Virus record (IMG/VR): IMGVR_UViG_3300048930_001331 | DNA length: 64,000 nt | From: an uncultured virus (IMG/VR IMGVR_UViG_3300048930_001331) | Lineage: Duplodnaviria; Heunggongvirae; Uroviricota; Caudoviricetes | Reading direction: 5' to 3' (one strand) | Translations under genes and position numbers: made by a program | Notes under the pieces: generated by a model | What the model was told of the DNA's origin: nothing | The model's database searches: none | What the model saw: only the letters and a program-made list of their open reading frames with translations | Part shown: positions 1-64,000 of the stretch, piece by piece | How the letters are laid out: every line of letters starts with the position of its first letter | Position numbering within the stretch: position 1 is the first letter of the stretch

Positions 1-288
1 ATGACCTATGATCCAGATCGTGACGCGCGTGCCCCAGCCGATGTGAGTCCGAACCGGCGGCCGTATGAGCGCAAGACGCGAGGCGGAGTCAGTCCGAGTG
101 TCGCCTTGATGCTTGCGATCATGGCTGCATTTATCGGCGTCGGCTTCTGGTTCTACGCGACGCAGGACAAAACGACGCTCGTTGGCGAGCGTCCGGCGGC
201 GGAGCGAACAACCACCGGATCGGCAACGCAGCAGCAGCCGCCGCTGCCAAACACGCCGACCCCGCCGACAGCGCCATCACAGCAATAA
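1..288 (+). CDS. Host small single-pass membrane protein with Pro/Gln-rich tail
   Basis: One hydrophobic helix (VALMLAIMAAFIGVGFWFY) then TTGS...PLPNTP; similar to the next ORF. Confidence 0.7.
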   Translation: MTYDPDRDARAPADVSPNRRPYERKTRGGVSPSVALMLAIMAAFIGVGFWFYATQDKTTLVGERPAAERTTTGSATQQQPPLPNTPTPPTAPSQQ

Positions 289-340
289 TGGAACCACAGG
301 TGGCGCCGACGACTTGTCTCCTGAATGAGGAGATCTCGCC

Positions 341-613
341 ATGGCTATCCGACCCGACCCCGATCCTGAAGCCGGTGTTCAAACGCAACCGCTTCCGGGA
401 GAGGTAGAGCGCGAGCGCGCCGACATCAGTATCGTGTCGGTCCTCGCCGTTCTTGCGCTGCTCGTCGCAGGCGGCCTGTGGTACTTCACCAAGGACAAGG
501 AAATGATCGCCGGCGACGGCACCACCGTGAAGCAGACAACCGGTTCAGGTGCTTCGCAATTGCCGCTGCCCAATACGCCGCAATTGCCGACGCAGGCGCC
601 GCAGCAGCAATAA
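341..613 (+). CDS. Host small single-pass membrane protein, paralogue of 1..288
   Basis: GAGGAG SD upstream; TM helix, then TTGSG..LPLPNTP..APQQQ. Confidence 0.75.
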   Translation: MAIRPDPDPEAGVQTQPLPGEVERERADISIVSVLAVLALLVAGGLWYFTKDKEMIAGDGTTVKQTTGSGASQLPLPNTPQLPTQAPQQQ

Positions 614-647
614 GCCTGTCTGACCGGGAGGGCTGAGCGGCGTGCTA

Positions 648-714
648 GCCGCTTGGCCAAAAGTGCGGCTCTGCCGCTTGGCCAAAATGCGGCTGTGCCG
701 TTTGGCCAAAATGG
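648..714. repeat. About three tandem 24-25 bp direct repeats (GCCGYTTGGCCAAAA-TG core)
   Basis: Units start at 648, 673 and 697; the third runs into the tRNA CCA end. Confidence 0.85.
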
Positions 715-758
715 AGCGGGCGAAGGGAATCGAACCCTCGTATGCAGCTTGGGAAGCT
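712..758 (-). pseudogene. 3' half of tRNA-Gly(CCC) = prophage att core
   Basis: Minus strand reads AGCTTCCCAAGCTGCATACGAGGGTTCGATTCCCTTCGCCCGCTCCA: anticodon arm with CCC, T-arm GTTCGA and CCA end; D-arm and 5' acceptor strand are absent. Confidence 0.9.
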
Positions 759-865
759 CCACAGGATCGAGTAAAATCAATAAGATAGCTGCAAAACACC
801 CTCCGGGCAGACCCATACAGGTCAATGGGTTACAAGGGATTTGCACAACCGATCCAACCACTCTT

Positions 866-1135
866 ATGGCTCTAAAACTCGTCCCTGCTCACAGGAACCG
901 CCCCACCGGGGAATGGGACGCCGACGATTACGACGTCGTGCATGAGGCAACCGGCCAGACGGTTGGCCGGATCATGAAGACCTACGCCACACAGACCAGC
1001 GCAGAGCCATGGTTCTGGGGCATCGCCTTCCTCTACAAGTGCGGGAGCGATCCGTATTACGGACGGGCTGAGACGCGAGAGGCTGCGGCTGCGGCGTTCA
1101 GAGTGTGCTGGGACAAGATCCCGGACAGAATTTGA
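866..1135 (+). CDS. Small hypothetical protein at the prophage end
   Basis: ATG at 866 (MALKLVPAHR...WFWGI...); the track's upstream extension runs through the att site. Confidence 0.6.
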   Translation: MALKLVPAHRNRPTGEWDADDYDVVHEATGQTVGRIMKTYATQTSAEPWFWGIAFLYKCGSDPYYGRAETREAAAAAFRVCWDKIPDRI

Positions 1136-1139
1136 GCAA

Positions 1140-1180
1140 CAAAAAAGACCCCGCTCCTGGCCGAAGCCAAGAGCGGGGTT
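1140..1180 (-). terminator. Rho-independent terminator of the late/lysis operon
   Basis: CCCCGCTC-TTGGC-TTCG-GCCAG-GAGCGGGG then a T-run on the minus strand. Confidence 0.85.
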
Positions 1181-1208
1181 GAGGTGCGTCCGGATTCTCT
1201 TCCCCGGA

Positions 1209-1598
1209 CTATCTGCGTCTGATTACCGTCGACCTTCCAATTTCATCCATCGCCTTCTCGAATGCCCGTCGTGCTGCGACAAGCTCGTCGCAGTACCTGT
1301 CGTTCAGGCGCTTCATCAGATCGCGATCGTGCTGCATCTCCTCGACCATCAGCTCCAAGGATCGCGCCAATCGATTGATGGACTCTCTCACCTCATGAGC
1401 AGTCTGGATCGCCTTCTCGATCGAGTCCTCGGACATGATCATGCCGCCGATGGCGGCGATGCCAGCCGAACCTATGCTGGGCGGTTGCTTGGATTTCCGC
1501 TCCTCGCGCCGGTACGTCGCCCACGTCGCAATCGATGGGATGAGGATTGCGAGGAGGAGCGCTGCGACCTTAACGATATCCGCTATCGAATCGAACAC
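1209..1598 (-). CDS. Lysis-region protein, N-terminal TM plus coiled coil
   Basis: GTG start; VAALLLAILIPSIATW helix followed by a helical charged region. Confidence 0.6.
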   Translation of the reverse strand: MFDSIADIVKVAALLLAILIPSIATWATYRREERKSKQPPSIGSAGIAAIGGMIMSEDSIEKAIQTAHEVRESINRLARSLELMVEEMQHDRDLMKRLNDRYCDELVAARRAFEKAMDEIGRSTVIRRR

Positions 1599-2055
1599 GT
1601 CGTTTTCCTCGCAAGCCGAAGCTGTCTTGTTCGTGAGCGTCTTTTGCGCAGCGGATTGCGGAGAAGGTCTCAAACACGATCGCTGTGAGCGTGAACGAGC
1701 CAATGAGTGGAAATCCCGGAAGGTTCGCCGACGACAAGACCGAGATCGACATCGTTGTCCAGAGAAGCGATCCGACGATGCAGCCGAATATCCGGATGGC
1801 TGGCGTCTTGTACCACCAGCCATTGATCAGGAGCGCGGCCCACCGCAGCGCTCCCGTGAGTGCAATGAGGGCGCCAAAGCCAAATTCAGAGCCAGGGAAG
1901 ATGTAGACATACCCCCTGATGAATTCATAGCCGCCGAGCTGAAGCGTATCCCCTGGCGCAACAAGGAACAGGCCGATGATCAGCATCACGGATGCGAAAT
2001 ACATTTCGACCGACCGTGACTTGATCGGCATGTGCCAGAGGTTTGCTTCGCTCAT
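1570..2055 (-). CDS. Multi-pass membrane protein (holin candidate)
   Basis: About 4 hydrophobic segments, basic C-terminus, lysis cassette position. Confidence 0.6.
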   Translation of the reverse strand: MSEANLWHMPIKSRSVEMYFASVMLIIGLFLVAPGDTLQLGGYEFIRGYVYIFPGSEFGFGALIALTGALRWAALLINGWWYKTPAIRIFGCIVGSLLWTTMSISVLSSANLPGFPLIGSFTLTAIVFETFSAIRCAKDAHEQDSFGLRGKRRVRFDSGYR

Positions 2056-2387
2056 TGCCGCTTCCACCTATCCAGCTCGCGCTGTTGCTCTTCGCGCTCT
2101 CGCCGTAGCGCCTCCTCTTCCAATTCCAATCGTCTGTTTCGGTTGGCCCACACCACCTCTTCGAGCGGGCTCATGGTTCGATCCTTGGCGATCATTTCGG
2201 CGACCGCCTTCTCGGCTTGCTCCGTCGACTTGCCCTCATCCTTGAGTTTGTCGATGACCGTCGAGACGGCGTCGCCCGCCTTCTTGATCTCTGGTAGGTT
2301 CTCGAGAATGCGCCGGGTCGAGAACCCCATGATCTTCTCCGGCAGGAACAGGAGAAGGATGGGTATCAGCCACGAAGGGACTTTCAC
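2052..2387 (-). CDS. Lysis-region hypothetical protein, coiled coil
   Basis: Hydrophobic N-terminus, E/R-rich helical C-terminus; abuts both neighbours. Confidence 0.55.
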   Translation of the reverse strand: MKVPSWLIPILLLFLPEKIMGFSTRRILENLPEIKKAGDAVSTVIDKLKDEGKSTEQAEKAVAEMIAKDRTMSPLEEVVWANRNRRLELEEEALRREREEQQRELDRWKRQ

Positions 2388-2765
2388 TCAGCACCCATCG
2401 GGCTTTGCGTCCCTCGCCTGTTTGAGGCTCGAGCCCACAGAGGAGATATAGTTGCCGATGACGCCGTCGTTTAGCTTCGGCAGATTCACGCACACGGCTT
2501 CGACGCCCTTACGGACGCTGACAACCCTGGTATGCCATTTCGAGCACGCGCTACCGATCTGGGTCGCTGCGACCTCGGCAGCATATTCGATACGGCCGAT
2601 CTCGGCGCAGGCCGCCTCAGCTTGTGCGCGAGCCGTGTCGAGCCCGGCCTGCACCACGTAGATCGCAGCAGCGGTCCAGTCGATGGCGCGCTGGACGTAC
2701 TCACTACACCCCGATAGGGCGATGGATGCAGCGATCAGGGTCGCTGCGAGCTTGAGCTTCAGCAT
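2388..2765 (-). CDS. Lipoprotein (spanin-like candidate)
   Basis: Signal peptide with lipobox LSG-C; further cysteines; GGAG SD. Confidence 0.65.
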   Translation of the reverse strand: MLKLKLAATLIAASIALSGCSEYVQRAIDWTAAAIYVVQAGLDTARAQAEAACAEIGRIEYAAEVAATQIGSACSKWHTRVVSVRKGVEAVCVNLPKLNDGVIGNYISSVGSSLKQARDAKPDGC

Positions 2766-2782
2766 GTCCGAATCTCCTTTGG

Positions 2783-3325
2783 TTAACTGCCAGCACCCGG
2801 ATCTGGCGGGGGCGGTGTGATGTCTTTCGGGGCTGAGGTTGGGTCTGGCGCGGTCAGGATGCCGATCTTGGCAATGATCTTCTCGGCGATCTGCTCGGGC
2901 TTGAGGTCGAACGCCTTCACAGCGCCGGCCGCCGACTGATTCACGTACTCGACCGCTTGCTTGATCGCGGGGTGCTGCGCGTTGAGACGGGCATCCTTAA
3001 TCTGATCGGCAAGAATCATGATTGCCTTGCCAGCCGCGTTTGTGAGCGAGGCCTGAATAGCCGCCCGGTTAGAGTCTTCGATTGCGATTCCGGTCCACTT
3101 CTTGAAGAGGGATGTGAGAAGCGTAACGAACGCGATGATCAGAGCCGCGACCGCGGCCATGATGGATGGCATCCAGGGATTCAGGAGTTCTGCCCACGAG
3201 ATCGTGGTCGCGGCATCGGCCGACTGAGCGGCCGCTACGGTGAACAGGATCGAGTCAGTCGGCGCCAGCAGAAATGCAGGCAACATCAGAAATGCCGCGA
3301 AAAGCGGCGCGAAGAGAACGCGCAT
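2783..3325 (-). CDS. Holin-like membrane protein
   Basis: Two hydrophobic segments then ...AIQASLTNAA...AVEYV...; downstream of the endolysin. Confidence 0.6.
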   Translation of the reverse strand: MRVLFAPLFAAFLMLPAFLLAPTDSILFTVAAAQSADAATTISWAELLNPWMPSIMAAVAALIIAFVTLLTSLFKKWTGIAIEDSNRAAIQASLTNAAGKAIMILADQIKDARLNAQHPAIKQAVEYVNQSAAGAVKAFDLKPEQIAEKIIAKIGILTAPDPTSAPKDITPPPPDPGAGS

Positions 3326-3349
3326 TGGATTATGTCCTTAGTGACGTGG

Positions 3350-3877
3350 TTACGCGACGGGCCGGAGGGCTCGTTGGATTTCGTCCCACAGACGCCGCTG
3401 AGCGACCGGGCAGCCAGGCGTGAAGCCGTGGTTCCTTCCCGAATTGATCACGTCAATTTCGGTTCGGTTGTTCCCGCTACCGCGCTTGATGACTGTAGGA
3501 CCGAAGGGATTGAAGATGTCGAATGGGTTCGATGTGATCTGCGTAGCGCGATCGATATTCTTCGGAATTGGGAAGCCCAGAATTCCGCATGGCCGCGATG
3601 GTGAGTAAAAAGCCGCGTATGGAATGCGCTCGTTCGGGCGCAGGGCCGCAATCTTTGCGCCAGCTGAGCACCCGCAAGACAGCATTACAAGGATCTGGAC
3701 ATCGACCCATTTGTCCAGATAGCGCATCACCATGCTCTCGTTCGTGTAATCAACCGGAGGCGGCGCATAGATCGAGCGACCGAACTCGGTCCGGGTGCGA
3801 TCACAAAGCCCGGCAAGCGACACGCTCGTAAGCGCGCCACCCCAGCCATTGATGAATAGAACATTGACCTGGGTCAT
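3350..3877 (-). CDS. Small alpha/beta-hydrolase-like protein
   Basis: VLFINGWGG first strand, ILVMLSCG elbow-like segment, late His (RNHG). Confidence 0.45.
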   Translation of the reverse strand: MTQVNVLFINGWGGALTSVSLAGLCDRTRTEFGRSIYAPPPVDYTNESMVMRYLDKWVDVQILVMLSCGCSAGAKIAALRPNERIPYAAFYSPSRPCGILGFPIPKNIDRATQITSNPFDIFNPFGPTVIKRGSGNNRTEIDVINSGRNHGFTPGCPVAQRRLWDEIQRALRPVA

Positions 3878-3978
3878 GGTGAGATACCCTTCAGAAGGAG
3901 CAGACAGATTGCGATGATCGCGCCGCTACAGATCGCTGCGGCGAACAGCCACCTGACGCCGCGGCAGGCGCGGCACAT
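3874..3978 (-). CDS. 34-aa single-TM peptide (not in ORF track)
   Basis: MCRACRGVRWLFAAAICSGAIIAICLLLLKGISP; start and stop overlap both neighbours. Confidence 0.55.
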   Translation of the reverse strand: MCRACRGVRWLFAAAICSGAIIAICLLLLKGISP

Positions 3979-4814
3979 CAGAGGCGGGCGAACTGGAAGT
4001 GCATCCAGTCATAGTCGCGCTCGATTCCGAGCGAGATCGCGCCCTCGTCGTAGACGAAGCCCCAGAACGCCTTATAGGGAGGATCATCGAGCGTCGCGGC
4101 GCTGCGCTTGAACTTCAGCTGATTGCGCTCCGGGTCGATGTCGACAGCGCAACCCCACGAGTGGATCGACCAAGCCGACCCGCCACGCATCTTCCTGACG
4201 TTGAGGCATCCGCCGTACATATCGAGCCGCAGCCGCCTGATCTCATCGATCCCGTAGTGATCGAGGGTCCGCTTGAAGATGCGAAACAGCGGATCGTGGA
4301 CCTTTCGGTTGCATGAGAACTTGCTGACGACTTGCGCCGGCGCCCATGCAATCCGCATTGGAAACGGGAGGACGAGGTCAACCTGATTAGTCCCGCGTGC
4401 GCCGAAGAAGCGGTTCATGCTAGCCTCGTCTTGCCGAGGCCAATAATCCGATCGGGTCTTGGTAGCGACTTCCGGCGGCGTGTTGTGGCCAGCAGGCGGT
4501 GGCTTCGCGGTGTCGCGCCAGGTCTCGACCTTGGCGATCTTCTTCTCGTTGCCGGACTGTCGAGCCTTCCATACCTCGCGGGCGTAGCGGGTCTGCTCGC
4601 CGACAAGGCCGTCGATATCTCCGACCTCGATGCCAACATCCCGATAGATGATCTGCTCGGCGGCGACGCGCAGTCTCTCGTCGGACCATGACGGCTTATT
4701 GCCGACCAAGGCCTCAACAGCCCGCATCGTGTTCTTGCCGGGCTTGCCATCGACGAGCAAAGCAGGTTTGTGGCCGCGCGCGTTCAGCGCGGCCTGAAGA
4801 CCACGAACGTCCAT
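3978..4814 (-). CDS. Endolysin: peptidoglycan-binding region plus M15-family Zn peptidase
   Basis: LQAALN...VDGKPG and IDGLVG repeats; SIHSWGCAVDID and DWMHFQ motifs. Confidence 0.88.
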   Translation of the reverse strand: MDVRGLQAALNARGHKPALLVDGKPGKNTMRAVEALVGNKPSWSDERLRVAAEQIIYRDVGIEVGDIDGLVGEQTRYAREVWKARQSGNEKKIAKVETWRDTAKPPPAGHNTPPEVATKTRSDYWPRQDEASMNRFFGARGTNQVDLVLPFPMRIAWAPAQVVSKFSCNRKVHDPLFRIFKRTLDHYGIDEIRRLRLDMYGGCLNVRKMRGGSAWSIHSWGCAVDIDPERNQLKFKRSAATLDDPPYKAFWGFVYDEGAISLGIERDYDWMHFQFARL

Positions 4815-4999
4815 TGTTAGTCCTTCGATTTTTGAGATTGATGAAGCGTAGAGGGCCATGCCGCGCACGCAGACGCGCACGCGCTCGGAGCATGAAGCCT
4901 CTCAATTTTACAGGATGGAGCTGACGATTAAGGGCCGTAGGCGCCTTGACTACCTACGCGCGCGACGGTTGACTCAGGCTCCCGCCAGAGGTGCCAGTC

Positions 5000-5620
5000 A
5001 TGTCCTTACGGTCTCGGATCGCTACCAGCCTTCACGTCCGCCACGCTCGGTGGCGGCTTCGCTCTGCAGGGCTTGACCGGGTACTGGCGACGGCTCCCTC
5101 GATCGCGAAACCGGTGAACCCGATCGAGGCTTGGTGGCTTTACCGGGACATCACCGAACGGAAGCCGGGGCACATCGTCGAATTTGGCTGCGGCTACTCC
5201 ACACTCGTCATCCTCGCCGCAATCGAGACTTACCGGCTCCCGAACGGTAACCGAGCAAAATTCACCGGCGTTGACGCGAACCGGGGCTGGATGCAGGCAT
5301 GGGGCGACATCCCAACCTCATACACCCCACTCGAGCAGTGCACGGTCAGCGGGACGAAGGCCCATCGCTATACCGTCGAGTCTCCACAATCGATCGACTA
5401 TCTGTTCATCGACGGCCCGAGCCCGAGCGATGTTCCGGACTGGACCGGTCAGCCAATGGCTGCCGACGCCATCCTGTGGAAGGATCATTTCTCAGACCGG
5501 GCGCGCATCGTTGTTGAGGGTCGCGAAAAGAATGTCGATTTCATGCGGCAGCATCTAACCGACTTTACAATACGGCCGAACCCGCCACTTCGGTGGACGA
5601 CATTCGACCGCTCGCAATAA
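5000..5620 (+). CDS. Class I SAM-dependent methyltransferase-like moron
   Basis: IVEFGCGYST and YLFIDGP motifs; opposite strand to the late operon. Confidence 0.75.
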   Translation: MSLRSRIATSLHVRHARWRLRSAGLDRVLATAPSIAKPVNPIEAWWLYRDITERKPGHIVEFGCGYSTLVILAAIETYRLPNGNRAKFTGVDANRGWMQAWGDIPTSYTPLEQCTVSGTKAHRYTVESPQSIDYLFIDGPSPSDVPDWTGQPMAADAILWKDHFSDRARIVVEGREKNVDFMRQHLTDFTIRPNPPLRWTTFDRSQ

Positions 5621-6661
5621 TTACGCCGCGTAGCGGACGATCACGCGGCCTGAGCCGCCAGTACCGCCCGCGGTGTTGTTGCCCCCGCCACCGCCGCCAC
5701 TGCCAGTATTCGCGGTAGCGTTTGAGCCTGAGCCGCCACCGCCGTTGCCGGCGCCACCACCGCCGCCGGTTCCTTGTGTTCCAGAGTTGGTGCCACCACC
5801 ACCGCCACCAGCACGGGCCACTGAAGAGCCGGTGATCGAAGAAGACGAAGACCCGCCGCCGTTGCCGCAGACGCCGCCGGATGCGTTGCCGCCCACACCG
5901 GCAGAACCACCGCCGCCACCACCGCCGTTGGAGCCGCCGATCGAGGCAGTTCCGCCGCTGTTGCCTTGACCGCCGGTCCCGGAGCCGCCCGCCGCTGGCG
6001 ACCCGCCACCACGACCGCCGCCGCCGCCACTACCGCCGCCGCCGCCCGTAAGTGTCACGCCGCCGCCGTAGCCCCCGCCGACAGATGTGATGGAGTCAAA
6101 GACAGAATTTCCGCCCGCACCGCCGCTTCCGCCGCCGCTGCTACCTGCCGTCCCCGCTGCTCCTACCGTTACGGTGTAGGTCCCCGGCCCGAGCGTCAGT
6201 GAGCCGGTCTGATAACCGCCTGAGCCGCCGCCACCGCCGCCATCGCCGCCGCCACCGCCGCCGCCGCCAACTACGAGGTACTCGATTGTCCCGGTGCCGG
6301 ACGTGATCGTGAAAGATCCGGATGAGGTGAAGTCGTGAACCTTGTAGCCGGTGATGTTGGACGTTGTGCCGCCGGTCGCTGCGATAGGGACGACGCCGCC
6401 GAGAAGCGGCGTGAAGCCGGGCAGCATCGCGTAGATCGGGAAGCAATCGCCCTGGTGAAGGAAAGGGACGGCGCTTCGAATAAGACCCGGCCGTGCATCT
6501 TCGAGGTCTTGAAGGGCTTGCAAGACTCGGTCGACGGACGATGGGTCTAATTTGAGACGGAGGAGCTCGCGCTTTGCGAGGCTCTTCCACGCCTCCCCCG
6601 GCTGGATCAGTGCCGGCTTACCCGGCACCCAGATTTTCGGCGGGATATCAGCGGGGATCAC
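5621..6661 (-). CDS. Glycine-rich virion fibre/adhesin protein
   Basis: HDFTSSGSF..EYLVVGGGGGGG...GSGRVIVRY glycine-rich domain pattern. Confidence 0.8.
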   Translation of the reverse strand: MIPADIPPKIWVPGKPALIQPGEAWKSLAKRELLRLKLDPSSVDRVLQALQDLEDARPGLIRSAVPFLHQGDCFPIYAMLPGFTPLLGGVVPIAATGGTTSNITGYKVHDFTSSGSFTITSGTGTIEYLVVGGGGGGGGDGGGGGGSGGYQTGSLTLGPGTYTVTVGAAGTAGSSGGGSGGAGGNSVFDSITSVGGGYGGGVTLTGGGGGSGGGGGRGGGSPAAGGSGTGGQGNSGGTASIGGSNGGGGGGGSAGVGGNASGGVCGNGGGSSSSSITGSSVARAGGGGGGTNSGTQGTGGGGGAGNGGGGSGSNATANTGSGGGGGGNNTAGGTGGSGRVIVRYAA

Positions 6662-7200
6662 GGAGCCAGGACCACTTCCGGGTCTGCGCCGATCGCGTGC
6701 AGGACGGCGAGTATCTCTGGGTCATCGGCATAGACTTCAGGCAGATCGGGCGCACGCCAGCGCTCCTGCTGACGGATCGTCATGCCTGTGATTGCGGCGG
6801 CAAGCTGCTCGTCGGTCAGCCGGTCGATGATGACCGACTTGCTGATCTTGCGGCGCGGCTGCTCAACATCGATGACGTCGAAGAGTTCGATCACCTGCCC
6901 TCCCTCTTCGACGTACCGGGCTCCTCCAGTCGCTTGCTTGCCCGCTGGTACCGCGAATGGGATGACCGTCTTGAGGCCGTATCTATCGAGGTCCTCATCG
7001 GACCAAACGCCATCGGCCATGAGTTGATCGATCTTGCGAACGTCGAGTTTGGCCGTGATCGGATAGGGTGGGCACTCAATCTCCTGCGGCGGCCGGCCAT
7101 CGTGCCAGGTCGCGGTGTAGGTCGAGACCATCTCTTCGACGTCAATGACGCCGGAAACGGGCTCCCATGTATCTCCAACCTTTCTCGCGTATGTCATCAA
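6658..7200 (-). CDS. Tail-fibre-associated hypothetical protein (chaperone-like)
   Basis: Coupled between two fibre genes; acidic. Confidence 0.6.
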   Translation of the reverse strand: MMTYARKVGDTWEPVSGVIDVEEMVSTYTATWHDGRPPQEIECPPYPITAKLDVRKIDQLMADGVWSDEDLDRYGLKTVIPFAVPAGKQATGGARYVEEGGQVIELFDVIDVEQPRRKISKSVIIDRLTDEQLAAAITGMTIRQQERWRAPDLPEVYADDPEILAVLHAIGADPEVVLAP

Positions 7201-8624
7201 CCGATCCTTAGAATTGCATAGACGTAAACGGTCGTGCCGAGGCAGATGTAAGCGATACCGAGCGTCTGAGACGTTGTGATCGAGTACGGACCAGCCTCAA
7301 CGCCGGCCATGAGATTCCAGGCGGCGTTAAGCGTCAGCGTTCGCGTCGAAGTAGACGCCCCAAACCAGAGCACACCGCATTGCCCGCCCTTTGGATTTGA
7401 TGGAGCGCCCAGCGTGCGGTTACCAGCAAGATTCAGCTTCGCTGTCGTGCTGCCGCCGAAGTTGATCCCTGACGCGAGATTGACCGAGATGGTCGCGGCG
7501 TCGGTCAGAACTGCATTCAGTGCCGCCGCCCAAACCTGATCGACCACGAGACATCGGGCGGTGTCAGTTCCTGTGATGTATTCCGCCGCCGTGGCGAGTT
7601 CGGATACACCTTTGACCGAGGTTGTCGCGTCGACGCCCGCAAGAGTGGGGTTGCCCGAGACGCCATCGCCGTTTGTCACCGACAGGCCGGTCGATGCGGT
7701 TACGGCGATGGATCGTTGCGCCCAGGCATTTGATCCTGTCCGCACCGCAAAGCCGGTAGAGCCCAAAGCCTCAATGGCAGCAGCATCGTCAGAAAGATTG
7801 ATCGAGATATTGCCTGAGACGCCGTCGCCGTTCGTCGTCGTCAGGCCAGCATTCGGGCTCGTGATCGACCTCTGCGCCCACGTATCCGCGCCGATCCGAA
7901 CTGCGATGCCGGTGGACGCAAGAGCTTCGATGGCCGCGATATCGTTCGTGAGTGCGATGGTCGGATTGCCCGAAACGCCATTGCCATTTGTGACGCTGAT
8001 GCCGGCCGCCGGACCAGTAAGCGTTCTGGAGGCGTATGTCCCGTCAGCGGTCCTGGCGACCAACCCGTTTGCACTGAGGGCTGCCAGGCCAGTGAGTTCG
8101 TCGCTGGACGCCTGCTTTCCGGCCAGCGCCGTCGTCATCGTCGCCGCGAAATTCGCGTCGTCTCCGAGAGCGGCGGCCAACTCGTCGAGTGTGTCGAGTA
8201 CGCCTGGCGCTGAGTTGACCAGAGCGGCAATCTGAGAGGCGATGTACGCCTTGGTGGACTGCTGGCTCGGCGCCTTGGTCGCATCGTTGGATGCGAAGCT
8301 ATCCTCGTCGATCAGCGCCGCGAATCCGGCGAGGTCAACGGAGTTTGGGGTCAGTAGAACGAGCGGATTGCTGGTGAAGTTGATCTTCGAGCCGGTCGAC
8401 GACGCGACAATCGTCGTGCGGGCGAGCACGCCGGTGCCGGAATTATACGCCCCGTATCCGATCTCCCATTGAGTGCGCGCCGCGTCCTGTGCGCGATAGC
8501 TATAGACCGCTCCATTGACCAGATTCCCCGACATGGCTCGAAAGCCAACGACGGGGGTGCCGTCTGAAAAATTGCTGGTGCCGGCGCTGCCCGCGGTAAA
8601 CCAGATGCCATCAGCGAACGCCAT
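7197..8624 (-). CDS. Tail fibre protein
   Basis: WEIGYG..LARTT N-terminal domain; APGVLDTLDELAAALGDD motif; three NG(D/N)GVSGN repeats. Confidence 0.8.
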   Translation of the reverse strand: MAFADGIWFTAGSAGTSNFSDGTPVVGFRAMSGNLVNGAVYSYRAQDAARTQWEIGYGAYNSGTGVLARTTIVASSTGSKINFTSNPLVLLTPNSVDLAGFAALIDEDSFASNDATKAPSQQSTKAYIASQIAALVNSAPGVLDTLDELAAALGDDANFAATMTTALAGKQASSDELTGLAALSANGLVARTADGTYASRTLTGPAAGISVTNGNGVSGNPTIALTNDIAAIEALASTGIAVRIGADTWAQRSITSPNAGLTTTNGDGVSGNISINLSDDAAAIEALGSTGFAVRTGSNAWAQRSIAVTASTGLSVTNGDGVSGNPTLAGVDATTSVKGVSELATAAEYITGTDTARCLVVDQVWAAALNAVLTDAATISVNLASGINFGGSTTAKLNLAGNRTLGAPSNPKGGQCGVLWFGASTSTRTLTLNAAWNLMAGVEAGPYSITTSQTLGIAYICLGTTVYVYAILRIG

Positions 8625-8627
8625 CGA

Positions 8628-11600
8628 TCATGCATCCTTTCGGTAGATGGGTATCCAGTCGCCGCCGCTCTTGCGCCACCCATCCGTGACCAGTCGCCAT
8701 GTGCCACCGAGCTTCCCGTGGGCGGTCGGGACGAGCCATGCGCCGCCGTATTTTGCGAAGATCAGATCGATATCGAGCGATAGTCCGATCGAGCTGAAGA
8801 CATGCGGTCCGAAGCTGAGGTCAGATGCCTGCAGCACCTGCGCTTGCGACAGCGGCGGCGCTCCGAGTCCATAGGCACCGAACGAGAGAGGCGTTGCCGC
8901 AAGGCTATGTGCTTGAGACAGCGGCGGCGAGCTGAGAGAATACGAGCCGACACTCAGTCCAGTCGCCGAGAGCAGCCTGATCAGCTTTGCGGCAGGCGAC
9001 CCCAGGACGGGCGAGCCAATCACCATTGCGTTTGCGATCAGATTTCTGATCACCGTCATGGCCGGTGACGGCAACGTCGGCGTCGTCTGCAAGCCGCTCG
9101 CCGTTAGCTTGTGCACCTGCGACAATGCTGGCGCCGCCAGCGACGGCGCGCCGCTCGAGAGCGCGTTCGCAGCCACGAGCGACACGATGAAAGCTGACGG
9201 CGTCCCGAGGGTGTGCGGGCTGGCGGTGAGGTTGCTCGCGCCAAGAACATGCGCTTGCGCCATGGCTGGAGAGCCAAGCACCGGCGTCGTCGTGATCGGC
9301 ACCGCGGTGAACTTATGGACCTGCGAAAGCGCTCCTGTGCCTATGGTCGGCTGGCTGATCGGACCAAGCGTGACGCTGTGTATTTTGATCTGACCGCTCG
9401 CGGCAGAATCAAAATCAAACCTGATCCGCGTGATCGTGGAGTCGACCCAATCCGTGCCCCCGGTGTTGAGCACGCGCATGTCGAGTTCGATGACAACACG
9501 CTCGCCCACCGTCTCAAAAGCGGCAGGGATCGTCTTTCGATATGAGCCAGAATAGCTGTGCCCGGCCGTCGTATAGTAGAGGCTACCATCCCAACCGCCT
9601 ATCGATCGGGCCTGGGTCCGAGTCGCCTCGATACGAATAATCGGATACGCCGATCCCGATATGCTGATGTTCGGGCTGTAGAGCTGCGGGTCAGATTGCG
9701 TCTGGGTGAAGATCGCGCCGTCCTCGTCGGCAACGAGGGTGTTGGTGCCTGTGGTCGCCCACCCGGCCAGGGTGTTCAGGAAGGCGTAATTCAGATTGGG
9801 GGTGACGAAGCTGATCGGGAACGCGACAAGCTTGTGCACCTGATTCAGCGCGGGACTTGGCAGAACCGGCGTTACCGTAATCCCATCAGCGGTCGCGATC
9901 GTGACGATATTGATGTCAGGGACATCCAGCGTCGGCTCGTCGAGGATCAGGCTGTCAGCCTGAAGCAACCGGATGAGGGTAAAGCCCGGCGAACCGAGGG
10001 TGTGCATAGCCGCAGTCAGGTTGCCGGCCGTCAGCTTGTGAACTTGCGCCAGCGCCGGAGTCGCGAGCGCCGGCGCGCTTCCCGACAGCGCCGCCGCAGT
10101 AAGCTGATGCGTGATCGATAAGGTCGGAGACCCGAGAGACGGCGCTCCTGCTGATAGGTCGTCCGCCGAAAGGATGTAGCCGATGCCGCTGATCGCATCG
10201 CCGCCCAGCGGAAGCGAGGCGAGAGGTGCGAAGCCGCCGATCGGCGCGCCCATCGGTATCGCGTCAAACGGCACCGAGACCGTGAGAGCCGGCGTGTCCA
10301 AGACCGGCGCGCCAGCCGACAGCGCGCTCGCAGTCAGGGGCTGGATGTAGCTGAAGGACACCGGACCCAGAACGGGAGGTCCGATAGTCGGGGCGTTCGC
10401 CGTCAGCGCATGGATTTGCGCCAGCGTCGGGTTGCCGAGCGTGGGGGCTCCGGCCGAAATCTCGGTCGCCACGAGATTATATGCGAACTCCCAGCCGGTA
10501 TTGTTCCCACTCGAAACCGAACCGGTGCCTGGCGCCCACGTCGCGCCGCCGGTCGCGTTTGAGTCCTTGACGTCGAGGTATGCCCCGGTGACGGTGCCAG
10601 ACGCCTTCGACAAGGTGTGCTGCACACCGTCTTCTGTCGACCGAATGGCAATCGGGTTGGAGGCGTTGCCAGTGAGCGTCACCGAGCCGGTGAAAGTCTG
10701 CGTGACCCCCGACTCAAACTGCGCGGTGCGTGTGCCATTGTCGCTTCTGGGCGATATCGTGAAGGCGCCGAAGCTGTTCGCACCAAAAATGGATAGCGCA
10801 CCAGAGCCATTCCCAGCCCACGTGAATGACGGATAAGTCCTGCCACCGCCGGAGAACACCTTGGCGGTCGCGCTGTTATTGGTCAGCGTGATCGCGGCGG
10901 TGCCGGCGTTGAAGGTCAACCCCGTGATCGTCGTGAGGTCCCATACTGTCGCGGTGCCGCTCAGCGACCATGCCCCGGACCCCATCGTGAGGGTTCTGGT
11001 ATTTGTGTTGCTGCTCTCGAAGGAGCCCGCGCTGACATTGAACCCATTCGCATTGAAACTGCCGCGCGTGAGCGTGATTTTGCGCGCGCCGATATTCAGG
11101 TTGTCCGCAAGCGTCCAGCCGCCGCCGTCACCGTCGAAGGTGAAAGGCCGGTTGACCGTGATCCCGTTGGTCGTGATGGTCTTGCCGGTCGATTGCGCGG
11201 TAAGGATGAAAGCTCCGTTACCATCAGCAACAGACATACCGCTTGAGAATGTCAGGTTGCCGCGGACGGAGGCGTCTCCGTTGGCCGCCGATATCGAGCC
11301 TCCAAAACCAGTGAAATCCAGGTTGGCGCAGTCGATGCCATTGAGCGTCACAACGCCGGTGCCGGCGGACACCTTGACGTCGCCGACGACAAGTCCGCCG
11401 AGCGAGATGATCCGTGCGTTTGAGCCGGAGCCGTTGGCCTCTAAGAGGCCGGCCGCGCCGCTGAATGTCAGGTTCGTCGTCGTCGAAAGATTGATGACCG
11501 TCGAGATCGAGTGCGCCTTGATGGCGCCAGCGCCCATAGTGATGGAGCGGACGTTGCTGTTCGATGACGAGAACGTGCCACACTCGATGGTATAGCCATT

Positions 11601-12413
11601 CAGATCGAGACCACCCGCGCTATGGACAATAGCGCGCGCCGTGTCCCCGTCCTGGCTCACGACCAGGTTCGACTGAAGCTGATATGTCCCGCTGCCGCTG
11701 AAAGATACGGGGCGGTTTAGCTTCCCTCCAGCACTGATCGTGTGGGAAGCCGATCCATTGAACGCGATCGAATTTGTACCGCCCGTCCAAGCCACGCCGC
11801 TAGGTGATGTGAAGCTGCCATAGAGCGTGAGGTTCCCCAGACCTACGGTTCCGGCAAAGCCGGTGAGATCAAGGTTCCTTATAGCGGTGCTTGAGAACGT
11901 GAAGGTTCCTGTGCCCGCTGAGACTTTGACGTTCAGGGCACTGTTGCCAACGCCCAAAGTGCGGCTCGCGCTGCCGCTATATGAGAGATCGAGATAGTCG
12001 AAGTTTTCCGGCGAAACGACGAGGGGAAGCCCGATGGTTCCGGAGCCGGTCAGCTCCAGGATTGCGCCAGCGAGAGTGCTCTGGACGTTCCATGACGACG
12101 AAGCAGCAATGTTCTCGGCCGTGAGCTTGAAGCCCCTGAGATCGATTCCACGAACCGCGCCAGAGCCAGTAATCACCCCAAGGACGGTCAGGTTGGCCGC
12201 CATGACGTGAGGTAGCGTAGATCCCGAGATCGAAAGGGACGCGATAGTGATCGCGCTATTGACCGTCGTCGTACCGGCACCCGAGTTGGCATCGAACACG
12301 ACGTCGTCGCCAGAGCCAGGCACCGACGCCCCGCCCGATCCACCCGAAGAGGTGGACCAGCGCGCGGTGTCGGTCCAGTTGCCCGTGCCACCAACCCAAT
12401 AGCGAGTCGCCAT
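8628..12413 (-). CDS. Large fibre/spike protein (beta-solenoid-like N-half, Pro-spaced repeats)
   Basis: MATRYWVGGTGNW start; G/S/T/N-rich repeats; repeated PxLGxPxLxQxH units. Confidence 0.8.
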   Translation of the reverse strand: MATRYWVGGTGNWTDTARWSTSSGGSGGASVPGSGDDVVFDANSGAGTTTVNSAITIASLSISGSTLPHVMAANLTVLGVITGSGAVRGIDLRGFKLTAENIAASSSWNVQSTLAGAILELTGSGTIGLPLVVSPENFDYLDLSYSGSASRTLGVGNSALNVKVSAGTGTFTFSSTAIRNLDLTGFAGTVGLGNLTLYGSFTSPSGVAWTGGTNSIAFNGSASHTISAGGKLNRPVSFSGSGTYQLQSNLVVSQDGDTARAIVHSAGGLDLNGYTIECGTFSSSNSNVRSITMGAGAIKAHSISTVINLSTTTNLTFSGAAGLLEANGSGSNARIISLGGLVVGDVKVSAGTGVVTLNGIDCANLDFTGFGGSISAANGDASVRGNLTFSSGMSVADGNGAFILTAQSTGKTITTNGITVNRPFTFDGDGGGWTLADNLNIGARKITLTRGSFNANGFNVSAGSFESSNTNTRTLTMGSGAWSLSGTATVWDLTTITGLTFNAGTAAITLTNNSATAKVFSGGGRTYPSFTWAGNGSGALSIFGANSFGAFTISPRSDNGTRTAQFESGVTQTFTGSVTLTGNASNPIAIRSTEDGVQHTLSKASGTVTGAYLDVKDSNATGGATWAPGTGSVSSGNNTGWEFAYNLVATEISAGAPTLGNPTLAQIHALTANAPTIGPPVLGPVSFSYIQPLTASALSAGAPVLDTPALTVSVPFDAIPMGAPIGGFAPLASLPLGGDAISGIGYILSADDLSAGAPSLGSPTLSITHQLTAAALSGSAPALATPALAQVHKLTAGNLTAAMHTLGSPGFTLIRLLQADSLILDEPTLDVPDINIVTIATADGITVTPVLPSPALNQVHKLVAFPISFVTPNLNYAFLNTLAGWATTGTNTLVADEDGAIFTQTQSDPQLYSPNISISGSAYPIIRIEATRTQARSIGGWDGSLYYTTAGHSYSGSYRKTIPAAFETVGERVVIELDMRVLNTGGTDWVDSTITRIRFDFDSAASGQIKIHSVTLGPISQPTIGTGALSQVHKFTAVPITTTPVLGSPAMAQAHVLGASNLTASPHTLGTPSAFIVSLVAANALSSGAPSLAAPALSQVHKLTASGLQTTPTLPSPAMTVIRNLIANAMVIGSPVLGSPAAKLIRLLSATGLSVGSYSLSSPPLSQAHSLAATPLSFGAYGLGAPPLSQAQVLQASDLSFGPHVFSSIGLSLDIDLIFAKYGGAWLVPTAHGKLGGTWRLVTDGWRKSGGDWIPIYRKDA

Positions 12414-12431
12414 CGATCAGGTCTCTTCAGA

Positions 12432-12815
12432 TCACGACGGCGCCGGGATGCCGACGTCGAACGACGGCAGCGAGAAGGCGTTGCCGTTGGTCACAGCTTG
12501 TGACGACGAAAGTGAGTTGGCGGCCAGAAGCCGCGAGTTCGTCACTTCGCTCACAGCCCAATGCGTAGCGGTGCCGGTCGCGGTTACAGCACCATCCGTG
12601 ATGGCCGTGGACGCAACCTTTCGGCCGGATGGCGTCCGGTCAGCCGGCGCGCCGAATGCAGAGCCGGACGCGCCGTGGTCCTTGTTGCCGAGCGAATAGG
12701 TCGACGTCGCTTGCGTGTATGTCGCCGGCTCGGCCGAGCAGATGTCGATACGGTCAGCTTCCGTATCGAGAACATTCAGACCAAGGTCCAAGACCCGTGG
12801 ATTCAGGTACGACAT
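12432..12815 (-). CDS. Virion structural protein (fibre-associated)
   Basis: DGAVTATGTATHWA motif; GGAG SD; tail context. Confidence 0.65.
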   Translation of the reverse strand: MSYLNPRVLDLGLNVLDTEADRIDICSAEPATYTQATSTYSLGNKDHGASGSAFGAPADRTPSGRKVASTAITDGAVTATGTATHWAVSEVTNSRLLAANSLSSSQAVTNGNAFSLPSFDVGIPAPS

Positions 12816-12827
12816 TGATCCAGCTCC

Positions 12828-13196
12828 TTACTTTGCCGCCAGGGTGACGGCGGCAGACATGGCTGCGTCTTCGGCCTCGAAAGGCTCGCCATGCAGTTGC
12901 CACCTGTTGTCTTTCCAGATGTAGAGGTAGTAGACGCGAGCGTCGGAGAGCCAATCGACGTAATCCATCGGCTTGCCCAGCTCGATCCGCTTTCCGAACG
13001 AGTCGATCGCGTAACGCACCTTCTGCTCGCCGTTCACGGTCTCTTCGATCGGAGCGTGATAGTGCGAAGCCGTGACTTCGTTCGACAGCAACTCCTCGGT
13101 CGCCACAGCCTTGCGCCGCACATGCCCCTGCTCGACGCGGACTTTGGACTTGCCCTCGATATCCGTGATGGTGTCGCTGACTTTCTTGATCTGCAT
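12828..13196 (-). CDS. Hypothetical protein
   Basis: GAGGA SD; in-operon ORF. Confidence 0.6.
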   Translation of the reverse strand: MQIKKVSDTITDIEGKSKVRVEQGHVRRKAVATEELLSNEVTASHYHAPIEETVNGEQKVRYAIDSFGKRIELGKPMDYVDWLSDARVYYLYIWKDNRWQLHGEPFEAEDAAMSAAVTLAAK

Positions 13197-13212
13197 GCTG
13201 ATCCTCTTGAAA

Positions 13213-13956
13213 TTACGGCGCGACTTTGAACCAGAGATCGCCGTCTACGCCGCCTGACGGGTTGCTCTCACTGACGGTGATGGCGTGAATGCCGAGCGCA
13301 TCGAGGACCTGCTGCACGGTCGGCAGCGGGTACCAGGTCCAGTTCGCGTTCGAGTTCGGTGGAGTCGGTAGCGCGTTGCCGACGTTGCCATTCGCGTTTG
13401 ACACGAACAGGTAATTCCCGTTCTGCACCATGTCGTTCTGCGCGTAGGTGGTGACGCCGCTGTAGTTGCCGCGCGGCTTCCAGATCACGCCGACTGTGAC
13501 GACCGGTTCGAGAACGCCGTTGCGCCACTGATAGATCGTGCGTGTCACCGCATCGACGAACAGCGAGTTGTTCTGGACGAGCGACCAATCGATGTCGTCT
13601 GCAGTGTTGCCGACGAGGCCTTGGTTCTGCTCAAGGAACGCGTTGAACCGCGCGTAGACCGCCGCCTGCGTTGCGCCGTTCGCGATAGCTGGGCCGTCGA
13701 TCAGCTCGTAAGCAACATTCGTGAGCGTTTCGCCATTGAACGGCGACACGAGCGGAAGCTCGAGGTTTTCGTAGATGCCACGCGGATCAACCTCCGCGAC
13801 TGTACCGACACGGATTGGAGCAGCGTTGTCTGGCACCGCCCATATCTGTGATCCGGCACGATCCCGGCCGCCCCATGCCGTGCCGGTGCCGGAAACGATG
13901 CTCTCGCCGGAGACGACAGAGATCGTCCCTGTGGTGTAGGCAAACCGCTCGGTCAT
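13213..13956 (-). CDS. Tail fibre/adaptor protein
   Basis: YTTGTISV..VSGTGTAW N-terminus; WKPRGNYSGVTTYAQND module; PSGGVDGDLWF end. Confidence 0.7.
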   Translation of the reverse strand: MTERFAYTTGTISVVSGESIVSGTGTAWGGRDRAGSQIWAVPDNAAPIRVGTVAEVDPRGIYENLELPLVSPFNGETLTNVAYELIDGPAIANGATQAAVYARFNAFLEQNQGLVGNTADDIDWSLVQNNSLFVDAVTRTIYQWRNGVLEPVVTVGVIWKPRGNYSGVTTYAQNDMVQNGNYLFVSNANGNVGNALPTPPNSNANWTWYPLPTVQQVLDALGIHAITVSESNPSGGVDGDLWFKVAP

Positions 13957-14366
13957 GCCACCACCGCGGACAAGTTGATGGTGGTGTTGCCTCCATACGT
14001 TCCGGTCGAGGTGTATTTCCAGCGGAAGCGATCGCCCAGGATGCCGGAGATGGCGGTGTTATCTGTCAGCGTCCCATCGGTCGGCGTCGCCAGCGTCGTG
14101 ACTGCGGTCGCATCCGTTAGGTTTGCCTCGCGAATCGCGCTGGCCGTGGTGAGCGCCACACACATGATGTCGCGCCACGTAACCCCCTGATCGAGCGACG
14201 TCTGGAGATAGACCTTGAAGGATGTGCCGCCCGATCCGTAGACAAAGTTGACGCGCGGCGTGATCCGGCGAATTCCTTCCAGCCGCTCCACGACCTCCGT
14301 CGTAACCCCAGCGGCCGCCGCCGTTATGATCTTTGGCGTCCACAGTCGATAACCGGGAATGATCAT
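13953..14366 (-). CDS. Virion structural protein, beta-sandwich-like
   Basis: KVYLQTSLDQGVTWRD; GILGDRFRWKY; ATGA-coupled. Confidence 0.65.
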   Translation of the reverse strand: MIIPGYRLWTPKIITAAAAGVTTEVVERLEGIRRITPRVNFVYGSGGTSFKVYLQTSLDQGVTWRDIMCVALTTASAIREANLTDATAVTTLATPTDGTLTDNTAISGILGDRFRWKYTSTGTYGGNTTINLSAVVA

Positions 14367-14533
14367 TCTTCGGGCTCATTCTGGATGGGGAGTTCGATCA
14401 GGACTTGGTCCTGTGAGAGATCGAGAGCTTCAGAACCTTGGTCGCGCGCTCTCTTGAGGAATCGGCGCTCATCGCGCAGACGCTGCGCCTCAGCGTCACG
14501 ACGACGCTGCTCTGCCGGATGTCGGTTGTTCAA
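14363..14533 (-). CDS. Small charged hypothetical protein
   Basis: TTG start overlapping the stop of 14530..15159; stop overlaps the next ATG. Confidence 0.4.
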   Translation of the reverse strand: MNNRHPAEQRRRDAEAQRLRDERRFLKRARDQGSEALDLSQDQVLIELPIQNEPEE

Positions 14534-15159
14534 AGCTGGTTTCTCGGCGTCAGCAGCCGGCCGCGAAATCCGCTGAGCGACCAAGAGTTGGTGCTGCTCG
14601 GCGTGGCCAGTATGTTTCCGAACGTGACGCGGATCTGCCACGTGTAGGTATGGACGCCTGGGGTTGGAGTTGGCTCCCACCACCGAAACGCATCGCCGAT
14701 CATGACGTCTGAATTGACCGGGCCGGTGAAGCCGCCGGCGTAAGGGAAGCCAGGAGCTGAGCTGGCGTCCCATCCGGGCGCTGGCCATTCGGAGGTCGTC
14801 ACATCCTTCAGCATCCGGACGTATGCGCGAAACTCGGCTAGTCCCGAATGCGTGAGCACAACGGTCAGAACGCCCGTCGTGACCGATATGTCGATGAAGT
14901 AGTTTCTCGCGTCAGTCGTCAGTGTCCACGACAGGATGTCGATCCATCCGGAGTCGTAAACCGTATTGACGTTCGTGGCGCCGATCGCGCTGGCCTGAAC
15001 CTTTGCTTCGGTTCCAATCACGCTTCCGGGCAAGATCACATTCCGGAAGCGAGACTGCCCATCGACGACCTCGAAGACTGGTATTGGATCGCCGGAGGAT
15101 TGCTGGGCGTAGAGCTGTACCTGCGATTTACCGCCGAGGGCCTGGAGTGATCGGCTCAC
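14530..15159 (-). CDS. Free-standing tail-tip C-terminal domain cassette 2
   Basis: (M)SRSLQALGGKSQVQLYAQ...YDSGWID...PGVHTYTWQIR...PRNQL, parallel to the tip protein C-terminus; GTG start inferred. Confidence 0.8.
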   Translation of the reverse strand: MSRSLQALGGKSQVQLYAQQSSGDPIPVFEVVDGQSRFRNVILPGSVIGTEAKVQASAIGATNVNTVYDSGWIDILSWTLTTDARNYFIDISVTTGVLTVVLTHSGLAEFRAYVRMLKDVTTSEWPAPGWDASSAPGFPYAGGFTGPVNSDVMIGDAFRWWEPTPTPGVHTYTWQIRVTFGNILATPSSTNSWSLSGFRGRLLTPRNQL

Positions 15160-15793
15160 CGAGGCGGTCTTGCCACGACCTAACAATCCGCTGTCTCGCC
15201 CCAGCTTGGTCGAGAGTCGTGAGTTCGAGAAAGCCGCCGACGATGTGATGCGATCCGCTGCCGAACGGCAGTTCGGCGCGCGATCGTCGCATGGCTTCGA
15301 CGTAATCCACACCATGCCGCTCTGCCTTGAAGTCTTCTGGGTCCGCTGGCGCAGCGAAGCCTGCGAGCGCCGACGAATCCGGCGTTGGAGCGCCAAATAC
15401 CGGAGCGCTGATGCGCTCAAGCCGATGTCTGATCTGGTCTTGATGCAGGTCGTGACCCGCTAGGAAGAAAACCTCTGGGCCGCGTCGGTAGCAGCAGACC
15501 GCGATCTCGTAGTGTCGCGAGCGATCACCGAGAGTCGTCTCGGCCACGCGCTCGCATTCCATCAGAGCGGTCGGCAAGCGTGAGATCAGTTCAGAAGCGC
15601 TCATAGACCGCGTCACGGCTGAAACAAGATTGCCGATCAGACTCTCGCCTCTGACTGTGACTGCAGCCCTTCCATCCTTGGATATGGCCACCTTCGATTT
15701 GACCCGGACCAGACGTGCCTGCCGGTCAAGAACGGCCGCGTCGGTCAATAGCTCGACCCGATGAGCCTTCAGGATGCACAGATACGCGCTCAT
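15128..15793 (-). CDS. Proteasome-beta/Ntn-hydrolase-like protein
   Basis: After Met removal: Ser1, Asp17, Lys33, Gly48; late IVGGFLELTTL strand; ATGA-coupled to cassette 1. Confidence 0.65.
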   Translation of the reverse strand: MSAYLCILKAHRVELLTDAAVLDRQARLVRVKSKVAISKDGRAAVTVRGESLIGNLVSAVTRSMSASELISRLPTALMECERVAETTLGDRSRHYEIAVCCYRRGPEVFFLAGHDLHQDQIRHRLERISAPVFGAPTPDSSALAGFAAPADPEDFKAERHGVDYVEAMRRSRAELPFGSGSHHIVGGFLELTTLDQAGARQRIVRSWQDRLGEPITPGPRR

Positions 15794-16392
15794 ACTTGGT
15801 TCTTCGGGTAGAGGACGCGCAGTTTCAGACCATCCTTCAGGTCGACGATATCCGCCCCCCCAGAGCCGTTGGTCACGAGAAACTTGACCTGCCATTTGTA
15901 GGTGTAGGTGCCAGGAGATGGCGGGGTGTCGGAGAAGTCGAGCGTCTGGAACAGATAGCCGCCTGTCAGCGACACGCCTGTCGGCCACGCGAAAAACGGC
16001 ACTCCGTCGAATGCGATCGGCGGATACACCTGAGAGCCGTTGCGCAGCAGCCTCGCCAACAATCGCCCGCCTGGATTTGTCGCCGTGATCGTTATGTCGA
16101 CAAGGCCGATGCGGATTGAATGATCCACGAAGCCCGTAGTTGCGTCCGCAAGGACGTCGACTGACACTGCGTCGATCCAACCGGAATCATAGTTCCCAGA
16201 CGAATATGTGAGGTTGCGGGTAATCCGCGCCCCGGTCGTCTGGAGCGCGCCCACGACCGAGTCGGGAAGGAAAAGAGCGCCTTGGACGCGCGCTTGGCCG
16301 CCCGATACCACGAATACCGGCTCGGGCTCTCCAATGGCCTTCTGGGCGTAAATCTGGACTTGCGACTTGCCCCCGAGCGCCTGCGTGGTCAT
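15790..16392 (-). CDS. Free-standing tail-tip C-terminal domain cassette 1
   Basis: MTTQALGGKSQVQIYAQKA...YDSGWIDAV...PGTYTYKWQVK...YPKNQV; ATG overlaps the tip gene stop. Confidence 0.88.
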   Translation of the reverse strand: MTTQALGGKSQVQIYAQKAIGEPEPVFVVSGGQARVQGALFLPDSVVGALQTTGARITRNLTYSSGNYDSGWIDAVSVDVLADATTGFVDHSIRIGLVDITITATNPGGRLLARLLRNGSQVYPPIAFDGVPFFAWPTGVSLTGGYLFQTLDFSDTPPSPGTYTYKWQVKFLVTNGSGGADIVDLKDGLKLRVLYPKNQV

Positions 16393-19300
16393 GCCTGGAT
16401 TTGATTCTTCGGATAGATCGCGCGCACGAAGAGGCCGGCGAAGCTGAAGTTGTCGCCTGACCCGCTGCCCCCAGAAGCGACGCGCATCCGGACCTGCCAC
16501 TTGTAAGTGTACGTCCCGCTCGACGGAGGAAGATCCACGAAATCATATGGCGCGATACTGTAGACGGACGTCGCGAGCGCGCCGCTGGTGCCAAAAATCG
16601 GTATGCCGTTCGAGAAGGCAGACGGCGGATGAATTTGAGTGCCGTTCCGCAGAAGGCGGATCGAGGCCGTCATTGCAGCGCTGAAGCTGAAGTCCACGTT
16701 GCCGACCTGCATTGAAAGGTCGACGCAATCAGTCGTCGCATCGACGATCGCATCCACTTCGACTGCGTCGATCCACCCCGAGTCGTACACCCCTCCGGAA
16801 TACGTGATGCCGCTTCGCGCAACCACCCCACCCTGCTCTTTTGCAGCGCCCAGCACGTCACGCGGAAACAAGACGCTGCCATCAAGCCGGACAGCATTGT
16901 CCGCCACGGTGAAGACCGGGACCGGGTCGCCGACCGCCTTCTGCGCATAGATTTGCACTTGAGACTTGCCACCGAGCGCGGTGACGCCGGCGTCAATCAC
17001 GATGCCGGCCTGGGCGAATGTGTCGGAAGAGGACGCCCTCGCCTGAAGCTCAATACGAGACGAGGCACCTCCCGGCGCAGCGCCGGTTGTGATTCTGAAC
17101 AACCCCTTTGCCGACAGGTCGTCGTAGTTCGATTCAGCGTAAGTCTGAAGCAAGGCCAGAGAATTCTCGACCGTCGCTACCGTGACCTGCAGCTCGTTGA
17201 TAGTCGAGTTGATCTGACCGCTCAGCTCCGCAGCGACTGTCTGCTCCAACTGCGCAATTGCTTCGTTCGCGCTCGTGAACGCAGCTTCAACAGTTTCGAC
17301 ATACGCTTCGATGTCTGTACCGAACGCAGCCTCGACGGTCTGCTTGAAGAGAGCGAACGCCTCGTCAGCATCAGCAATCGCCACCATGGCTTGCTGGACC
17401 GCAGCGGCGTTCTGGCCATATCGCTGTCCGACGCCGATCCGGATCTGCCCCAGAGACTCGATGATCCCGGAGACCTGATTATTCAGCGCCTGCGATACTT
17501 GCGCGATCTGCTGCTGAAAATCTTCCGAGCGCTGGAAAATCTGCTCCTGGAACTGTTGGATTTGAGCCCTCAACGCGAGGTCGAGAGCCCGGTCATTGAC
17601 GATCTGCGGCGGCAGCTCGGGCAACGGCACATCGGAGACGAAAGCGTAGGTCCATGGACCGGGCCGCTGCCCGATCGCAGCGACCCGTAGTGTCACGTCC
17701 TGCGACTCGATCGATACCGCCAGTCTCGTCCCGACACTGTCATGCACCGGGGTCCAGGACGCAGCGTTGGGCGCGCTATCGGCGTTTTCGTCGTAGCTGA
17801 TCTCAGCGATATAGCGCTGCGCGCCCGGCGACGGCTGCCAGCCCGCCTGCAATTCGACACCCATGGTGACGCGCTCGGCCTTGGCATACAGGCCGGTAAT
17901 GACCGGTGCATCAGGGATGGGCGCGAAGATGTCCGGTGGGGTGTAGGGCGCCGGGGTCGTTTCGGTTTCATCGGCGGAATGGACGCGCTGGTCGTCATTG
18001 ACGCACACAACGTCAACGAATTTGCCGTTCGGTCGCGCGCCGACGACAAGCCCATCCCACAACCTCGTGCCGGCACCGATCAGGAGAGAGACGTGCGCGG
18101 GCTCGGACCGGCCACCTGGGATCAGGCCCTCAAGCTCGCCGTGCGCTGCCTCAACGATGAATCTATCGGCGGCATCGAGCCTGATTTGCCGCTCTGTCGG
18201 AAAGCTATGGACAAGGCAAGGCCCCCACTCGCGCCCAAGCCGATCTCGGATAATGACATGATACTCAGCCTCACTTCCGGGATCGAGGTCTCGATCAACG
18301 GTAATGACCGGAGTGGAGACCGAGGGATCAAACGACTCGAGCGCCGCAATTCTCGTCAGGGCGTCGTACAGCGGGTCGTGAAGCAGGATAGGATCGCCTC
18401 GAACGAGGAGTTTGCCCTCGCTCTCTACCGTGAATGATCTGAACGACCTGCGGTAGGCGTTATCCGCCGTCCTGTAGATGCCCTCCCGCCACGCGTGGCT
18501 TCGGTCCGAAATGCCGAACATCTCACGCTCTACGGGTTCGGCATCGCCGACGCTAGAGATGATGCAGTCGACGGTTCGCTCGCTCCAGACCTCGGCGTCA
18601 ATGTAGCGCGCGATCGTGTGATCCGGCGTCTCCTCGTCGAACCATATGTCCTTTCGCTTGATGGAGCCGCGGACGATGTTTCGCGGAGTAAAGACGGCCC
18701 GGCGGACCTGCTTCGGCTCATCTCGCACAAAGCCGATCCTGCCACCGAGGCGCACCACTGAAGACCGACCACAGCTCAGGACTGCGTTGATGGCCTGCAT
18801 GGCCACCCACTTGCGATCAAACACGGCGTCAAAGTTGTCGCCGCGGCCAGCCCAAATATCGTGGTAGGCTTCGAGCCAGTCGAGGTCGACGTCAGCATCC
18901 GCGATGCCGAGACCGTAATCGGAGTCGGTCAATAGGTCAGCGGCCGCCCATGCGATGGACCGAGTCGACGCCTTTTCAGTCCATTCACCGTCTGCACGAC
19001 CGCGGAGCACTCGCGTCCCGGTGAAGAAATACTGACCGGCCGAGCTTTGGCTCAGCTGCTCGCTCGCCTTGATTTTAGTCGCTATCAGCGTCACGCCTTG
19101 AGGCGTCGGAAAGCCGCTCAAATAGCCGCGAAGCCCAGCCCACAGCACGCGATTGACCGTGACGGAGTCGCTGTTGTTGTCAGTCAGGTCCGGCGTGGTC
19201 GACGACAGCTTTACCTCGTAGCGCCCCGCCGCGACGTCCACTCGCTCACTGAACCTCAGTGGCGTCTTGGTCCGGTTCTGGTACGTCTTCTCGAACAGCG

Positions 19301-20330
19301 TGACGAACGATCCGATACCGATCCCGCTATTGTCGACGGGTCTGTATTCCGCCTTGACGTGACGGGATGCGTCTCTGGGCTTGCCCTGATCGTCAAGTCC
19401 GAAGAGGCCCGAGGGAAACACGAGATCGATGGCGATTGCCGTAACCGTCGTGTTCGTGGGGTTGACCACGTATGGGCCGAGGGTATCGGGAGGCGACGGC
19501 AAAACCTGACCCGAGACAGCATCGGAGACCGATACGTTGATCGGAAACAAGGTGATGTCGGTACCCGGCGGAGCAACCTGAATCTCGAGCCCTGCGAACG
19601 CGTCGGACGCCCCGATGCCCTGTTGCCACGCGACCGTGTCACCGATCTCCAGCTTGGAGATGACGGCCTCACCGCAGGTGAAGCAGTGGAGCTGATACAG
19701 ATACTGATCGTTTCCAACGAACTCCGCGTAGGGGCGGGAAGCGTATGGTGGCGGATAGCGCACGCGCCCGTACACCACCGGCACAGGCTCCAGAGGCATG
19801 GCGCGGTTGCCGCTCGCGGAGACCGAGTAGACGGTCTCTCCCGAAACGGATTCCTTTGCCTGGCTGACCGGGACCTGCGGCGGCGGGAATAGAACATTGA
19901 GCGCCAACGACCCGCCGGCAATGAAGGCGACGGAAGCGACGGACGCCATGAAGGTGCCGGCACCGAAGATCAGGCCGGCCGCGTATGGAGCCGCGATGGC
20001 GAGACCGATGGCGGCAACAAGTCCAACGATGCGCTTCCCAGACCCGCCACCAAGACCACCGCGACCCGGCACGGACACAAAGGCAAGCGTTTCACCGTGG
20101 CGAACAACACGAACATGCCACTGACCGCGCAGGACCGGAGCCGCCTCGACATCGCGACCGCACATCACAGCAATGGTCGGGAGACGAAACTTCAGATCGC
20201 ACTCGGCTATCGCTTCCGCGATCGTCATAGGGCGCGCAAGTTCGATCTTGCGCATATCGGTCGGCACCGGGCCGGTCATGGTCACGACGACCGGCGCGCC
20301 GCTCAGATCGTGGGGTGCGACATGCTTCAT
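16389..20330 (-). CDS. Central tail tip / host-specificity protein (lambda J-like, N-terminal gpI-like region fused)
   Basis: 1313 aa after NlpC/P60; VPVVYGR, SIAWAAADLLT, VRDEPK..FTPRNI motifs; coiled coil before the last domain. Confidence 0.9.
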   Translation of the reverse strand: MKHVAPHDLSGAPVVVTMTGPVPTDMRKIELARPMTIAEAIAECDLKFRLPTIAVMCGRDVEAAPVLRGQWHVRVVRHGETLAFVSVPGRGGLGGGSGKRIVGLVAAIGLAIAAPYAAGLIFGAGTFMASVASVAFIAGGSLALNVLFPPPQVPVSQAKESVSGETVYSVSASGNRAMPLEPVPVVYGRVRYPPPYASRPYAEFVGNDQYLYQLHCFTCGEAVISKLEIGDTVAWQQGIGASDAFAGLEIQVAPPGTDITLFPINVSVSDAVSGQVLPSPPDTLGPYVVNPTNTTVTAIAIDLVFPSGLFGLDDQGKPRDASRHVKAEYRPVDNSGIGIGSFVTLFEKTYQNRTKTPLRFSERVDVAAGRYEVKLSSTTPDLTDNNSDSVTVNRVLWAGLRGYLSGFPTPQGVTLIATKIKASEQLSQSSAGQYFFTGTRVLRGRADGEWTEKASTRSIAWAAADLLTDSDYGLGIADADVDLDWLEAYHDIWAGRGDNFDAVFDRKWVAMQAINAVLSCGRSSVVRLGGRIGFVRDEPKQVRRAVFTPRNIVRGSIKRKDIWFDEETPDHTIARYIDAEVWSERTVDCIISSVGDAEPVEREMFGISDRSHAWREGIYRTADNAYRRSFRSFTVESEGKLLVRGDPILLHDPLYDALTRIAALESFDPSVSTPVITVDRDLDPGSEAEYHVIIRDRLGREWGPCLVHSFPTERQIRLDAADRFIVEAAHGELEGLIPGGRSEPAHVSLLIGAGTRLWDGLVVGARPNGKFVDVVCVNDDQRVHSADETETTPAPYTPPDIFAPIPDAPVITGLYAKAERVTMGVELQAGWQPSPGAQRYIAEISYDENADSAPNAASWTPVHDSVGTRLAVSIESQDVTLRVAAIGQRPGPWTYAFVSDVPLPELPPQIVNDRALDLALRAQIQQFQEQIFQRSEDFQQQIAQVSQALNNQVSGIIESLGQIRIGVGQRYGQNAAAVQQAMVAIADADEAFALFKQTVEAAFGTDIEAYVETVEAAFTSANEAIAQLEQTVAAELSGQINSTINELQVTVATVENSLALLQTYAESNYDDLSAKGLFRITTGAAPGGASSRIELQARASSSDTFAQAGIVIDAGVTALGGKSQVQIYAQKAVGDPVPVFTVADNAVRLDGSVLFPRDVLGAAKEQGGVVARSGITYSGGVYDSGWIDAVEVDAIVDATTDCVDLSMQVGNVDFSFSAAMTASIRLLRNGTQIHPPSAFSNGIPIFGTSGALATSVYSIAPYDFVDLPPSSGTYTYKWQVRMRVASGGSGSGDNFSFAGLFVRAIYPKNQIQA

Positions 20331-20749
20331 GCTGGGGCCAGAAACCTGAAACGTCGCCACCCCATCGCCTTCATGGCGAAGATGGTGTCGACTGTGACGC
20401 CGGAATCCTCGACGGCATGAACGATGATGCCGCCGTCGAGCGACAGGTAGGTCCCAAGGTGGTAGCCGATGTCCTGCTTGGCCATCGAGACCGCGCAGCC
20501 ATCCGCTGGCCCCTGCACCTCGACCCACTTCGATCTGAATGGATGCAGCGCGATGGCGGATGCGATCGCTATCCGGCCAGCCTGACCCGGCATCTCGAAG
20601 AGCGGGCAGTCCCGACCGAAGAACTCTCGCTGGAGATGTCGTGAGATGCCGTAGCAGTCGAAACAATCAGGACCCGCAGCGCCGAGTCGATACGGCTTAC
20701 CGACCAGCGAATTGAGGTGCGCTACCCTGCCCTCACGATCTGTCAGCAT
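20327..20749 (-). CDS. NlpC/P60 tail-associated peptidase
   Basis: GKPYRLGAAGPDCFDCYG; HLGTY; IVHA. Confidence 0.9.
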   Translation of the reverse strand: MLTDREGRVAHLNSLVGKPYRLGAAGPDCFDCYGISRHLQREFFGRDCPLFEMPGQAGRIAIASAIALHPFRSKWVEVQGPADGCAVSMAKQDIGYHLGTYLSLDGGIIVHAVEDSGVTVDTIFAMKAMGWRRFRFLAPA

Positions 20750-21303
20750 CAGAACAACCCGGAAAAGTCTTCGCGCGTGAACTTGCGTCTCGGGAAAGCG
20801 CGATTGAGAAGATCCATGAACGTCGCGGTCGCCGAGATGCGCAGCTTGTCGACCTCGATCAGCTTCACCGTCATCGAGCCCAGGACATAGTCCGGCGGCC
20901 CCGATACGCTGTAGGCCCCGGTCAGTGGATCGTGCGTCGCGATCCATTCGCGATAGATAAGAAGCGCGGAGGATCGCACGCCGACAGCGCTATCGATCTG
21001 ATCGATATAGGCGCGGGGTACGCCGTCGAGCGACAGCTGCATTTCACCGAGCCTGGCATCATCTTGCTCGGGAAGCTGAACCTCAACCGCGAGTGGATCG
21101 AACGTCACGGTCTGGCCGGCCTTGAGCGGCGCTCCGGCCTCGAGCTGGAGATTCCATGATCGTTCATCAAGCGCCACCCGGATAGAGTCCGGGAAACCGT
21201 CGCCGTCGACGAAGGCTGCGTGAATCAGCTCCAGCGTGGAGATTGTGAACTCGTCGGCGGGAGCCGATGCGTAAGCCTCTTCGAGGGCTTCTGACCACGA
21301 CAT
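20749..21303 (-). CDS. Minor tail protein (DUF1833-like)
   Basis: ALEEAYASAP..TLELIH; FPRRKFT..FSGLF. Confidence 0.8.
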   Translation of the reverse strand: MSWSEALEEAYASAPADEFTISTLELIHAAFVDGDGFPDSIRVALDERSWNLQLEAGAPLKAGQTVTFDPLAVEVQLPEQDDARLGEMQLSLDGVPRAYIDQIDSAVGVRSSALLIYREWIATHDPLTGAYSVSGPPDYVLGSMTVKLIEVDKLRISATATFMDLLNRAFPRRKFTREDFSGLF

Positions 21304-21689
21304 CAGGTTGCTCGCGTGTAGTCCACGACATCGATAGTCCAACTGACGGCGGTTCGATCAGGCGGGACATCGGATGTGGTGTATTCGCCGCTCACCATCG
21401 AGCAGACCCGCTCTGCATACTCGTCAGCGGTTTGGGTCCAGACCGGCATCGTGAACGGGAGAGTTCCGTCGACGAGCGTGTTCCGGACCCAGAGCGCGAA
21501 CGCCTCGAACTCGTCCTTCGACCAGTCGACGAATGTGAATTGGATGGTTGCGATATTCTTCGTGGATGACCGCCGCGCCCTGCGATTGCCATCCTCGAAT
21601 TCGGTGCGGTGAGGCGCTCGATATGGAGCGCTCTGACGGAATGTGCTGCGCTGCACCTTGTACGGAACACCCTCCGGCCACTCTTCCAT
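21303..21689 (-). CDS. Distal tail protein-like
   Basis: Directly after the tape measure; WP..RTEFEDG..R.R; LVDGTLPFTMP. Confidence 0.75.
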   Translation of the reverse strand: MEEWPEGVPYKVQRSTFRQSAPYRAPHRTEFEDGNRRARRSSTKNIATIQFTFVDWSKDEFEAFALWVRNTLVDGTLPFTMPVWTQTADEYAERVCSMVSGEYTTSDVPPDRTAVSWTIDVVDYTRAT

Positions 21690-24313
21690 CAGACCACCCT
21701 GCGCAGACCGTAGGTTCGCTCAAGGATGGCTGCCAGCGGGCCGCCTCCAGCGACATCTCTGGCATTCGCGTCAACGACGAAGCGGGCGAAGTTCACCCCA
21801 CCTTCCTGACGCGTTCCGGCTGGCTTGGCCGGTACGTGCTGTCCATTCTCGTCGACCAGCTCGATCTTCAGATTGACCTCTGAAGAACCACCGTGCATCT
21901 CGACACCAAGGCGCCCGCCAGGACCGCGCGTCAGCGGCATGATGGCTTCCGGCTTCCCGTTCTCGACCGCCGTTCCGATGTTGCCGCCCGCCATCGGGAA
22001 GGCCACGGGGCGATCGATGACGCCACCCAGAGAATGCGGAATGATCCGGCCGCCCTGGAACACGTTGCCATTGAGGCTTGCCACCATTCCGCCGGGCATC
22101 CACGGATTCCCGATGCCCGAATAGGTCGAGATGCCAGCACCGCCACCGCCAAAGACACTGCCGAGCCCACTGACAAGGCTGGTCACGCTCTTGGAGAGCG
22201 CCAATTCCGTCAGCTTGTTGCCAAGCTGCGTCAGGGCGTTGATGCCGGCTTGCAGGAATGCATCCCAGCCCTTCTGGCCTTGCTGCAGCCCTGAGATCGT
22301 GTCGCGGTACAGCGAGGTGCTGAAATCCACGGCCATGGCCTTGCCCTGGCGGAGGGTCTCGTTGAAACGGACCTGATTGGCGATGTAGCCGTTCATCTGG
22401 CTTCCATAGTCATCGCCATAGATCGCCCGGAGCCGCGCCGCGGTCGCCTGCTCGGTATCGGAACGGCCGAGCTGGCTGCGCTCGAATGCAAGATCGCTCG
22501 CGGCCTGAGACTCGGCAATCAGCTGCCGGCGGCGTGCGATCAGGTCATTCTCGCGAGACAAGCGCGCGTACTGCGCCTCGTCGAATTTGAGATTGTTGCG
22601 CTCGGCCTCGCGACGCAGGTCAGCGTAGAGCTGCCAGTTTGAGCGCAGGCGCTCGGTCTCGCCCACGGACTTGCCAATCACGGCGAGGTCGACCTCCGCC
22701 TGACCGGCCGCATCCTTGATGGCGAGCGCACGGTCGCGCGCTGAGTCAATGAGCTGCCGCTCTGCCTGCCCGCGCGCAAGAGCGGCTGCGGCCGCGACTT
22801 GATCGTTCTTCGCCTGCTCGGCGAACACCGTATTGGCCTGCCCGCCAAGCTGGATTCTCGTGCGGATCGCAGCCGCGGCAGCAAGCTCGCCGGGAGACCG
22901 CGCACCGAGCGCGGCTATGGCTGCGCGATCCGAGATAATGGCGGTCTCGGACGCGGAGCGGACGCCATTGAGCGCGTCGCGCTTACGATCCAGTGCCTGA
23001 GATACCTCGGCTTCGGAATTGGCCAACAGGCCGTTCTGCTGGAGGCGCTGACGCTCCTTCTCGATCAGGTCTATCTCGGCCTGAATCTGCTTGCGCATCG
23101 CCTCTTCCGGAAGCGACGTCCGAACAGCGTTGCCGACAGCGATGGAGGTGCGGTCCAGCGCCGCCTTCTCCTGCTCGCCTCGCACCCGGATCAATTTCTG
23201 CTCGAACTCGTCGAGCTTCCGTAGCGCCTGATCGGACACCATCTTCTCGTAGCGCTCGCCCAGAAGATTGGCCCAAGGCACACTCTCCTGCATGCGCTTC
23301 TTCTGCAGCTCGATCTCGGATTCGAGGGTTCGGCCGACGCTGGTCAGATCGGACATCTTCTGCCCGAGCTTGTCCCACGCATTACTGACGAGGTTGCCGG
23401 CGCCAGTGGCGACGACGGTGAAGAAGCTCTGCGTGCGCGTCATGTTCGCCAGCGCGGCATTCGTGGCGTCGATGACGGCGGCCTGGGCCTGGCTGCGCCG
23501 ACCGGAGTCTTCCTGAAGACGGATGGACTCGCGCATGCGATCGTTACCTATGCCGATCACATCATTGAGCTTGTCGAAGCCTGCCGTTGGGCTCTTGATT
23601 GAATCGCCCAACAGCTTCGCGGCATCCGCCCCATCGTAGCCGAGGCGCTGGACCATCATGGTGATGGTCGACAATAGAGGATCGATGCTGCGCTGCCCGA
23701 TCTTGCCAGTCGTCGCGAGTTCTGCCGCAAAGGCGCGCGCTTCGCGTACTGACAGCCCGAAGGTGGACGCAGCGGACTTGGCGATGTCGTTGATGCCTTG
23801 AACGCTTACGCCTGACGCCCTGCCGATGCCGTTGAGGCTGCGCTCCAGGTCCTGTTGCTGGCTGGCGTAAGACTGAAGCGACAGACCGAGCCCTACGAAC
23901 CCCGCCGCAACTCCGGCCGTGGCACCCTTGGCTGAAAACGCCCAAGCGGCGACGCTCTTCGCAAGGTTGCTGAAGAGCCCCGGCTGCATCTGGAACACCT
24001 GAAAGACCTGACCGCCCTGCTGGGTCAGGATCTGAAAGGGGCTCTGGCCCATCGCCAGTCCGGACAAAATATCGTTGAGCTGGAACGACAGGTTGGACAT
24101 CGCGCCCGACGTCCAGTCCACTCGCCGCCCAGCCTCCTGGGCGTCCTGGCCCATCCGGCGGAAACCACGACCGGCCGCGGAGCCGGACCGCTCGATACGA
24201 GTGCTCACCCGCTCAGCGGCCTCGCCATGCTCGACGAATCGATCCAGTTGCGTATTGGCGTCCTGGACTGGTCTACTGTCGATCCTGAGACGGAGGTCAG
24301 CGAGGTCGGTCAT
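21689..24313 (-). CDS. Tape measure protein
   Basis: MTDLADLRLRIDS; QLNDILSGLAMGQSPFQILTQQGGQ; long helical region; PEAIMPL near the end. Confidence 0.92.
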   Translation of the reverse strand: MTDLADLRLRIDSRPVQDANTQLDRFVEHGEAAERVSTRIERSGSAAGRGFRRMGQDAQEAGRRVDWTSGAMSNLSFQLNDILSGLAMGQSPFQILTQQGGQVFQVFQMQPGLFSNLAKSVAAWAFSAKGATAGVAAGFVGLGLSLQSYASQQQDLERSLNGIGRASGVSVQGINDIAKSAASTFGLSVREARAFAAELATTGKIGQRSIDPLLSTITMMVQRLGYDGADAAKLLGDSIKSPTAGFDKLNDVIGIGNDRMRESIRLQEDSGRRSQAQAAVIDATNAALANMTRTQSFFTVVATGAGNLVSNAWDKLGQKMSDLTSVGRTLESEIELQKKRMQESVPWANLLGERYEKMVSDQALRKLDEFEQKLIRVRGEQEKAALDRTSIAVGNAVRTSLPEEAMRKQIQAEIDLIEKERQRLQQNGLLANSEAEVSQALDRKRDALNGVRSASETAIISDRAAIAALGARSPGELAAAAAIRTRIQLGGQANTVFAEQAKNDQVAAAAALARGQAERQLIDSARDRALAIKDAAGQAEVDLAVIGKSVGETERLRSNWQLYADLRREAERNNLKFDEAQYARLSRENDLIARRRQLIAESQAASDLAFERSQLGRSDTEQATAARLRAIYGDDYGSQMNGYIANQVRFNETLRQGKAMAVDFSTSLYRDTISGLQQGQKGWDAFLQAGINALTQLGNKLTELALSKSVTSLVSGLGSVFGGGGAGISTYSGIGNPWMPGGMVASLNGNVFQGGRIIPHSLGGVIDRPVAFPMAGGNIGTAVENGKPEAIMPLTRGPGGRLGVEMHGGSSEVNLKIELVDENGQHVPAKPAGTRQEGGVNFARFVVDANARDVAGGGPLAAILERTYGLRRVV

Positions 24314-24647
24314 GAGGTTAGCCCTGATTTTCTTGATTTTGTCGACGCCAGCGCTCGCCCAGAGCCAGACAAAGGACGCTGAGGCGGCTATGCGGGAGCG
24401 CCTTCGCGATCCACAATCGGCCCGCTTCGAGGACCTGCGGGTGGTCCCAAACCCGGCCAAGCCCGGTGCCGAGCTGGTCTGCGGCTTCGTGAACGCCAAA
24501 GGTCAGGGCGGCGGATATCTGGGCAAAACCCCGTTCGTCTATGCGGCTCCGTCAGCCTATCTGGGCGGGAACTTCGACATGATTTCCGGTCCGCACGACA
24601 TGGACCGCATCCTGGCAAGCCGCATCAGCTCCGAGTTTTGCCCTTGA
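24312..24647 (+). CDS. Secreted/periplasmic moron protein
   Basis: Signal peptide MRLALIFLILSTPALA; LRDPQSARF..VCGFVNAK..GGYLG. Confidence 0.75.
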   Translation: MRLALIFLILSTPALAQSQTKDAEAAMRERLRDPQSARFEDLRVVPNPAKPGAELVCGFVNAKGQGGGYLGKTPFVYAAPSAYLGGNFDMISGPHDMDRILASRISSEFCP

Positions 24648-24972
24648 GTTTGCGGGCCATTTCTTCGTTGTAGATCGACTCCATGGCCCGAATGGTGCGC
24701 CGGAAGCGCATCGCCTCGTCAGGACCCATATCGAGACGAGCTGCGCACTCCACGATCTTGGAATGCGGTATGGGGCCATACCCGCCGAAGTCAGGAAACC
24801 GTTCGGTGAGCAGCTCCCCGAACGCTTCCCAGATGTGGTTGAGATGCTCGGGGATGGCCGGCATATCCAGCAGGGCCTTGGTCGGTACGCCGGTCTCGAT
24901 GAGGTCCTGCCAAAGCCACTCGATGTGATCGCCCCAGGCGACGTGCCATCGAATGGCTTGCGTCAGTTTTTT
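24625..24972 (-). CDS. Tail assembly chaperone, -1 frameshift extension (gpGT-like)
   Basis: Open -1 frame from the slippery site: KLTQAIRW...IWEAFGELLTER..GPIPHSKI. Confidence 0.8.
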   Translation of the reverse strand, partial: KKLTQAIRWHVAWGDHIEWLWQDLIETGVPTKALLDMPAIPEHLNHIWEAFGELLTERFPDFGGYGPIPHSKIVECAARLDMGPDEAMRFRRTIRAMESIYNEEMARKLKGKTRS

Positions 24973-25370
24973 GCTTCTTGCCTCGCAGCTTCGTGCGCGC
25001 GCATTCCAACGGTGTTGGCGGCCATCCAGACCGCGTCCCGGAAGTCTCGAAGCTCAGGATCGCTCAGGAGCTGGCGCGCCTTGTCCTTCGAGAACTCGAG
25101 GGGCTTGCCGTTATCCGTCAGTCCCGACCATCCGATGAGACTGGTCTCGACCAGCAGCTCAACATTGATCCTGTCCTGATCCTCGCGTGAGACCTCGATG
25201 CCGAAGCGGGTGGCCGGCAGCTCGGCGAGGAGTCTCCGATTGAGGGCAATCCAGTCCGCGTTACGCGCACCGCGCATGTGCAGCTTGATGTCGCCAAGGC
25301 CAGGGATGTCGCCGATCCATTCGCCCTGCTCGATCTTTTCGACGTCGACCCGAAGTTTACTCAGCTCCAC
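24963..25370 (-). CDS. Tail assembly chaperone (gpG-like)
   Basis: EQGEWIG..LIGWSGL..; ends GCA AAA AAC TGA. Confidence 0.85.
   Translation of the reverse strand: MELSKLRVDVEKIEQGEWIGDIPGLGDIKLHMRGARNADWIALNRRLLAELPATRFGIEVSREDQDRINVELLVETSLIGWSGLTDNGKPLEFSKDKARQLLSDPELRDFRDAVWMAANTVGMRAHEAARQEAKN
24966..24972 (-). other. Programmed -1 ribosomal frameshift heptamer A AAA AAC
   Basis: X XXY YYZ pattern immediately before the chaperone stop. Confidence 0.85.
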
Positions 25371-25539
25371 GCTTGGTTTCCTTTTTGCTTTCCTTGTCGC
25401 CAAATGCCTTGGCGTGACCCTTTGAGATAATCATCTCCGCGAAGTCGTTGGGCACCTCAACGACCTGCTCGGCAACGAAATCCTGACGCTTCTTGCCGTC
25501 CGGATATCCGCTGAAATTCTCCTTGATCTCAACCTTCAT
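25357..25539 (-). CDS. Small hypothetical protein
   Basis: GGAG SD; 60 aa between tail tube and chaperone. Confidence 0.65.
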   Translation of the reverse strand: MKVEIKENFSGYPDGKKRQDFVAEQVVEVPNDFAEMIISKGHAKAFGDKESKKETKRGAE

Positions 25540-25550
25540 ATTGAACTCCG

Positions 25551-26480
25551 TTACGCGACAGCGCGCGTGATCTTCAGGCTCGCGGTTTCAGAGGCGTCAT
25601 AGACGCCGCGGAACGGGATCGAGACGATGACATCATCATCGTTGCCGCCGATCTGACGAGAACCATCGAGCCACTGCACGCCGGGAATGAGGATCGTGTA
25701 TTTCTCGTTCGTGACCTGCCCGAGCGTCAGGGACAGGTTGGATTTGGTATGAGACAGAACCTCCTGATAGAGCGCGTTGGACTCCATGTAGGCTTCCACC
25801 GTTCCGGTGACTTCAAAGCGTCCCTCTCCGAATTCTTCCGAATACAGGCTACCCACGACCGGTCGGGCTCGCAGGTTGTTTGCGAGCTGCAGCTGGATGC
25901 GTCTGATCTTGGGCTGCGGATTCAGGGAGCCAGCGGCGATCGAACCGACGCTGGCGCCCGCGGTCATAACCGCTTTTGTATTGGCCGCCGTGTATGTCGC
26001 GCCGGAGATGATCGCCGTCGCGATGTCCTCCTTCTTCGACATGATATCGAATGAGCCGGTGATGATCTGGCCGGCCTGGATATCGAGGCTCATGCCGCTG
26101 ATCATGGACATCGGGAAGCGCGAGAATGAATCCGTAGCCCCGAGTTCGATGGTCTCCTCGAAGGTGAAGAACTTGCGCGCCACGCCGTTCTTCAAGACGT
26201 TGGTTGCCCACGTCCCGAACATCACGCCTTCAAGCCAGTCATCGAATGATCCGTAACTCAGCTCGAACGGGTAAGAGCCGCCCGCGCCAACACCGAGCAT
26301 CATCTCATCGCGCACGTTGCGATCAGCCTGGAGTTCGTTCGATACGCCAGTCTGCTTGTTGTTGCGCAGCCCCCCGCCGGTCACGCGGGCGACCTTGAAG
26401 GTCGGGGTTGAAGGGGTCGTGCCGGGTGTAACCTCGGCGATGTAAGCGACGCGCGAGCCCGCGCCCGATCCGAAAGCCAT
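25551..26480 (-). CDS. Major tail tube protein
   Basis: RVAYIAEVTPGTTP; position after the terminator protein. Confidence 0.88.
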   Translation of the reverse strand: MAFGSGAGSRVAYIAEVTPGTTPSTPTFKVARVTGGGLRNNKQTGVSNELQADRNVRDEMMLGVGAGGSYPFELSYGSFDDWLEGVMFGTWATNVLKNGVARKFFTFEETIELGATDSFSRFPMSMISGMSLDIQAGQIITGSFDIMSKKEDIATAIISGATYTAANTKAVMTAGASVGSIAAGSLNPQPKIRRIQLQLANNLRARPVVGSLYSEEFGEGRFEVTGTVEAYMESNALYQEVLSHTKSNLSLTLGQVTNEKYTILIPGVQWLDGSRQIGGNDDDVIVSIPFRGVYDASETASLKITRAVA

Positions 26481-26495
26481 GTTCTTCTCCTTTAT

Positions 26496-26942
26496 TTACG
26501 CCGGATTAGGCGCGTCGACACGGTATGGAATACTGACGGCCAGCCGAGACCAGCCCGGCTCCTCCAGATCGGGGCCGAGCGATGGAGGGGTATCGATGAT
26601 GATTTCGATGCCCTCTCTCGTGATGACGGTGCCGCGCTTGAAATGCCGCGCGATCGCGCCCGCAGTCTCGTTCGGCGTGATTGGCGGCCTCGTGCCTTCT
26701 GCGTAGAAGACATCGACCTGATAGATGCCGGAGTAGCGATTGATGCCGTCCAGCCCGAGGGAGGCGTGCTCTGTCCGGGCAGGCAGGAGCGTCGGACGGA
26801 GAAACCTTGGCTTGCCGGCCGAGTTGAACGGCAACTTCGGCCACGAGACTTCAGTCTGGGTGTTGAGCGCCGGACTCAAGGTCAGGGAAGCCAGTCTGGA
26901 GTTCAGCCCTTCGAGAATTTTGGTCTCGATCTCGATTGCCAT
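26496..26942 (-). CDS. Tail terminator protein
   Basis: GIYQVDVF..G; IARHFKRGT; VSIPY. Confidence 0.8.
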   Translation of the reverse strand: MAIEIETKILEGLNSRLASLTLSPALNTQTEVSWPKLPFNSAGKPRFLRPTLLPARTEHASLGLDGINRYSGIYQVDVFYAEGTRPPITPNETAGAIARHFKRGTVITREGIEIIIDTPPSLGPDLEEPGWSRLAVSIPYRVDAPNPA

Positions 26943-27352
26943 CAGGCGCGCTCCCGTTTGGCTTCAGCCGCGGCCTTGTTCACGATGGCGCGAAATTCCC
27001 TGACGGTGATGCGCACCATTCCGGCTGGCGCCTGTTTGGACCATCCGTATTCGAGCGGGATCGCGTAAGGCAGGTTGTTGACGATCCAGATATCGCGACC
27101 CGCAATAGCGCCCTGTAGGATAGCGTGCCCCTTCGCGATCGTACCTGCGCCATTCTTGTCGTCGGCCTTCACGGTGCCGCGGAGCGGAGTGTCGAACGAC
27201 ACCTGCCAGTTGGCCCGAAAGCGCCCTTTGTCGACCGGCGACCGCAGGACGACGCGGGTCAACACATCCATGCCGATCTTGCGAGTAACGAGGTCCTGAC
27301 GATCCTTGGTCTTCTCGACCCAATTGCGGATCGACAGGCTGAAGGATGCCAT
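26942..27352 (-). CDS. HK97 gp10-like neck protein
   Basis: SPVDKGRFRANW; NNLPYAIPLEYGWSKQAPAGMV. Confidence 0.88.
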   Translation of the reverse strand: MASFSLSIRNWVEKTKDRQDLVTRKIGMDVLTRVVLRSPVDKGRFRANWQVSFDTPLRGTVKADDKNGAGTIAKGHAILQGAIAGRDIWIVNNLPYAIPLEYGWSKQAPAGMVRITVREFRAIVNKAAAEAKRERA

Positions 27353-27720
27353 CAGCGTATCTGGATTTCGTACAAGACGACCGTGCCGGCCGGGGCGATC
27401 CGGTCGATGTTGACGATCTGGTACGGCACGCCGTCCACCACAAGCTGATCGCCGTTCTCGGGCACGACGGAGAGAAGCGCGCCGTTGTGCTTCGGCGCAA
27501 CGATGGCCTTTCGGTCGCCCTGCTGGATCAGCGTTCCATCACGGTCGCGCTCGCTGTAGTTCGTGATAGCGAGCGTGCACGGAGTATCCGCTGCTGTGCC
27601 GGCTCCGGGGTTCCAGGGATCACCCGACCCCGCTGTGGTCTTGCGGATCGCTCCGGTCTGACCGAAGCGCTTGATCAGCCTCTCGGCCGTCTGCTGCGAG
27701 CGCGCATAGTTGAAGCTCAT
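27352..27720 (-). CDS. Head-closure/neck protein
   Basis: AERLIKRFG..DGTLIQQGD..VLYEIQIR. Confidence 0.8.
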   Translation of the reverse strand: MSFNYARSQQTAERLIKRFGQTGAIRKTTAGSGDPWNPGAGTAADTPCTLAITNYSERDRDGTLIQQGDRKAIVAPKHNGALLSVVPENGDQLVVDGVPYQIVNIDRIAPAGTVVLYEIQIR

Positions 27721-28247
27721 CAGGCCCTCTGGAGGAATCCGTAGCTTCCGGTTTGCGGTCTCGTGAGGATGGGTGCGAGGATCTCATCGATCTCGGTGAT
27801 GACCGGGCGGGCATCAGAAGCGCCCGTCGAGTTCTGGTATGTGACGCTGAGAGGCCCGACCGTTTCACTCACAACCCGATCTGTTTCGACATAATCCGGC
27901 GTGAGTGATCCAGGGCTGGTCAGCTCGCGCCGCGATGCCTCGATGGTCGCCTTGATCAGCTCACGCGGCATTTCATCATCGTCGATCTCGACCGAAATCG
28001 CCGTGTAGACATCCTCGCGCGGCCATTCGAGCGCCTGTTCGCGCCCGAGCGTTGGCGTGCCGGGAAATGCGCTGCGGTACTTGGCGTCGATGTAGGCGGT
28101 GCCGCGACGCAGCGCCGACTCAATTTCCGCGTCGGAAAAATCCGCATAGGAGTGACCGAGCTTGTCCAGCCGGGCCTTGAAGTCAGCGACTGAGACGTAA
28201 CTTTCGGCATCCTCCATGCCGCTACCATCCTCGACGATAAGGCTCAT
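27720..28247 (-). CDS. Head-tail connector (DnaT-like annotated family)
   Basis: LIVEDGSG..AESYVSVAD; QALEWPR; ETVGPLSVTY. Confidence 0.82.
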   Translation of the reverse strand: MSLIVEDGSGMEDAESYVSVADFKARLDKLGHSYADFSDAEIESALRRGTAYIDAKYRSAFPGTPTLGREQALEWPREDVYTAISVEIDDDEMPRELIKATIEASRRELTSPGSLTPDYVETDRVVSETVGPLSVTYQNSTGASDARPVITEIDEILAPILTRPQTGSYGFLQRA

Positions 28248-28594
28248 CAGCGGATCGCAACGATGTTGGTCGCGGTCGTGCCAGTGGACAGCACGCGCCG
28301 AACACGGATGTTGATGACTGAACCGGCCGCGGCGCTGTTGAGCGTCACGGATGTCGTGTCGCCGCCAGCGCCGATGACCGCGACGTTCCCGGCTCCTCCT
28401 ACCCACAGCGCAACGGCGGGGCCGCCCGGCAGGTCAGTGGAATCATTCGGCGTCACCGAAGCGAGGCGGCTACCGAGAGAGCCAGTGACCGGCGGGCGGT
28501 TCTGGCTCTGGGCGAATGCCGCCGAGAAAATGAAGGGGCTGGCAATCGCCAGCCCGATCATCACCGCAGTGATGCGGTCGATAAGCCACTTCAC
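28247..28594 (-). CDS. Head spike base protein, Rcc01079-like
   Basis: VTPNDSTDL..ALWVGGAGNVAV..RVLSTGTTATNIVA. Confidence 0.75.
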   Translation of the reverse strand: MKWLIDRITAVMIGLAIASPFIFSAAFAQSQNRPPVTGSLGSRLASVTPNDSTDLPGGPAVALWVGGAGNVAVIGAGGDTTSVTLNSAAAGSVINIRVRRVLSTGTTATNIVAIR

Positions 28595-29214
28595 TGAGAA
28601 GCCGCCTTCTTCTTCGCCGACTTGCGAGCCGCCCGTTTGCGTGCGGCCTTCTTGACCGGTGCTCCGGACTGCAGCGCCCCAAGCTCACCCGAAGGGTCGG
28701 CCGCGGGGACGCTCTCAGCGGCCTCCTCACCCTCCTGCGGATTCTCGTGGGGCGCGATCTCACGATCGGGCTGGCCCTCGATGCCGGCCTCTTCGCGCGC
28801 AGCTTTCAGCAAAGCCTTGCTCGGCCCCTTGCCGTCAGCCTTGAGGGTGCCGACCAGACGCTCGTTGGCAGTCTCATGCTGCGGGATTCGCTCGTCGATG
28901 CGCTCCACCGGGTCCTTGGGTGTCTGCACACCTTCCAGATTCCGGCCAACGATCTCAGCGGCGTGATCACGCTGCAAGGGGTCGTTCTTGCCGCCGGACT
29001 CGACAGCGATGACGACCTTCGCACCGATGCGCTCGGCTGCCGCCGCCTCTTCGTTGCGGATGGCATCGACGTCCTTCTCGTTGCGCTCGCGAACCTTGTC
29101 CTGGGCGTCGCGGCTCTTGTGGCGGGATTCATTCCACCGCTTGAAACGCTCGGCTTCCAGTTTCTCCACCGCAGCGCGTTCGCGACGCATACGGTTGAAC
29201 GATGCGAGACCCAT
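28591..29214 (-). CDS. Charged hypothetical protein with Lys/Ala-rich tail
   Basis: MGLASFNRMRR start; ends KKAARKRAARKSAKKKAASQ. Confidence 0.65.
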   Translation of the reverse strand: MGLASFNRMRRERAAVEKLEAERFKRWNESRHKSRDAQDKVRERNEKDVDAIRNEEAAAAERIGAKVVIAVESGGKNDPLQRDHAAEIVGRNLEGVQTPKDPVERIDERIPQHETANERLVGTLKADGKGPSKALLKAAREEAGIEGQPDREIAPHENPQEGEEAAESVPAADPSGELGALQSGAPVKKAARKRAARKSAKKKAASQ

Positions 29215-29237
29215 GGCGGGCTCCTTATGTTGGGCGA

Positions 29238-29852
29238 TTAGCCGTGGTCGCCGAGGTTCATCCAGGTGACGGTCAGCGTACCGTTCACGATGAGGTTGCA
29301 CGGCGTCGTCGTGACATCGTGGTCCGCATCATCGACCAGGAAGTTGAGATACAGGTCAATGGCTGTGCCGGTGCCGTCGAGCGGCGCGATATCGGCGGCA
29401 TTCTTTCCGCGCGCGGTCGTGGCGCCCGCCGTAGCCTGCGGGGTTGCCGTGGTCGGGATGATGTTCTGCTCGGTCGACGCCAGCGTGCCGTCGTTCGACG
29501 CCGTCACGGTGCCGACGCCGAAGTCGCCATCCCAATTGGTGTTGACGCCGGCCGAGGACTTGGTCAGCGCAAGATTTGCCACCGCGCCCAGGACTTTGAT
29601 CAGGCCTTCCGGGAAGTCGTAGATCTTCTTGCCCGAGTAGGCGACGACGCCAGCATTGTCCGCGAGTGCGAAGGCCACGTTGGAGAAGTTGAAGACCGTC
29701 TGCTTGATCGGGCCGACACCATTCTCGGTGATCGTGAGGCCGGTGACGGCCGGGACTGCACCGTTCGACTTGGTGCCGGACAGGAAGTCGTAGAGGCCCT
29801 TGAGGGCGCGCGGGAAGCCCTTGCGGGAAACCCCATAGTTGGTCGTAGGCAT
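29238..29852 (-). CDS. Probable capsid decoration protein
   Basis: Beta-rich protein immediately after the major capsid gene. Confidence 0.6.
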   Translation of the reverse strand: MPTTNYGVSRKGFPRALKGLYDFLSGTKSNGAVPAVTGLTITENGVGPIKQTVFNFSNVAFALADNAGVVAYSGKKIYDFPEGLIKVLGAVANLALTKSSAGVNTNWDGDFGVGTVTASNDGTLASTEQNIIPTTATPQATAGATTARGKNAADIAPLDGTGTAIDLYLNFLVDDADHDVTTTPCNLIVNGTLTVTWMNLGDHG

Positions 29853-29892
29853 GTGAGATCCTTTTCTCGGTTCGTCCTACTGTGGGCTGAAA

Positions 29893-29925
29893 CGACGAAG
29901 GCCGCCCGAAGGCGGCCTTTCGTCG
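29893..29925 (-). terminator. Hairpin/terminator after the major capsid gene
   Basis: AAGGCCGCC-TTCG-GGCGGCCTT with outer CGACGA/TCGTCG pairing. Confidence 0.7.
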
Positions 29926-29947
29926 AACTCTCAGATCGTGCCGGCTG

Positions 29948-30907
29948 TTAGGCCGCCGCGATGCGGTGCTTGAACTGCACGATGCGGATGTTCTTGTTCT
30001 CGTAGACGCGGGTCCAGTTGGAGCCGTTCTCGAACTCGGTGTTGGTCGGCGACACACCAGCCGGTGTGCCCACCCACTTCACACCCCGCGGATGCAGGAC
30101 GTAGTGCCGGCGATTGATCAGGATGTCCTCGCCAGCGAGCGAGTCACGATCCGTCTCGGTCGGCACCGGTGCGTTGCCCTCGCCGAACCCGATAGCGCCG
30201 GGACCGAAAAGGTACGAGGTGTAGACACCGCCCGACACCGGCATGCCGTCATCGACGATCAGGGCCTTGCCCTGATAGCGCTGCATGATCGTGCGGCCCT
30301 CGGAGTCACGCTCCACGTCGATGAGGTCGTCCTTGAGCAGCTTGGCGGCGACGGCCGAGTGAACGGCCATTGCGGTAAGCTGCCCGGCCGCGTCACCGAG
30401 CTTGTAGATCGCGTCGATGGCGGTGTCGCCGCCGATCACCGCTGCATCACCGGATGCTGCGGAGATGTCCGAGATGTTGCCGGACATGGACGCCGCGGCG
30501 AACACGCCCTTCAGCATGGAGATGATCTGGGCCTGCCATCGGCGGTTCCAGAACGCGACCACGAGGCCCGCGATTGCATCCATCGGGTCATCGCCCGACA
30601 GCGCTTCCGAGAGGTCGTTGACGCCCCACGCCTTACCGCGTGCGTTCAGGACTGCGACGTCCTGGCCAGCGGTGATCTTGTCGACGCCGAGCGGGGTCGA
30701 GTCAGAGAGAATCTCTTCCTCGCCGGTCAGGTCGTGCCAGAACGGCATTGCGATCGTGGTGCCGCCACGGGAGCCGAGGATGTTGAGGTTCGGCACCGTT
30801 GCGACGATACCCGACTGCCACAGGTTCGACCGCTCAGCGGTGATCTCCTGCACATACGGGTTGAAGACCTCGGGGACGATGACGTCCGCGATTTTGGTAG
30901 CAGCCAT
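29948..30907 (-). CDS. Major capsid protein
   Basis: TKIADVIVPEVF..MPFWHDL..LHPRGVKW..NWTRVY. Confidence 0.92.
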   Translation of the reverse strand: MAATKIADVIVPEVFNPYVQEITAERSNLWQSGIVATVPNLNILGSRGGTTIAMPFWHDLTGEEEILSDSTPLGVDKITAGQDVAVLNARGKAWGVNDLSEALSGDDPMDAIAGLVVAFWNRRWQAQIISMLKGVFAAASMSGNISDISAASGDAAVIGGDTAIDAIYKLGDAAGQLTAMAVHSAVAAKLLKDDLIDVERDSEGRTIMQRYQGKALIVDDGMPVSGGVYTSYLFGPGAIGFGEGNAPVPTETDRDSLAGEDILINRRHYVLHPRGVKWVGTPAGVSPTNTEFENGSNWTRVYENKNIRIVQFKHRIAAA

Positions 30908-31005
30908 GCGATTTTTCTCCTGTTGCAGGCTTGTCGGTTTTTGTGACTAAGCCGGCCATCGGCACGGCTGTTACGAATGCGGAAGGCGTCGCCCTCCGCG
31001 AGGAA

Positions 31006-31878
31006 TCAAGCGGCAGGTTTCAGCCGCTTGGCGATCCGCTCGGCCGTCCAGCCAGCGGCCTTCATCAGCCGCTCGGCCTGAGCCGGGTCGGCTTTGACGA
31101 TCTCACCCTGCTTGGTGAGGTTGGGCTTGATGCCCTTGGAGGCATCTTCCAGGAACGGATTGACATCGAGCTTGCGGTCATCGCCGCCGCCGCCAGCACC
31201 AGAGCCGGATGCCTTCTTGACGAATTCCTTGCCTTCGTCGGAAGCGGCCCAATCCTTGACGAACTTTTCGACCGGCACGTCGCCGAGGTTGGTGGTGACG
31301 AAAGCCTTGCGCTTGCCGTCCTCGCCCTTCTCGACTTTGACCTGGCCGGCCAGCATGGCGGTGACGGCCTTCATGAATTTCGGCTCGACACCGACCTCCA
31401 CGAGAGCCTTGGTCAGGCCATCGCCCTTCAGGACATCGCCAAGCTCGTTCTCGACTGCCGCCACAGCGTCGTCGCGCTCCTTCTTCAGGTCGGCGACCTG
31501 CTTCTGAAGGTTGGCGATCTGCTGCTCGAGCTGCTTGCGCGCATCCGCGGCAGCCTTCGGGTCCTTCTCGCCCTTCTCCTGCAACTCGATGATCTGATCC
31601 TTGAGCTGCTGGACAATGGCGGGATCGAAGTCATCACCGAGCGCCTCGACCTTGGTCTTGAGCGCCTTCAGTTCTTCCTTCGCAGTGGTGAGATCCTGCT
31701 TCACGCGCTGATGAGCATTGCGCAGATTGGCAACATCCGGGTGCTCGTCGGTGCCGGTGATGTCGAGCGCAAAGACCTCAACCTCTTCGTTACCGCGCTT
31801 CACCTTCGTCTTCTTGTATTCGGAACGCAGACCCTCTGCGACATCGTCGAGAGAATCAATCAAGGCACGCAAAGCCAT
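31006..31878 (-). CDS. Capsid scaffolding protein
   Basis: DSLDDVAEGLRSEY; coiled coil; SGSGAGGG..NPF..NLTKQG. Confidence 0.85.
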   Translation of the reverse strand: MALRALIDSLDDVAEGLRSEYKKTKVKRGNEEVEVFALDITGTDEHPDVANLRNAHQRVKQDLTTAKEELKALKTKVEALGDDFDPAIVQQLKDQIIELQEKGEKDPKAAADARKQLEQQIANLQKQVADLKKERDDAVAAVENELGDVLKGDGLTKALVEVGVEPKFMKAVTAMLAGQVKVEKGEDGKRKAFVTTNLGDVPVEKFVKDWAASDEGKEFVKKASGSGAGGGGDDRKLDVNPFLEDASKGIKPNLTKQGEIVKADPAQAERLMKAAGWTAERIAKRLKPAA

Positions 31879-31912
31879 CGGCTTTTCTCCAGTTGGCGCC
31901 CGCGTCGCGGGC

Positions 31913-31937
31913 AAAAAAAACCCGCCATCGGCGGGTC
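31913..31937 (-). terminator. Rho-independent terminator
   Basis: ACCCGCC-GAT-GGCGGGT followed by a T-run. Confidence 0.8.
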
Positions 31938-31964
31938 GGTTGAAGTCGGAAATGCTGAGGTCGG

Positions 31965-32207
31965 CTAAAGGTCGATGATCGCATCACCGTGGATCAGCTC
32001 GACCACTTTGCCTCGCGAGAGGCAGTGCGCGCAGACCCACATGCGGGTGCCGCCGACGATCCGTCCGGATGGGGATCGGCGCGGAGCTGCGATGATCTGC
32101 TGGATGGCGCTCGTTTCTACACCCGTGTCGGTGAGGCAAACCGAGCACGTGATCTGCTCGCTCTCGCCCAGCGCGCGCCGTCTGCCGGCGCGAGGCTCGT
32201 CGGTCAT
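31965..32207 (-). CDS. Small zinc-ribbon protein
   Basis: CSVC ... CAHC pairs. Confidence 0.55.
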   Translation of the reverse strand: MTDEPRAGRRRALGESEQITCSVCLTDTGVETSAIQQIIAAPRRSPSGRIVGGTRMWVCAHCLSRGKVVELIHGDAIIDL

Positions 32208-32236
32208 ACGACCACCCTTTATGGGGCGAAGCTCGG

Positions 32237-32674
32237 TCATCGGCGGCGACATTGCCGCGAACGGCGAGGCTTCGCAATAGTGAAAACCCGGCAGCGCAAA
32301 GGCCGGTCCAGGAGCTGCGCGGCAAAGACCCGATGGGTTCCGTTCCAGACCATCAGGTGACGTCCGAAGCGGATCAGGATCGGCAGCCTTGCCTTCTTCC
32401 AGCGATTGAGGCCGCCGAAATGCCGGATGGCGAAGCACAGGCTCGCGTAACGAAGGCGGCTCTGGAAGCACTCGACATCGAACGGCCTGAGCGTCTCGAT
32501 AGTCTCGGTATATGCACCCTTGGGAACGATGATCCGCATAGCTCGATCGACGGCATCCGGCACTCGCCGAAAGCCCATCGCCATGTGGGTTCCCTTGTCG
32601 CTCAGTCGGTATCCACGCCCCTGATTGAACCGCGGGAAGCTGCGGATAAACCGCAGGGCCTCGGCCTTCCTCAA
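32237..32674 (-). CDS. ParB/Srx-like domain protein
   Basis: LPILIRFG..MVWNGTHRVFAA resembles the ParB N-terminal DG.HR motif. Confidence 0.5.
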   Translation of the reverse strand: MRKAEALRFIRSFPRFNQGRGYRLSDKGTHMAMGFRRVPDAVDRAMRIIVPKGAYTETIETLRPFDVECFQSRLRYASLCFAIRHFGGLNRWKKARLPILIRFGRHLMVWNGTHRVFAAQLLDRPLRCRVFTIAKPRRSRQCRRR

Positions 32675-32967
32675 TAGTACCCGCCCTTGCGCCGCGTGCG
32701 GCGAGCCAGCCGGCCGAGGAGACGATGTGCCCTCGTGATGTTCCGGACCTGCCGAGCCCTGCCACGGCGCTTCTCACGCCGAGCCAACCTGCGCAGGAGC
32801 TGCGTAGCGCGGCCGATGTGCCCTCTCTTCAGCCCGGATGCCTTACGGCGTCCAACGCCTCGTTTGCGGCCGCGCAGCGCCCTGCTGATCGCGGCCCGAT
32901 GAGAAGCGCTCAGAGGCTTGCGCGATCGGTTGACACCCTTTTTCTTCCACCTGACCCTGCGCATCAC
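32671..32967 (-). CDS. Extremely Arg-rich basic protein
   Basis: Coupled to both neighbours; PLSASHRAAISRALRG is NUMOD3-like. Confidence 0.6.
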   Translation of the reverse strand: MMRRVRWKKKGVNRSRKPLSASHRAAISRALRGRKRGVGRRKASGLKRGHIGRATQLLRRLARREKRRGRARQVRNITRAHRLLGRLARRTRRKGGYY

Positions 32968-34037
32968 GCCACCTTGGCCTTTCGGAACGCCGACGCCTCA
33001 CGTTCACGCAATTCGTCGAGGGTCAGCTGATTGCCCTTCTGATCCACGAAGCGGCTGATCTTTAGCCCACCCCTGCGAAACAGCGCTCCGCGCGTGCGGC
33101 CCAACGTCTCGTCCTGAACGGCGGCGGACTGACGCTTGAGCCAGGTCTCAAACGTCTCAGTGCCAGAGACCTGCCCGTTCATGCTCGCGCGCGCGACCGG
33201 CGGCAGTTCGTCGATATCGAATCCCATGTCTCGCCAACTACGCGTGACCGGGACGTAGCGGCAGCGGCAATTCAGATGCAGCGGATAGCGCGGTCGCTTG
33301 GGGTCGTTGATTTTGAACCTCTTGCCGTCCATCGCAGCGCATCGTGAGCAGGTCCGGGTGTCGAGCGTTGCTACCGCCTGAAGCTCCTTCACAACATCGT
33401 CGTTCTGCTCGAACGACAGTTCGGCGGCCCGGTTCGAGATGTGGTTGACCGCGGTCCGGACGATGCGTTCAGCCGACGCCCTGCTGATGGCGAGGACGCC
33501 GTCGCGGTAATTACGAGCCTTGGTTCCCCGTATCCGCTGGATGATCTGATCCGACGTTTCGCCCTGGATCATACCGAGTTGGATGGCCTGCTGGATGCGC
33601 TTGAGCTTGTTGTCGCGCATCCCCTTGACGTGATCGCGCAGCACGAAGCCGTCGAACGGCTCCGCGGTTACGATTGCGTCGAGAAGCTCTGCGGTTGGGG
33701 AAACGTAATCGACCCCGATGTCGAGCTGATCAGCGAGAAGGCGTAGCTGGTAGTCAGACTCATATCGGGCAAGCTCGCGAAGCTCGCCGCGCAGATGCTG
33801 AGAAACGAGTACGTGTGCGTCATGATTGATGTCCCGGATTGCCCTCAGGAGGTTCTTCAGCCGCTCGGATGTGAACGAGCCTTCAAGCGTTGCCGTGCGA
33901 GCCTTGAGCTTCTCGACCACTTCGATGTCGGATCGGTCCAGCAACTCGATGATCGCCTTGACCACGCCGGTCGACAGCCTCTGGATGCCGACGTGATGCC
34001 GCAGCTCCAGGTCTCTCAGCTCGTCGTTCAAGCTCAT
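32964..34037 (-). CDS. Minor head protein (SPP1 gp7 / Mu gpF family)
   Basis: IVRTAVNH; ATLDTRTCSRCAAMDG; PLHLNCRC. Confidence 0.92.
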   Translation of the reverse strand: MSLNDELRDLELRHHVGIQRLSTGVVKAIIELLDRSDIEVVEKLKARTATLEGSFTSERLKNLLRAIRDINHDAHVLVSQHLRGELRELARYESDYQLRLLADQLDIGVDYVSPTAELLDAIVTAEPFDGFVLRDHVKGMRDNKLKRIQQAIQLGMIQGETSDQIIQRIRGTKARNYRDGVLAISRASAERIVRTAVNHISNRAAELSFEQNDDVVKELQAVATLDTRTCSRCAAMDGKRFKINDPKRPRYPLHLNCRCRYVPVTRSWRDMGFDIDELPPVARASMNGQVSGTETFETWLKRQSAAVQDETLGRTRGALFRRGGLKISRFVDQKGNQLTLDELREREASAFRKAKVA

Positions 34038-34261
34038 GGGGCAACTGGACCTTGATCTTCACATCGCCAACGATCCGGCGCTCGCTGCAACGATCCCGCA
34101 TACTGTCGATGATGAAACGGCCGTCCGGTTCACGCTGGTATTGCAGGACGAAGCCCTCGTCCTCGTCGACCGTGATGACGTCGTTCACCTCAACGCCATC
34201 CACCGTCACGGTGACGATCGCGCGCTCCTTGGCGAGTTTAGAGTAGGGAGCGAAACCCGGA

Positions 34262-35066
34262 TCACTGGTATGGGCTGACAACCGCACACTCACCTCCAAC
34301 TTCGACCCGATGATTGAGGCGGTCGAGTTCCAGGAAGCTGTCGGCGATCATCTGGTTGACGCCACCGACATGATGCCGATCCGTCTTGAACACGGAGCCC
34401 GTGTGCTCACCGGCCCGACGCCGATCGCGCAGAAGCAGCAATCCGCCAATCACAAGCAGGATCGCGCCCAACACCAACAACCTGTATCTCATCAGAAATC
34501 CGTTGCGCTCTGGCGCACGCGCCTCTCGCAGACGAAGCGCATCTCGTTGTGTTCTTTGCGATCCTCGCGCTCGCCGACGAAGCATTGATCGCAAGACTCA
34601 ATCGGCTCGGTTCCCATGATGGGGTTGCGCGTGATCTTGTGCCCCTTCGGGCACTCGAACACGTTGACGGTGACGTAGGGCATCAGTGAGCGGTCGAATA
34701 GCCGTTGAGCTTGGTGTCGTAGACCTTCGCCGCGAGATTGTTCTGGTTCTTGCCCCGCAGGTCGAGCCACAGCCCGTTGTGCTTCATCACAATGTTGCGG
34801 ATGTCCCGGCCCATGCGGGGACCGATCGCCTGCAAGTCGACGCAGGACCAGTCATTCCGCATGCGCTGGATTTCGTCCATGACGCGCTCGGCCTGCTGGT
34901 GATTGTCGAAGCGCGCCGGAATGCCGAAGCCTGAGGGGATGTGGATGATCTCGCAGCCGGGCTCGAACAGGAAGTCCCGGATGGCGAAGTCCTGCCCGCG
35001 CCACACCGGATGCTCCTCGACACCCTTCCAGGTGCGGATCTTGATGGTGTCGTAGCGCAGCGTCAT
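34262..35066 (-). other. Three small hypothetical ORFs between portal and minor head genes
   Basis: Coupled ORFs: 34683..35066, a Cys-containing ORF ending at 34492 and a TM ORF ending at 34262. Confidence 0.5.
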
Positions 35067-36424
35067 TGCTCGATAACCTCTTCCTCGAATTCCGGATCAT
35101 CGAGCGATGTGTCAGCCTCGATCTCGGCGAACTCTTCCTCCTGCGTGCGCTCAGACGAGATGATCTCGCCACGCTGCAGGTTCTCGAACATCGTGGTGCG
35201 GCTGATGCCGCGCTGCTGCCAGAGCGACACGAGGCTGACGGCATCCGCCGGCGTCAGCGTGGTGTCGACGAACTTGAGGTTCGGCTTGACCAGAACCTGC
35301 TCAGGGTCAGCACCCATGAACATGGCGACGTGCCGGAGCGCCTTCTGAAGGCCGGCAGCTCCCGCCTTTGCAACGCTCGTCAGCGTCGCGGTCTGCGCAC
35401 CGTAGCGCAACCGCAGGGCCTCTCCGCTCTCGGCGTTCTTGCTGATGCTATCGAACATCCGGGCGCCCTCTGAGGCGGCTCGGTCCAGCTCCTTGTCGAT
35501 CGCCTTCTCGTGCGCGTCGATGCCAGTGCCATTCGGCCCGACGTACTCGGCGCGAGCGTTCTCCGGCAGCGCGATGACGACACCAGCCCCGACATACGGA
35601 GGCAGCTCGGTCTTATCGATGCCGCTGATGAACAGTGTGTCCTGGCCCGACATATACATCTGATGCCGATAGTCGGCGTCCAGCCGATAGGCCGCGAGTG
35701 CCGCATTGGCGACACCGATCAACGGTGGATCGTCCGGCTCATTGACGACATCGGTCGCGCCGATGATCGTGAATGGCACTTCTTCGAGAGCACGACCGCC
35801 TCTGGCAGTCGGGTGGAAGATCTGATCGGTCTTGCCGCTCTCCTCGACCGTGACCTGATAACGACCGCCCTTGAACTCGAGTGCCCGGAACTTCGGTGTC
35901 TCGACCCACTCATAGCCGTTGCGGACAAGTCCGCTCTCATCGAGCACGAAGAAGTCGTTGCTGTCCTCGTCCCAATTGATGATGGCCTCGGCCCAATAGC
36001 CGGCCAGGAATGGCAGCTCTGATCCCTGGGGTTCGGCGTCGGCCAGGAGCCCAAAGCGGCCCATGGTGAGCAATTCGGTCGTGATGTATCGGTGCAGTCC
36101 CTCGAGCGAGAGACCCTGCTTGGTTGCCTTCTGGCGCAGCGGCTCAAGCGCCGTGGGCAGCTCGATCTGCGCCTCCATGCGATGGATGACACCCACCATG
36201 CCGCGGATCGTCGGCCGCACGATACCGGGAAACTGAGCGCGCAGCAGATACGCGCTGTAGGCTGCGGTCCCACCATCCGGCTGCGCGTTGAAGCCAGATG
36301 GCTTCGGCAGATAGTCACCCTGCCTCTTCTTGACCGCCTTGGCGCCGCGGGAGGTGTCCCGCATGATGCGCCACTCGTCGATCCGGTCCCGGTAATCGGG
36401 GTGCTGATTGTCGAATGATGGCAA
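35063..36424 (-). CDS. Portal protein (DUF4055-like)
   Basis: HPDY..YLPKPS..YLLRAQF; AEAIINW; AESGEALRLR; follows TerL. Confidence 0.9.
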   Translation of the reverse strand: MPSFDNQHPDYRDRIDEWRIMRDTSRGAKAVKKRQGDYLPKPSGFNAQPDGGTAAYSAYLLRAQFPGIVRPTIRGMVGVIHRMEAQIELPTALEPLRQKATKQGLSLEGLHRYITTELLTMGRFGLLADAEPQGSELPFLAGYWAEAIINWDEDSNDFFVLDESGLVRNGYEWVETPKFRALEFKGGRYQVTVEESGKTDQIFHPTARGGRALEEVPFTIIGATDVVNEPDDPPLIGVANAALAAYRLDADYRHQMYMSGQDTLFISGIDKTELPPYVGAGVVIALPENARAEYVGPNGTGIDAHEKAIDKELDRAASEGARMFDSISKNAESGEALRLRYGAQTATLTSVAKAGAAGLQKALRHVAMFMGADPEQVLVKPNLKFVDTTLTPADAVSLVSLWQQRGISRTTMFENLQRGEIISSERTQEEEFAEIEADTSLDDPEFEEEVIEQ

Positions 36425-36439
36425 GGTTCGTCCGCCCTG

Positions 36440-37897
36440 TTAGTGGAGGCCGCCTACCGCGGCGGTGCCTGCTTGCGCTCGCCGTGTCGGCTCGATGGCG
36501 TAACGGACGGCGTCGATCACATGGTTCTTCTTCTCTTCCAGAACCGGCAGGATTTCCTTGGTCTTCTTGTCGACCTTGTAGCTGAACGACGTGAACTCAT
36601 CGATCGTGAACGGGCAGTCCTCGGAGATCACGATGTCGAGCGACTGCAGGAAGGTGATGCCCTCCTCGATCGAGTTAGCCCCCTTGAGCGCGCCCTTGAC
36701 CTTCGGGAAGCCGTGCCGGACCAGATAGTCGATCGTCTGTGGATCGCTTGAGTCAGCGATGATGGGCCAGGCCCTGGCGCCCTCAATCCCGCGATACTCA
36801 CGCTTCTGCTTCGCCGACAGCGCAGCAAAGCCCTGCGCATTCATCGCGTTGAGCTGCTCGTCTTTGACGCCGCCCCACAGGAACGGGATGTGGTCGATCG
36901 AGCAACCGACCTCGTATGCCTCGCGGTCGATGTAGAGCGTGCGACCGACGAGGAACATGCGGGACAGCACAGTCGGGTCAATGGAGAACCCGAAGTCGGC
37001 ACCGAAATAGAAACGAGCCGCCTTCTTGCGCGCGGCCGCAACGACCGCTGGGCTCTCGACCCGCACGTTCTTGAACACGCGCGCCTCGGACAGCTGCTCG
37101 TACTCGCCGAGCCAGATGTGCCGATACTTGTCGAGGTCGCGCCGGCGCATCGTCTCCATTTCGATGCGCAGGTTGTCCGGGAACCACGGATTGTCCCACC
37201 AGTTCGCCTTACGGACGATCTGCCAGGTCTCATAGTCGCCCATCAGGGATGGATCGGGCTCTGGCACATCCTCGGCCCGCAGCAGCACGTCGATCGGATC
37301 GGTCGGCTGATCGGGGTTCCAGCTGAACCACAATTCCGAGCCGGGCTTGCGGATGGTCGGGATCAGCTTGTCGAGCGAGCCCTGACTGACGCTCTGGGCC
37401 TCGTCGACCCAGACGATGTCGATGCCTTCCTTGGATTTGATGTTGCCGATGTTGTGCCGCAGGCCGTGGAAGAAGAAGCGGCAGCCATTGAGCCCGCGGA
37501 TTTCCTTCTCGGTGGAGCGGAAGAACCACCGCATCCCCATGTCGTCGATCTTGTCGTCCAGAACCTGCTTGGACGAGTCGGCGATGGAGAGCTGGATTTC
37601 GCGGCAGCACAGGATGCGGAGCCCGCGCGCCTTCTTGCCGTATTTCTTCTCCGCGACCTTGATGGCGGGATCGCCTGCCTCGAACCACCGGCCGCAGCCT
37701 GGCACAGCCAGGTAGCTGAAAGCCAGCATGACGAGGACGCCGGCAAATTGCTGCGTCTTGCCGCCACCACGGCCGCCCCACCAGCCCTTGTAACGAGCCC
37801 TGCGGAGCAGGTCCTCGAATGCCTCCGGCAGCTCAAGCTCGAACTCCGGGATCTGGGCGGCTTCGGTTTCAGGTCTTGACCGTAACGCCGTTGCCAT
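36440..37897 (-). CDS. terL: Terminase large subunit (PBSX-type)
   Basis: GGRGGGKT Walker A; CCREIQLSI; WVDEAQ Walker B; GADFGF; NHVIDAVRYA. Confidence 0.95.
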   Translation of the reverse strand: MATALRSRPETEAAQIPEFELELPEAFEDLLRRARYKGWWGGRGGGKTQQFAGVLVMLAFSYLAVPGCGRWFEAGDPAIKVAEKKYGKKARGLRILCCREIQLSIADSSKQVLDDKIDDMGMRWFFRSTEKEIRGLNGCRFFFHGLRHNIGNIKSKEGIDIVWVDEAQSVSQGSLDKLIPTIRKPGSELWFSWNPDQPTDPIDVLLRAEDVPEPDPSLMGDYETWQIVRKANWWDNPWFPDNLRIEMETMRRRDLDKYRHIWLGEYEQLSEARVFKNVRVESPAVVAAARKKAARFYFGADFGFSIDPTVLSRMFLVGRTLYIDREAYEVGCSIDHIPFLWGGVKDEQLNAMNAQGFAALSAKQKREYRGIEGARAWPIIADSSDPQTIDYLVRHGFPKVKGALKGANSIEEGITFLQSLDIVISEDCPFTIDEFTSFSYKVDKKTKEILPVLEEKKNHVIDAVRYAIEPTRRAQAGTAAVGGLH

Positions 37898-38327
37898 CAG
37901 GGCTGTGCTTGGGGCGAACGATCTTGATGATCACCCGACCGCCACCGGACGGGATCGGATTGTCGGGGTCGTTCTCGTGCGTCATGCGATCGCCGAACCC
38001 GCGATGCCTGGCCTTCTGGTTGAGCCACCATTGCGAGATGCTGAGGTTCTTGTCCCGCACCGCCGTCATGATGTTGGCTTCCGCCAGATCACTGACCTGC
38101 TCGTCGGCCTCCTGCCTGATCTTCTTCAGATCGGGATAGCGCTCAAAGTAGCCGTAGATGGTCGCGCGATCGCATCCGAGCTTTGCCGCAGCCTGCGTGA
38201 TGAGCCCGCCAGTGGACCGCAGGGCCTTGGCCACCTCCTCCTCGGAATAGCGCTGCTCCTTGCCACCTTCACCAGACGGTTCACCCTTCGGGTTCCGTCT
38301 CTTGGTCTGTGTTGTCTTTGCTGACAT
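37869..38327 (-). CDS. Terminase small subunit (HTH)
   Basis: AAAKLGCDRATIYGY HTH; directly upstream of TerL. Confidence 0.75.
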   Translation of the reverse strand: MSAKTTQTKRRNPKGEPSGEGGKEQRYSEEEVAKALRSTGGLITQAAAKLGCDRATIYGYFERYPDLKKIRQEADEQVSDLAEANIMTAVRDKNLSISQWWLNQKARHRGFGDRMTHENDPDNPIPSGGGRVIIKIVRPKHSPDGNGVTVKT

Positions 38328-38473
38328 TTCGCTACCGGCATCGCCGGCCCTTCTGCGTGCATCGCACGTATTTCCGCGCAGCCTTCGGCTGCTGGGTATT
38401 CACTCGCCGACCAAGGTTCCACGTTGCCGTCAGATGCGGTAATCTATGGTTCCATCCATCGGATCAGATCCAA

Positions 38474-38950
38474 ATGAAGATTGAATCGCCATGCAAACTG
38501 ACGCGCTCGCAGGACATAAAGCCCGGAGAGTTTTATGGCTTTTGGCCTGACAACGAGCTGTGCTTTGGCATCGCCATAACGGACGACGCTGGCTCCCAAC
38601 TCGGGTTTGAGTTCGTGAAATACAGCGCGCAGCAGAGCATCCCGATTGCTATCGAGCGCCAAGAAAATCAGTATTTGGTGACCTTCCCGGACGCTATCGT
38701 TCGGGTCGATCATCAGAGCATAACCGATGACATCAAACCCGGTGCGATCATAGAGGTTGGTGGCATCATGCTTATGGCCGCCTATCGGCACTTCGACAGG
38801 TTTGTAGCGCGGCTCGACACCGGAATCTTATGCTCTGTGCCTGATGGCCCACGGCTCGTCTACAACAGGTGGTCGCTCGGCGTAATGCGCGACGCGCGCT
38901 TTGAACCCCTATTCCAGTTTGACGCCACCGAAGCCAACAAGCGTGGCTAG
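38474..38950 (+). CDS. Hypothetical moron, opposite strand
   Basis: 158-aa ORF in visibly AT-richer sequence. Confidence 0.6.
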   Translation: MKIESPCKLTRSQDIKPGEFYGFWPDNELCFGIAITDDAGSQLGFEFVKYSAQQSIPIAIERQENQYLVTFPDAIVRVDHQSITDDIKPGAIIEVGGIMLMAAYRHFDRFVARLDTGILCSVPDGPRLVYNRWSLGVMRDARFEPLFQFDATEANKRG

Positions 38951-38959
38951 ATTGGCTGC

Positions 38960-40141
38960 CTAGCGCTTCTCCACGACCATCAGCTGATCGGCCGGATAGG
39001 CGCTGCGGTAAGGCCCCTTGCCGTGATGGAACCAGACTGACCAGACCATCTGACCGCTCACGGTTTCGACCGTCATGGCCATGCCGCCGTCTTTTGGAAC
39101 GACGACGTTGCCGACCTCAATTGCGGGCTCGGGGACCATGCTCACTCCTCCTGCCAGTAGCGCTCGAACCACCAGTCTTCATGCCACCCCCGCACGATCG
39201 ACCGGCGAGTGTCTCGACGCCATCGCGTGACGCTTCTGGGTGGCCTGTAGCGGCGCTCCGTGACCATCCGGATGGCATGACCGTCATGCTCAGTGAGTTG
39301 CCTGCATGTGACGCCCGATCGCATCATGGCCAGCAGATCGCGCCCGATTGACGTCACTCCTCGGAGACCTCGTACTTGTCGTTTGGGAAGCGGGCCATAA
39401 GCGCGGCCTTGGCCGTTTCGGCCTGCTCACGCTCACCGAATGGTGTTGCGAGTTCCCGCGTCTGGACGAGCTTGGGATCGTCTCCGAAGCTCACATACGT
39501 GCCGAGGTTCTTGACATAGAAGGACATGAAGGGCGCCTAGTCCGCTACGAACTCATCGATCGGCAGACTTTTCTGGCAGCCGATACAGAACATCCTGAAT
39601 GGACTATCCCTGCGCAGCGCCACGGTGACGGTGTTGCACCCGCCAGCGCCGAGCTTCGTGACGATGTTCACCGGCTTCTCATCGCCAATCCGATGGACAG
39701 GAAACGCCTTTCCGCCAGCCCCGATGTGACGGTAGCGAACAGGCTCAGCCTCTTCACATCCCGGACAGGTCACGAGACAGCGCGCGCCCATCTGGCAGCG
39801 CCTCGGGATTGATACGAGGCTCATGCCAGCTCCAGTTCGCGATCAGCCGGCGCGTCCTGGTGCTCGATGATGAACTCCTCCTCATCGACCAAGGGGCGAA
39901 ACAGTGTCGCCGCGAAGCTCGTTTCGGCGTAAACCGCGCCCTTCCAATACCCAATCACGGGATTGACGATCTCGCGCAGCAGGAGGCCGGTGATCGTCCC
40001 CACGGGGGTGATGTCGCGACGCACCTCACGAACCCGATAACGTCCACCCTTGACCGGAAAGACGACGCCCAGACGCACATTATCGGGATGTCTTTCCATA
40101 TTATCGGAGATGCATTCGACTTCCTGGCCGGGATAAAACAT
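38960..40141 (-). other. Cluster of small hypothetical ORFs (38960..39145 YodC-like; 39142..39357; 39354..39527; 39537..39824; 39821..40141)
   Basis: Overlapping start/stop codons; VGNVVVPKDGGMAMTV motif in the first. Confidence 0.55.
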
Positions 40142-40151
40142 GCTGGTTCGC

Positions 40152-40619
40152 CTACCCGTTTGGACCCGCGCCGCAGACACCGCAGCCGTCCGCCGTAGCG
40201 AGCGGATCGCCGCATGTTCCGCAGGTCATGCGGTCCTTGAAATGCGTTCCGGGCCGCAGCTTTCGGACGCTGACGATCTCGATCCCGGTCTCCTCCAGCC
40301 TTTGCTTCATGTCCGCGGTGCCGACACCGCCGGGAAACATGATCGCGATGTGAGGCTGCCCCTCGTCGATCATCTGCTGATTGCGGATCGGACCGGCAGC
40401 GTCACCGTGCCGGCCCCACTCGGCCTCGAAGCGCAGATGCGCGATCCCGCGCGCCAACGCCCACTGGTGAGCCAAACTGTCGATCCCTGGTGCCTTGCCG
40501 TCGATGACCTGGGTGATGTCGTCGCCCTGGCCCCGGAAAGCCTCGCGGATCGCGTCAAGCGCGACCCAGACCGACTGCCGGTCTCTTGCCTCTCGGGAGC
40601 CGAAGACCACCACCCTCAT
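40152..40619 (-). CDS. SLOG/YspA-like (DUF2493-like) protein
   Basis: VVVFGSR; GKAPGIDSLA; AAGPIRNQQM; FPGGVGTADM. Confidence 0.8.
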   Translation of the reverse strand: MRVVVFGSREARDRQSVWVALDAIREAFRGQGDDITQVIDGKAPGIDSLAHQWALARGIAHLRFEAEWGRHGDAAGPIRNQQMIDEGQPHIAIMFPGGVGTADMKQRLEETGIEIVSVRKLRPGTHFKDRMTCGTCGDPLATADGCGVCGAGPNG

Positions 40620-41440
40620 GCCGCCACCCTGAAGGTGGCATTCAGGTGCGCGATGATCGCCTTGGCGAGCCGATCCGTCTGATCGGCCACACCTTCCCCA
40701 TCATGCCGCGCGCGACGCTCTTCGGCACGCAGATCAAACAGCTGCATGGCATTGATGAGAGCCTGCCCGCGCCAGTGCGGACGAGCATCGATCGCGAGGC
40801 AGATTGCGCGGACGATGTGCCCTCGCAGCATTCCAATGTTGCCGTCTCTGGTCTTGGTAATGCAGCAGAGCGCATTGCCGAATATCTCGGTTCCGTACTG
40901 CTTGTAGAGCCTCGCGAGCTGCGCAGCCGAGAGGGTGTCTCCGGACTTCATGAAGCGTTGCGCCAGCGGATACTTGCAGACCGACACGCCGCAGACCGTC
41001 AGGACCTTGTGGAACTGTGCCGTCGCCTCGTCGCCGGACGCGAGCCGCGCGTGATAGAGTTGCAGCGGGCTCATCGCCGTCACCGTGCCGTTGACGGCGG
41101 CAAACATCTTGGCCTGCTTTACGTGATCGGCCTCGACCACCATGCAGGGAACCTGTGTGTGCCCGCGTAGCATCGCCGAAACAGTATGGTGTTGGCCATC
41201 CACGATGGCGTAGCCCGGCGGGATCGGAGAAACGATCAGCGGCGAGAACATCGACCAGTCGAATTCCCTCGCGATCTTGATGACGTTTTGCCTGCCCTTG
41301 CCGACGATCGGCCGCTGATAGCGCGTGTCCACATACAGGAGAGACACCGGTATCCATTGCAATATCGGGAGGTCGCCCGGCTCGCTTCCGGCCGGTCGCT
41401 CGAACTGAAATCCCTCGGGTTGAAACCTTCTGGTAATGGC
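40616..41440 (-). CDS. ParB N-terminal-like protein (DUF6551-like); start uncertain
   Basis: LYVDTRYQR; FSPLIVSP; YAIVDGQHH. Confidence 0.7.
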   Translation of the reverse strand, partial: AITRRFQPEGFQFERPAGSEPGDLPILQWIPVSLLYVDTRYQRPIVGKGRQNVIKIAREFDWSMFSPLIVSPIPPGYAIVDGQHHTVSAMLRGHTQVPCMVVEADHVKQAKMFAAVNGTVTAMSPLQLYHARLASGDEATAQFHKVLTVCGVSVCKYPLAQRFMKSGDTLSAAQLARLYKQYGTEIFGNALCCITKTRDGNIGMLRGHIVRAICLAIDARPHWRGQALINAMQLFDLRAEERRARHDGEGVADQTDRLAKAIIAHLNATFRVAA

Positions 41441-42093
41441 TCACAGCGTCCACTCTTCGGCTCTGCGCCGACCATCCGGGTGGTGGGCTGACCACCAAGC
41501 GAGCAGCTCACGTCGACCTATTGGCGGGTCCCCGAGAGCCGCGCTGAAGGGGCTTTTGTATCTCGGAGGCCCATCCCGCAGCGGGTCGTAAAGCGCGTTC
41601 CAGGCAATCGGCCTACTGGCCGGCTTGCCGTCATTGACCAGCGCCACCGCATTCAGTGGCGCCTTCGGTCCGTGATACCGTCGCAGTCCATCCAACATTG
41701 CGACAAAACTTCCTTACGCTGTCGCTCTTCCATCCAACCATGAAGCCGACACCGTGATCGGCTTCCACGACCATCTCGCCCTCGACGCGGATCGCACACT
41801 CGAACGCATCGCGATTACGCCGCGCACAAGCTCGAAGCGTGACGATCACAGGCCAACTGCCCTCTCCGTCGCCACTGCCTTCAGGCGGCACCAGACACGC
41901 CAGTCAGATGGCTTGGCGTCGGCTTCCGGACCGAACCTTCTCCATCTCCTGCGGATGCGACCCCAAACCCTTCGGTATTGTCTGGGCACGGACTTCCAGT
42001 GCTCACCGCAAATCCATTCCATGTCGGGCGTAACGGGATCGCCCTTGCGATCACCGCGCGTGCGACGACAGAATGGAATGATGCAATTGACCC

Positions 42094-42630
42094 TCATCGG
42101 AACGGCACCAGCTCTGAGCTGTAGGCGATGCGGCTCGGGTGCCGCGGGCTGCCGTCCTTGGTGAAGCCGAGGCACCACAGCTCACGACCATCGGCGCGCA
42201 ACATGAACACAACCCGATCGGAGTATGGTCTCAGCTTCGGATGCACCGAGCCGTAAGCGAGGATGATCTTGTCGGCGCGCCCCGCCAGTTCGCGGATATA
42301 GAGGGTGTTCTCGACGGTCTGCGGCTTCACTCCGGGCTTCAGCAGATCCTCCGGATGTGTGGCGCGATAATCCATCACGTTCACCTTCACCATTTCGGTG
42401 AAGCCGAAACGACGAGAGAACTCGATCTCTTTCCTGACCGTCAGGTCATCGCAGTCTGCTGCCGCGGTGCTGGGGTTCATACCGATCCAGAGCGCGGTCC
42501 CGGATAAACCTGGCCCACTCCACGTTCGCCTGAGTGTGTAGCGATAGCGCTCGCATGCGCTGAACCAAGCGTGGCCTTCCACGCCGGGCTGAAGCTTCAT
42601 CCTGACCTTGCCGCCGGGATCGTGTTTCAT
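42094..42630 (-). CDS. DUF1643-family protein
   Basis: YRYTLRRTW; IGMNPSTA; TKDGSPRHP. Confidence 0.85.
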   Translation of the reverse strand: MKHDPGGKVRMKLQPGVEGHAWFSACERYRYTLRRTWSGPGLSGTALWIGMNPSTAAADCDDLTVRKEIEFSRRFGFTEMVKVNVMDYRATHPEDLLKPGVKPQTVENTLYIRELAGRADKIILAYGSVHPKLRPYSDRVVFMLRADGRELWCLGFTKDGSPRHPSRIAYSSELVPFR

Positions 42631-43037
42631 GCTGCCGCCCGCATCTCGACCGGGATGTGCTCGCGGCAGAACCACTGACCCGGCTCATTACGCAGGATCG
42701 AGACACCGAACCCCCACGCCGCCCATTTGCCGCAGTGGCAGTAATGCTCGAATGCCTGACCGCCCTGACGGTCGAACCGCATCTCCCGAACTAGATTGAA
42801 CTCCGGAGATTGGTCCGGAGTGTAACCCTCGGACTCCGTAAGCTGCTTCTCAAGCTCGGCATACCGTTCGGGACTCGCCATCGTGGCGACCCACTTGTTT
42901 TTGCGGAAGGTGCCCCTGACCTTCGCGTCATCCCAACCGAGGATGAATTTCAGCACCTTGCTGGTGCGCAGCACGCGACCGTTCGTCTCGAACGCCGCCT
43001 CGAATTTCTTCGATCTGACAAGGACGATGCGCTTCAT
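42627..43037 (-). CDS. Hypothetical protein with HYCHCG motif
   Basis: Coupled ORF; HYCHCGKWAAWGFG..WFCREH. Confidence 0.6.
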   Translation of the reverse strand: MKRIVLVRSKKFEAAFETNGRVLRTSKVLKFILGWDDAKVRGTFRKNKWVATMASPERYAELEKQLTESEGYTPDQSPEFNLVREMRFDRQGGQAFEHYCHCGKWAAWGFGVSILRNEPGQWFCREHIPVEMRAAA

Positions 43038-43292
43038 ATCCGGAGAAGCCTCCGGATTTCCGCGAGAGTGTCGGCTTCCGCCTTGTGATCATGCGTGGGC
43101 GCCGTCCAGATCGCCATCAGGCGCCTGCGAGCTGCACGCAGCTTGAGCCTCTCAGGCCTGGAGAGCGTCTGAGGGATGTGAATTCTATCCGGAATATCAA
43201 TGATCTGGAGCATGAGAGCGACCCCGGACGACCGGCTCAATCGGGGTGGGGAACAGAAAATGGCCGCCCGAGGTCTGGGTGGAAATATGCTC

Positions 43293-43823
43293 CTATTTTC
43301 CACCTTTCGTCAAGCGAGACGGAATTCCTAGTTTTGGCCACTTCCGCTCGCGCAGCTCGATGTCTGCCGGGTCGGAGAATTCGCTTTCGCTTCGCACCTT
43401 GCGGCCGCGCACCGACATGCCGGCCAGATGCACGGTTTCGCGATCGCCAGACACGAGATGGTGCCACCACGGCAGCAGCTTCCCTGCATCGACGAGCCGG
43501 TACGCACAGGTGTCAGGAAGCCAGCCTTCGCGAACAGTCTCTGGTGTCAGCGAGACGCAATCGTCGAAATGTTGAGCCCTTGTGCGATATTTCGAGCACA
43601 TGCCTGTCACGCAGTCGAGCAGGCGGCACGCAACATCGGTATAGAACACATCCTTGTCGTCGTTGGGGTCGCTGAATTTCAGCAGGCAACAGCGCCCACA
43701 ACCATCGCAGAGCTGCTCCCACTCCGCTCGCGTCATCTCCTCCAGAGTCTTGGCCTTCCAAAAGGGCTCACCGGGTAACTGCGCACGCCTGCCAGGGCGG
43801 CCGGCTGGCACCGGCTGTTTCAC
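43293..43823 (-). CDS. YcgN/UPF0260-family cysteine-cluster protein
   Basis: FWKAKTLEEMTRAEWEQLCDGCGRCCLLK; WLPDTCAYRL; WHHLVSG. Confidence 0.88.
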   Translation of the reverse strand: MKQPVPAGRPGRRAQLPGEPFWKAKTLEEMTRAEWEQLCDGCGRCCLLKFSDPNDDKDVFYTDVACRLLDCVTGMCSKYRTRAQHFDDCVSLTPETVREGWLPDTCAYRLVDAGKLLPWWHHLVSGDRETVHLAGMSVRGRKVRSESEFSDPADIELRERKWPKLGIPSRLTKGGK

Positions 43824-44022
43824 GCAGCACCCCGATCAACCCTCCGGCCATACAGCTTCTCGCCGATCTGCCTGAGGAATTCACGCTCGGGCCAAGTCAG
43901 ACGGTCGTGATCCATTGGCACCACGAGGATGCCCTGATCATGGAAGCCGTTACGCTTCACCGATTCATAATCGACGGTCCGGCCAGCCGCCGGATAGTTC
44001 GTCCGAAGGCACTGAAGTCCGC

Positions 44023-44712
44023 TCATTCTGACATTCCGCACAAGCGCATGATCTCTTCACCAGACTGATAGCGATTATCCGGCAGCCCGCCTGCTTTCAA
44101 GAACTCTGAAAGCTGAAGACCGTTGCGGAACACCACAACCATGTAGAACTCGGTGTTCTCGCGCTCCTCGTTTGAGTCCTGGATCTGATTGTAGCGATCG
44201 CGCGCCTCACGAACCTTGGCAGCAAGCTCGTCCAGCGGATCGTCACGCTCGACTGCCAGGCCGTCACCAAACATGCGGAAGACGTCAGCGTGATCGAGAC
44301 CAGCGCCCGCCAGATCAAGGTCCTTGTCGCGCAGCATCCCGGCGAGGGCTTCCATGTCCCAATCGCCCTGCGCCTCCTGATTGTTCAGGAGGATGTTCAT
44401 TTCCTTCTCGATGTTCTCCGGGACGTCGATCACGGTTGCTTCGAGCGTGTAGTCCGGCGTGCCGGCCAACTCATCCAGGCTCTTCAGCCGCTGATGACCG
44501 CCGACGATGTTGCCGGTGCGCTCGTTCCAGATCACCGTACCGATCAGGCCGTGTTTCTTGAGACCGCCTTTCAGCTTGCGCTTCTGAGCTTCACCAAGGA
44601 CACGAGGATTGTAGGACGCATTCTTGAGCAGCGAGCGATGAATTTCCTTCGTCTCGCCGATCTGAAGCCCTTCATCCTTGAGACGCTTCGTCTTCTTAGG
44701 CTCCGATGCCAT
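44023..44712 (-). CDS. ParB/Srx-domain protein
   Basis: YNPR; IWNERTGNIVGGHQRL; EKEMNILLN. Confidence 0.85.
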   Translation of the reverse strand: MASEPKKTKRLKDEGLQIGETKEIHRSLLKNASYNPRVLGEAQKRKLKGGLKKHGLIGTVIWNERTGNIVGGHQRLKSLDELAGTPDYTLEATVIDVPENIEKEMNILLNNQEAQGDWDMEALAGMLRDKDLDLAGAGLDHADVFRMFGDGLAVERDDPLDELAAKVREARDRYNQIQDSNEERENTEFYMVVVFRNGLQLSEFLKAGGLPDNRYQSGEEIMRLCGMSE

Positions 44713-45373
44713 AGAAATCCCTGCGGGCTACGACGGCGCGCGCATACGGAAACATGCGGCAGAGCCGTTCAAAATCTTCCGGAAAGGTATCGTGCAGCCA
44801 CAAGAGGCTCGGCACGCTGAGGTCGACGCCGGTCGCGCTCTTGCCGGAACTTGGCGGCGGTTCGATTCCCTGCGTCTTCAGGTAAGCGAGCACATCGTAT
44901 TTGTGCCACTTGGCAATCGGATTGCGGATCGCGTCCCGGTAGGCGCTCGTCATGAACCGGCGGCGCCAACCGGAGTCGGCAGCCTTCGCGCCAGTCAGGA
45001 CGAAGGGGATGCCTGAGTCCTGCATGGCGAGCGAGTAAATATCGTTGAGCTTCCACTCCGGCATGCGCTCGGCCTTCGAGCCGAAGTCGCAATATTCGCC
45101 ATTGCGGACCAGCCGGGAGGCGAGCCAGTGCGGATAATACTCGATCCGCTCGATCTTGCCGCCCCAGCGGGACAGCGCTTTCTTCAGCTCTTGCTCCTGA
45201 CACTCGAGCCCAGGCACGAGATACATGAAGAAGGCCACCACGCTATCGAAGATCCGTGTCGCCATGTCCATGACGACCAGGCTGTCCTTGCCGCCGGAGA
45301 ATGCAACCAAAGCCTTGGGTGACTCTGCGCGAGCCCTTTCGAGTTCGCGCAGAGTATCGTGAATGATGGTCAC
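44696..45373 (-). CDS. PAPS-reductase-like (PP-loop) protein
   Basis: VAFSGGKDS PP-loop; GAKAADSGWRR; NPIAKW. Confidence 0.85.
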   Translation of the reverse strand: MTIIHDTLRELERARAESPKALVAFSGGKDSLVVMDMATRIFDSVVAFFMYLVPGLECQEQELKKALSRWGGKIERIEYYPHWLASRLVRNGEYCDFGSKAERMPEWKLNDIYSLAMQDSGIPFVLTGAKAADSGWRRRFMTSAYRDAIRNPIAKWHKYDVLAYLKTQGIEPPPSSGKSATGVDLSVPSLLWLHDTFPEDFERLCRMFPYARAVVARRDFYGIGA

Positions 45374-45382
45374 GAACGGCTA

Positions 45383-45499
45383 TTAGCCGCCGCCACCGCC
45401 GCCACCACGACGACCGCGCGCACCTCGCGCAGCGCGGCCTCGTGCCGCCTTCTTACGCGCCGGAGCCCGACGCGCCGCTCGCTTTACCTTGCGGGCCAT
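45383..45499 (-). CDS. 38-aa Arg/Lys/Ala-rich peptide ending in Gly7 (not in ORF track)
   Basis: GGAGGA SD 5 nt before ATG; MARKVKRAARRAPARKKAARGRAARGARGRRGGGGGGG; TAA TAG double stop. Confidence 0.8.
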   Translation of the reverse strand: MARKVKRAARRAPARKKAARGRAARGARGRRGGGGGGG

Positions 45500-45556
45500 T
45501 TTAGTCCTCCATTGTTGATGAAAGCCGGGGGATGGGTTGCCCGGCGGGCAGTCGCT

Positions 45557-45946
45557 TCAGGCGGCAATACCCAAACGCGGTGCGCAAACTTCACACCTGC
45601 AATTCCTACCGATGAAATAGTCGAAGTATTCCTTACCGTAATTGATCGTGATCTCGTCCCCGATCTCGATCCGGCGTTTGGCATAGATGTAGAGACGATT
45701 GAATCTGGTCAGAACGACGTATGCGTTCGGCCGGCAGGAGTGATTGATATAGCGGGCGATATGCCGCCGCGCCGTTGCATCGATCGCTGATCCCCCGCGG
45801 CCTGTCATGAGGTAGCGACCGTCCTGCGGCTCGCCCTTGCGGATGATCCTGCCGGTGTATTGGACGATGTAATCACTCCTCCGGAACGGACGCTCAGCGA
45901 AGATTCCAAGGCCCGAGAGGCCGCGGCCAACCCTGATTTTTTGCAT
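45557..45946 (-). CDS. SET-domain protein-lysine methyltransferase
   Basis: GLGIFA; YTGRII; ARYINHSCRPN; EITINY; post-SET CRCEVC. Confidence 0.92.
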   Translation of the reverse strand: MQKIRVGRGLSGLGIFAERPFRRSDYIVQYTGRIIRKGEPQDGRYLMTGRGGSAIDATARRHIARYINHSCRPNAYVVLTRFNRLYIYAKRRIEIGDEITINYGKEYFDYFIGRNCRCEVCAPRLGIAA

Positions 45947-46636
45947 GGGACTAAACGCCTATTAGGCAGCCTTATCAGGCACTTAGGACCATAGACCTAG
46001 ATAGGAATATTAACAGGCCCGCTACCAGGAGGATATATCCCCTAGCCGAAGGAGGATATTTCCGCTATTATCCTCTTCGGATTCGGAAATAGGCGACTAG
46101 GACCGAATACCCAATAAGTCTCAGAGCCGATAACGATCCAATCTCACAGTGGCCGATACGCCCCGAGATGGAATGGCCGAAAAAAGAGACGGGCTGTTTG
46201 ACAACCGCATCTGACCAGAACGCCTGCGAGGGCGCGAGCACCTCGGCCATTTTTCCGTGCCGCCTTCGCCAGTGCGTCCCCAAAAAACCCAATCCAGACT
46301 TCCTGCCCACCGTCGCTCGAAAGCGCCGGGCAGGTTAAGCGCGCGAACCATCACAGTGGCCGATATGCCCCGATGGGGAGCGGAGCGGGATAACAGAGTA
46401 AGGACGCAAGAATCGCAGGCTTGGTCAGAGACATCCCTAAGCGCCGGACCAAAATCGCAGCAGTAGCAAATCGTCGGTATGCGCAGACGCTTACGAGCGT
46501 CGGCGTGATGACGTGCGACCAGTAGTCCGGAAATGAAAGCCTTAGCTAGTGCAGCCGGTGACAGCGGCTGCATCAGGGTGAGGCTGATCTCACCAAACGG
46601 CCATTCGGCCTGTCACAACTCAATCGGAGAACTACC
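45947..46636. promoter_or_regulatory. Divergent late/early control region
   Basis: About 690 bp without a convincing ORF between divergent units; AT-richer, with direct and inverted repeats. Confidence 0.55.
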
Positions 46637-46921
46637 ATGTCCAAGAAGACCAGCAAGACCGTTGCCCGCAAGTCCTCGACCAAAGCTGCGGCCAGCAAAT
46701 CCCTCGTCAAGAAGTCGAAGCCGACCAGCGTGCCCCAGGTCGCGCATCGTTCCAACTACAAGCCGGGCGACAAGGTGCAACTCCTGAGCCTCACGACACT
46801 GAAGCCGATCGGCTCGGTGCTGAAAGTCCAGAAGCCCGAGAAGGGCGAGCTGAGCCCCGGCAAGGGCTGGTTCATCGTGAAGGATCTGTGGACGCATCAC
46901 ACCGGCCTCGTGCCGGCCTGA
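46637..46921 (+). CDS. Small protein with Lys/Ser-rich N-tail and SH3/KOW-like C-domain
   Basis: GGAG SD; MSKKTSKTVARKSSTKAA...; YKPGDKVQL..WFIV. Confidence 0.75.
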   Translation: MSKKTSKTVARKSSTKAAASKSLVKKSKPTSVPQVAHRSNYKPGDKVQLLSLTTLKPIGSVLKVQKPEKGELSPGKGWFIVKDLWTHHTGLVPA

Positions 46922-47201
46922 TCCAAAGCCCCTCTCACCTTCCTTTAATCCGGCTGCGGGCGAAAGCCCGCGGCCTCTTTTCATGCTACGGTGCAACCAT
47001 GATCACCGTTCGCCCACCCCGCAACCATCTCGCCCCGTGCAGGATCGCGTTCATCGACCAGCGCGATCCGATCCTGCCGGTCGAGTTGGCCCGGCACCGT
47101 CGCCCAGCGCTGCGGGCCATCCCGCGAGTTTATCCGCCAGCCCTGCGCGTGGCAGCTCGACGCGAGTGGTTTGCACTCAACGGCGCCAAGCCTGTCACAC
47201 C

Positions 47202-47507
47202 TCAACGCCTCCGGCGCCTGCGCTTCGGTTGAATCGACCGGTTCTTTTTCGCGCTGATCACTCGCGTCCGATATCGACTAAGTGATCCTGACCGCTTCGC
47301 CCCGACATGATGGACGTGCTTGCCGTCGCCCTTGCGAACGAGCCCGCGCTTCATCGCCTTGCGGCGAGCCTTATTCCTCTCAGACCTGCGCTTGACCTGC
47401 GCTCGTGAGGCTGCCCATCGGGCTTCCTTCGCGTAGTTACGCCAGCGACCGCCGACAAATACGCGGCCGCTGCGAACGCTTCTGCGTCTCCACATTCGTC
47501 GGGCCAT
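47202..47507 (-). CDS. Arg-rich HNH-like small protein
   Basis: RNKARRKAMKRGLVRKGDGKHVHH...KNRS. Confidence 0.55.
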   Translation of the reverse strand: MARRMWRRRSVRSGRVFVGGRWRNYAKEARWAASRAQVKRRSERNKARRKAMKRGLVRKGDGKHVHHVGAKRSGSLSRYRTRVISAKKNRSIQPKRRRRRR

Positions 47508-47714
47508 CGGCCTGTCACGCTTTCTACAAAGCCGCCTTGCCGGGCGGCATCAGCACAAGGGGAAAGACAATGACCAAGCAATCCGCTATCCGCCTCGCCC
47601 GCCTGCATCGCGCAGCTGGTCGCAAGGTCCGCGTTCATCGCCATCGCGGTGTCGACTATCGCGACCGTGCCCGCGTTTTCTACACCCTGTCAGTCCAGTG
47701 ATCGGGAGGGCAGG

Positions 47715-48254
47715 ATGACCGAACATCTGCTCAGAGTCGCGCTTCACGCGCTCAACCTGATCCCGAACACGCATATCGCTCATGACGATTATCGCACGAC
47801 CTATAGCTTGGCCGCCGCGATCGAGAGATCGCTGTCGGCCACGGAAGCCGAGAAGCCGACACGCACCTTCGCGCTACGAGCAGAGGCTGTTGCCTGTATC
47901 TGGGAAGCCATGCTCGATCTGAGGCTCAACAGCGCGCCAGACACTCCGCTGAAGCGCGCAATCGACCCGCTATTCGACAGCTACGGCACAGCGGAGATGC
48001 GGCATGTCGCGATCTCCCTCGCTGACACCTTGTTGGATGTCTACGAGTTCATTCCAGCAGACCAGCAGCAAGAACTCGACCTGTTGCCATACGACTGGTG
48101 TTTCGTGCCGATGTTCCTCGACGCGATCGACTGGTCCAAGCTGAATGTCTTTTCGGAATATCAAGGAACACAATGGGCTGGCGAGCCCCATCTGATCGCA
48201 GCCAAGATGATCAATGCGGCACGATCGCTGATCAATAAGCGTACTGCAGCGTAA
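47715..48254 (+). CDS. Hypothetical early protein
   Basis: GGAGG upstream; PYDWCFVPMFL. Confidence 0.6.
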   Translation: MTEHLLRVALHALNLIPNTHIAHDDYRTTYSLAAAIERSLSATEAEKPTRTFALRAEAVACIWEAMLDLRLNSAPDTPLKRAIDPLFDSYGTAEMRHVAISLADTLLDVYEFIPADQQQELDLLPYDWCFVPMFLDAIDWSKLNVFSEYQGTQWAGEPHLIAAKMINAARSLINKRTAA

Positions 48255-48509
48255 CCCACCACCAGCGCTCTTGCCGGAGCGCATACCAAGAGGAAAATCC
48301 GATGCTGAATCTCGTTGCCCTTCCGGGCGACGCCTACATGCTCGTGTCCAAAACCGAGCCCGAGAAGGCGTTGGCCTGGATACTCCCCGTCGATGGCGCC
48401 TACAGCGTCACATCCCGTTGCGGCACTTCGACATTTTCCATGTGCGAAGCAACGCCATTGTCGCTGCGATCCGCGCTTGTCAGGGCCGCAAGCCTCTCAG
48501 GAGAGCGGC

Positions 48510-48857
48510 ATGAACGATATCAGATCGCAACTCATGGAGATGTGCGCCAGGCACTACGAGGAGCTTGGCGTCTGCTGGCACATGGAGCGGCAGAGAACCG
48601 CCTCATGGTACTTCAGCTCATTCTCCAACCGCTTCGGCGAAAAGGGGAACGGCGCGAAGGCGCTGCGCGAACTCTGCGAGTACGCCGACGCAGTCGGCAT
48701 CAGCATCGAACTGTTTGCGCAGCACCGCAGCGGCCAGCGTGAAAAGCTCGTTCAATACTACGAGTCCTTCGGATTTTTCGACAACGGCGATCGCCTCGGC
48801 CAATGCACATGCATGACGCGCGAGCCGATTTCCGCTTCCGAACGGAGGGTGGCATGA
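48510..48857 (+). CDS. GNAT acetyltransferase-like protein
   Basis: KGNGAKALRELCEYAD..IELFA..LVQYYESFGF. Confidence 0.6.
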   Translation: MNDIRSQLMEMCARHYEELGVCWHMERQRTASWYFSSFSNRFGEKGNGAKALRELCEYADAVGISIELFAQHRSGQREKLVQYYESFGFFDNGDRLGQCTCMTREPISASERRVA

Positions 48858-50089
48858 TCGACATCCGCAACCCAACCAACCGCCGCACTGAATGCCGGAT
48901 CGTGCGGATCAACGGCCTGCAGCTCGTGTTCAGCCACAACACGCTGATCGGCTTCTTCGCTGCCGGTGACACGTCATCCCGTGAGCGGGCGTACCGCCTC
49001 GAAAACCGATGGGGTCCGACGACCGGGCGACACATGATGGAGTCCGGCATCTATCACGCCGCCATCGTCACCGAGCAGCAGCTGCGCGACCTCGTGCAGA
49101 CCGAGCTTCTGTGCTGCGTCGAGTTCGGCGGCACAGAGATTGAGGAGGCGGCGTGATGAGGCCGCCCCCCGGCACAATGATCTACTGGCGCCCCCGCAGC
49201 CTGTGCCGCTGCGGAGAGCAGATGCGTGAGAACCAATGGCAGTTCGGATATGTCACCTACCTCAACGACCCCGACCTGATCCGCCTTGGCAGTTGGAATG
49301 GGGACACGATGGGCGGCCAGATCATGTCTGCGTCCGGCATCGAGTGGCGGCCGTACCGACGATGATAGCCCACTACGAAGGCGTGGCAGCCGCGATGCTC
49401 GGCCTGTCACCAGCATCAAACCCATATCGCCGCATCCTGCGGCTCCAATGGGCGAAGCGGCGCGAGACATCGCGCTTCCTACACATCCTCGCAAACGCTT
49501 GGGACGGCGGCCATCGGGCTGCCGTTTCGCTTTCACCTTTCACAACGGAGGACCGAAGTGGACCAGAGCTACAAGACCAGACGACCTTATCTGCGCATGA
49601 AGGCCGACCAGCATTGGGAGATGGCCGGCCTGGCTCGGCAGGACAACGACATGAAGGACGCTGAGCGCCACACGCAGCTGGCGCGCGAGTTTGAGCAGAA
49701 ATGGAGGGATGCCGAACAATGACCTTCGAGGCTCACATCCGCGTCGTGTTCGACGCCAACAGCAAGACCGAGGCGCAGCTGCGCGCCAGCAACATGATCG
49801 AGGCGCTGTCGGATGCCGGCGCTTTGCTCGCGACCATCATCGACCCGAGACCGGTGCGGGACCACAACATCGGCGAGCAGGTGGACTCATGAAGACCACC
49901 GGATCACCCATCAGACGAATGATCAAGTGGACCCACGATGCCAAATCGATGGGTATCGCAGGCAAGTCAGCCGGCCAGACGCTGGCTCGTAGATTCGCTA
50001 CGGAGCACGGCATCGCCGTGATCCTGAAGAGTGACCGCTCGATCATCGCTTACGATCGCTTCGGGTCGAAGTTCAAGTTCAAGCCCTGA
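48854..50089 (+). other. Run of small early hypothetical ORFs (48854..49156, 49153..49365, 49558..49722, 49719..49892, 49889..50089)
   Basis: ATGA/GTGA overlaps and SD motifs. Confidence 0.55.
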
Positions 50090-50133
50090 CCAACAACCGG
50101 GTTGCCGCCCGGTCAACACACAAGAGGAAAACC

Positions 50134-51015
50134 ATGACTCAGTTTCATGTCGTGCGCGTGCGCGACGGCGAAGACGATCTCATCTGTCGCAACGGAGATG
50201 GCTCCGGCCACCGCGTCTTCGACAACGGCCGTGCCGCTGCCGAATACGCACAGGATATGCGCAAGCAACATCCTGACTACAGATACATTCCACGACCGAT
50301 CCGCGAAGCCAATTCAGACTGGCGGCAGCGACAGCTGGAACGATTGGCCAACGGTCACTACAAGTTGGTGCCGTGGCCATCGCCGCTCACGACCTACACC
50401 GACCACTTCCTGCACATCTCGACGAAGGACCCCGAGAAGGTGGCCTTCACGGAGTCGCCCGAGAAGGGCGAACGCGACATCCAGACTCAGCTGTCGCCCG
50501 GCAAATACCTGACACGCTTCTTCCCGAACCTGTCCCCGGATTCTGTCAGGCATTACGCCAACATGGTTGGCGCCGATCATCTCGAGTTCAAGATCGCGAT
50601 GACGGTCGAGGAGATCACCGAGGTCTACGTGAACGGTCCGAAGTCCTGCATGTCGGGAAAGATGGGAGGGGACTTTTCCGGCGGCCTTCATCCAGTCGCG
50701 GCTTACGCCACTGGCGACTTCGGCGTCGCTTACCTTGAGCGTCACGGCAGCATCACGGCACGGAGCGTCGTGGTGCCCGAGCGAAAGCTCTACGTCGACA
50801 TCTATGGCGACTACGACCGACTGAGCGCCGCGCTCAAAAACGCTGGGTATCGGCGTAGTGACCGCCGCGATGACTTCCTGGGTCTGAAACTCAAAGCCAT
50901 CAAGCGACAGGACGAGCCCTACCGGGATCGACCCGGATATTGGGTGCGCCCGCACCTGGACTTCCCGTTCTACGACCTTCGTCACGAAGGCGAATACCTG
51001 ATCGTTGTCGACTGA
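50134..51015 (+). CDS. Hypothetical early protein, paralogue A
   Basis: HISTKDPEKVAFTESPEKGERDIQT..GKYLTRFF..GPKSCM. Confidence 0.75.
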   Translation: MTQFHVVRVRDGEDDLICRNGDGSGHRVFDNGRAAAEYAQDMRKQHPDYRYIPRPIREANSDWRQRQLERLANGHYKLVPWPSPLTTYTDHFLHISTKDPEKVAFTESPEKGERDIQTQLSPGKYLTRFFPNLSPDSVRHYANMVGADHLEFKIAMTVEEITEVYVNGPKSCMSGKMGGDFSGGLHPVAAYATGDFGVAYLERHGSITARSVVVPERKLYVDIYGDYDRLSAALKNAGYRRSDRRDDFLGLKLKAIKRQDEPYRDRPGYWVRPHLDFPFYDLRHEGEYLIVVD

Positions 51016-51052
51016 CCGCTTTGCCGAGCGGTTTCTCAAGAGGAAAACAGAA

Positions 51053-52456
51053 ATGCAATTCCAGATCGTCGAACTGACTGCGTCCGGCGTCGTGCCGGTC
51101 ATGCAGGGCAGCGAGCCTGTCACGTTCATCAACGGCAAGGACGCTGCAAACTTCGCCCGCTCTCTCGCGATTGCGAAGGGTGGAAAATACCAACCGCGGC
51201 CGATCAAGGATATGAACTGGCGCGACCGCGAGCGCGCCAGATTCCAGAACGGCTCCTATCAGGAGCTGCCTTGGGCGCAGCAAAAGTGGTGGCGAAAGAG
51301 CGAATGCGCGAAGAACCACTTCGCGCATGTCAGCGTCAAGAAGCCTGGCCTTGTGGCCTTTACCGAGTCTGACGAAAAGGGCTCTCAGGACGTCCAGACT
51401 TCAATGAAGGCCGGTCGCTACCTGACCCGCTTCTTCGCCGATGTCCTGTCGGAAGACCAGATCAGGGACTACGCGCACGAGTTCTCGGTCCAGTTCGAGG
51501 ACGGCGTCCTGCTGTTCGCCGAGACCGCTGACGAGATCGAGTGGGTCTACTGCAATGGCCCAAGCTCATGCATGGGCAACGAGACGCAGCGGAAAGCCAA
51601 TGGATGGGGCAACTTCCGAAGCCCCTTCCACCCGGTACGGGTCTACGCGGCCGGCGACTTGCAGGTGGCGTACATCCGCGAGGGTGAGAAGGTAATCTCC
51701 AGGGCTTTGGTCTGGCCGGAGAAGAAGACTCACTCCCGCTGCTATGGCGACGAGTACCGCATCCAGCAATTACTGCAGCAGGAAGGCTATCGGTTTGCCG
51801 CGCCTGTTGGCGCCAAGATCGAACGCCACGTCGTGAACGACCAATACTTCGTTGCGCCGTATATCGACCGCGGCGAAAGCTCTGGTGGCGGGTCGCTTTG
51901 CGTGGCGGATCGCGAAACGCATCTCGAGATCGTCATCTCAGGGCAGCAATGCGACCAGCTCTACGGCCTGACACGCCGGTACGGCATCGGCGATGTTATC
52001 AGCGACGACGATGACGAGGACGAGGAATACGACTTTCATTGCAACTCTTGCGATGAAGGCTCGAACGGTGAGTCGTATGTCGTTTTCACCGCACGCAATC
52101 GCGAGCGTGTCTGGTGTCAGAGTTGCTACGAGAACAGCACGTTCTATTGCGACGCGCTGGAGCGCGACTTCAGCTCCGACTCTGTCACTAGCTACGAACT
52201 TGAGACCGGTGAGACGTGGTCTGAGTTCGCATTCGATGATGACGGAGCCGAGTGCGAGGCCACCAACACGTACTGGCCGGTCGGCGATACCGTCACTCTA
52301 GCGCGCGGCGCTGTCTGGAGCCGGCACCATCTCGATCGACATGGCGGCCAGTGCCTTGGGTGCCGTGAATACTTTTCGTCCGACGACCTCAACGAGGCCG
52401 GCGACAACTTCGCATGCGAATGCGATCGCGCGCACCAGCGTGAAATCCTTTCCTAA
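51053..52456 (+). CDS. Hypothetical early protein, paralogue B with Cys-rich C-terminus
   Basis: HVSVKKPGLVAFTESDEKGSQDVQT..GRYLTRFF..GPSSCM; several CxxC pairs. Confidence 0.75.
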   Translation: MQFQIVELTASGVVPVMQGSEPVTFINGKDAANFARSLAIAKGGKYQPRPIKDMNWRDRERARFQNGSYQELPWAQQKWWRKSECAKNHFAHVSVKKPGLVAFTESDEKGSQDVQTSMKAGRYLTRFFADVLSEDQIRDYAHEFSVQFEDGVLLFAETADEIEWVYCNGPSSCMGNETQRKANGWGNFRSPFHPVRVYAAGDLQVAYIREGEKVISRALVWPEKKTHSRCYGDEYRIQQLLQQEGYRFAAPVGAKIERHVVNDQYFVAPYIDRGESSGGGSLCVADRETHLEIVISGQQCDQLYGLTRRYGIGDVISDDDDEDEEYDFHCNSCDEGSNGESYVVFTARNRERVWCQSCYENSTFYCDALERDFSSDSVTSYELETGETWSEFAFDDDGAECEATNTYWPVGDTVTLARGAVWSRHHLDRHGGQCLGCREYFSSDDLNEAGDNFACECDRAHQREILS

Positions 52457-53523
52457 TGGGGACACAGATGACCTTCATGACCAACGAAGCCGACTACCAG
52501 ACGCTCTGGAACATGCTGCGCGTGCGACGTCCTGCCGGCAGCAAATCGGAGAGACGCTTTATCCGCGACTTCCTGCATCCGCTCGGGCTTAACGAGGATG
52601 GAGGCGGCAATCTCTGGAAGAGGATCGGAGACGATCCAATCATGTGGTCGTGTCACACCGACACCGTGCACAAGGACGGAGGCGAACAGAAGATCCAGAT
52701 GAAGGACGGTTTCATCTCGATCGCAAGGTCTGGAGCCTCCAACTGCCTCGGCGCGGATGACGGCGCTGGCATCTGGCTGATGCGCGAGATGATCCTGGCC
52801 GAACGCCCCGGCCTCTACATCTTCCACCGCGAGGAGGAACATGGCGGAGTCGGCTCGCGATACCTGACGAAGAACGAGAAGGAAATTGTCAGCGGCATTC
52901 AGGCCGCGATCGCTTTCGACCGTCGGGGCACGACCAACGTGATCACGCATCAGGCCGGAGGCCGATGTTGCTCGGACGATTTCGGCAAGTCTCTTGCGAG
53001 GGCGCTCAATCAGGATGGCCTCGCCTTGAACTACGAGACCTGCCCGGACGGCATCTTCACCGACACCGCCAACTATACGGACCTGATCGGCGAATGCACG
53101 AATGTGTCGGTGGGCTACTACGGCGAGCACACGTCAACCGAATGCTTGAGCTACGGACACATTCTCTCGCTGCGTCAGGCGCTGATGAATGTGAGGCTCG
53201 ATCAGCTCGTCGTGTCACGCAAGCCCGGCGAATTCGATCCAGATGACCTGGAAGACTACATGGGCTGGCGTTACGGCGGCTACGGCTCGAACTTCACGAC
53301 GTACACCACGAGCCAACGCGGCAAGGTGCCGAAAAAGTCTTTCAACCCCTCTCCATTCGGAGACGAAGAAGAGGAGGTCGAGTCCATGAGCATTTGGGAC
53401 ATGGTTCAGGAATTTCCTGATGCCGTTGCGGACTTCCTCGAACATCATTCTGGTGAAGAGGAACTGCGCCGCTTCATCATGGAGAGCTACGGGATGAACC
53501 GTCGCTCGCGATATCGCAGATAA
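52456..53523 (+). CDS. M20/M28-clan zinc peptidase-like protein
   Basis: CHTDTVH; LGADDGAG; HREEEHGGVGS; AFDRRG; NVSVGYYGEH. Confidence 0.85.
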   Translation: MGTQMTFMTNEADYQTLWNMLRVRRPAGSKSERRFIRDFLHPLGLNEDGGGNLWKRIGDDPIMWSCHTDTVHKDGGEQKIQMKDGFISIARSGASNCLGADDGAGIWLMREMILAERPGLYIFHREEEHGGVGSRYLTKNEKEIVSGIQAAIAFDRRGTTNVITHQAGGRCCSDDFGKSLARALNQDGLALNYETCPDGIFTDTANYTDLIGECTNVSVGYYGEHTSTECLSYGHILSLRQALMNVRLDQLVVSRKPGEFDPDDLEDYMGWRYGGYGSNFTTYTTSQRGKVPKKSFNPSPFGDEEEEVESMSIWDMVQEFPDAVADFLEHHSGEEELRRFIMESYGMNRRSRYRR

Positions 53524-53621
53524 GCGGTGCGCCGGGGAGGTTGCCGCCTCCCCGGCATGGCTTGCGCCATGTCACGCGGCCCCTGCGCCGCAAGAGGAAA
53601 TCCCGGACAAAGGAAACCACG

Positions 53622-53990
53622 ATGACTGAAACCCTATACCGCATCACCGGCCAGCCTGTCACGAACGAGGATCGCGCAATTTTTGCGCGAGCTGCGGTCG
53701 AGGCGTTCAGAGAGGTGTGCAGCGGAAGCTCGCTCTACGACGAGAACGGCGACTTCAATCGCGAGGGTGTGGCTGAAGCGATCGGCGACCTGATCGGAAA
53801 CCTTATGCACCTCGCCGCTCTGGCCAACCTCGACCCAATCGGCCTGATCCAGCACGGCGTTTCGCACTATGAATGCGAGCGCCGATGGCCACCCGATGGG
53901 TTCGGCCCAGCGTCAGATCGGATCGATGTGTCGGTCTGCGTAACCATCGACAGCATCGCGCACGGTCTTGCCAAGCAGGCAGCACGATGA
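53622..53990 (+). CDS. Hypothetical early protein
   Basis: TNEDRA..AIGDLIGNLMH; AAGGA SD. Confidence 0.65.
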   Translation: MTETLYRITGQPVTNEDRAIFARAAVEAFREVCSGSSLYDENGDFNREGVAEAIGDLIGNLMHLAALANLDPIGLIQHGVSHYECERRWPPDGFGPASDRIDVSVCVTIDSIAHGLAKQAAR

Positions 53991-54472
53991 ACGGCAAGCT
54001 CAATCCGTTCTATCCAGCCACGTTCTCTACATCTGCGGAGCAGATCATTGAACGCTTCTCTGGCGCGCCGGGCATTGACCCGGAGGACGTTCGCAGATGC
54101 GTCGACGAGATGCGCAGGATGCAGCTGTGGAAGAACGACGAATATCAAGTCGGCATCAACAAGACGCCGCAGCACGGCTTTGGCGACGCCGAAGTATGGC
54201 ACCTGAGCATCAAGCGCCTGGACAAAGCGCCGGTCCACGACTGGCGTGATTTGCAAGCGATCAAGAACATGCTCGTAGGCCCCGAATATGAGGCCATCGA
54301 GCTGTACCCGGCAGAGAGCCGCCTGATGGACACCGCGAACCAGTACCACCTGTTCGTGTTTGTCCAGATGGGTGGCATCGATATGCCGACCATACCGCTC
54401 GGATTCACCGGGCGGGCAGTGAGTGGACCTGACGCTGCCGCGGTTCTCGGCGCTGTCCAGCGTCCACTCTAA
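53987..54472 (+). CDS. Hypothetical phage protein
   Basis: HLSIKRLD..HDWRDLQAIKN..AIELYPAESRLMDTANQYHL. Confidence 0.7.
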   Translation: MNGKLNPFYPATFSTSAEQIIERFSGAPGIDPEDVRRCVDEMRRMQLWKNDEYQVGINKTPQHGFGDAEVWHLSIKRLDKAPVHDWRDLQAIKNMLVGPEYEAIELYPAESRLMDTANQYHLFVFVQMGGIDMPTIPLGFTGRAVSGPDAAAVLGAVQRPL

Positions 54473-54500
54473 CAAGCGGGAGAAACCCGCAGGAGTGACG

Positions 54501-54953
54501 ATGATCTACACCATCGGATACGAATGCCTTTCCCCAATCGAGTTCGTCCGGATCGTCCGCAAGATGCATGCGGTCGTGATCGACGGTCGATTCATCAGGG
54601 GGCGGGCGAAACGTGGCTTCGGTGTTCTTCAGCTCGAAGCTGCGCTTGGCGACCAGTACGAGTGGCACGGCAACATCCTGGGCGGGTTCAACAACATCAC
54701 CCGCACGGGCGTGACCATGCTGCGTAACCGGCAGGAGCATGAAACCCTGCTGCTGGTTTGCATGGAGGAAGCTCCCGGTGAATGTCACCGCCACAACGGG
54801 ATATGCCATCCGCATTTCCCGGAGGCCGTGCACATTTTTCGGGACGAGTTGATCCTGGCTCGTGACCTTCAGGACAGCTTCTCGATGCCTGAAGAAACGG
54901 CCGACTACCCCTTGTGGGGGAACCTGTCGGACCTACTAGCAGACAGCGGATAA
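54501..54953 (+). CDS. DUF488-like protein
   Basis: IYTIGYE; LLVCMEEAPGECHR. Confidence 0.7.
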   Translation: MIYTIGYECLSPIEFVRIVRKMHAVVIDGRFIRGRAKRGFGVLQLEAALGDQYEWHGNILGGFNNITRTGVTMLRNRQEHETLLLVCMEEAPGECHRHNGICHPHFPEAVHIFRDELILARDLQDSFSMPEETADYPLWGNLSDLLADSG

Positions 54954-55131
54954 GTCCGCTCAAAGGGTGGATATTTCTTGTTTTTATCCACCGTCGCGAT
55001 ACTCTTTCGACACGGTTTGCCGACCGGACGCCGCAAGAGTGAGACGCCGCCCAGCGCCAGCCGGGGCGGCGTTTCTGTTTCAGGCTGGCACCACGCTGAC
55101 AATGCCTGTCAGCATATCAAGAGGAAAGACC

Positions 55132-56253
55132 ATGAAAGCTGGACGAAGCCTTCAAGACCTCGCTGCCGAGATAACTCGCCAGCAAAACTCCAAGCGCGAC
55201 TTCATCGCGAGCACAGACAAGCTCGAAGTCATTTTGGCCGGCTCTCCACAACCCGATGGAGTGACGCGACCAAACCTCAAGATCGGCGACTTCAATGCGT
55301 TCCCGATCAACAAGCTGACGCACGGCCAGATCGCCGAGCACACGGGCATTCCGAAGGGCTATTACGACCGGATGCTGAAGGAAGCGCCGGAGCTGCTCGG
55401 CAAGAATATCAACGAGTGGTTCCACCGCTTCCCGGCACCCCGGATGGTCCGTCTTCTCGACGGCAATGTCCGGGCCTTCCTGTCGGATCGCTTCGCGCTG
55501 CTCGATAACTTCGACTTCGCCAACGCGGCGTTGCCGATCATTCGGGATCGCAACCTCGATATCGTGTCCTGCGAAATCACCGAGACCCGTCTCTACATCA
55601 AGGTGATCGACAAGACCGAATTCCAGGTGCCGGTCGGCTACCGGATGGGTGATGGATCGCACAAGATCTTCGACGTGTGCTGCCCCGCCCTCATCCTGTC
55701 TAACTCCGAAGTCGGCTTCGGCCGCCTCGTGGTTGAGACCGGGGTCTATACCAAGGCCTGCACCAACCTGTCGTGGTTCTCTTCCGGAGGCTTCAAGCGC
55801 ACTCATATCGGCGCCCGTCACCGTATGACCGAAGGTCTATCGGTTGATGACCTGGACAAGGTTATGTCCGACGAGACCAAGCGGAAAACGCAGGAAGCTC
55901 TGTGGCTTCAGGTGCGTGACGTCGTTGCGTCGGCCTTCGACAAGACCACGATCCAGCGCCGGTCGGAACAGCTGGAAGCTGCCGGCAACAACACCTTCGC
56001 ACCAAGCAAAGCCGGTGCGATCGTCGAGGTTGCAGGCGACCGCTTCGGCCTGAATGAGATCGAGAAGAACTCGGTTCTCGATCACCTGATGGCGGGAGGC
56101 AACCTGTCTCAGTACGGCCTGCATGCCGCAATCACGCGTGCTGCTCAGGATGTCGCCGATTACGACCGAGCGACTGAATTCGAGTACCTGGGCGGCAAGG
56201 TCATCGACCTGACCAAGACCGAGTGGAAGCAGGTCGAGGCGCTCGCGGCTTAA
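55132..56253 (+). CDS. DUF932/DUF945-like protein
   Basis: RAFLSDRF; LSNSEVGFG; CTNL; YGLHAAITRAAQ. Confidence 0.75.
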   Translation: MKAGRSLQDLAAEITRQQNSKRDFIASTDKLEVILAGSPQPDGVTRPNLKIGDFNAFPINKLTHGQIAEHTGIPKGYYDRMLKEAPELLGKNINEWFHRFPAPRMVRLLDGNVRAFLSDRFALLDNFDFANAALPIIRDRNLDIVSCEITETRLYIKVIDKTEFQVPVGYRMGDGSHKIFDVCCPALILSNSEVGFGRLVVETGVYTKACTNLSWFSSGGFKRTHIGARHRMTEGLSVDDLDKVMSDETKRKTQEALWLQVRDVVASAFDKTTIQRRSEQLEAAGNNTFAPSKAGAIVEVAGDRFGLNEIEKNSVLDHLMAGGNLSQYGLHAAITRAAQDVADYDRATEFEYLGGKVIDLTKTEWKQVEALAA

Positions 56254-56352
56254 AGCAATGGGTCGCGCGACGGGACGGGCAAGTCCTGCTGCGCGACCCT
56301 CCATCCAGTGATGGGTGGATCACTGGACGAATTTCACACACGGAGAAACGGC

Positions 56353-56904
56353 ATGACGGTATGGTTCACCGCCGACACCCACTTCTATCACAAACGGATC
56401 ATCGACCTGGCGAAACGCCCATTCTCTTCGGTCGAAGAGATGGACGAGACGATGATCGCCCGCTGGAACGAGCGCGTCCAGAAGGGCGACACTGTCTATC
56501 ACCTGGGCGACTTCGCCTTCACGGATCACACGCCATATCTCGAGCGGCTAAATGGCCACAAGGTGCTCGTCATCGGCAACCACGATCACAGCAACCGGAT
56601 CAGGCGCGCCGAGGGGTGGATGACGCACAGGCATCTTCTGGAAGTCAAGGTCGATGACCAACCGGTCGTGCTGTGTCACTACCGCATGAATGTCTGGAAT
56701 AGATCGCACCACGGCGCGATCCACCTGTACGGCCACAGTCACGGCAATCTTGAGGGCGACAGCCAGAGCCAGGATGTCGGCGTTGATGTCTGGGACTTTA
56801 GGCCGGTGACGCTCGACGAGATCAAGGAGCAGCTGCGATTAAACCGCAGGCGCATCGAACCAGATCACCACCAACCACGGCTGACCGCCGTTAAGCGAGG
56901 TTGA
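56353..56904 (+). CDS. Calcineurin-like metallophosphoesterase
   Basis: ADTHF; HLGDF; GNHD; HLYGHSH. Confidence 0.92.
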   Translation: MTVWFTADTHFYHKRIIDLAKRPFSSVEEMDETMIARWNERVQKGDTVYHLGDFAFTDHTPYLERLNGHKVLVIGNHDHSNRIRRAEGWMTHRHLLEVKVDDQPVVLCHYRMNVWNRSHHGAIHLYGHSHGNLEGDSQSQDVGVDVWDFRPVTLDEIKEQLRLNRRRIEPDHHQPRLTAVKRG

Positions 56905-56906
56905 GG

Positions 56907-57140
56907 ATGCCGAAGTCGCTTCCAACTTGCGCAGTAACCGGCCGGATCGCTGGCGATGGTTTCGCGTGCGGCGACTGCGACCCGTGCATGGCGACACATC
57001 TTGTCCCCGATGTCGTCAAGCAACTCATCAAAGAACGCGACGAGTGGGCTGACAAATACGCCGACGCGATGGAAACGATCCAAGATTATCGTGACGAAGT
57101 TTTCAAATTGCGCCATCCCGGCGCCCGAACAAACCGTTAA
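56907..57140 (+). CDS. Small hypothetical protein
   Basis: Cys cluster (CGDCDPC) plus helical tail. Confidence 0.5.
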   Translation: MPKSLPTCAVTGRIAGDGFACGDCDPCMATHLVPDVVKQLIKERDEWADKYADAMETIQDYRDEVFKLRHPGARTNR

Positions 57141-57163
57141 ACCCGCCTAAACGATTGCACAGA

Positions 57164-57196
57164 AAGCCCCGGTCGCAAGGCCGGGGCTTTTTTATT
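57164..57196 (+). terminator. Rho-independent terminator between convergent units
   Basis: AAAGCCCCGG-TCGCAAGG-CCGGGGCTTTTTT. Confidence 0.88.
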
Positions 57197-57231
57197 GCGC
57201 CGCGAACAGGACGGCCCTCCGAAAACTATGC

Positions 57232-57909
57232 TTACCGAAACGGATGATCACGCTTCGGCTTCTCTCTCGACTTCTGACGCCGCGCCTTGCGCCGGCCTGA
57301 GCCCGGCTTCTCCCGACGCGGATCGTCGTGGATGTATGGCGACACGTTGTCGATGGGAGCGTATTCACCGGCGTCTGCGGACGCTCCTGGCGAATGTGAG
57401 CGGAATTTGGATTTTTCCGGACCGAATGTCAAGCCCTTGATGCTGCCACCAAGGCTATCCACCATCCGTTGTGTCCGCTCCCGCACCACCTGTCGGCACC
57501 GCTCCATCATCTCGGCGTGCGTGAAGGTCCGGATGTTGAGCTTTTTCGCCGCGATCAGCACGCTCTGCCGGGCCAGATCAGCCGGGATATCGTGCCAGCC
57601 GGTGTCGAGCTGCCGGTTTGCCTTCAGGAGCAGGTCTTCCGCCGCGCCGCGGATTTGTCCGGCCAGCGGCCTACCGGCGGTCCAGAGCACGAGAAAAGTC
57701 TGGATCGGCCGCGGATTGCCGTCCTGCAATTTGCGGATCGCATCGCAGGGATCAGACGTCGTGCCGAGCCTTACCGGCCCCTCCCGGAAGCCAACCACGA
57801 ACACCGCCGTGTAGCCGAGCTTGCGAAGATCACGACCCAGCCCTCTCTGAATGGGCGGCGCGCCATATTTCGTCAACGGCGTCCTCGTAGCGAAGTCTGA
57901 TGATCTCAT
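57232..57909 (-). CDS. Degenerate GIY-YIG/T5orf172-like protein
   Basis: VFVVG..PVRLGTTSDP..LQDGNP..GWH. Confidence 0.5.
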   Translation of the reverse strand: MRSSDFATRTPLTKYGAPPIQRGLGRDLRKLGYTAVFVVGFREGPVRLGTTSDPCDAIRKLQDGNPRPIQTFLVLWTAGRPLAGQIRGAAEDLLLKANRQLDTGWHDIPADLARQSVLIAAKKLNIRTFTHAEMMERCRQVVRERTQRMVDSLGGSIKGLTFGPEKSKFRSHSPGASADAGEYAPIDNVSPYIHDDPRREKPGSGRRKARRQKSREKPKRDHPFR

Positions 57910-58261
57910 GGCTAACATGGAGGGCATCTCCCATTGCTCTGAAGCTCATACCGAGCGTCTTCCAGACGACGATTCGCCGCGCGATCTGATCCAGTCCGCG
58001 GCCCCACGACAGGACGTCAAGATAAGTGCTGACATCCTGCGGTGTAGGTTTGAAGCGATCCTTCTCGACAGCATCAGGATCGTATGCGTCCATGTATTCC
58101 CGGATATATGCCGGCCATCCTTGGCCATAGCCACGCGGCCTGTCACGATCCGGAAGCGCAAACAATGTTTTGAGCGCGCGCTCGAACAGCACCTTGATGT
58201 CGCGACGCTCGACGAGGCTGACCTGATCGAGATGGCGGCGCGCAGCCTCACCCTTGTGCAT
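57830..58261 (-). CDS. Possible late transcriptional regulator (sigma region 4-like HTH)
   Basis: GWPAY..PTPQDV..W; GMSFRAMGDALHVSHEIIR. Confidence 0.55.
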   Translation of the reverse strand: MHKGEAARRHLDQVSLVERRDIKVLFERALKTLFALPDRDRPRGYGQGWPAYIREYMDAYDPDAVEKDRFKPTPQDVSTYLDVLSWGRGLDQIARRIVVWKTLGMSFRAMGDALHVSHEIIRLRYEDAVDEIWRAAHSERAGS

Positions 58262-58973
58262 GCTCTCTCCAGACCGCCATTGCGACCGGCACAATATCGC
58301 GCACCAACTCGGCCATCGCCTCAGCGTAAACCCTGATCTCGTACTGAGCATGCTGGTGACAGCGCAGATCGAGGAAGTGCAGGAGATTGCGCAGATCGAC
58401 CTTGGCGAACATCACGCTGTAGGTGCTGACCGGAAGCACCGATCGCGCCAGCTCTCGCGGCCATCCAGCGGCCAGCAAATTCCGGTAAATCCCGAACGAC
58501 ATGCGACATGCTGCCGAGTACGCGCCGATGTCACTTTCGACGTCGTCTTTGACCCGGCAACCAAATCCGGACAGATCGCGACCTTGCTTGTTGTCCTTGC
58601 TCTGCTGACCGATGTTTTCAGCTGTCGGCGTATAGAACTCCTCCGGCAATTCGCGATAGCGCGCCGACAGCTCGTTGAAGCTCCAGGTCCTATGGCGATG
58701 CCATTGCCGGAAGACGAAGATCGGCGCCTTGACCTCGAACTGAAACTCCACCGCCTCGAACGGCGAGGTGTGCTTATTCTTCCAGAGGTATCGGATCAGG
58801 CGCTTGTCTGAACCCTCATCCTCACCGGCCCGCCACGCTGCGTCGTAACTCACCCTCGCGGCGCGCACGATTGACAGATCCTCGCCCATGCTGTCGACGA
58901 GCCTGACGTAACCGTGGTCAAGGCATTTGATGGTTGGAGCCATCTGTCTGGCCGTTGCAAACAACCCGCTCAT
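58248..58973 (-). CDS. thyX: Flavin-dependent thymidylate synthase
   Basis: HTSPFE; RQWHRHRTWSFNELSARY; ELARSVLP; HAQYEIR. Confidence 0.95.
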   Translation of the reverse strand: MSGLFATARQMAPTIKCLDHGYVRLVDSMGEDLSIVRAARVSYDAAWRAGEDEGSDKRLIRYLWKNKHTSPFEAVEFQFEVKAPIFVFRQWHRHRTWSFNELSARYRELPEEFYTPTAENIGQQSKDNKQGRDLSGFGCRVKDDVESDIGAYSAACRMSFGIYRNLLAAGWPRELARSVLPVSTYSVMFAKVDLRNLLHFLDLRCHQHAQYEIRVYAEAMAELVRDIVPVAMAVWREHAQG

Positions 58974-59419
58974 TTCTCATCCCTCGCCGGCTGAGGCCCG
59001 GCTTCCTGATTTTGATATTTCCCGCTGTATGGATGCTCGGTCGCCTCATCGAGCCGATGGAAGATGATTTGCGCGATCGGCTCACCACGCCGGATGAAAA
59101 TCGACCATTGAGAATGGTTCGTCAGCTCGATGGTGAGGTATCCGCACCAGCCGGGCTCGATAATGGTGTTCTGGCAGGCGAGCCCCTTACGCGCCCAGCT
59201 GGACTTGTCGCAAACCTGCGCCAGGACATCATTCGGCATCGTTAGCCGCTCCATGATGGATGCGAGCTTGAAGGCTCCCGGCTGCAGCGAGATATCCTGA
59301 TCGATACGAACATCGTAGCCAGCCACGCTCAGGCCGAACGTCTTCCCGGCGTGAACGGTGCGCTCGTGGAACGGCTCGACGATGCCGAGCCGACGAATGG
59401 TTTGTGCTGAGAGTATCAT
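58970..59419 (-). CDS. dcd: dCTP deaminase / dUTPase family
   Basis: GYDVR; DKSSWARKG; IEPGWCGYLTIEL; YSGKYQNQ. Confidence 0.88.
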   Translation of the reverse strand: MILSAQTIRRLGIVEPFHERTVHAGKTFGLSVAGYDVRIDQDISLQPGAFKLASIMERLTMPNDVLAQVCDKSSWARKGLACQNTIIEPGWCGYLTIELTNHSQWSIFIRRGEPIAQIIFHRLDEATEHPYSGKYQNQEAGPQPARDEK

Positions 59420-60564
59420 CGGACCTGCCACACCCATGGATCGCTGATCGCGATCCAGCCACGCTCACGCAGAACCTTTCCAGCGTTCTGGAACGCCTTC
59501 TGCTTGACGTCTTCCTTCTCGCTCATGATGAGACCCTGCCTGAAGCAGTAATCCCGCCAGACCTTCCAATCGACGGCACTCGTCACGGCTGCCGGGACCG
59601 ATGTGGTGGACGGCCTCGTGCCATGATCCAGAAGCGCTTGTGTGAGGCACTGGTACGCGACCTTCGCCGCTCCCTTCAGAATCGGCCCGCGCGTGATCGC
59701 CTTGGCTTCATCCTGAGCCTCCATGACGACGCAGGTCGTCTCGTCCTCCCCAAACTCGTTCTTTCCCAGCTCGACCCGCTTCAGCCGGAAGTGGAGCCGG
59801 ACGCCATCCTGTTCATCCTTCTGCTTGCCTACGCGGGCGGTCAGAAGTCTGGACTCGTCTTTCGTCAGCTCGATCATGGTGTCGGCGGCGGCCGGAAGGC
59901 CCGTATGGCCGCGCGGCCCCTTGAGGCCATCCTTGCCGACGTGGTGGACGAACAGCCCGGTGATGTTCCCGAGCTGCCGGCGGATGCGATCGACGTTGTC
60001 GACCACGAGCCCCATGTGCTCGCTCGAATTCTCGTTCGCCCTCGGGATACACCGAGCCAGAGTGTCAAACACGACACATCCAAGCTTCACCCCCATGTCG
60101 GATTCCATCCGACCGCCGATGCGCTTACACTCCTCGACGAAGGCCTTGCACTCTTCCTCCTCCATCAGGTTCACGCGCTGCTGCATCAGAACCAGAGGAA
60201 TATCCCAGACCGAGTCGGTTGGCCCGTTGTGCTGCGCCCATGCCTTGAAGCGCTTGCGCAGCCCGGCGCGACCTTCGGCGCCGACATAGATGACGCCGCA
60301 TTGCTCGATCCGGTGCTCGCGCCACGCCCCACCCATTGCGATGTTGGCGGCCAGATCCATGCAGATGAATGTCTTGGCGGTGCCGTATCCGCCGTAGAGC
60401 ATCGCGAGCGAGTCCTCCGGAAGAATGCGGTTCACGATCCAGCGCTGCGCCGGCACATCCTTGATGACATCCTTGAACCACATCGCATCGAAGCGAGGCT
60501 GCTCGATGTAGTCCTTAGTCTCGCGCTCGAACTGCTCGAAGGGGACGACGTTGGGGCCACTCAT
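59416..60564 (-). CDS. RepA/AAA_25-type helicase
   Basis: GGYGTAKT; YVGAEG; VVFDTLAR; VHHVGKD..RGH. Confidence 0.88.
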   Translation of the reverse strand: MSGPNVVPFEQFERETKDYIEQPRFDAMWFKDVIKDVPAQRWIVNRILPEDSLAMLYGGYGTAKTFICMDLAANIAMGGAWREHRIEQCGVIYVGAEGRAGLRKRFKAWAQHNGPTDSVWDIPLVLMQQRVNLMEEEECKAFVEECKRIGGRMESDMGVKLGCVVFDTLARCIPRANENSSEHMGLVVDNVDRIRRQLGNITGLFVHHVGKDGLKGPRGHTGLPAAADTMIELTKDESRLLTARVGKQKDEQDGVRLHFRLKRVELGKNEFGEDETTCVVMEAQDEAKAITRGPILKGAAKVAYQCLTQALLDHGTRPSTTSVPAAVTSAVDWKVWRDYCFRQGLIMSEKEDVKQKAFQNAGKVLRERGWIAISDPWVWQVR

Positions 60565-60971
60565 ACTTCCACCTTCGCGGCGTCAGGATTGTTGGTCGGA
60601 TTCGGCTTCGACGGATGAACATGCTCGCTCTGATCCGGGCCGAGCCGCATGCTGATCATGCGATCGACGGCCGCGCCGAGGAGCCCCTGCGGCGATCCAT
60701 CCATGTTGCGCTTCATGGCGGCGGCCAGCACTTCGACCGGGCAGCCATACTGAAGCGCCAGCGACACCGCGACCGCGCCATCGTGCAGCGGCGCGTCCGC
60801 TTCGGAGCGCATGTCGGTGTTCATGAACAGCTCGGCCGGTTGACCGGTGTCCTCGAAGAAGCCGACCGACACGATGAATGAAGCACCAGCCGGTTTGTCC
60901 GGCATGGTCATGCGGACGATTTCCAATGGCCTCTTATTTGGAAGCCTCCGCCTGTCACCGTACTTGAGCAT
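60561..60971 (-). CDS. Stand-alone TSCPD-like domain protein
   Basis: RRRLPNKR; PAELF; AVSLALQYGCP. Confidence 0.7.
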   Translation of the reverse strand: MLKYGDRRRLPNKRPLEIVRMTMPDKPAGASFIVSVGFFEDTGQPAELFMNTDMRSEADAPLHDGAVAVSLALQYGCPVEVLAAAMKRNMDGSPQGLLGAAVDRMISMRLGPDQSEHVHPSKPNPTNNPDAAKVEV

Positions 60972-62094
60972 TCTGCCCGCCTTCTTTTTCTGATTTGAGG
61001 ACCGAAGCCCAATCGAAGCCGTCGTCGGCCATGCTGATGAAACCGCGTTTTCCCTGATGGACTGCGCGCCTCAGTCCAGCGAGCAATCGAGATCGCGTCA
61101 TCGCCCGGTCGCTGTCGCCGTCGCCGAGAAAGATCAGCTCCTCGACCGCATCCGGAAACACGATCCCAGGCTGCTCCAGATCCGGCATGCCGTTCGGAAT
61201 GCGCTTGCCGGGCTTCTCAGGGTGGCTGATGCTGCCGTTGCAGCGGCCGCACATATTTCCGAGAGACACGCCGGTCGCGAGACCGCAATCCTCATCCGAG
61301 AGATCGCACCACGCCCAGACGGTCTCGATCCCCTCGCCTATCGCCATGCGGGCGCGCGGTTCGGTCAGGAAGATCATCCCGCCCATCTGCTCGCCCATGA
61401 CCTTCTTGGTCTTGTTTCGCGAGCGATCACCCGGAGGTATAAGTTTCGCCGGCCGCTCGGGATCGAGATAGGTCCGGTGAAGGCCAATGATTTGGCCCGC
61501 ACCACGCGGGCCACTCTCACGGATCGCCGCAACCATCGCCGGGAAGTGGCCAAGTTCTACAATTTCCTCGCCGTCTTCAGCGAAGCCCCAATAGGCAAGC
61601 CGCGGCATAAAGCGGATGTCATGCGTCAGCTCCGGCCGGAATGTCAGGTGCCGGGCTTCGAGATATTTCTGCCCGTGCGTCCCCTCGATCTCCTGTGTCT
61701 TTGCCCATAACCATTGGACGCGCTGCCGGCTCTTCAACTTCTGCTCAGCCTCTTCGCGCGCTATCTGCGCCTGATAATCGGCGACCTGCTTACTCTCCTC
61801 GATTGTCAGCCTCCGAACACCGCCGAGCGTCTCGACGGCCTCCGGGAACGACAGACCGTTGCGGAGCATCAGCAGATCGAAGTGATCGCCCCATTGACCG
61901 CAGCCGAAGCAATGCCATGAACCGCGCCGGTCATCGACCTTGCAGCTCGGCGTCCGCTCAAGATGAAAAGGACAAAGGCAAAATCCGCCCTTCACCTTGA
62001 TATTAAGCCGCTGGAACACGCTGGAAATGCGCGTTCGCATCTTCAGGTATTCAAGCTCCTGCGGATCGAAGTTACGGTGCGTATTCGGCTGCAC
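60955..62094 (-). CDS. Primase (CHC2 zinc finger plus Toprim)
   Basis: CPFHLERTPSC..HCFGC; HRTYL; IGEGIET; LGDGD. Confidence 0.9.
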   Translation of the reverse strand: MQPNTHRNFDPQELEYLKMRTRISSVFQRLNIKVKGGFCLCPFHLERTPSCKVDDRRGSWHCFGCGQWGDHFDLLMLRNGLSFPEAVETLGGVRRLTIEESKQVADYQAQIAREEAEQKLKSRQRVQWLWAKTQEIEGTHGQKYLEARHLTFRPELTHDIRFMPRLAYWGFAEDGEEIVELGHFPAMVAAIRESGPRGAGQIIGLHRTYLDPERPAKLIPPGDRSRNKTKKVMGEQMGGMIFLTEPRARMAIGEGIETVWAWCDLSDEDCGLATGVSLGNMCGRCNGSISHPEKPGKRIPNGMPDLEQPGIVFPDAVEELIFLGDGDSDRAMTRSRLLAGLRRAVHQGKRGFISMADDGFDWASVLKSEKEGGQNAQVR

Positions 62095-62719
62095 GAAGAC
62101 GCCTCCCGTATTTCCAGTCCCAGAAGAACAAGGCGTGATTGTTCGATGGACCAACCATCTTCTCTCCGATCCCCTTGCAGGACCGGCACTGAACGCCGGA
62201 TGGCAGGCTTCCTGAGCCGCTACATGGCTTGCACATCACGGGCTCGTCGAACCACTTGATCCGCTTAAGCAGCGTCGTCTTACCGATAAAAGCTGCGTGC
62301 TCGCGGAATAGTCGCTGGCGCGTCGATCCGGAGTCGAAATCAACCGGAAGCAACATGCAGACGCTGCCATCCCAGCTCTTGGTGACTTCCAGACTGCGAT
62401 CGATGAACTGGATGGCCGTCTTGCCCTGGGGGCCGAACGGTGGGTTGGTGATGATGTCCATCGGACCACGAAAGGGAAACTCAGATTCGAGGTAGTCCGC
62501 CTTTTTGGTAGTGCCAACCTCGGCGAGCGGCTTGATGTCGATCCCGTATGGGATATGCCCATGCGCTGCAAAAACCCGCGTCATCGCGGCGTCACCACAG
62601 CAGGGATCGCAGATCTTCTTGTCCCATCGGTGCAGCTTCAGGATCAGCTCCGTCACCCACGCGGGCGTCGGATACCAGTCCCGGTCCTGCCTTTCATAAT
62701 CAGAGCCACGAACAACCAT
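62072..62719 (-). CDS. N6-adenine DNA methyltransferase-like
   Basis: DWYPTP; DPCCG; IITNPPF. Confidence 0.85.
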   Translation of the reverse strand: MVVRGSDYERQDRDWYPTPAWVTELILKLHRWDKKICDPCCGDAAMTRVFAAHGHIPYGIDIKPLAEVGTTKKADYLESEFPFRGPMDIITNPPFGPQGKTAIQFIDRSLEVTKSWDGSVCMLLPVDFDSGSTRQRLFREHAAFIGKTTLLKRIKWFDEPVMCKPCSGSGSLPSGVQCRSCKGIGEKMVGPSNNHALFFWDWKYGRRLRAAEYAP

Positions 62720-63132
62720 CAGGCCACCCGAAGCTTGGCAGTGTTAGCCCAAGCCTCCTCGAACTCGCGCCGGATATCGGACTTGGTCTGCACAGCCATC
62801 ACTGCTCGCGGCTTCGCCTTTGGTTTCGGCCTAAAAGGCACTCCCGTTTCAGCGGCTCGCTGCTGAGCCCTCTCCCTACGAACCTGCACACTGATCGCTA
62901 CCGCCTTGAGCACATGCTGGCGCGCCTTCTCGGTTCCAGGCTCCAGACCAGCGGGTGGATGAGCATCGCGCGTTAGTCCGAGGCGGCTTATCTTTCCGAT
63001 GACCGCGCTTCGCGAGACTGGAGCAAAATCCTTCGAGAGCGCGTCTGCAATCTGGACCGCGGACAGCGGTGGCTTCACGGCGTAAAGCTCGCGAAGTCGA
63101 TCGACGGCACCCTCTGCTTCCCAAACACTCAC
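62719..63132 (-). CDS. GcrA-like regulator (N-terminal domain)
   Basis: W..VDRLRELY..LSAVQIA..VSRSAVIGKISRLGL. Confidence 0.75.
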   Translation of the reverse strand: MSVWEAEGAVDRLRELYAVKPPLSAVQIADALSKDFAPVSRSAVIGKISRLGLTRDAHPPAGLEPGTEKARQHVLKAVAISVQVRRERAQQRAAETGVPFRPKPKAKPRAVMAVQTKSDIRREFEEAWANTAKLRVA

Positions 63133-63479
63133 CGTGAACCCCTCGCCGCTTCGATCAGCAATTCCTCGTCGCCATAGATGATGCGCGTCATCCGCTTCCC
63201 ACTCGCGAGCCCGACCTCGCGATCCTGAAGCGCAATCTCGATCAGACCGGCCACAGATTTTGCCTTTCGGACATGCGCTCCGTAGAACGCATAGGGTGCA
63301 AGTTGACTGACCGGCTCATGATCCTCGCCGGCCCTCTTGGCAGCAGACGCGACGCGCTTTTCATCACGCAACTTCAGGTCACGCTCGGCAGCCTGCATGA
63401 TGTTCTGCGGCTTCAGTCGAATGAGCCGGGTGCCATGCTTTTGCAGAAGATCGCGCTCGGCCCGTTCCGACATGGTCAT
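63129..63479 (-). CDS. Hypothetical protein
   Basis: Coupled to both neighbours. Confidence 0.5.
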   Translation of the reverse strand: MTMSERAERDLLQKHGTRLIRLKPQNIMQAAERDLKLRDEKRVASAAKRAGEDHEPVSQLAPYAFYGAHVRKAKSVAGLIEIALQDREVGLASGKRMTRIIYGDEELLIEAARGSR

Positions 63480-63976
63480 CGCAGCACCGCATGCCCCGGA
63501 AACATCGCTTCCTGACAACGAAGCCCGAAGTTTGCGATCAGGATCGCCTCGGCACGACCGTGATCCTTCTTGCGCTTCAGTGCAGCCTCGGCGCCCGGAT
63601 ACATTCGGATCGCCAGCAGGCGGCTCTGCTCTTTGTCTGGACCCTTCAGACTAAAGAACTTCTTCCAAACCTGCGGAGTCACAGTCGCGAGCGGAATATC
63701 GAGCGAGCGAACAATGCCGCGCAGCGCCCCGTAAGCCATACCAAATCGGAACGCTGCGCCGACATACTCGCCCGGCCTTGCGCCGACGCCCTCGACAACC
63801 GCGCGATGGATGATCCCGCCGCGCGTGATCCAACGAAGGACCACAAGGCCATCGACCTCGCGCTGCTTTTCCTCACCGCGCGTCGGGATGTCGAAGACAT
63901 CCACGGTGTCACGCTCGGTGTCGAGGATGCAGAGACCGCCCGAAAGGCCTGGATCGATGCCGAGGATGCGCATCAC
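63476..63976 (-). CDS. RuvC-like Holliday junction resolvase
   Basis: ILGIDPG; VVEGV; VTPQVWKK; DHGRAEAILIA. Confidence 0.88.
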   Translation of the reverse strand: MMRILGIDPGLSGGLCILDTERDTVDVFDIPTRGEEKQREVDGLVVLRWITRGGIIHRAVVEGVGARPGEYVGAAFRFGMAYGALRGIVRSLDIPLATVTPQVWKKFFSLKGPDKEQSRLLAIRMYPGAEAALKRKKDHGRAEAILIANFGLRCQEAMFPGHAVLR

Positions 63977-64000
63977 TTCTGCTTCGGTAGATTTTCTTTC

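Follow-up and report, generated by a model that had tools for sequence, protein, structure and literature searches.

Free-standing paralogues of the J head domain downstream of the central tail fibre gene of a lambda-like siphophage

Gene J and the head copies downstream of it

The window, a 64,000-nucleotide stretch of DNA from an uncultured virus, carries on its minus strand genes for terminase, portal, capsid, tube, tape measure, gpL, gpK and J, as identified by Pfam and PHROG profile matches, and the region described here is the distal end of the tail operon of this lambda-like siphophage, a prophage. The ATG of J at 20330, set by comparison with P0004, overlaps the stop of the upstream NlpC/P60 gpK-like gene, and the database copy of the protein (P0022) is likewise 1313 aa long. 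J matches PF24801 (FNIII-A_GpJ, 3.3e-12) and PF13550 (2e-7) in Pfam, and phrog_31 ('central tail fiber J', 5.6e-69) and phrog_469 (1.4e-85) in PHROG; its neighbours include PF06791 tape measure, DUF1833 and NlpC/P60 genes. With an N-terminal hub, FNIII families and a position after tape measure, gpM, gpL and gpK, J is a lambda-type central tail fibre. The features of the region are as follows.

16389..20330, minus strand: central tail fibre / tip attachment gene J, 1313 aa
16980..17108, minus strand: pre-motif segment of J (GLFRITTG...SRIELQARA...AGIVIDAGVT), delimited by sequence comparison
16389..16979, minus strand: tip copy, the neck and head domain fused to the J C-terminus; motif at 16941-16979
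15790..16392, minus strand: c1, free-standing neck and head protein of 200 aa, MTTQ-ALGGKSQVQIYAQ...YPKNQV; motif at 16342-16380
15128..15793, minus strand: intervening ORF, 221 aa, predicted from fold and residues to be a proteasome-beta/HslV-like Ntn-hydrolase homologue
14530..15159 (or -15186), minus strand: c2, free-standing neck and head protein; motif at 15103-15141
13953..14529, minus strand: remainder of the block specific to this window: 163 nt in which a small ORF is possible, then a 137-aa ORF

About 200 aa can be aligned between tip, c1 and c2, with identities to the tip of 50% (c1) and 34% (c2). A tblastn search of the window with c1 returned three places, at E 1e-131 (self), 1.5e-54 and 3.5e-24, and no further head copy below E 1. 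Judged by these alignments, the three copies are anciently diverged paralogues of the last ~200 residues of J, that is, of three neck strands and the head. Near the start of each lies the motif ALGGKSQVQ(I/L)YAQ, which the initial annotation had reported at these three places. Translation of the reverse complements reproduced its positions and counts exactly: the tip and c1 motifs both read ALGGKSQVQIYAQ and differ at 7/39 nt, all third positions; the c2 motif reads ALGGKSQVQLYAQ and differs from the tip at 11/39 (ten third positions and one first position, ATC/CTC, Ile/Leu) and from c1 at 8/39 (seven third positions and one first). The segment that precedes the motif in J is kept in J homologues (J, P0004, P0006, P0007 and P0012 were compared) and is missing from the free copies; tblastn found no paralogue of it elsewhere in the window.

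A protein identical to c1 (P0020) is called as a gene in the database. For c2, which overlaps the end of the intervening ORF and lies 1.2 kb beyond c1, the candidate starts are a GTG at 15159, giving 209 aa, and a TTG at 15186, giving the 218 aa of its database copy P0002. The 13953..14529 block beyond c2 matched no Pfam or PHROG family, and a counterpart of its 137-aa ORF was not found in the syntenic prophage L004.

The head family is, by profile searches, rare and unannotated, with 18 matches among 1.84 billion representative proteins and no matching Pfam or PHROG family. P0012 matches only profile positions 1-51 and continues with a different C-terminal sequence. P0010 matches only positions 37-203 and so is a head without the motif, and in P0006, P0007 and P0010 an extra ~28 residues part the neck from the head; by these comparisons the neck can be separated from the head as a module of its own. 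The free copy P0003 has ALSEKAQ where others have ALGGKSQ. An apparent second phage encodes a 1290-aa J with a fused head together with two free copies, the longest contig listed for each of the three being 12,990 nt. L004 has the J head and lacks both the free copies and the window-specific block, so the free copies are dispensable for that type of phage. In each of two phages the closest relative of the tip is the c1 of that phage, and vice versa (support 94/95 and 85/87), and orthology groupings were rejected (p-AU 0.022 and 0.016) for groups named after the tree had been seen. Copies of the c2 type also occur on other contigs (P0021 and P0005 are 61% identical).

Constraint on the motif and translation of the free copies

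Over the full length of the domain, synonymous change between copies has reached saturation (pS 0.69-0.72, or about 0.70), with domain-wide pN of 0.33, 0.47 and 0.49 for the copy pairs; within the motif pN falls to 0, 0.03 and 0.03 at a pS of ~0.75. Since pS is saturated while pN is lower, and 0-0.03 in the motif, this codon comparison supports selection acting on the peptide, as had been proposed. The description of the motif as conserved in protein and not in DNA is correct for the motif but not peculiar to it, as the same saturation runs through the entire domain. Indeed, the motif is the most DNA-similar aligned stretch between copies (32/39, 28/39 and 31/39 nt identical, versus 0.55, 0.45 and 0.43 elsewhere in the domain), because its non-synonymous sites are unchanged. 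Its conservation exceeds chance: in column shuffles the longest tip=c1 identity run was reached in 176/20,000 and the longest three-way run in 184/20,000, a conservative result, as the runs tested (13 and 7) excluded the first two motif residues and were shorter than the true ones.

The longest identical DNA runs between copies are 14, 10 and 10 nt, and none lies at the motif. The only DNA repeats between copies, of 25-38 nt and 76-88% identity, fall at YDSGWID and TYxWQ and not at the motif, and no inverted or direct repeat longer than 38 nt was found in 13500-17600. Because no identical run exceeds 14 nt, there is no substrate for crossover, in agreement with the initial annotation, which had argued against the motif as a DNA crossover site. 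We also rejected recombination cassettes of the orphan toxin, pilS, shufflon or Gin inversion type, given a motif that differs at 7-11/39 nt, runs of at most 14 nt and a c1 ATG of its own coupled to the J stop. A diversity-generating retroelement target was rejected as well: 13500-17600 holds no near-identical template/variable repeat pair, and the copies differ at all base types, with DNA identity of only 43-55%.

Both c1 and c2 are intact frames of 200-209 codons, with GC3 of 0.72-0.74 versus 0.73 for J. An ATGA overlap occurs twice, joining the J stop to the c1 ATG (16389-16392) and the c1 stop to the ATG of the intervening ORF (15790-15793). In addition, free homologues begin with Met one or two residues ahead of the motif, as in P0003 (M-ALSEKAQVQVYAQ) and P0005 (MT-ALGGKSQVQIYAQ). 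These features indicate that the free copies are very probably translated. The same had earlier been concluded from the synonymous pattern, which alone does not imply translation, because silent cassettes recombined periodically into an expression site would also show constraint at the peptide level; the conclusion rests instead on the start-codon anatomy together with the missing DNA homology.

The motif in the modelled trimer and the intervening ORF

Modelled as a homotrimer, c1 gave an ipSAE of 0.78 (runs 0.74, 0.78 and 0.82), against 0.00 for the best of three controls; the runs share at least 40% of contacts, and partner pLDDT is at least 76. The mark for this score was reached by 20/30 proteins solved as one-chain pairs and by 1/23 solved as single chains, a calibration that applies only roughly to an input of three copies with a 10-row alignment. 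The modelled interface (expected error below 8 Å) includes residues 12, 14, 16, 18, 26-49, 87-97, 124-131, 145-156 and 190-200. In this model the motif is most likely the first strand of a neck that holds the three-chain head together, with V12, I14, A16 and K18 of c1 packing between the three chains. The first half of the motif, ALGGKS, lies outside the named interface, yet is identical in tip, c1 and c2, so a role in the trimer core alone does not explain its constancy.

The c1 monomer model has a pLDDT of 65 (44-62 over residues 1-50), and a fold search with it returned no significant match. Over residues ~45-200 there is weak alignment to trimeric jelly-roll/TNF-C1q-like heads and to the lambda-type gpJ receptor-binding domain (Z 3.8-5.0). 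The gpJ alignment itself (c1 23-200 against gpJ 987-1126, 120 residues, Z 3.8, rmsd 4.4, from the query model of pLDDT 65) sits among many jelly-roll rows of Z 3-5. A pass of the trimer model can also arise from likeness to solved trimeric heads. By Atlas features the nearest clusters are three of ~200 aa carrying PF12421 Ig_GpJ_C (0.91; 178-180/256 features). Membership of PF12421 was rejected, as 0/10 members of the head family match it even at E 10.

Lambda gpJ is described as an alpha-helical shaft, a beta-sheet prism and a C-terminal trimeric receptor-binding domain (PMC11101478). J resembles it in gene position, in its N-terminal families (PF24801, PF13550, phrog_31) and, as far as that description goes, in the order of helical region, beta strands and C-terminal trimeric head, the trimer here being modelled. 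At the sequence level the head cannot be placed with the gpJ domain: besides the failure to match PF12421, comparing A5 with the C-terminal 250 aa of lambda J by hhalign gave a probability of 0.24%. Lambda has a single fused head with lom downstream, whereas head paralogues lie downstream here.

The intervening ORF gave an AF2 model of pLDDT 82.6 and pTM 0.85, for which every top Foldseek match is a beta subunit of the 20S proteasome (E 1e-9, prob 1.00, TMq 0.55). S/T2, D18, K34 and G49 are invariant across five sequences of the ORF, and we take the first three to be the Thr1, Asp17 and Lys33 of the proteasome. Its Atlas cluster (score 0.95) has PF00227 in 27% of members; the PF00227 profile itself does not match the ORF in Pfam. 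The modelled fold and the N-terminal Ser/Thr, Asp and Lys identify it as a predicted enzyme, a proteasome-like Ntn hydrolase. Relatives occur in 3/401 genomes for this query, in late regions beside tape-measure-like or prohead-protease-like ORFs; no head domain was found in these three genomes, and no match to the ORF in G074, the one genome with the J head. Since the ORF also occurs in phages without the motif, it is not the partner of the motif.

The motif had been called a recognition or assembly signal. Assembly holds in the modest sense that the motif is a strand of the modelled trimer neck; recognition by the product of 15128..15793, the Ntn-hydrolase homologue, is unsupported. Taken by itself, the claim about the motif is unremarkable: a structural strand under strong constraint, shared by paralogues that diverged long ago.

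Possible roles of the free heads

We consider it somewhat probable that c1 and c2 are translated, free paralogues of the J head, that the motif is the first strand of their neck and that they form trimeric 'mini-tips'. The J C-terminus would then run from an alpha-helical shaft through a short beta-strand segment into a head of ~150 residues, and both free copies would be translated where they lie, c1 through coupling of its start to the J stop. The motif would be held constant because the trimer must form and register, leaving the outer parts of the head free to diverge, and its role in the trimer neck would make each free copy self-sufficient. Most likely, the free copies are extra receptor-binding proteins made alongside J, as other siphophages encode receptor-binding proteins directly downstream of J. 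We infer both receptor binding by the free heads and whether, and how, free trimers would join the virion. Counting against this account, J already carries its own head, a docking site for a free trimer is not evident, with the pre-motif segment present once in the window, and L004 does without free copies.

The host range of siphophages is set at the tip of J, where either a fused head or a dedicated receptor-binding protein is the known solution. Small siphoviruses, Drexlerviridae among them, have receptor-binding-protein loci directly downstream of gpJ homologues; these genes are credited with the terminal receptor specificity, a function that may lie in a C-terminal extension of J instead, and the separate protein and the extension are described as replacing one another (PMC8594841). 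The present locus is like those described there in having separate small genes immediately after J, with c1 starting at the J stop; unlike them, it has the fused head and two free paralogues together, and a superinfection-exclusion lipoprotein of the kind described is not evident. A T1/T5-like arrangement, in which J itself has no receptor-binding head, was rejected, as J has a complete head of its own, a paralogue of c1 and c2. Both solutions are thus present at one locus, with all three heads under purifying selection. Should the virion carry the free heads, their conserved neck would offer a natural and portable junction at which receptor-binding heads could be swapped or added; otherwise the free heads would represent a new kind of soluble phage accessory protein.

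It is rather unlikely that the N-terminal motif of the free heads is a docking signal that binds J or another tail protein non-covalently, perhaps as a further layer of strands on the exposed end of a beta-prism, so that a virion would carry two or three different heads. In every free copy the motif does lie at the very N-terminus, 1-6 residues past the start, and includes the ALGGKS that the trimer model leaves unused; the within-phage pairing of tip and c1, with its post hoc groups, would fit co-adaptation; and non-covalent attachment of receptor-binding proteins to J-like proteins is described as an established arrangement (PMC8594841). However, the fibre end is occupied by J's own head, the window encodes no other protein that terminates in the pre-motif segment, and the ALSEKAQ of P0003 shows that this part of the motif tolerates change. 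We regard as unlikely the related idea that one operon makes three interchangeable receptor-binding tips without DNA rearrangement, with c1 and c2 trimers docking on J or replacing its head through the motif; if true, several receptor specificities would be on display across the phage population or on every single virion, with the motif serving this head family as a universal plug. A role as spare parts seems distinctly unlikely. Here the free copies would be displaced or duplicated heads left downstream of J, an evolutionary reservoir expressed only incidentally, with head modules exchanged between phages at the neck/head boundary. The cassette boundary is indeed the module boundary in other J proteins (P0012, P0010 and the P0006/P0007 inserts), the tip-c1 pairing suggests repeated duplication or exchange, and the block is absent from the syntenic prophage. 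Moreover, polymorphic toxin systems have orphan C-terminal cassettes, said to diversify by recombination, in which stand-alone copies starting at a conserved junction motif follow a long gene with a variable C-terminal module, much as here (PMC3482391). Unlike the toxin cassettes of that account, the copies at this locus have a junction without DNA homology, which leaves present exchange without a substrate, have their own starts coupled to an upstream stop, and lack an immunity-like partner after each copy. Unexpressed copies at saturated pS should also hold stops or frameshifts, but all are intact with pN well below pS, and c2-type copies persist on other contigs.

Very improbably, in our view, the free heads are soluble, non-virion trimers that mask receptors on debris or neighbouring cells after release at lysis, or that help the J head to fold. 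They have no evident virion attachment site and no signal peptide, would have their synthesis tied to that of J by translational coupling, and are dispensable in the related prophage; but we know of no case in which a paralogue of a head serves as a decoy or chaperone. It is extremely improbable that the motif is a processing site at which the proteasome-like protein encoded alongside cuts J or joins heads to it, in a protein-level exchange of heads. The predicted fold and invariant S/T2, D18 and K34 would suit such an enzyme, the start points of the free proteins nearly coincide with the place in J where a cut of this kind would be made, and connectase, a proteasome homologue, is described as a sequence-specific protein ligase (PMC7980362). 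Adjacency, however, is the sole link between ORF and motif, and the distribution of the ORF (relatives in genomes without the head domain, no match in G074) argues against it. The ORF resembles PPH, AAH and RPC, proteasome-like homologues of phages and hosts, as they are described in PMC8665760: it shares with them a predicted proteasome-beta fold and a phage-borne and proteobacterial setting, and at 221 aa it is longer than PPH (~140 aa).

Three copies of a tail-fibre head and the constraint on their motif

A complete set of siphophage structural genes lies on the minus strand of the window; it is listed here together with the genes that follow the central tail fibre.

36440-37897, minus strand, terminase, among the head genes
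minus strand, further head and tail genes: portal-like DUF4055 protein, Mu F-like protein, capsid, tail terminator and tube protein
21689-24499, minus strand, tape measure, among the tail-tip genes
minus strand, further tail-tip genes: gpM-like gene, gpL-like DUF1833 protein, NlpC/P60 gpK-like protein and J-type central tail fibre
16389-20330, minus strand, J, 1313 aa (database copy P0022)
15790-16392, minus strand, c1, free-standing head gene, 200 aa (database copy P0020)
15128-15793, minus strand, 221-aa proteasome-beta/HslV-like Ntn-hydrolase homologue inside the tail-fibre region
14530-15159, minus strand, c2, free-standing head gene (database copy P0002, 218 aa, from TTG)

Three homologous stretches of ~200 residues, each opened by the motif ALGGKSQVQ(I/L)YAQ, form the C-terminus of J (the tip), c1 and c2; c1 and c2 are 50% and 34% identical to the tip, respectively, and there is no fourth copy within the window. 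The motif intervals translate as ALGGKSQVQIYAQ in two cases and as ALGGKSQVQLYAQ in the third. The initial annotation had proposed, from the nucleotide differences between these intervals, that selection acts on the peptide and that the motif is not a DNA crossover site. Its counts of 7 (tip-c1) and 11 (tip-c2) of 39 nt were exact, and c1 and c2 differ at 8; apart from the first-position Ile/Leu change, every difference falls on a third position. Both proposals are upheld by what follows.

By a Nei-Gojobori count on a codon alignment of the three copies, pS and pN were 0.70 and 0.33 for tip-c1, 0.72 and 0.47 for tip-c2, and 0.69 and 0.49 for c1-c2, and sliding windows placed pS near saturation all along the domain. 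Within the motif pS was 0.74-1.05, on ~9 sites, and pN was 0 to 0.03. Since pS is saturated everywhere, the motif is ordinary at synonymous sites and exceptional in its low pN only. It is also the best-conserved stretch of aligned DNA (72-82% identity versus 43-55% elsewhere), as two in three of its positions are not free to vary. The observed identity runs were equalled in 176 and 184 of 20,000 column shuffles, in a test that left out two motif residues and hence understates the runs.

The longest identical runs were 14 nt between tip and c1 (at WIDAV) and 10 nt for each of the other pairs. A repeat finder returned only repeats of 25-38 nt with 76-88% identity, located at YDSGWID and TYxWQ and not at the motif, and no inverted repeats of note. 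One contig, at a depth of ~6, was colinear over 14862-17107 with no joints, a result that, coming from the contigs of one DNA run, is too weak either way on rare rearrangements and does not bear on expression; that DNA run is the only one listed with this stretch, and no RNA run is listed.

Translation of the free copies and the distal operon

The free copies are very probably translated, as had been proposed, to judge by their coding features. All three frames are intact over at least 200 codons despite saturated divergence, with pN well under pS, and the GC3 of the copies (0.72-0.74) is that of J (0.73). The ATG of c1 overlaps the stop of J (GC ATG A), and the ATG of the next ORF overlaps the stop of c1 in the same way. 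Free homologues from other assemblies begin at the motif: P0003 (200 aa) starts M-ALSEKAQVQ, and P0005 (211 aa) starts MT-ALGGKSQVQ. For c2, the start candidates are GTG 15159 and TTG 15186, both within the last codons of the upstream ORF; no clear ribosome-binding site was seen by eye at either. A frameshift fusion of J and c1 was considered; inspection by eye found no slippery heptamer before the ATGA.

The start of J, compared with its 1290-aa homologue P0004, is the ATG at 20330, which gives 1313 aa and overlaps the stop of the gene before J. Overlaps of 4 nt between stop and start form a chain through the distal tail operon, at 20327-20330 (gpK/J), 16389-16392 (J/c1), 15790-15793 (c1/proteasome-like ORF) and 13953-13956 (137-aa ORF/247-aa ORF); the ATGA was read in the sequence for J/c1 and c1/next ORF, and the gpK/J and 137-aa/247-aa overlaps come from ORF coordinates only. 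This chain suggests translational coupling of the whole distal block.

Among the head-tail connector genes, 27720-28406 (minus strand) matches PF20557, 'putative DnaT-like ssDNA binding protein' (2e-41), a replication-type name that is odd for a spot inside the structural module.

The motif in the neck of a modelled trimer

Three observations on relatives place the motif in a neck module (the motif and the strands after it) and not in the core of the head. The database protein P0012, which covers only profile positions 1-51, has the segment of J that precedes the motif, then the motif with ~35 residues beyond it, and ends in an unrelated C-terminus; P0010, which covers only positions 37-203, has a head but lacks the motif; and in P0006, P0007 and P0010 an insert of ~28 residues separates the neck from the head.

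As a monomer, c1 was modelled with mediocre confidence (pLDDT 65, with residues 1-50 at 44-62); the model has a beta sandwich preceded by strands at 12-16, 24-30 and 33-36. The sandwich aligned weakly (Z 3.1-5.0; VIA wide, best 5.0) with trimeric jelly-roll heads (TNF family, C1q, BclA and phage needle knobs) and, within the same range, with gpJ residues 987-1126. Foldseek with c1 against the PDB gave nothing at E 0.001 or better, and a sequence profile search of the PDB had no hit below E 0.2. In a language-model atlas the ~200-aa clusters nearest to c1 carry PF12421 Ig_GpJ_C (0.91), a link that Pfam and hhalign did not confirm.

As a homotrimer, c1 was modelled with an ipSAE of 0.78, where the highest of three controls was 0.00. 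Of proteins with a solved structure, 20 of 30 one-chain pairs reach the mark, as does 1 of 23 single chains; this calibration is approximate only, the trimer having been modelled with a custom alignment and three copies. At least 40% of contacts are shared between the trimer runs, and pLDDT is at least 76. Residues placed confidently in the interface include motif residues 12, 14, 16 and 18, the stretch 26-49 and, at the C-terminus, 190-200 with P(K/R)NQ. In lambda gpJ, an alpha-helical shaft leads through a beta-sheet prism to a trimeric receptor-binding domain (RBD), with layers of strands directly above the RBD that tighten on receptor binding (PMC11101478). The simplest reading of the model, by analogy, is that QVQIYAQ would be a strand layer of this kind. 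The conserved islands noticed in the initial annotation would then make up the trimer scaffold, and the diverged parts would be the outer and distal surfaces. The possibility raised there against a recognition role, that the motif is just a buried core strand, comes close to the model, in which the strand is buried in the trimer, if in the neck and not in the head. Taken by itself, the motif is probably an unremarkable structural strand under strong constraint.

We favour the view that the free heads would be extra receptor-binding trimers made with J. The first-ranked rival is that they dock through the motif: ALGGKS lies outside the modelled interface, which leaves it unexplained, yet is invariant in the window's three copies, and this keeps a docking role alive; against it, the 110 residues preceding the motif have no paralogue in the window. 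Ranked below it, in this order, are that the free copies are a reservoir of spare parts, that the free heads are soluble proteins that mask the receptor, and that the motif is a processing site.

For extra receptor-binding trimers, the nearest precedent is in small siphoviruses, where a receptor-binding-protein locus lies directly downstream of gpJ, and a separate receptor-binding protein and a C-terminal extension of J are alternatives (PMC8594841). In the window, by contrast, the fused head and the free copies coexist and are paralogous. No description of free-standing paralogues of a J head was found in the main texts of the open-access literature, and the locus, where two free paralogues accompany the fused head in a family that is rare and unannotated, is a modestly novel variant of siphophage host-recognition loci.

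Relatives, the accessory block and the proteasome-like ORF

The head family is rare: of 1.84 billion representatives, 18 proteins matched the three-copy profile at E <=0.001, 7 of them at E <=1e-10, and the family has no Pfam or PHROG match. Some members are fused to J (P0004, P0006, P0007 and P0010) and others are free (P0003, P0005 and P0021). For each of P0004, P0003 and P0021 the longest contig on record is 12,990 nt, and this shared figure, the sole ground for placing them together, indicates that there is probably a second phage with one fused and two free copies. With the alignment of heads (A2), no locus was confirmed in genome_contigs, viral_contigs or metagenome_contigs, and tblastn with c1 against 50,697 phage records gave no match. 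An alignment based on J (A4) gave a 1,989-nt fragment (L001) and a locus with an unrelated J C-terminus and without free copies (L002), and nothing in viral contigs. Protein searches returned only c1's own fragment with c1 alone, four proteins with A2 at near lengths (two being the window's own), and the window's J only at longer lengths.

In a tree of nine heads, the window's tip paired with c1 (support 94/95), P0004 with P0003 (85/87) and P0021 with P0005 (100/100), and c2 sat on a long branch, weakly with the latter two (67/72). Trees constrained to group the tips together, or c1 with P0003, were rejected (p-AU 0.022 and 0.016, for groups named after the tree had been seen). The pairing indicates that, independently in each lineage, the c1 type arose from the tip by duplication or was homogenised with it, long ago given the saturated synonymous sites.

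The sole head match among 401 genomes of one order was a syntenic prophage (locus L004 of genome G074), where gpK and a J with this head are followed directly by homologues of 13213-13956, 12828-13196, 12432-12815 and the 1261-aa protein. L004 is without a free copy, the intervening ORF and the 137-aa ORF; the window block from 13953 to 16392 is therefore accessory. The same block holds, after c2 (13953-14529, minus strand), the 137-aa ORF and 163 nt that may contain a small ORF, neither of which matches a known family. The J of L004 (14627-18392) lies in two overlapping frames, 16461-18392 and 14627-16675, either because the gene is frameshifted or broken or through an error in sequencing; P0007 (608 aa) is the second part only.

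The intervening ORF is not recognised by Pfam or PHROGs. Four homologues with 25-32% identity (tblastn) occur in 3 of the 401 genomes, and for a model made with them (pLDDT 82.6, pTM 0.85) the best structural matches are 20S proteasome beta subunits (E 1e-9, prob 1.00). S/T2, D18, K34 and G49 are invariant among the homologues; once the initiator Met is removed, the spacing of the first three is presumably that of proteasome Thr1, Asp17 and Lys33. Phage-borne proteasome-like homologues have been described (PMC8665760), and the ORF may belong to the PPH, AAH or RPC clusters published there. The relatives (L005-L008, in three genomes) adjoin ORFs resembling tape-measure proteins or prohead proteases, and their genomes have no head-domain match, so we treat the ORF as an independent accessory gene. 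Of the initial interpretation, selection at the peptide level, translation of the copies and the lack of a crossover site stand, and recognition of the motif by this neighbouring ORF finds no support.

More fibre-like genes lie downstream (5621-6661 and 7197-8624, minus strand), for a Gly_rich_2 (PF21722) protein and a 475-aa protein that matches many tail-fibre PHROGs and whose C-terminal 143 residues are 73% identical to a gene of the G074 prophage. The 1261-aa protein (8628-12413, minus strand) has no Pfam or PHROG family match; its N-terminal part is Gly/Thr-rich, and the protein has many ~20-residue repeats of the form xLGxPxLxQxHxLxA. Its counterpart in the syntenic prophage (L004 11042-12679, 545 aa; tblastn E 1e-30) consists almost entirely of such repeats.

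Follow-up and report, generated by a model that had tools for sequence, protein, structure and literature searches.

A proteasome-fold enzyme gene between free-standing copies of a prophage tail-tip receptor-binding end, and a peptide motif common to the three ends

Proteasome homologues and the phage tail tip

Shufflons, invertible tail-fibre cassettes and diversity-generating retroelements set alternative receptor-binding ends on one constant N-terminal part and switch between them at the DNA level. The module considered here corresponds, in gpJ of phage lambda, to the end of a beta-prism followed by a receptor-binding domain; there it is the end of one polypeptide (PMC11101478). The C-terminus of J is also a target of defence. 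Tai (PMC11364771) and, reportedly, Bil (bioRxiv 10.1101/2023.09.04.556158) act on the central tail fibre during assembly, with Tai found in satellites and prophages. Bil (E1/E2/Ubl) and Tai employ enzymes different from the one discussed below, or none, and represent interference from the host or satellite side rather than tip exchange.

Proteasome-like proteins were surveyed by Fuchs, Alva and Lupas in 2021 (PMC8665760). Of the 22 proteasome homologues described there, two are common in phages, and gene context proved uninformative on function. PPH, RPC, DPH and AAH of that survey are proteasome-like, phage-associated or proteobacterial, and are spread by phages. For chemistry the relevant comparison is Connectase, an archaeal enzyme of the same fold that recognizes KDPGA. 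Connectase engages its substrate by strand addition over about 15 residues, most of which lie on the C-terminal side of the cut (PMC7980362). The N-terminal part of the substrate is placed on Ser1 or Thr1, neither preceded by a propeptide, and is then passed to a chain with the same C-terminal tag; hydrolysis does not occur, and the swap of C-terminal parts is reversible.

The locus described here lies in a window of 64,000 bases, the first part of a 76,052-base IMG/VR provirus that is 86% complete. New at this locus is an enzyme gene that lies between two free-standing copies of J's receptor-binding end, with one motif common to all three ends. In the literature searched, which left most subscription journals outside, no report was found of a proteasome-like enzyme acting on phage tail proteins.

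Organization of the tail-tip locus

Terminase, portal, capsid, tail tube, tape measure and J genes are all encoded on the minus strand. Among the GenBank phage records with the closest J relatives, 12 of 14 come from Rhizobium, Sinorhizobium, Mesorhizobium and Paracoccus, and an alphaproteobacterial host is therefore likely. The tape measure gene is full-length (21689..24499, minus strand; phrog_24 and phrog_1716). The tail-tip protein J (16389..20330, minus strand; phrog_31, phrog_469, PF24801 and PF13550) carries a fused gpI-like N-terminus, and its probable start at 20330 is placed by an ATGA overlap with the upstream gene.

Along the minus strand the order is J, cassette 1, enzyme, cassette 2. 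Cassette 1 (15790..16392, minus strand) is a free-standing copy of the last 200 residues of J, 51% identical to the J end. The enzyme gene (15128..15793, minus strand) encodes 221 residues. Cassette 2 (14530..15159, minus strand) is a second free-standing copy, 34–35% identical to the J end and to cassette 1, and its start is uncertain, either GTG at 15159 or TTG at 15186. ATGA overlaps join the J stop to the cassette 1 start and the cassette 1 stop to the enzyme start at 15793; the cassette 2 start falls within the last codons of the enzyme gene. The J-end module has exactly three matches in this genome. A Logan contig of 2246 bases covers 14862–17107 with zero differences to the window, and its run may be the source sample. 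Contigs from one DNA run show no joints, with the proviso that contigs drop rare variants.

By Atlas features the cassettes group with the Ig-like receptor-binding end of gpJ (PF12421 Ig_GpJ_C and PF09327; score 0.91). Their structure model is poor (pLDDT 60, with residues 1–22 below pLDDT 50), and its weak Foldseek matches include lambda gpJ (E 2e-4). Judged from sequence, the cassettes are the gpJ C-terminal receptor-binding module, comprising the beta-prism end and an Ig-like domain. Whereas lambda gpJ has this module at the end of one chain (PMC11101478), the two extra copies here form separate genes led by a common tag. Cassette relatives with DNA context were sought in IMG/VR, GTDB genomes, JGI metagenomes and GenBank phages, and no match was obtained. 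Beyond the cassettes, positions 5621–13956 hold more tail-fibre-like genes, including those for 1261-residue, 475-residue and glycine-rich 346-residue proteins; the 1261-residue protein has no Pfam or PHROG match.

The enzyme and its family

The start proposed for the enzyme in a sequence-only reading of this DNA, the ATG at 15793 instead of the start at 16180, is borne out by the family: of 149 aligned sequences, 140 have Met in that column. The extended frame that begins at 16180 was rejected. It overlaps a real gene in another frame, and its GC3 of 0.45 compares with 0.65 for the enzyme gene and 0.72–0.85 for the neighbouring genes, values that mark the extension as a shadow of the upstream gene. 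After removal of Met, Ser1, Asp17, Lys33 and Gly48 stand in the translation (15793–15128, minus strand) exactly where that reading had put them. Its match to proteasome spacing holds for the catalytic set, but the glycine lies one residue past proteasome Gly47. The strand VGGFLELTTL, which it took for the end of the protein, is not the C-terminus; one further strand and a W-x-D-x-x-G-x-x-I tail come after it. This tail is family-specific (W206 and D208 each in 147 of 149 sequences, G211 in 145). In the region 15128–15141 the enzyme stop lies inside the cassette 2 motif codons described below, and a +1 frameshift there would, speculatively, fuse enzyme to cassette.

An AlphaFold model built from 133 sequences has a pLDDT of 95.8 and a pTM of 0.91. 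All of the PDB matches listed by Foldseek for this model are proteasome subunits (best E 1.2e-9). VIA-align against 48,161 chains also places proteasome beta on top, with Z of 16–17.6, reaching 17.6 over 172 residues at an rmsd of 2.8; Anbu (15.3), HslV (13.1), BPH (12.3) and Connectase (9.2) follow. In a profile alignment the family falls in register with human beta-9 (E 0.07). The predicted fold is thus that of proteasome beta, as had been anticipated under the description 'proteasome-beta/HslV-like'. That description stands for the fold. By sequence its HslV part does not, as none of the 133 family members is matched by any model, HslV/PF00227 included, in Pfam at E <= 0.1 or NCBIfam at E <= 0.01. 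It is almost certain that the protein is an Ntn enzyme of proteasome fold whose catalytic set is intact. Ser1 would be freed by Met removal, and from the modelled fold and the residues we infer that it is active.

The 20S proteasome beta subunit, HslV, BPH and Anbu (PMC8665760) have in common with the enzyme model the alpha-beta-beta-alpha sandwich, Ser/Thr1-Asp17-Lys33, the oxyanion glycine and helices H1 and H2. The enzyme differs from them in a short H3, the W-x-D-x-x-G-x-x-I tail, the absence of a propeptide and its phage or satellite tail context, and its sequence identity in the structural matches is 7–16%. Anbu ends in a coiled-coil helix, H5, whereas the enzyme model has no helix past residue 170. 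PPH has about 140 residues and, like RPC, is without H2; the enzyme has 221 residues and an H2 of 28. Connectase is without H1 and H2, and two additional helices are inserted between its strands S3 and S4. The enzyme model is the opposite on both counts: helices are predicted at 51–62 and 66–93, and none between the strands at 27–31 and 35–37. By their structural definitions the modelled enzyme is therefore not PPH or RPC, Connectase or Anbu, the groups that this comparison covers. Its relation to Connectase, which shares with it the fold and Ser1 or Thr1 at an N-terminus free of a propeptide, is one of proposed functional analogy, not of membership.

An exhaustive search yields 415 homologous clusters at E <= 0.001, the best 150 of which are mostly 24–42% identical to the query. 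In an alignment of 149 sequences, the query included and two fragments (P0002 and P0003) left out, Ser occupies position 1 in 92 and Thr does so in 49, giving Ser/Thr in 141 of 149. Asp17 and Lys33 are each kept in 142 and Gly48 in 143. Conservation of Ser/Thr1, Asp17 and Lys33 is what the sequence-only reading had required of homologues. Arg168 (148), Gly185 (147) and Gly186 (142) are similarly conserved. Agreement so far beyond chance shows that the start and the catalytic residues are real.

The family is largely unannotated. No PADLOC model fits it. The profile phrog_13702, labelled terminase, matches 23 of 133 members, and one member, P0005, has no match to it at E <= 0.001. No match was found by tblastn among 50,697 GenBank phage records. 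GTDB genomes searched with a single relative gave none either, nor did IMG/VR when probed with the query or with alignment A5. The claim that such an enzyme is not a standard siphovirus tail component agrees with these searches. In the ESM Atlas, unnamed clusters are found at 0.96–0.98, together with one cluster at 0.95 that has PF00227 on 27% of its members. Two family members, P0138 and P0143, have C-terminal fusions; the partner is an internal-virion-protein domain (phrog_6651) or a repeat region of 260 residues that by eye resembles a tail-fibre beta-helix. In the contigs L022, L023 and L030 the match to the enzyme is divided between two frames; these are pseudogenes or assembly errors.

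Relatives at other loci

Homologues were placed in context at 21 loci with 23 enzyme genes; these loci were located by subgroup patterns and do not represent a random sample. Eight of the enzyme genes lie directly 3' of one that matches a tape-measure PHROG, and two lie directly 3' of a short J N-terminal fragment. Five follow a gpI/J-like fragment, recognized by alignment only, and two follow tail-like genes, recognized by eye (L024 and L028). One, at L008, lies after terminase and before a J fragment. The other five (L025, L026, L027, L029 and L030) are without a tail link or are cut. Among 18 mapped starts, 12 share an ATGA with the stop of the gene upstream. Integrase, terminase, portal or capsid genes are present in the longer loci, where no full tail module was seen; this fits satellites. 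What emerges from these gene neighbourhoods is a real family of proteasome-like enzymes, unannotated and with a link to the tail proteins of phages.

Two satellite-like elements (L008:8001-11879 and L020:4400-6642) have two enzyme genes each, interleaved with a tape-measure gene and a gpI/J N-terminal fragment of about 155 residues. The upstream genes in L017, L018, L019, L020 and L023 are gpI/J N-terminal fragments whose ends, at homologous positions, fall no more than a few residues apart, just past a hydrophobic helix. We take these fragments to be a ubiquitin-like domain plus plug helix, as in lambda gpI; they are possibly dominant-negative tail decoys or enzyme substrates. A C-terminal tag of 'GG plus strand' upstream of the homologues was considered and rejected. 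The pattern GG-x-[ILV]-x-hydrophobic occurs at 5 of 18 upstream C-termini, compared with 6 of 328 background frames, and for the most part marks where the gpI/J plug helix naturally ends in a single subgroup of related sequences.

The J receptor-binding cassette has no profile match in 27 loci, comprising the 21 homologue loci and 6 J controls. The arrangement of J, cassette and enzyme is seen once, in this prophage only. A test for duplicated 8-mer peptides between tail genes finds the motif of the window and nothing comparable in 17 homologue loci, where the matches are low-level or terminal-repeat ones and the two enzyme copies of L020. A blastp-short search, run with no positive control, finds no duplicated peptides in 7 homologue loci.

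A peptide motif shared by three chains

J, cassette 1 and cassette 2 have the peptide ALGGKSQVQ(I/L)YAQ in common. In J (ALGGKSQVQIYAQ; 16941..16979, minus strand) it comprises the turn and the next strand of a beta-prism hairpin, and J's own receptor-binding domain comes after it. In cassette 1 (16342..16380, minus strand) it follows Met and a three-residue leader. The copy in cassette 2 (15103..15141, minus strand) has one I-to-L change, and the TAA stop of the enzyme falls within its codons. In the cassettes the motif begins 3–5 residues past the start Met. A fourth copy comes from an independent assembly: the Logan protein P0180, encoded on a contig of 2651 bases and 33% identical overall, is a free cassette that starts M-T-motif. 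Over these four copies 11 of 12 columns are invariant, with about 15% invariant elsewhere and 6 in the best other stretch of 12 columns, the motif stretch itself having been picked after the fact.

Conservation here differs between peptide and DNA. Over 12 codons the three pairs of copies in the window have 7, 10 and 6 silent differences and 0, 1 and 1 non-silent ones. Their DNA is identical at 29, 25 and 28 of 36 bases and their peptides at 11–12 of 12 residues. Codon pairs for the same residue differ silently in 23 of 34 cases within the motif and in 110 of 182 outside it. These rates are alike, and the motif DNA is therefore no more alike than the rest. The codon data point to selection on the motif peptide, not on the DNA.

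Other J proteins show which part of the motif is unusual. At the matching place in all six J-type proteins compared, five aligned and one read from its frame, the hairpin turn is variable in length and sequence. The J of Paracoccus phage Shpa has S-Q-V in the strand after the turn. Conservation of the motif strand may thus be partly structural, while the turn residues, as far as these proteins indicate, are not normally conserved in J. In the free cassettes, according to a weak model, the ALGG turn has no hairpin partner in its own chain.

Two further observations concern neighbouring sequences. A weak echo of the motif, EGKSKVRV, with a DNA repeat match, lies at 13139–13159 near the start of the gene at 12828–13196 (122 residues); it was not picked up in a 6-of-13 peptide scan. 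In Shpa (KR072689.1; L013:796-4231) the annotated J stops at 4014 and J-like sequence goes on in another frame, a break that reflects a frameshift or a sequence error.

Possible functions of the enzyme

A Connectase-like reaction, in which the enzyme cuts J at the motif and joins alternative receptor-binding domains to it, is the favoured, though tentative, reading of this locus. The steps would be as follows. (i) The enzyme recognizes ALGGKSQVQ(I/L)YAQ. (ii) Ser1 attacks a bond that probably lies in the ALGG-K turn. (iii) The N-terminal part is held on the enzyme as a covalent intermediate. (iv) It is then passed, presumably in preference to hydrolysis, to another chain that starts with the rest of the motif. 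(v) Before trimerization of the tail tip, J's own receptor-binding end is replaced by the one from either cassette; presence of the full motif in J, cassette 1 and cassette 2 would make the exchange possible. (vi) If the joined chains are incorporated, one genome gives rise to virions with up to three tip kinds. By the logic proposed here, shared with Connectase (PMC7980362), a short recognition peptide would separate exchangeable protein parts that are encoded as several variants.

Connectase-like chemistry would explain why the tag is kept at the peptide level, why it lies at an exposed turn between a constant shaft and a variable tip, and why the cassettes carry ALGG leaders. An ATGA overlap couples cassette 1 to the enzyme gene, whose end runs into cassette 2. 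The 11 motif columns kept in four copies, P0180 included, the silent codon differences within the motif, the variable turn of other J proteins, the ties of the enzyme family to tail proteins and the precedent of Connectase, which has the same fold, also favour joining. Against it count the missing Connectase structural signature in the model (Z of 9.2, compared with 16–17.6 for proteasome beta), the single occurrence of the arrangement, with P0180 known apart from its gene context, the S-Q-V of an ordinary J strand, the lack of a comparable repeat in 17 homologue loci and the uncertain start of cassette 2. That the joining amounts to protein-level tip diversification, with a proteasome-fold transpeptidase exchanging the receptor-binding domain among three gene-encoded alternatives by means of a 12-residue tag, is somewhat unlikely. 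Unlike shufflons, invertible cassettes and diversity-generating retroelements, such a system would keep its shared element as a peptide, and no invertase or reverse transcriptase was found in the 86% complete record.

The same motif and gene coupling would also suit a motif-specific protease, one that cleaves both J and the leaders of the cassettes there but joins nothing. Trimmed domains could then exchange or co-assemble non-covalently in the trimeric beta-prism, or the J end could be shed in maturation. The fold, nearer to the hydrolytic proteasome beta and HslV than to Connectase and furnished with H1 and H2, speaks for hydrolysis. However, a cut J would presumably keep its receptor-binding end by strand contacts alone, and cassettes could begin at the cut site, yet all three known cassettes retain a leader and ALGG. 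Cutting as the sole activity seems distinctly improbable to us. If the protease were instead a general, HslV-like degradative one carried as a moron, the tail link would be incidental. Its fold and catalytic residues, the presence of PPH and AAH in phages (PMC8665760) and 28 structural matches in BFVD at E <= 0.001 agree with such a role, but at least 15 of 23 homologous genes lie directly after a gene, or part of a gene, for a tail protein, an ATGA overlap with the gene upstream is present at 12 of 18 mapped starts, and no HslV model matches any of 133 members. General degradation is very unlikely.

Enzyme and motif may also be unconnected. The motif would then be structural, a docking strand by which cassettes stack or co-trimerize with J, or a feature of decoy cassettes directed against host systems aimed at J's C-terminus. 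The enzyme, brought here by recombination, would act as it does in satellites, most likely on tube-lumen proteins (the tape measure or the gpI plug) or against competing phages. Most relatives do lie in capsid-gene, satellite-like elements after tape-measure genes or gpI/J fragments and have no cassette; S-Q-V is a normal J strand; the enzyme GC3 is slightly below that of its neighbours (0.65 against 0.72–0.74); and the central tail fibre is what Tai (PMC11364771) and, reportedly, Bil (bioRxiv 10.1101/2023.09.04.556158) target. Left unexplained are an invariant ALGGK turn in four copies that otherwise differ by 50–67%, and the position of the enzyme between cassettes with its stop within a motif. 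Nor does any PADLOC model fit the family. Such a passenger enzyme is somewhat unlikely. The last alternative makes the enzyme irrelevant to the cassettes, which would donate to J by DNA recombination at the motif. Phage recombinases tolerate sequence divergence, and the three paralogues have the same orientation and short patches of 76–88% DNA identity. Motif DNA, though, is identical at 25–29 of 36 bases only, compared with 11–12 of 12 peptide residues, and the cassettes have their own coupled starts. Neither a resolvase (PF00239) nor a reverse transcriptase (PF00078) was found in the 76 kb record, 86% complete, and its sole tyrosine recombinase is the integrase at 75.5 kb. Donation through DNA is very unlikely.

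Implications

The phage-borne enzyme family, which comprises at least 415 clusters, has ties to tail proteins. The J cassettes around the enzyme gene of this genome supply a candidate substrate, so that one peptide with three natural carriers accompanies one enzyme. If the enzyme only cuts, this would still be the first substrate for a phage proteasome homologue. If it joins, phages would switch receptor-binding domains with no change in DNA, and the enzyme and its tag would constitute a new sequence-specific protein ligase. Tip exchange, if true, would be a protein-level shufflon and would provide a second natural Connectase-type ligase, one whose biological purpose is clear and whose recognition tag is new. 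A swap of tips would then bear on which bacteria the phage can infect.

Follow-up and report, generated by a model that had tools for sequence, protein, structure and literature searches.

A family of covarying hairpins with a constant TTGCCG loop ahead of early genes in an uncultured phage

Closest described systems

Among the closest described counterparts of the element presented here are the Aca1 and Aca2 motifs: about 20 bases separate the end of the Aca1 RNA motif from the start codon, Aca motifs are also found between genes, and the predicted contact of Aca1 is with the stem, in the way it binds DNA (PMC13551039). The element of the present phage (G000; IMG/VR record IMGVR_UViG_3300048930_001331) resembles these motifs in being a small covarying hairpin that ends about 20 bases before the start codon, that is also found between the genes of an operon and downstream of a promoter overlain by an operator-like repeat, with cargo that is unknown but likely anti-defence, and with types that follow lineage. 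It differs from them in four respects: no aca or acr gene was found here; the loop is fixed, while the stem is free; the copies number 7-8, and up to 36 in phages with a TTCGCAG loop, ssb being included among the genes concerned; and the operators at the promoters match the repressor sites of the immunity region.

Three further systems are similar in part. The SAS/ESAS elements of Cluster K mycobacteriophages share the multi-copy, one-strand, extended Shine-Dalgarno (SD) box located 3-7 bases before the ATG of non-structural genes, and an upstream part that is subcluster-specific; ESAS, however, has conserved 17-bp arms, a variable spacer and little support for RNA pairing, whereas here it is the loop that stays constant, and the arms change in a compensatory way (PMC3203893). 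The PeSLs of T4-like phages are likewise stem-loops with an SD, repeated before variable small genes, but each copy has a sigma70 promoter, with the stem-loop within or over it, for which most copies here have no room (PMC2839356; PMC4122927). Lambda nut (boxA-boxB, N) and rrn boxA antitermination offer a boxA-like word in the early leader and a hairpin with a phage-specific loop; here, in contrast, boxA is far from the hairpins, which are numerous and associated with ribosome-binding sites, and an N homologue is not among the findings (PMC12360218).

The hairpin family and its covariation

Our analysis was conducted on the window, i.e. the whole 64,000-nt stretch of DNA examined, and on the G000 genome to which it belongs (76,052 bases, 86% complete). 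Each stem, loop, box and start codon reported in an earlier note on the window is located where it had been placed, and the hairpin family is real: the window contains six hairpins with a TTGCCG loop, and a seventh precedes ssb at G000:71357, outside the window. Among the 205 perfect window hairpins with stems of at least 6 bp, TTGCCG is the most frequent loop (5 copies), the runner-up (4 copies) being just three bases long; the whole genome contains six TTGCCG hairpins of that stem length. The family is not at chance level, as dinucleotide shuffling of the genome (200 shuffles) gave no TTGCCG hairpin in 198 cases and one in 2, with a maximum of 2 copies for any six-base loop. Stems of at least 4 bp surround 7/83 plus-strand TTGCCG sites (background 0.6%) and 1/46 minus-strand sites, that one intragenic; all TTGCCG copies of the family have the same orientation as the early operons in which they lie.

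The segment that had been noted to recur between hairpin and start codon, the AAG[AG]GGAAA box, occurs seven times in the genome, always on the plus strand and always behind a TTGCCG hairpin or its ATGCC variant, and is followed 3-6 bases later by an ATG in 6/7 cases. The 10-base box is conserved further than SD pairing would need. The distance from stem to start is 19-21 bases in G000, and 13 bases at the ssb copy. Cassette junctions with a gap of at least 30 bases contain a hairpin in 6 of 9 cases and tight junctions in 0 of 10; four window copies begin 0-10 bases past a stop codon.

Three listed copies call for qualification. The variant at 55095 is present with its hairpin and box, but its membership in the family is less sure, because it has just TGCC in common with the family and also overlaps the GCCTGTCA word. 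The copies at 53531 and 55013 are present as listed and are, in addition, parts of larger multi-hairpin leaders; at the former, the box has no start codon directly behind it, and ATG 53622 is predicted to be partly paired.

The earlier claim of compensatory stem changes holds in a second phage, the syntenic prophage G802, where 8 further TTGCCG hairpins have stems that differ from those of G000, at a stem-to-start distance of 22-26 bases. Across the 15 copies, the loop is invariant (15/15), double changes occur at all 6 stem positions, and 93.3% of the stem cells are paired, as compared to 44.5% after shuffling, for copies that were selected because they pair. Orthologous slots keep a hairpin with other stems: the orthologue of the 293-aa gene is preceded by hairpins, and that of the 467-aa gene by a hairpin, with stems unlike those of G000; the slot of the 55013 copy also has a 4-bp hairpin; and the slot of the elaborate copy, after the peptidase gene, is shared in position and layout. 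The ssb gene of G802 is not preceded by a hairpin. Gene content at matching slots differs between the two phages, with a 373-aa protein of G000 being weakly similar to DUF932 (E 0.015) where G802 has a DUF932 gene; their DNA is too diverged for the mapping of swap junctions.

A strand test of the stems (7 G-U against 6 A-C among 609 Watson-Crick pairs) does not favour RNA over DNA, and another comparison of this kind was likewise neutral. A loop-box pseudoknot, of which just three base pairs are general, tRNA-loop mimicry and a ribozyme were considered and found no support; neither did an antisense partner, the box having no minus-strand copy in G000. A single DNA run of low depth contained no variants.

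The cassette, its leaders and related loop families

The hairpins are located in an accessory cassette (Table 1) that encodes, among others, GNAT-like, M28-like peptidase, DUF7694, DUF488-like, phrog_1362 and phosphoesterase proteins, in addition to the 293/467-aa paralogues and, after the first hairpin, an Arg-rich ORF of 43 aa.

Table 1. Features of the cassette and its leaders, in window coordinates.
Feature	Position	Strand	Remarks
Two 16-bp operator-like sites, predicted cassette promoter	46028..46066	.	Matrix ranking; G802 counterpart at 29147
boxA-like word, long cassette leader	46190..46211	+	Sole G000 match at <=1 mismatch
Accessory cassette with some 20 ORFs, most of them unknown	46637..57140	+	Strand opposite to flanks
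Hairpin 1 (6 bp, TTGCCG) and box	47531..47565	+	ATG 47570, 21 b past stem
Hairpin 2 and box	48265..48296	+	10 b past stop codon; ATG 48302
Hairpin 3 and box	50096..50130	+	ATG 50134 (293 aa)
Hairpin 4 and box	51015..51046	+	Overlaps preceding stop; ATG 51053 (467 aa)
Elaborate copy	53531..53624	+	10-bp TTGCCG hairpin, two more small hairpins, GTCAC linker, box
Operator-like inverted repeat over sigma70-like -35/-10 pair	54945..55005	+	G802 counterpart at 19983
4-bp TTGCCG hairpin at predicted transcript start, then long second hairpin with CAAGAG	55013..55089	+	
Variant hairpin (7 bp, loop ATGCC) and box	55095..55127	+	ATG 55132
Terminator-like hairpin with T run, cassette end	57163..57196	.	

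Both cassette promoters of G000 have operator-like sites that match the repressor sites of the immunity region; with an operator matrix trained on four immunity-region sites, the pair at the first promoter ranks 2nd and 3rd among the non-training matches genome-wide. The second promoter was read by eye and is absent from the strict promoter scan, which listed zero plus-strand promoters; among the copies, 55013 alone follows a promoter. The boxA-like word of the first leader is 21/22 identical in G802, is the one place where the two leaders match significantly on the same strand, and is also present in the leaders of G001, G005 and G006. The same word is found about 230 bases before 16S in Bradyrhizobium rrn leaders, i.e. 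the untranslated leader of G000 contains the rrn-leader word of the host, and also at 11/14 host loci without rRNA.

Loop types are lineage-specific: besides TTGCCG, there is TTCGCAG in Bradyrhizobium-type prophages, which have the same layout with 4-36 copies per record, and an ACCA-type loop in phage 16-3. The TTCGCAG form is multi-copy in 3/201 Bradyrhizobium genomes, in each of which the copies cluster on a single stretch that repeats an already-counted viral record, and is therefore not a host-wide signal. Its cassettes include ArdC, DUF932, ParB-like, ASCH and superinfection-immunity genes, and no small protein links the phages G001-G004/G008 to the cassettes of G005/G006, which have the loop in common with them; the latter two are fragments.

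The earlier remark that the hairpin was not recognised as a described element is borne out by Rfam, with 0 matches at gathering threshold in the window and sub-threshold ones never on the hairpins, and by our literature searches, in which no description was found. Searches of the 20 cassette ORFs in PHROGs, Pfam and NCBIfam yielded no member of an HTH, Aca or Acr family, a result that a diverged reader could escape. Loop-and-box pattern scans of viral contigs found a Watson-Crick stem of at least 4 bp in 0/121 (partial scan) and 0/43 matches; the TTGCCG pattern occurred in 4/401 genomes in Bradyrhizobium, in none with a stem; alignment A1 gave no match in 401 genomes of the order, in a search without a positive control; blastn against phage records gave no match; single-protein locus searches were equally empty; and no repeated-loop hairpin was found at the 59 of 80 ssb loci where the start was placed. 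The 467-aa gene is also present in the phages Pasto and BDU-MI-1 (first 40 kb), from which the hairpin family is absent. As for individual proteins, the 467-aa protein matches unnamed viral clusters, the 94-aa first ORF gave weak SH3/KOW-like leads in an atlas search, and the single-sequence structure model of the DUF488-like protein has a pLDDT of 37.

Candidate functions of the hairpin

The earlier suggestion of a selected, functional structure before early genes is supported by the covariation, which extends to a second phage, and by the repressor-type operators of the operon. In this temperate phage and the related prophage, many early accessory genes have the tiny hairpin just ahead of their ribosome-binding sites, where it is likely an RNA handle for their joint control by a candidate phage protein. 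The suggestion that a phage protein has its RNA site here stands as the best reading, with binding itself being a proposal: at a probability of roughly 0.4, the hairpin would be an RNA operator, similar to those of the Aca1/Aca2 5'-UTRs but read through the loop, whereas the predicted contact of Aca1 is with the stem, which is free here (PMC13551039).

In such a scheme, a phage RNA-binding protein would read the loop and thereby control the translation of ssb and the early accessory genes jointly, most likely so as to damp all of them after a first burst. A phage repressor would keep the cassette silent in the lysogen; upon infection or induction, host polymerase would produce a long mRNA, with host Nus factors helping at boxA; the separately initiated genes would first be translated off open, A/C-rich leaders; the phage protein would then bind the loop 13-26 bases before the start codon and hinder 30S loading; and the elaborate copy may be a tighter, multi-hairpin form of the switch. 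Since most stems, when compared to the size of the ribosome footprint, end at its edge, a neutral or positive role fits equally.

A wider proposal, which we regard as doubtful, is that temperate alphaproteobacterial phages have a genome-wide RNA operator code: in an early operon protected by boxA, one phage reader would recognise the loop of its lineage ahead of dozens of start codons, with one elaborate multi-hairpin copy per operon as a timing switch or decoy. Loop types would then be post-transcriptional specificity groups, apart from repressor immunity. Phages need fast expression of anti-defence genes followed by shutdown, and RNA-level control has been described for a few Aca proteins; with a loop-coded operator at 7-36 genes, Aca-type control would be widened to a phage-wide regulon, and the hairpin, a small and testable part, would mark candidate anti-defence genes from sequence alone. 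With one loop in two phages and another in a second family, specificity swaps are possible.

It is rather unlikely that the hairpins act in processing or stability, through a loop-reading nuclease that would cut the polycistronic mRNA beside them, with the hairpin shielding the new 5' or 3' end and setting the half-life of each gene. The 91 ordinary TTCGCAG copies, whose stems are mostly 2-25 bases past the preceding stop codon with C/A-rich flanks, are consistent with this, and the rrn-like leader suggests a single long transcript; however, no nuclease common to the carriers was identified, and RNase III requires longer stems than the 4-6 bp present here. A precedent is T4 RegB, a phage nuclease that acts at early ribosome-binding sites (PMC3014915).

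The boxB-like role in antitermination or attenuation, also raised in the earlier note, where an N-like peptide on the loop and Nus factors at boxA would control read-through, now appears improbable. The boxA-like word does exist, G001, G002, G003 and G008 each have one early TTCGCAG copy whose hairpin, with its T run, resembles a terminator, and both TTGCCG cassettes start with an Arg-rich ORF sharing ARL(H/R)RAA; the role is nevertheless weakened, because 1.3 kb separate boxA from the first hairpin of G000, and about 0.8 kb from that of G802, while nut sites have boxA and boxB side by side. In addition, a family of as many as 36 members, all of them associated with start codons, is unlike nut, the peptide match (6/8 residues, E 0.10) is not significant, and the main left and right promoters of G000 have no copy.

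A PeSL-like expression socket, i.e. a hairpin and SD unit spread by recombination that would insulate the ribosome-binding site and serve as a swap point without a dedicated reader, has equally poor prospects. The differing gene content at matching G000/G802 slots and the conservation of the box past SD pairing favour it, and PeSLs mediate gene shuffling (PMC2839356). Copying, however, would keep the stems as well as the loops, whereas here the stems are scrambled and the loops fixed; the promoter part is absent from most copies, and the shared sequence amounts to 6+10 bases.

A DNA-hairpin promoter (N4-type or single-stranded DNA), the last of the earlier suggestions, is very unlikely, because the spacing is variable, the copies are mostly just past stop codons within a single long operon, and none of the called genes has the size of the N4 virion polymerase (about 3500 aa), in spite of almost purely Watson-Crick stems, a neutral strand test, a copy before ssb in G000-G003 and TTCGCAG cargo that we take to resemble plasmid leading-region genes. 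The longest called proteins of G000-G003 are 1323, 1033, 987 and 898 aa; for a single-subunit virion RNA polymerase in G000, no ORF of that size was seen in the 86% of the genome that is covered, and a PF00940 search was empty, its control being also without a match. Stems of 4-12 bp with variable spacing are unfit for a fixed start site, and each of the two units already begins with a sigma70-type promoter covered by operator-like sites.

The hairpin family and its covariation

In G000, a provirus of 76,052 bases (86% complete) whose bases 1-64,000 form the window, the loop TTGCCG is present across the whole genome in six hairpins with a stem of at least 6 bp, while a six-base loop reaches at most 2 copies in 200 dinucleotide shuffles; the coordinates reported in the earlier note have all proved correct, and one of the six hairpins, located outside the window before ssb, is new. 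The box AAG[AG]GGAAA occurs seven times in G000, always on the plus strand and behind a hairpin; taking G000 together with the prophage G802 described next, the distance from the end of the stem to the start codon is 19-26 bases, except for 13 at ssb of G000.

The TTGCCG family was looked for in 236 loci that surround relatives of either the 467-aa protein or the M28-like peptidase, and one of them (L722, from the prophage record G802) carries it. Its gene order is syntenic with G000, and it has 8 copies, each ahead of a related box (a ninth match, with a 4-bp stem and inside a gene, is excluded from this count); at orthologous slots of the two phages the hairpin is kept and the stems differ. 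In 15 aligned cores, 93.3% of the stem cells are paired versus 44.5% after shuffling, and double-sided changes occupy 43 cells versus 15, the copies having been picked for pairing, so that these values are no independent significance test. Within this limit, the comparison agrees with the covarying stems and invariant loop previously proposed and shows that the stems vary freely beneath a fixed loop.

The window's hairpins are located within a cassette on the plus strand, made up of about 20 genes, most of them unknown, and flanked by minus-strand replication and late modules. Common to both phages are a GNAT-like gene, the two paralogues (467 and 293 aa), the peptidase and, closing the first unit of the cassette, a DUF488-like gene; no RNA-binding regulator is known among these genes. 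Beyond the window lie an integrase and a repressor/Cro-like pair, labelled by homology to phage 16-3 and by sequence reading, and a GcrA gene, together with the named homologues of the 467-aa protein, points to an alphaproteobacterial host.

The same layout with other loops

G001, which has the 467-aa gene, the peptidase and ssb in common with G000, contains 33 matches to a TTCGCAG loop followed by the box; the matches number 22 in G002, 36 in G003, 18 in G004, 6 in G005 and 4 in G006. Ordinary copies (n=91) have stems of 4-12 bp, with the box mostly 3-10 bases after the stem and the preceding stop codon mostly at most 25 bases upstream. A copy precedes ssb in G000-G003; the ssb gene of G802 has none, and hairpins with a repeated loop are absent from the 59 ssb starts located in other viral records. 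The TTCGCAG form has any match in 12 of 201 Bradyrhizobium genomes and many in 3, which repeat viral records already counted. In phage 16-3, hairpins with an ACCA loop stand ahead of several genes. In further phages that encode the 467-aa protein or the peptidase (L139, L199, L776), start codons are preceded by repeated fixed-arm palindromes, which are more like DNA operators.

Downstream of the peptidase gene, G000 and G802 have an elaborate copy, in which a 10-bp hairpin is joined by two other small hairpins, a GTCAC linker and a box that no start codon follows directly. The alignment-based fold clearly supports the first helix only, and the remaining helices come from inspecting two sequences by eye; for the start codon further downstream, a mostly paired state is predicted (unpaired 0.22 and 0.0). 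Special copies also occur in the TTCGCAG phages, with a 14-base box word invariant in 8/8 and, in single folds, a small hairpin nested in a longer stem (z -5.5 and -7.0 for two).

Relation to known systems and mode of action

Because the loop is fixed and the stem free, a sequence-specific reader is implied; the lineage specificity of the loops further implies that the phage encodes it. PMC13551039 places the end of the Aca1 RNA motif about 20 bases ahead of the start codon, and also describes Aca motifs between genes and a block of ribosome binding by Aca2. By analogy, the TTGCCG hairpin may work alike, as a translational operator (probability roughly 0.4): a phage-encoded protein would read the loop upstream of the start and control translation. 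Counting against this reading, the cassette ORFs include no Aca, HTH or Acr family, no small protein common to the TTCGCAG carriers has been found, and the wobble test (G-U 7, A-C 6) has no strand bias. The arginine-rich first ORFs of both TTGCCG cassettes have ARL(H/R)RAA in common (E 0.10) and may be weak candidates for the reader.

Translational control, one of the roles that the earlier note named for an RNA site of a phage protein, ranks highest, and the rival readings rank lower: a processing or stability signal is unlikely, boxB-like control is more doubtful, as is, to the same degree, a copied expression socket, and a DNA-hairpin promoter is very improbable.

The element differs from the Aca RNA motif in that no aca gene was found and the conservation pattern is reversed. 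It has its box in common with the mycobacteriophage start-associated sequences and its setting with the T4-like promoter stem-loop cassettes, but lacks what defines either (PMC3203893 for the former; PMC2839356 and PMC4122927 for the latter). Rfam gives no match, and the literature searched, including the terminator table of PMC10204088, holds no description, as the earlier note had anticipated, although the Aca paper's motif tables, or those of large structured-RNA screens, might include it; our verdict is a real, undescribed variant.

Leaders, operators and other signals

The long leaders of G000 and G802 (~740 and ~880 bases compared) share a single significant same-strand stretch (21/22 bases), which we read as a putative boxA; its core word is identical in Bradyrhizobium rrn leaders, ~230 bases before 16S, at 3 of the 14 loci carrying it. 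The other 11 (among L614-L627) show no rRNA and look like intergenic repeats. Since boxA, which recruits NusB/E (PMC12360218), occurs in cassette leaders, one long cassette mRNA with hairpins between its genes is favoured.

A matrix trained on four 16-bp sites of the G000 immunity region ranks 43278, 46051, 46028, 65350 and 54966 next in G000, and finds the matching positions in G802, among them 29147, where the cassette starts, and 19983, ahead of the last unit; both cassette promoters would therefore be under phage repressor control.

Features located in the window and in related loci
Feature	Location	Strand	Remarks
Cassette	window 46637-57140	plus	
boxA-like word	window 46190-46211		core in cassette leaders of G000, G802, G001, G005, G006
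Leader, ~500 b	window 46110-46600		near-direct repeat at ~46140 and ~46350; possibly structured leader or packaging region
Conserved leader with boxA, ~500 b	L470:11250-11760; L473:3560-4260		common to G005 and G006; precedes cassettes adjoining terminase genes; possible long structured RNA
Repressor-type operator	window 43278-43293		gap before minus-strand operon; G802 counterpart at 31467
Basic 101-aa ORF	window 47202-47507	minus	opposite strand within cassette; no Pfam match; looks HNH-like
Arginine-rich first ORFs	window 47570-47701; L786:8291-8554		
Terminator-like TTCGCAG copies	G001:62694; G001:63137; L600:4839		early among the copies of the operon; T run
Second small hairpin word	window 46597-46616, 47410-47425, 47499-47518, 49509-49520		GGCC arms, ATC or ATTC loop
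GCCTGTCAC	window 43602-60958	plus	n=9 (0.45 expected); coding and non-coding

The GGCC-arm hairpin word stands directly 5' of GCCTGTCAC twice. Absent from the rest of the G000 genome and not seen in G802, GCCTGTCAC is best taken as a strand-oriented signal in the DNA.
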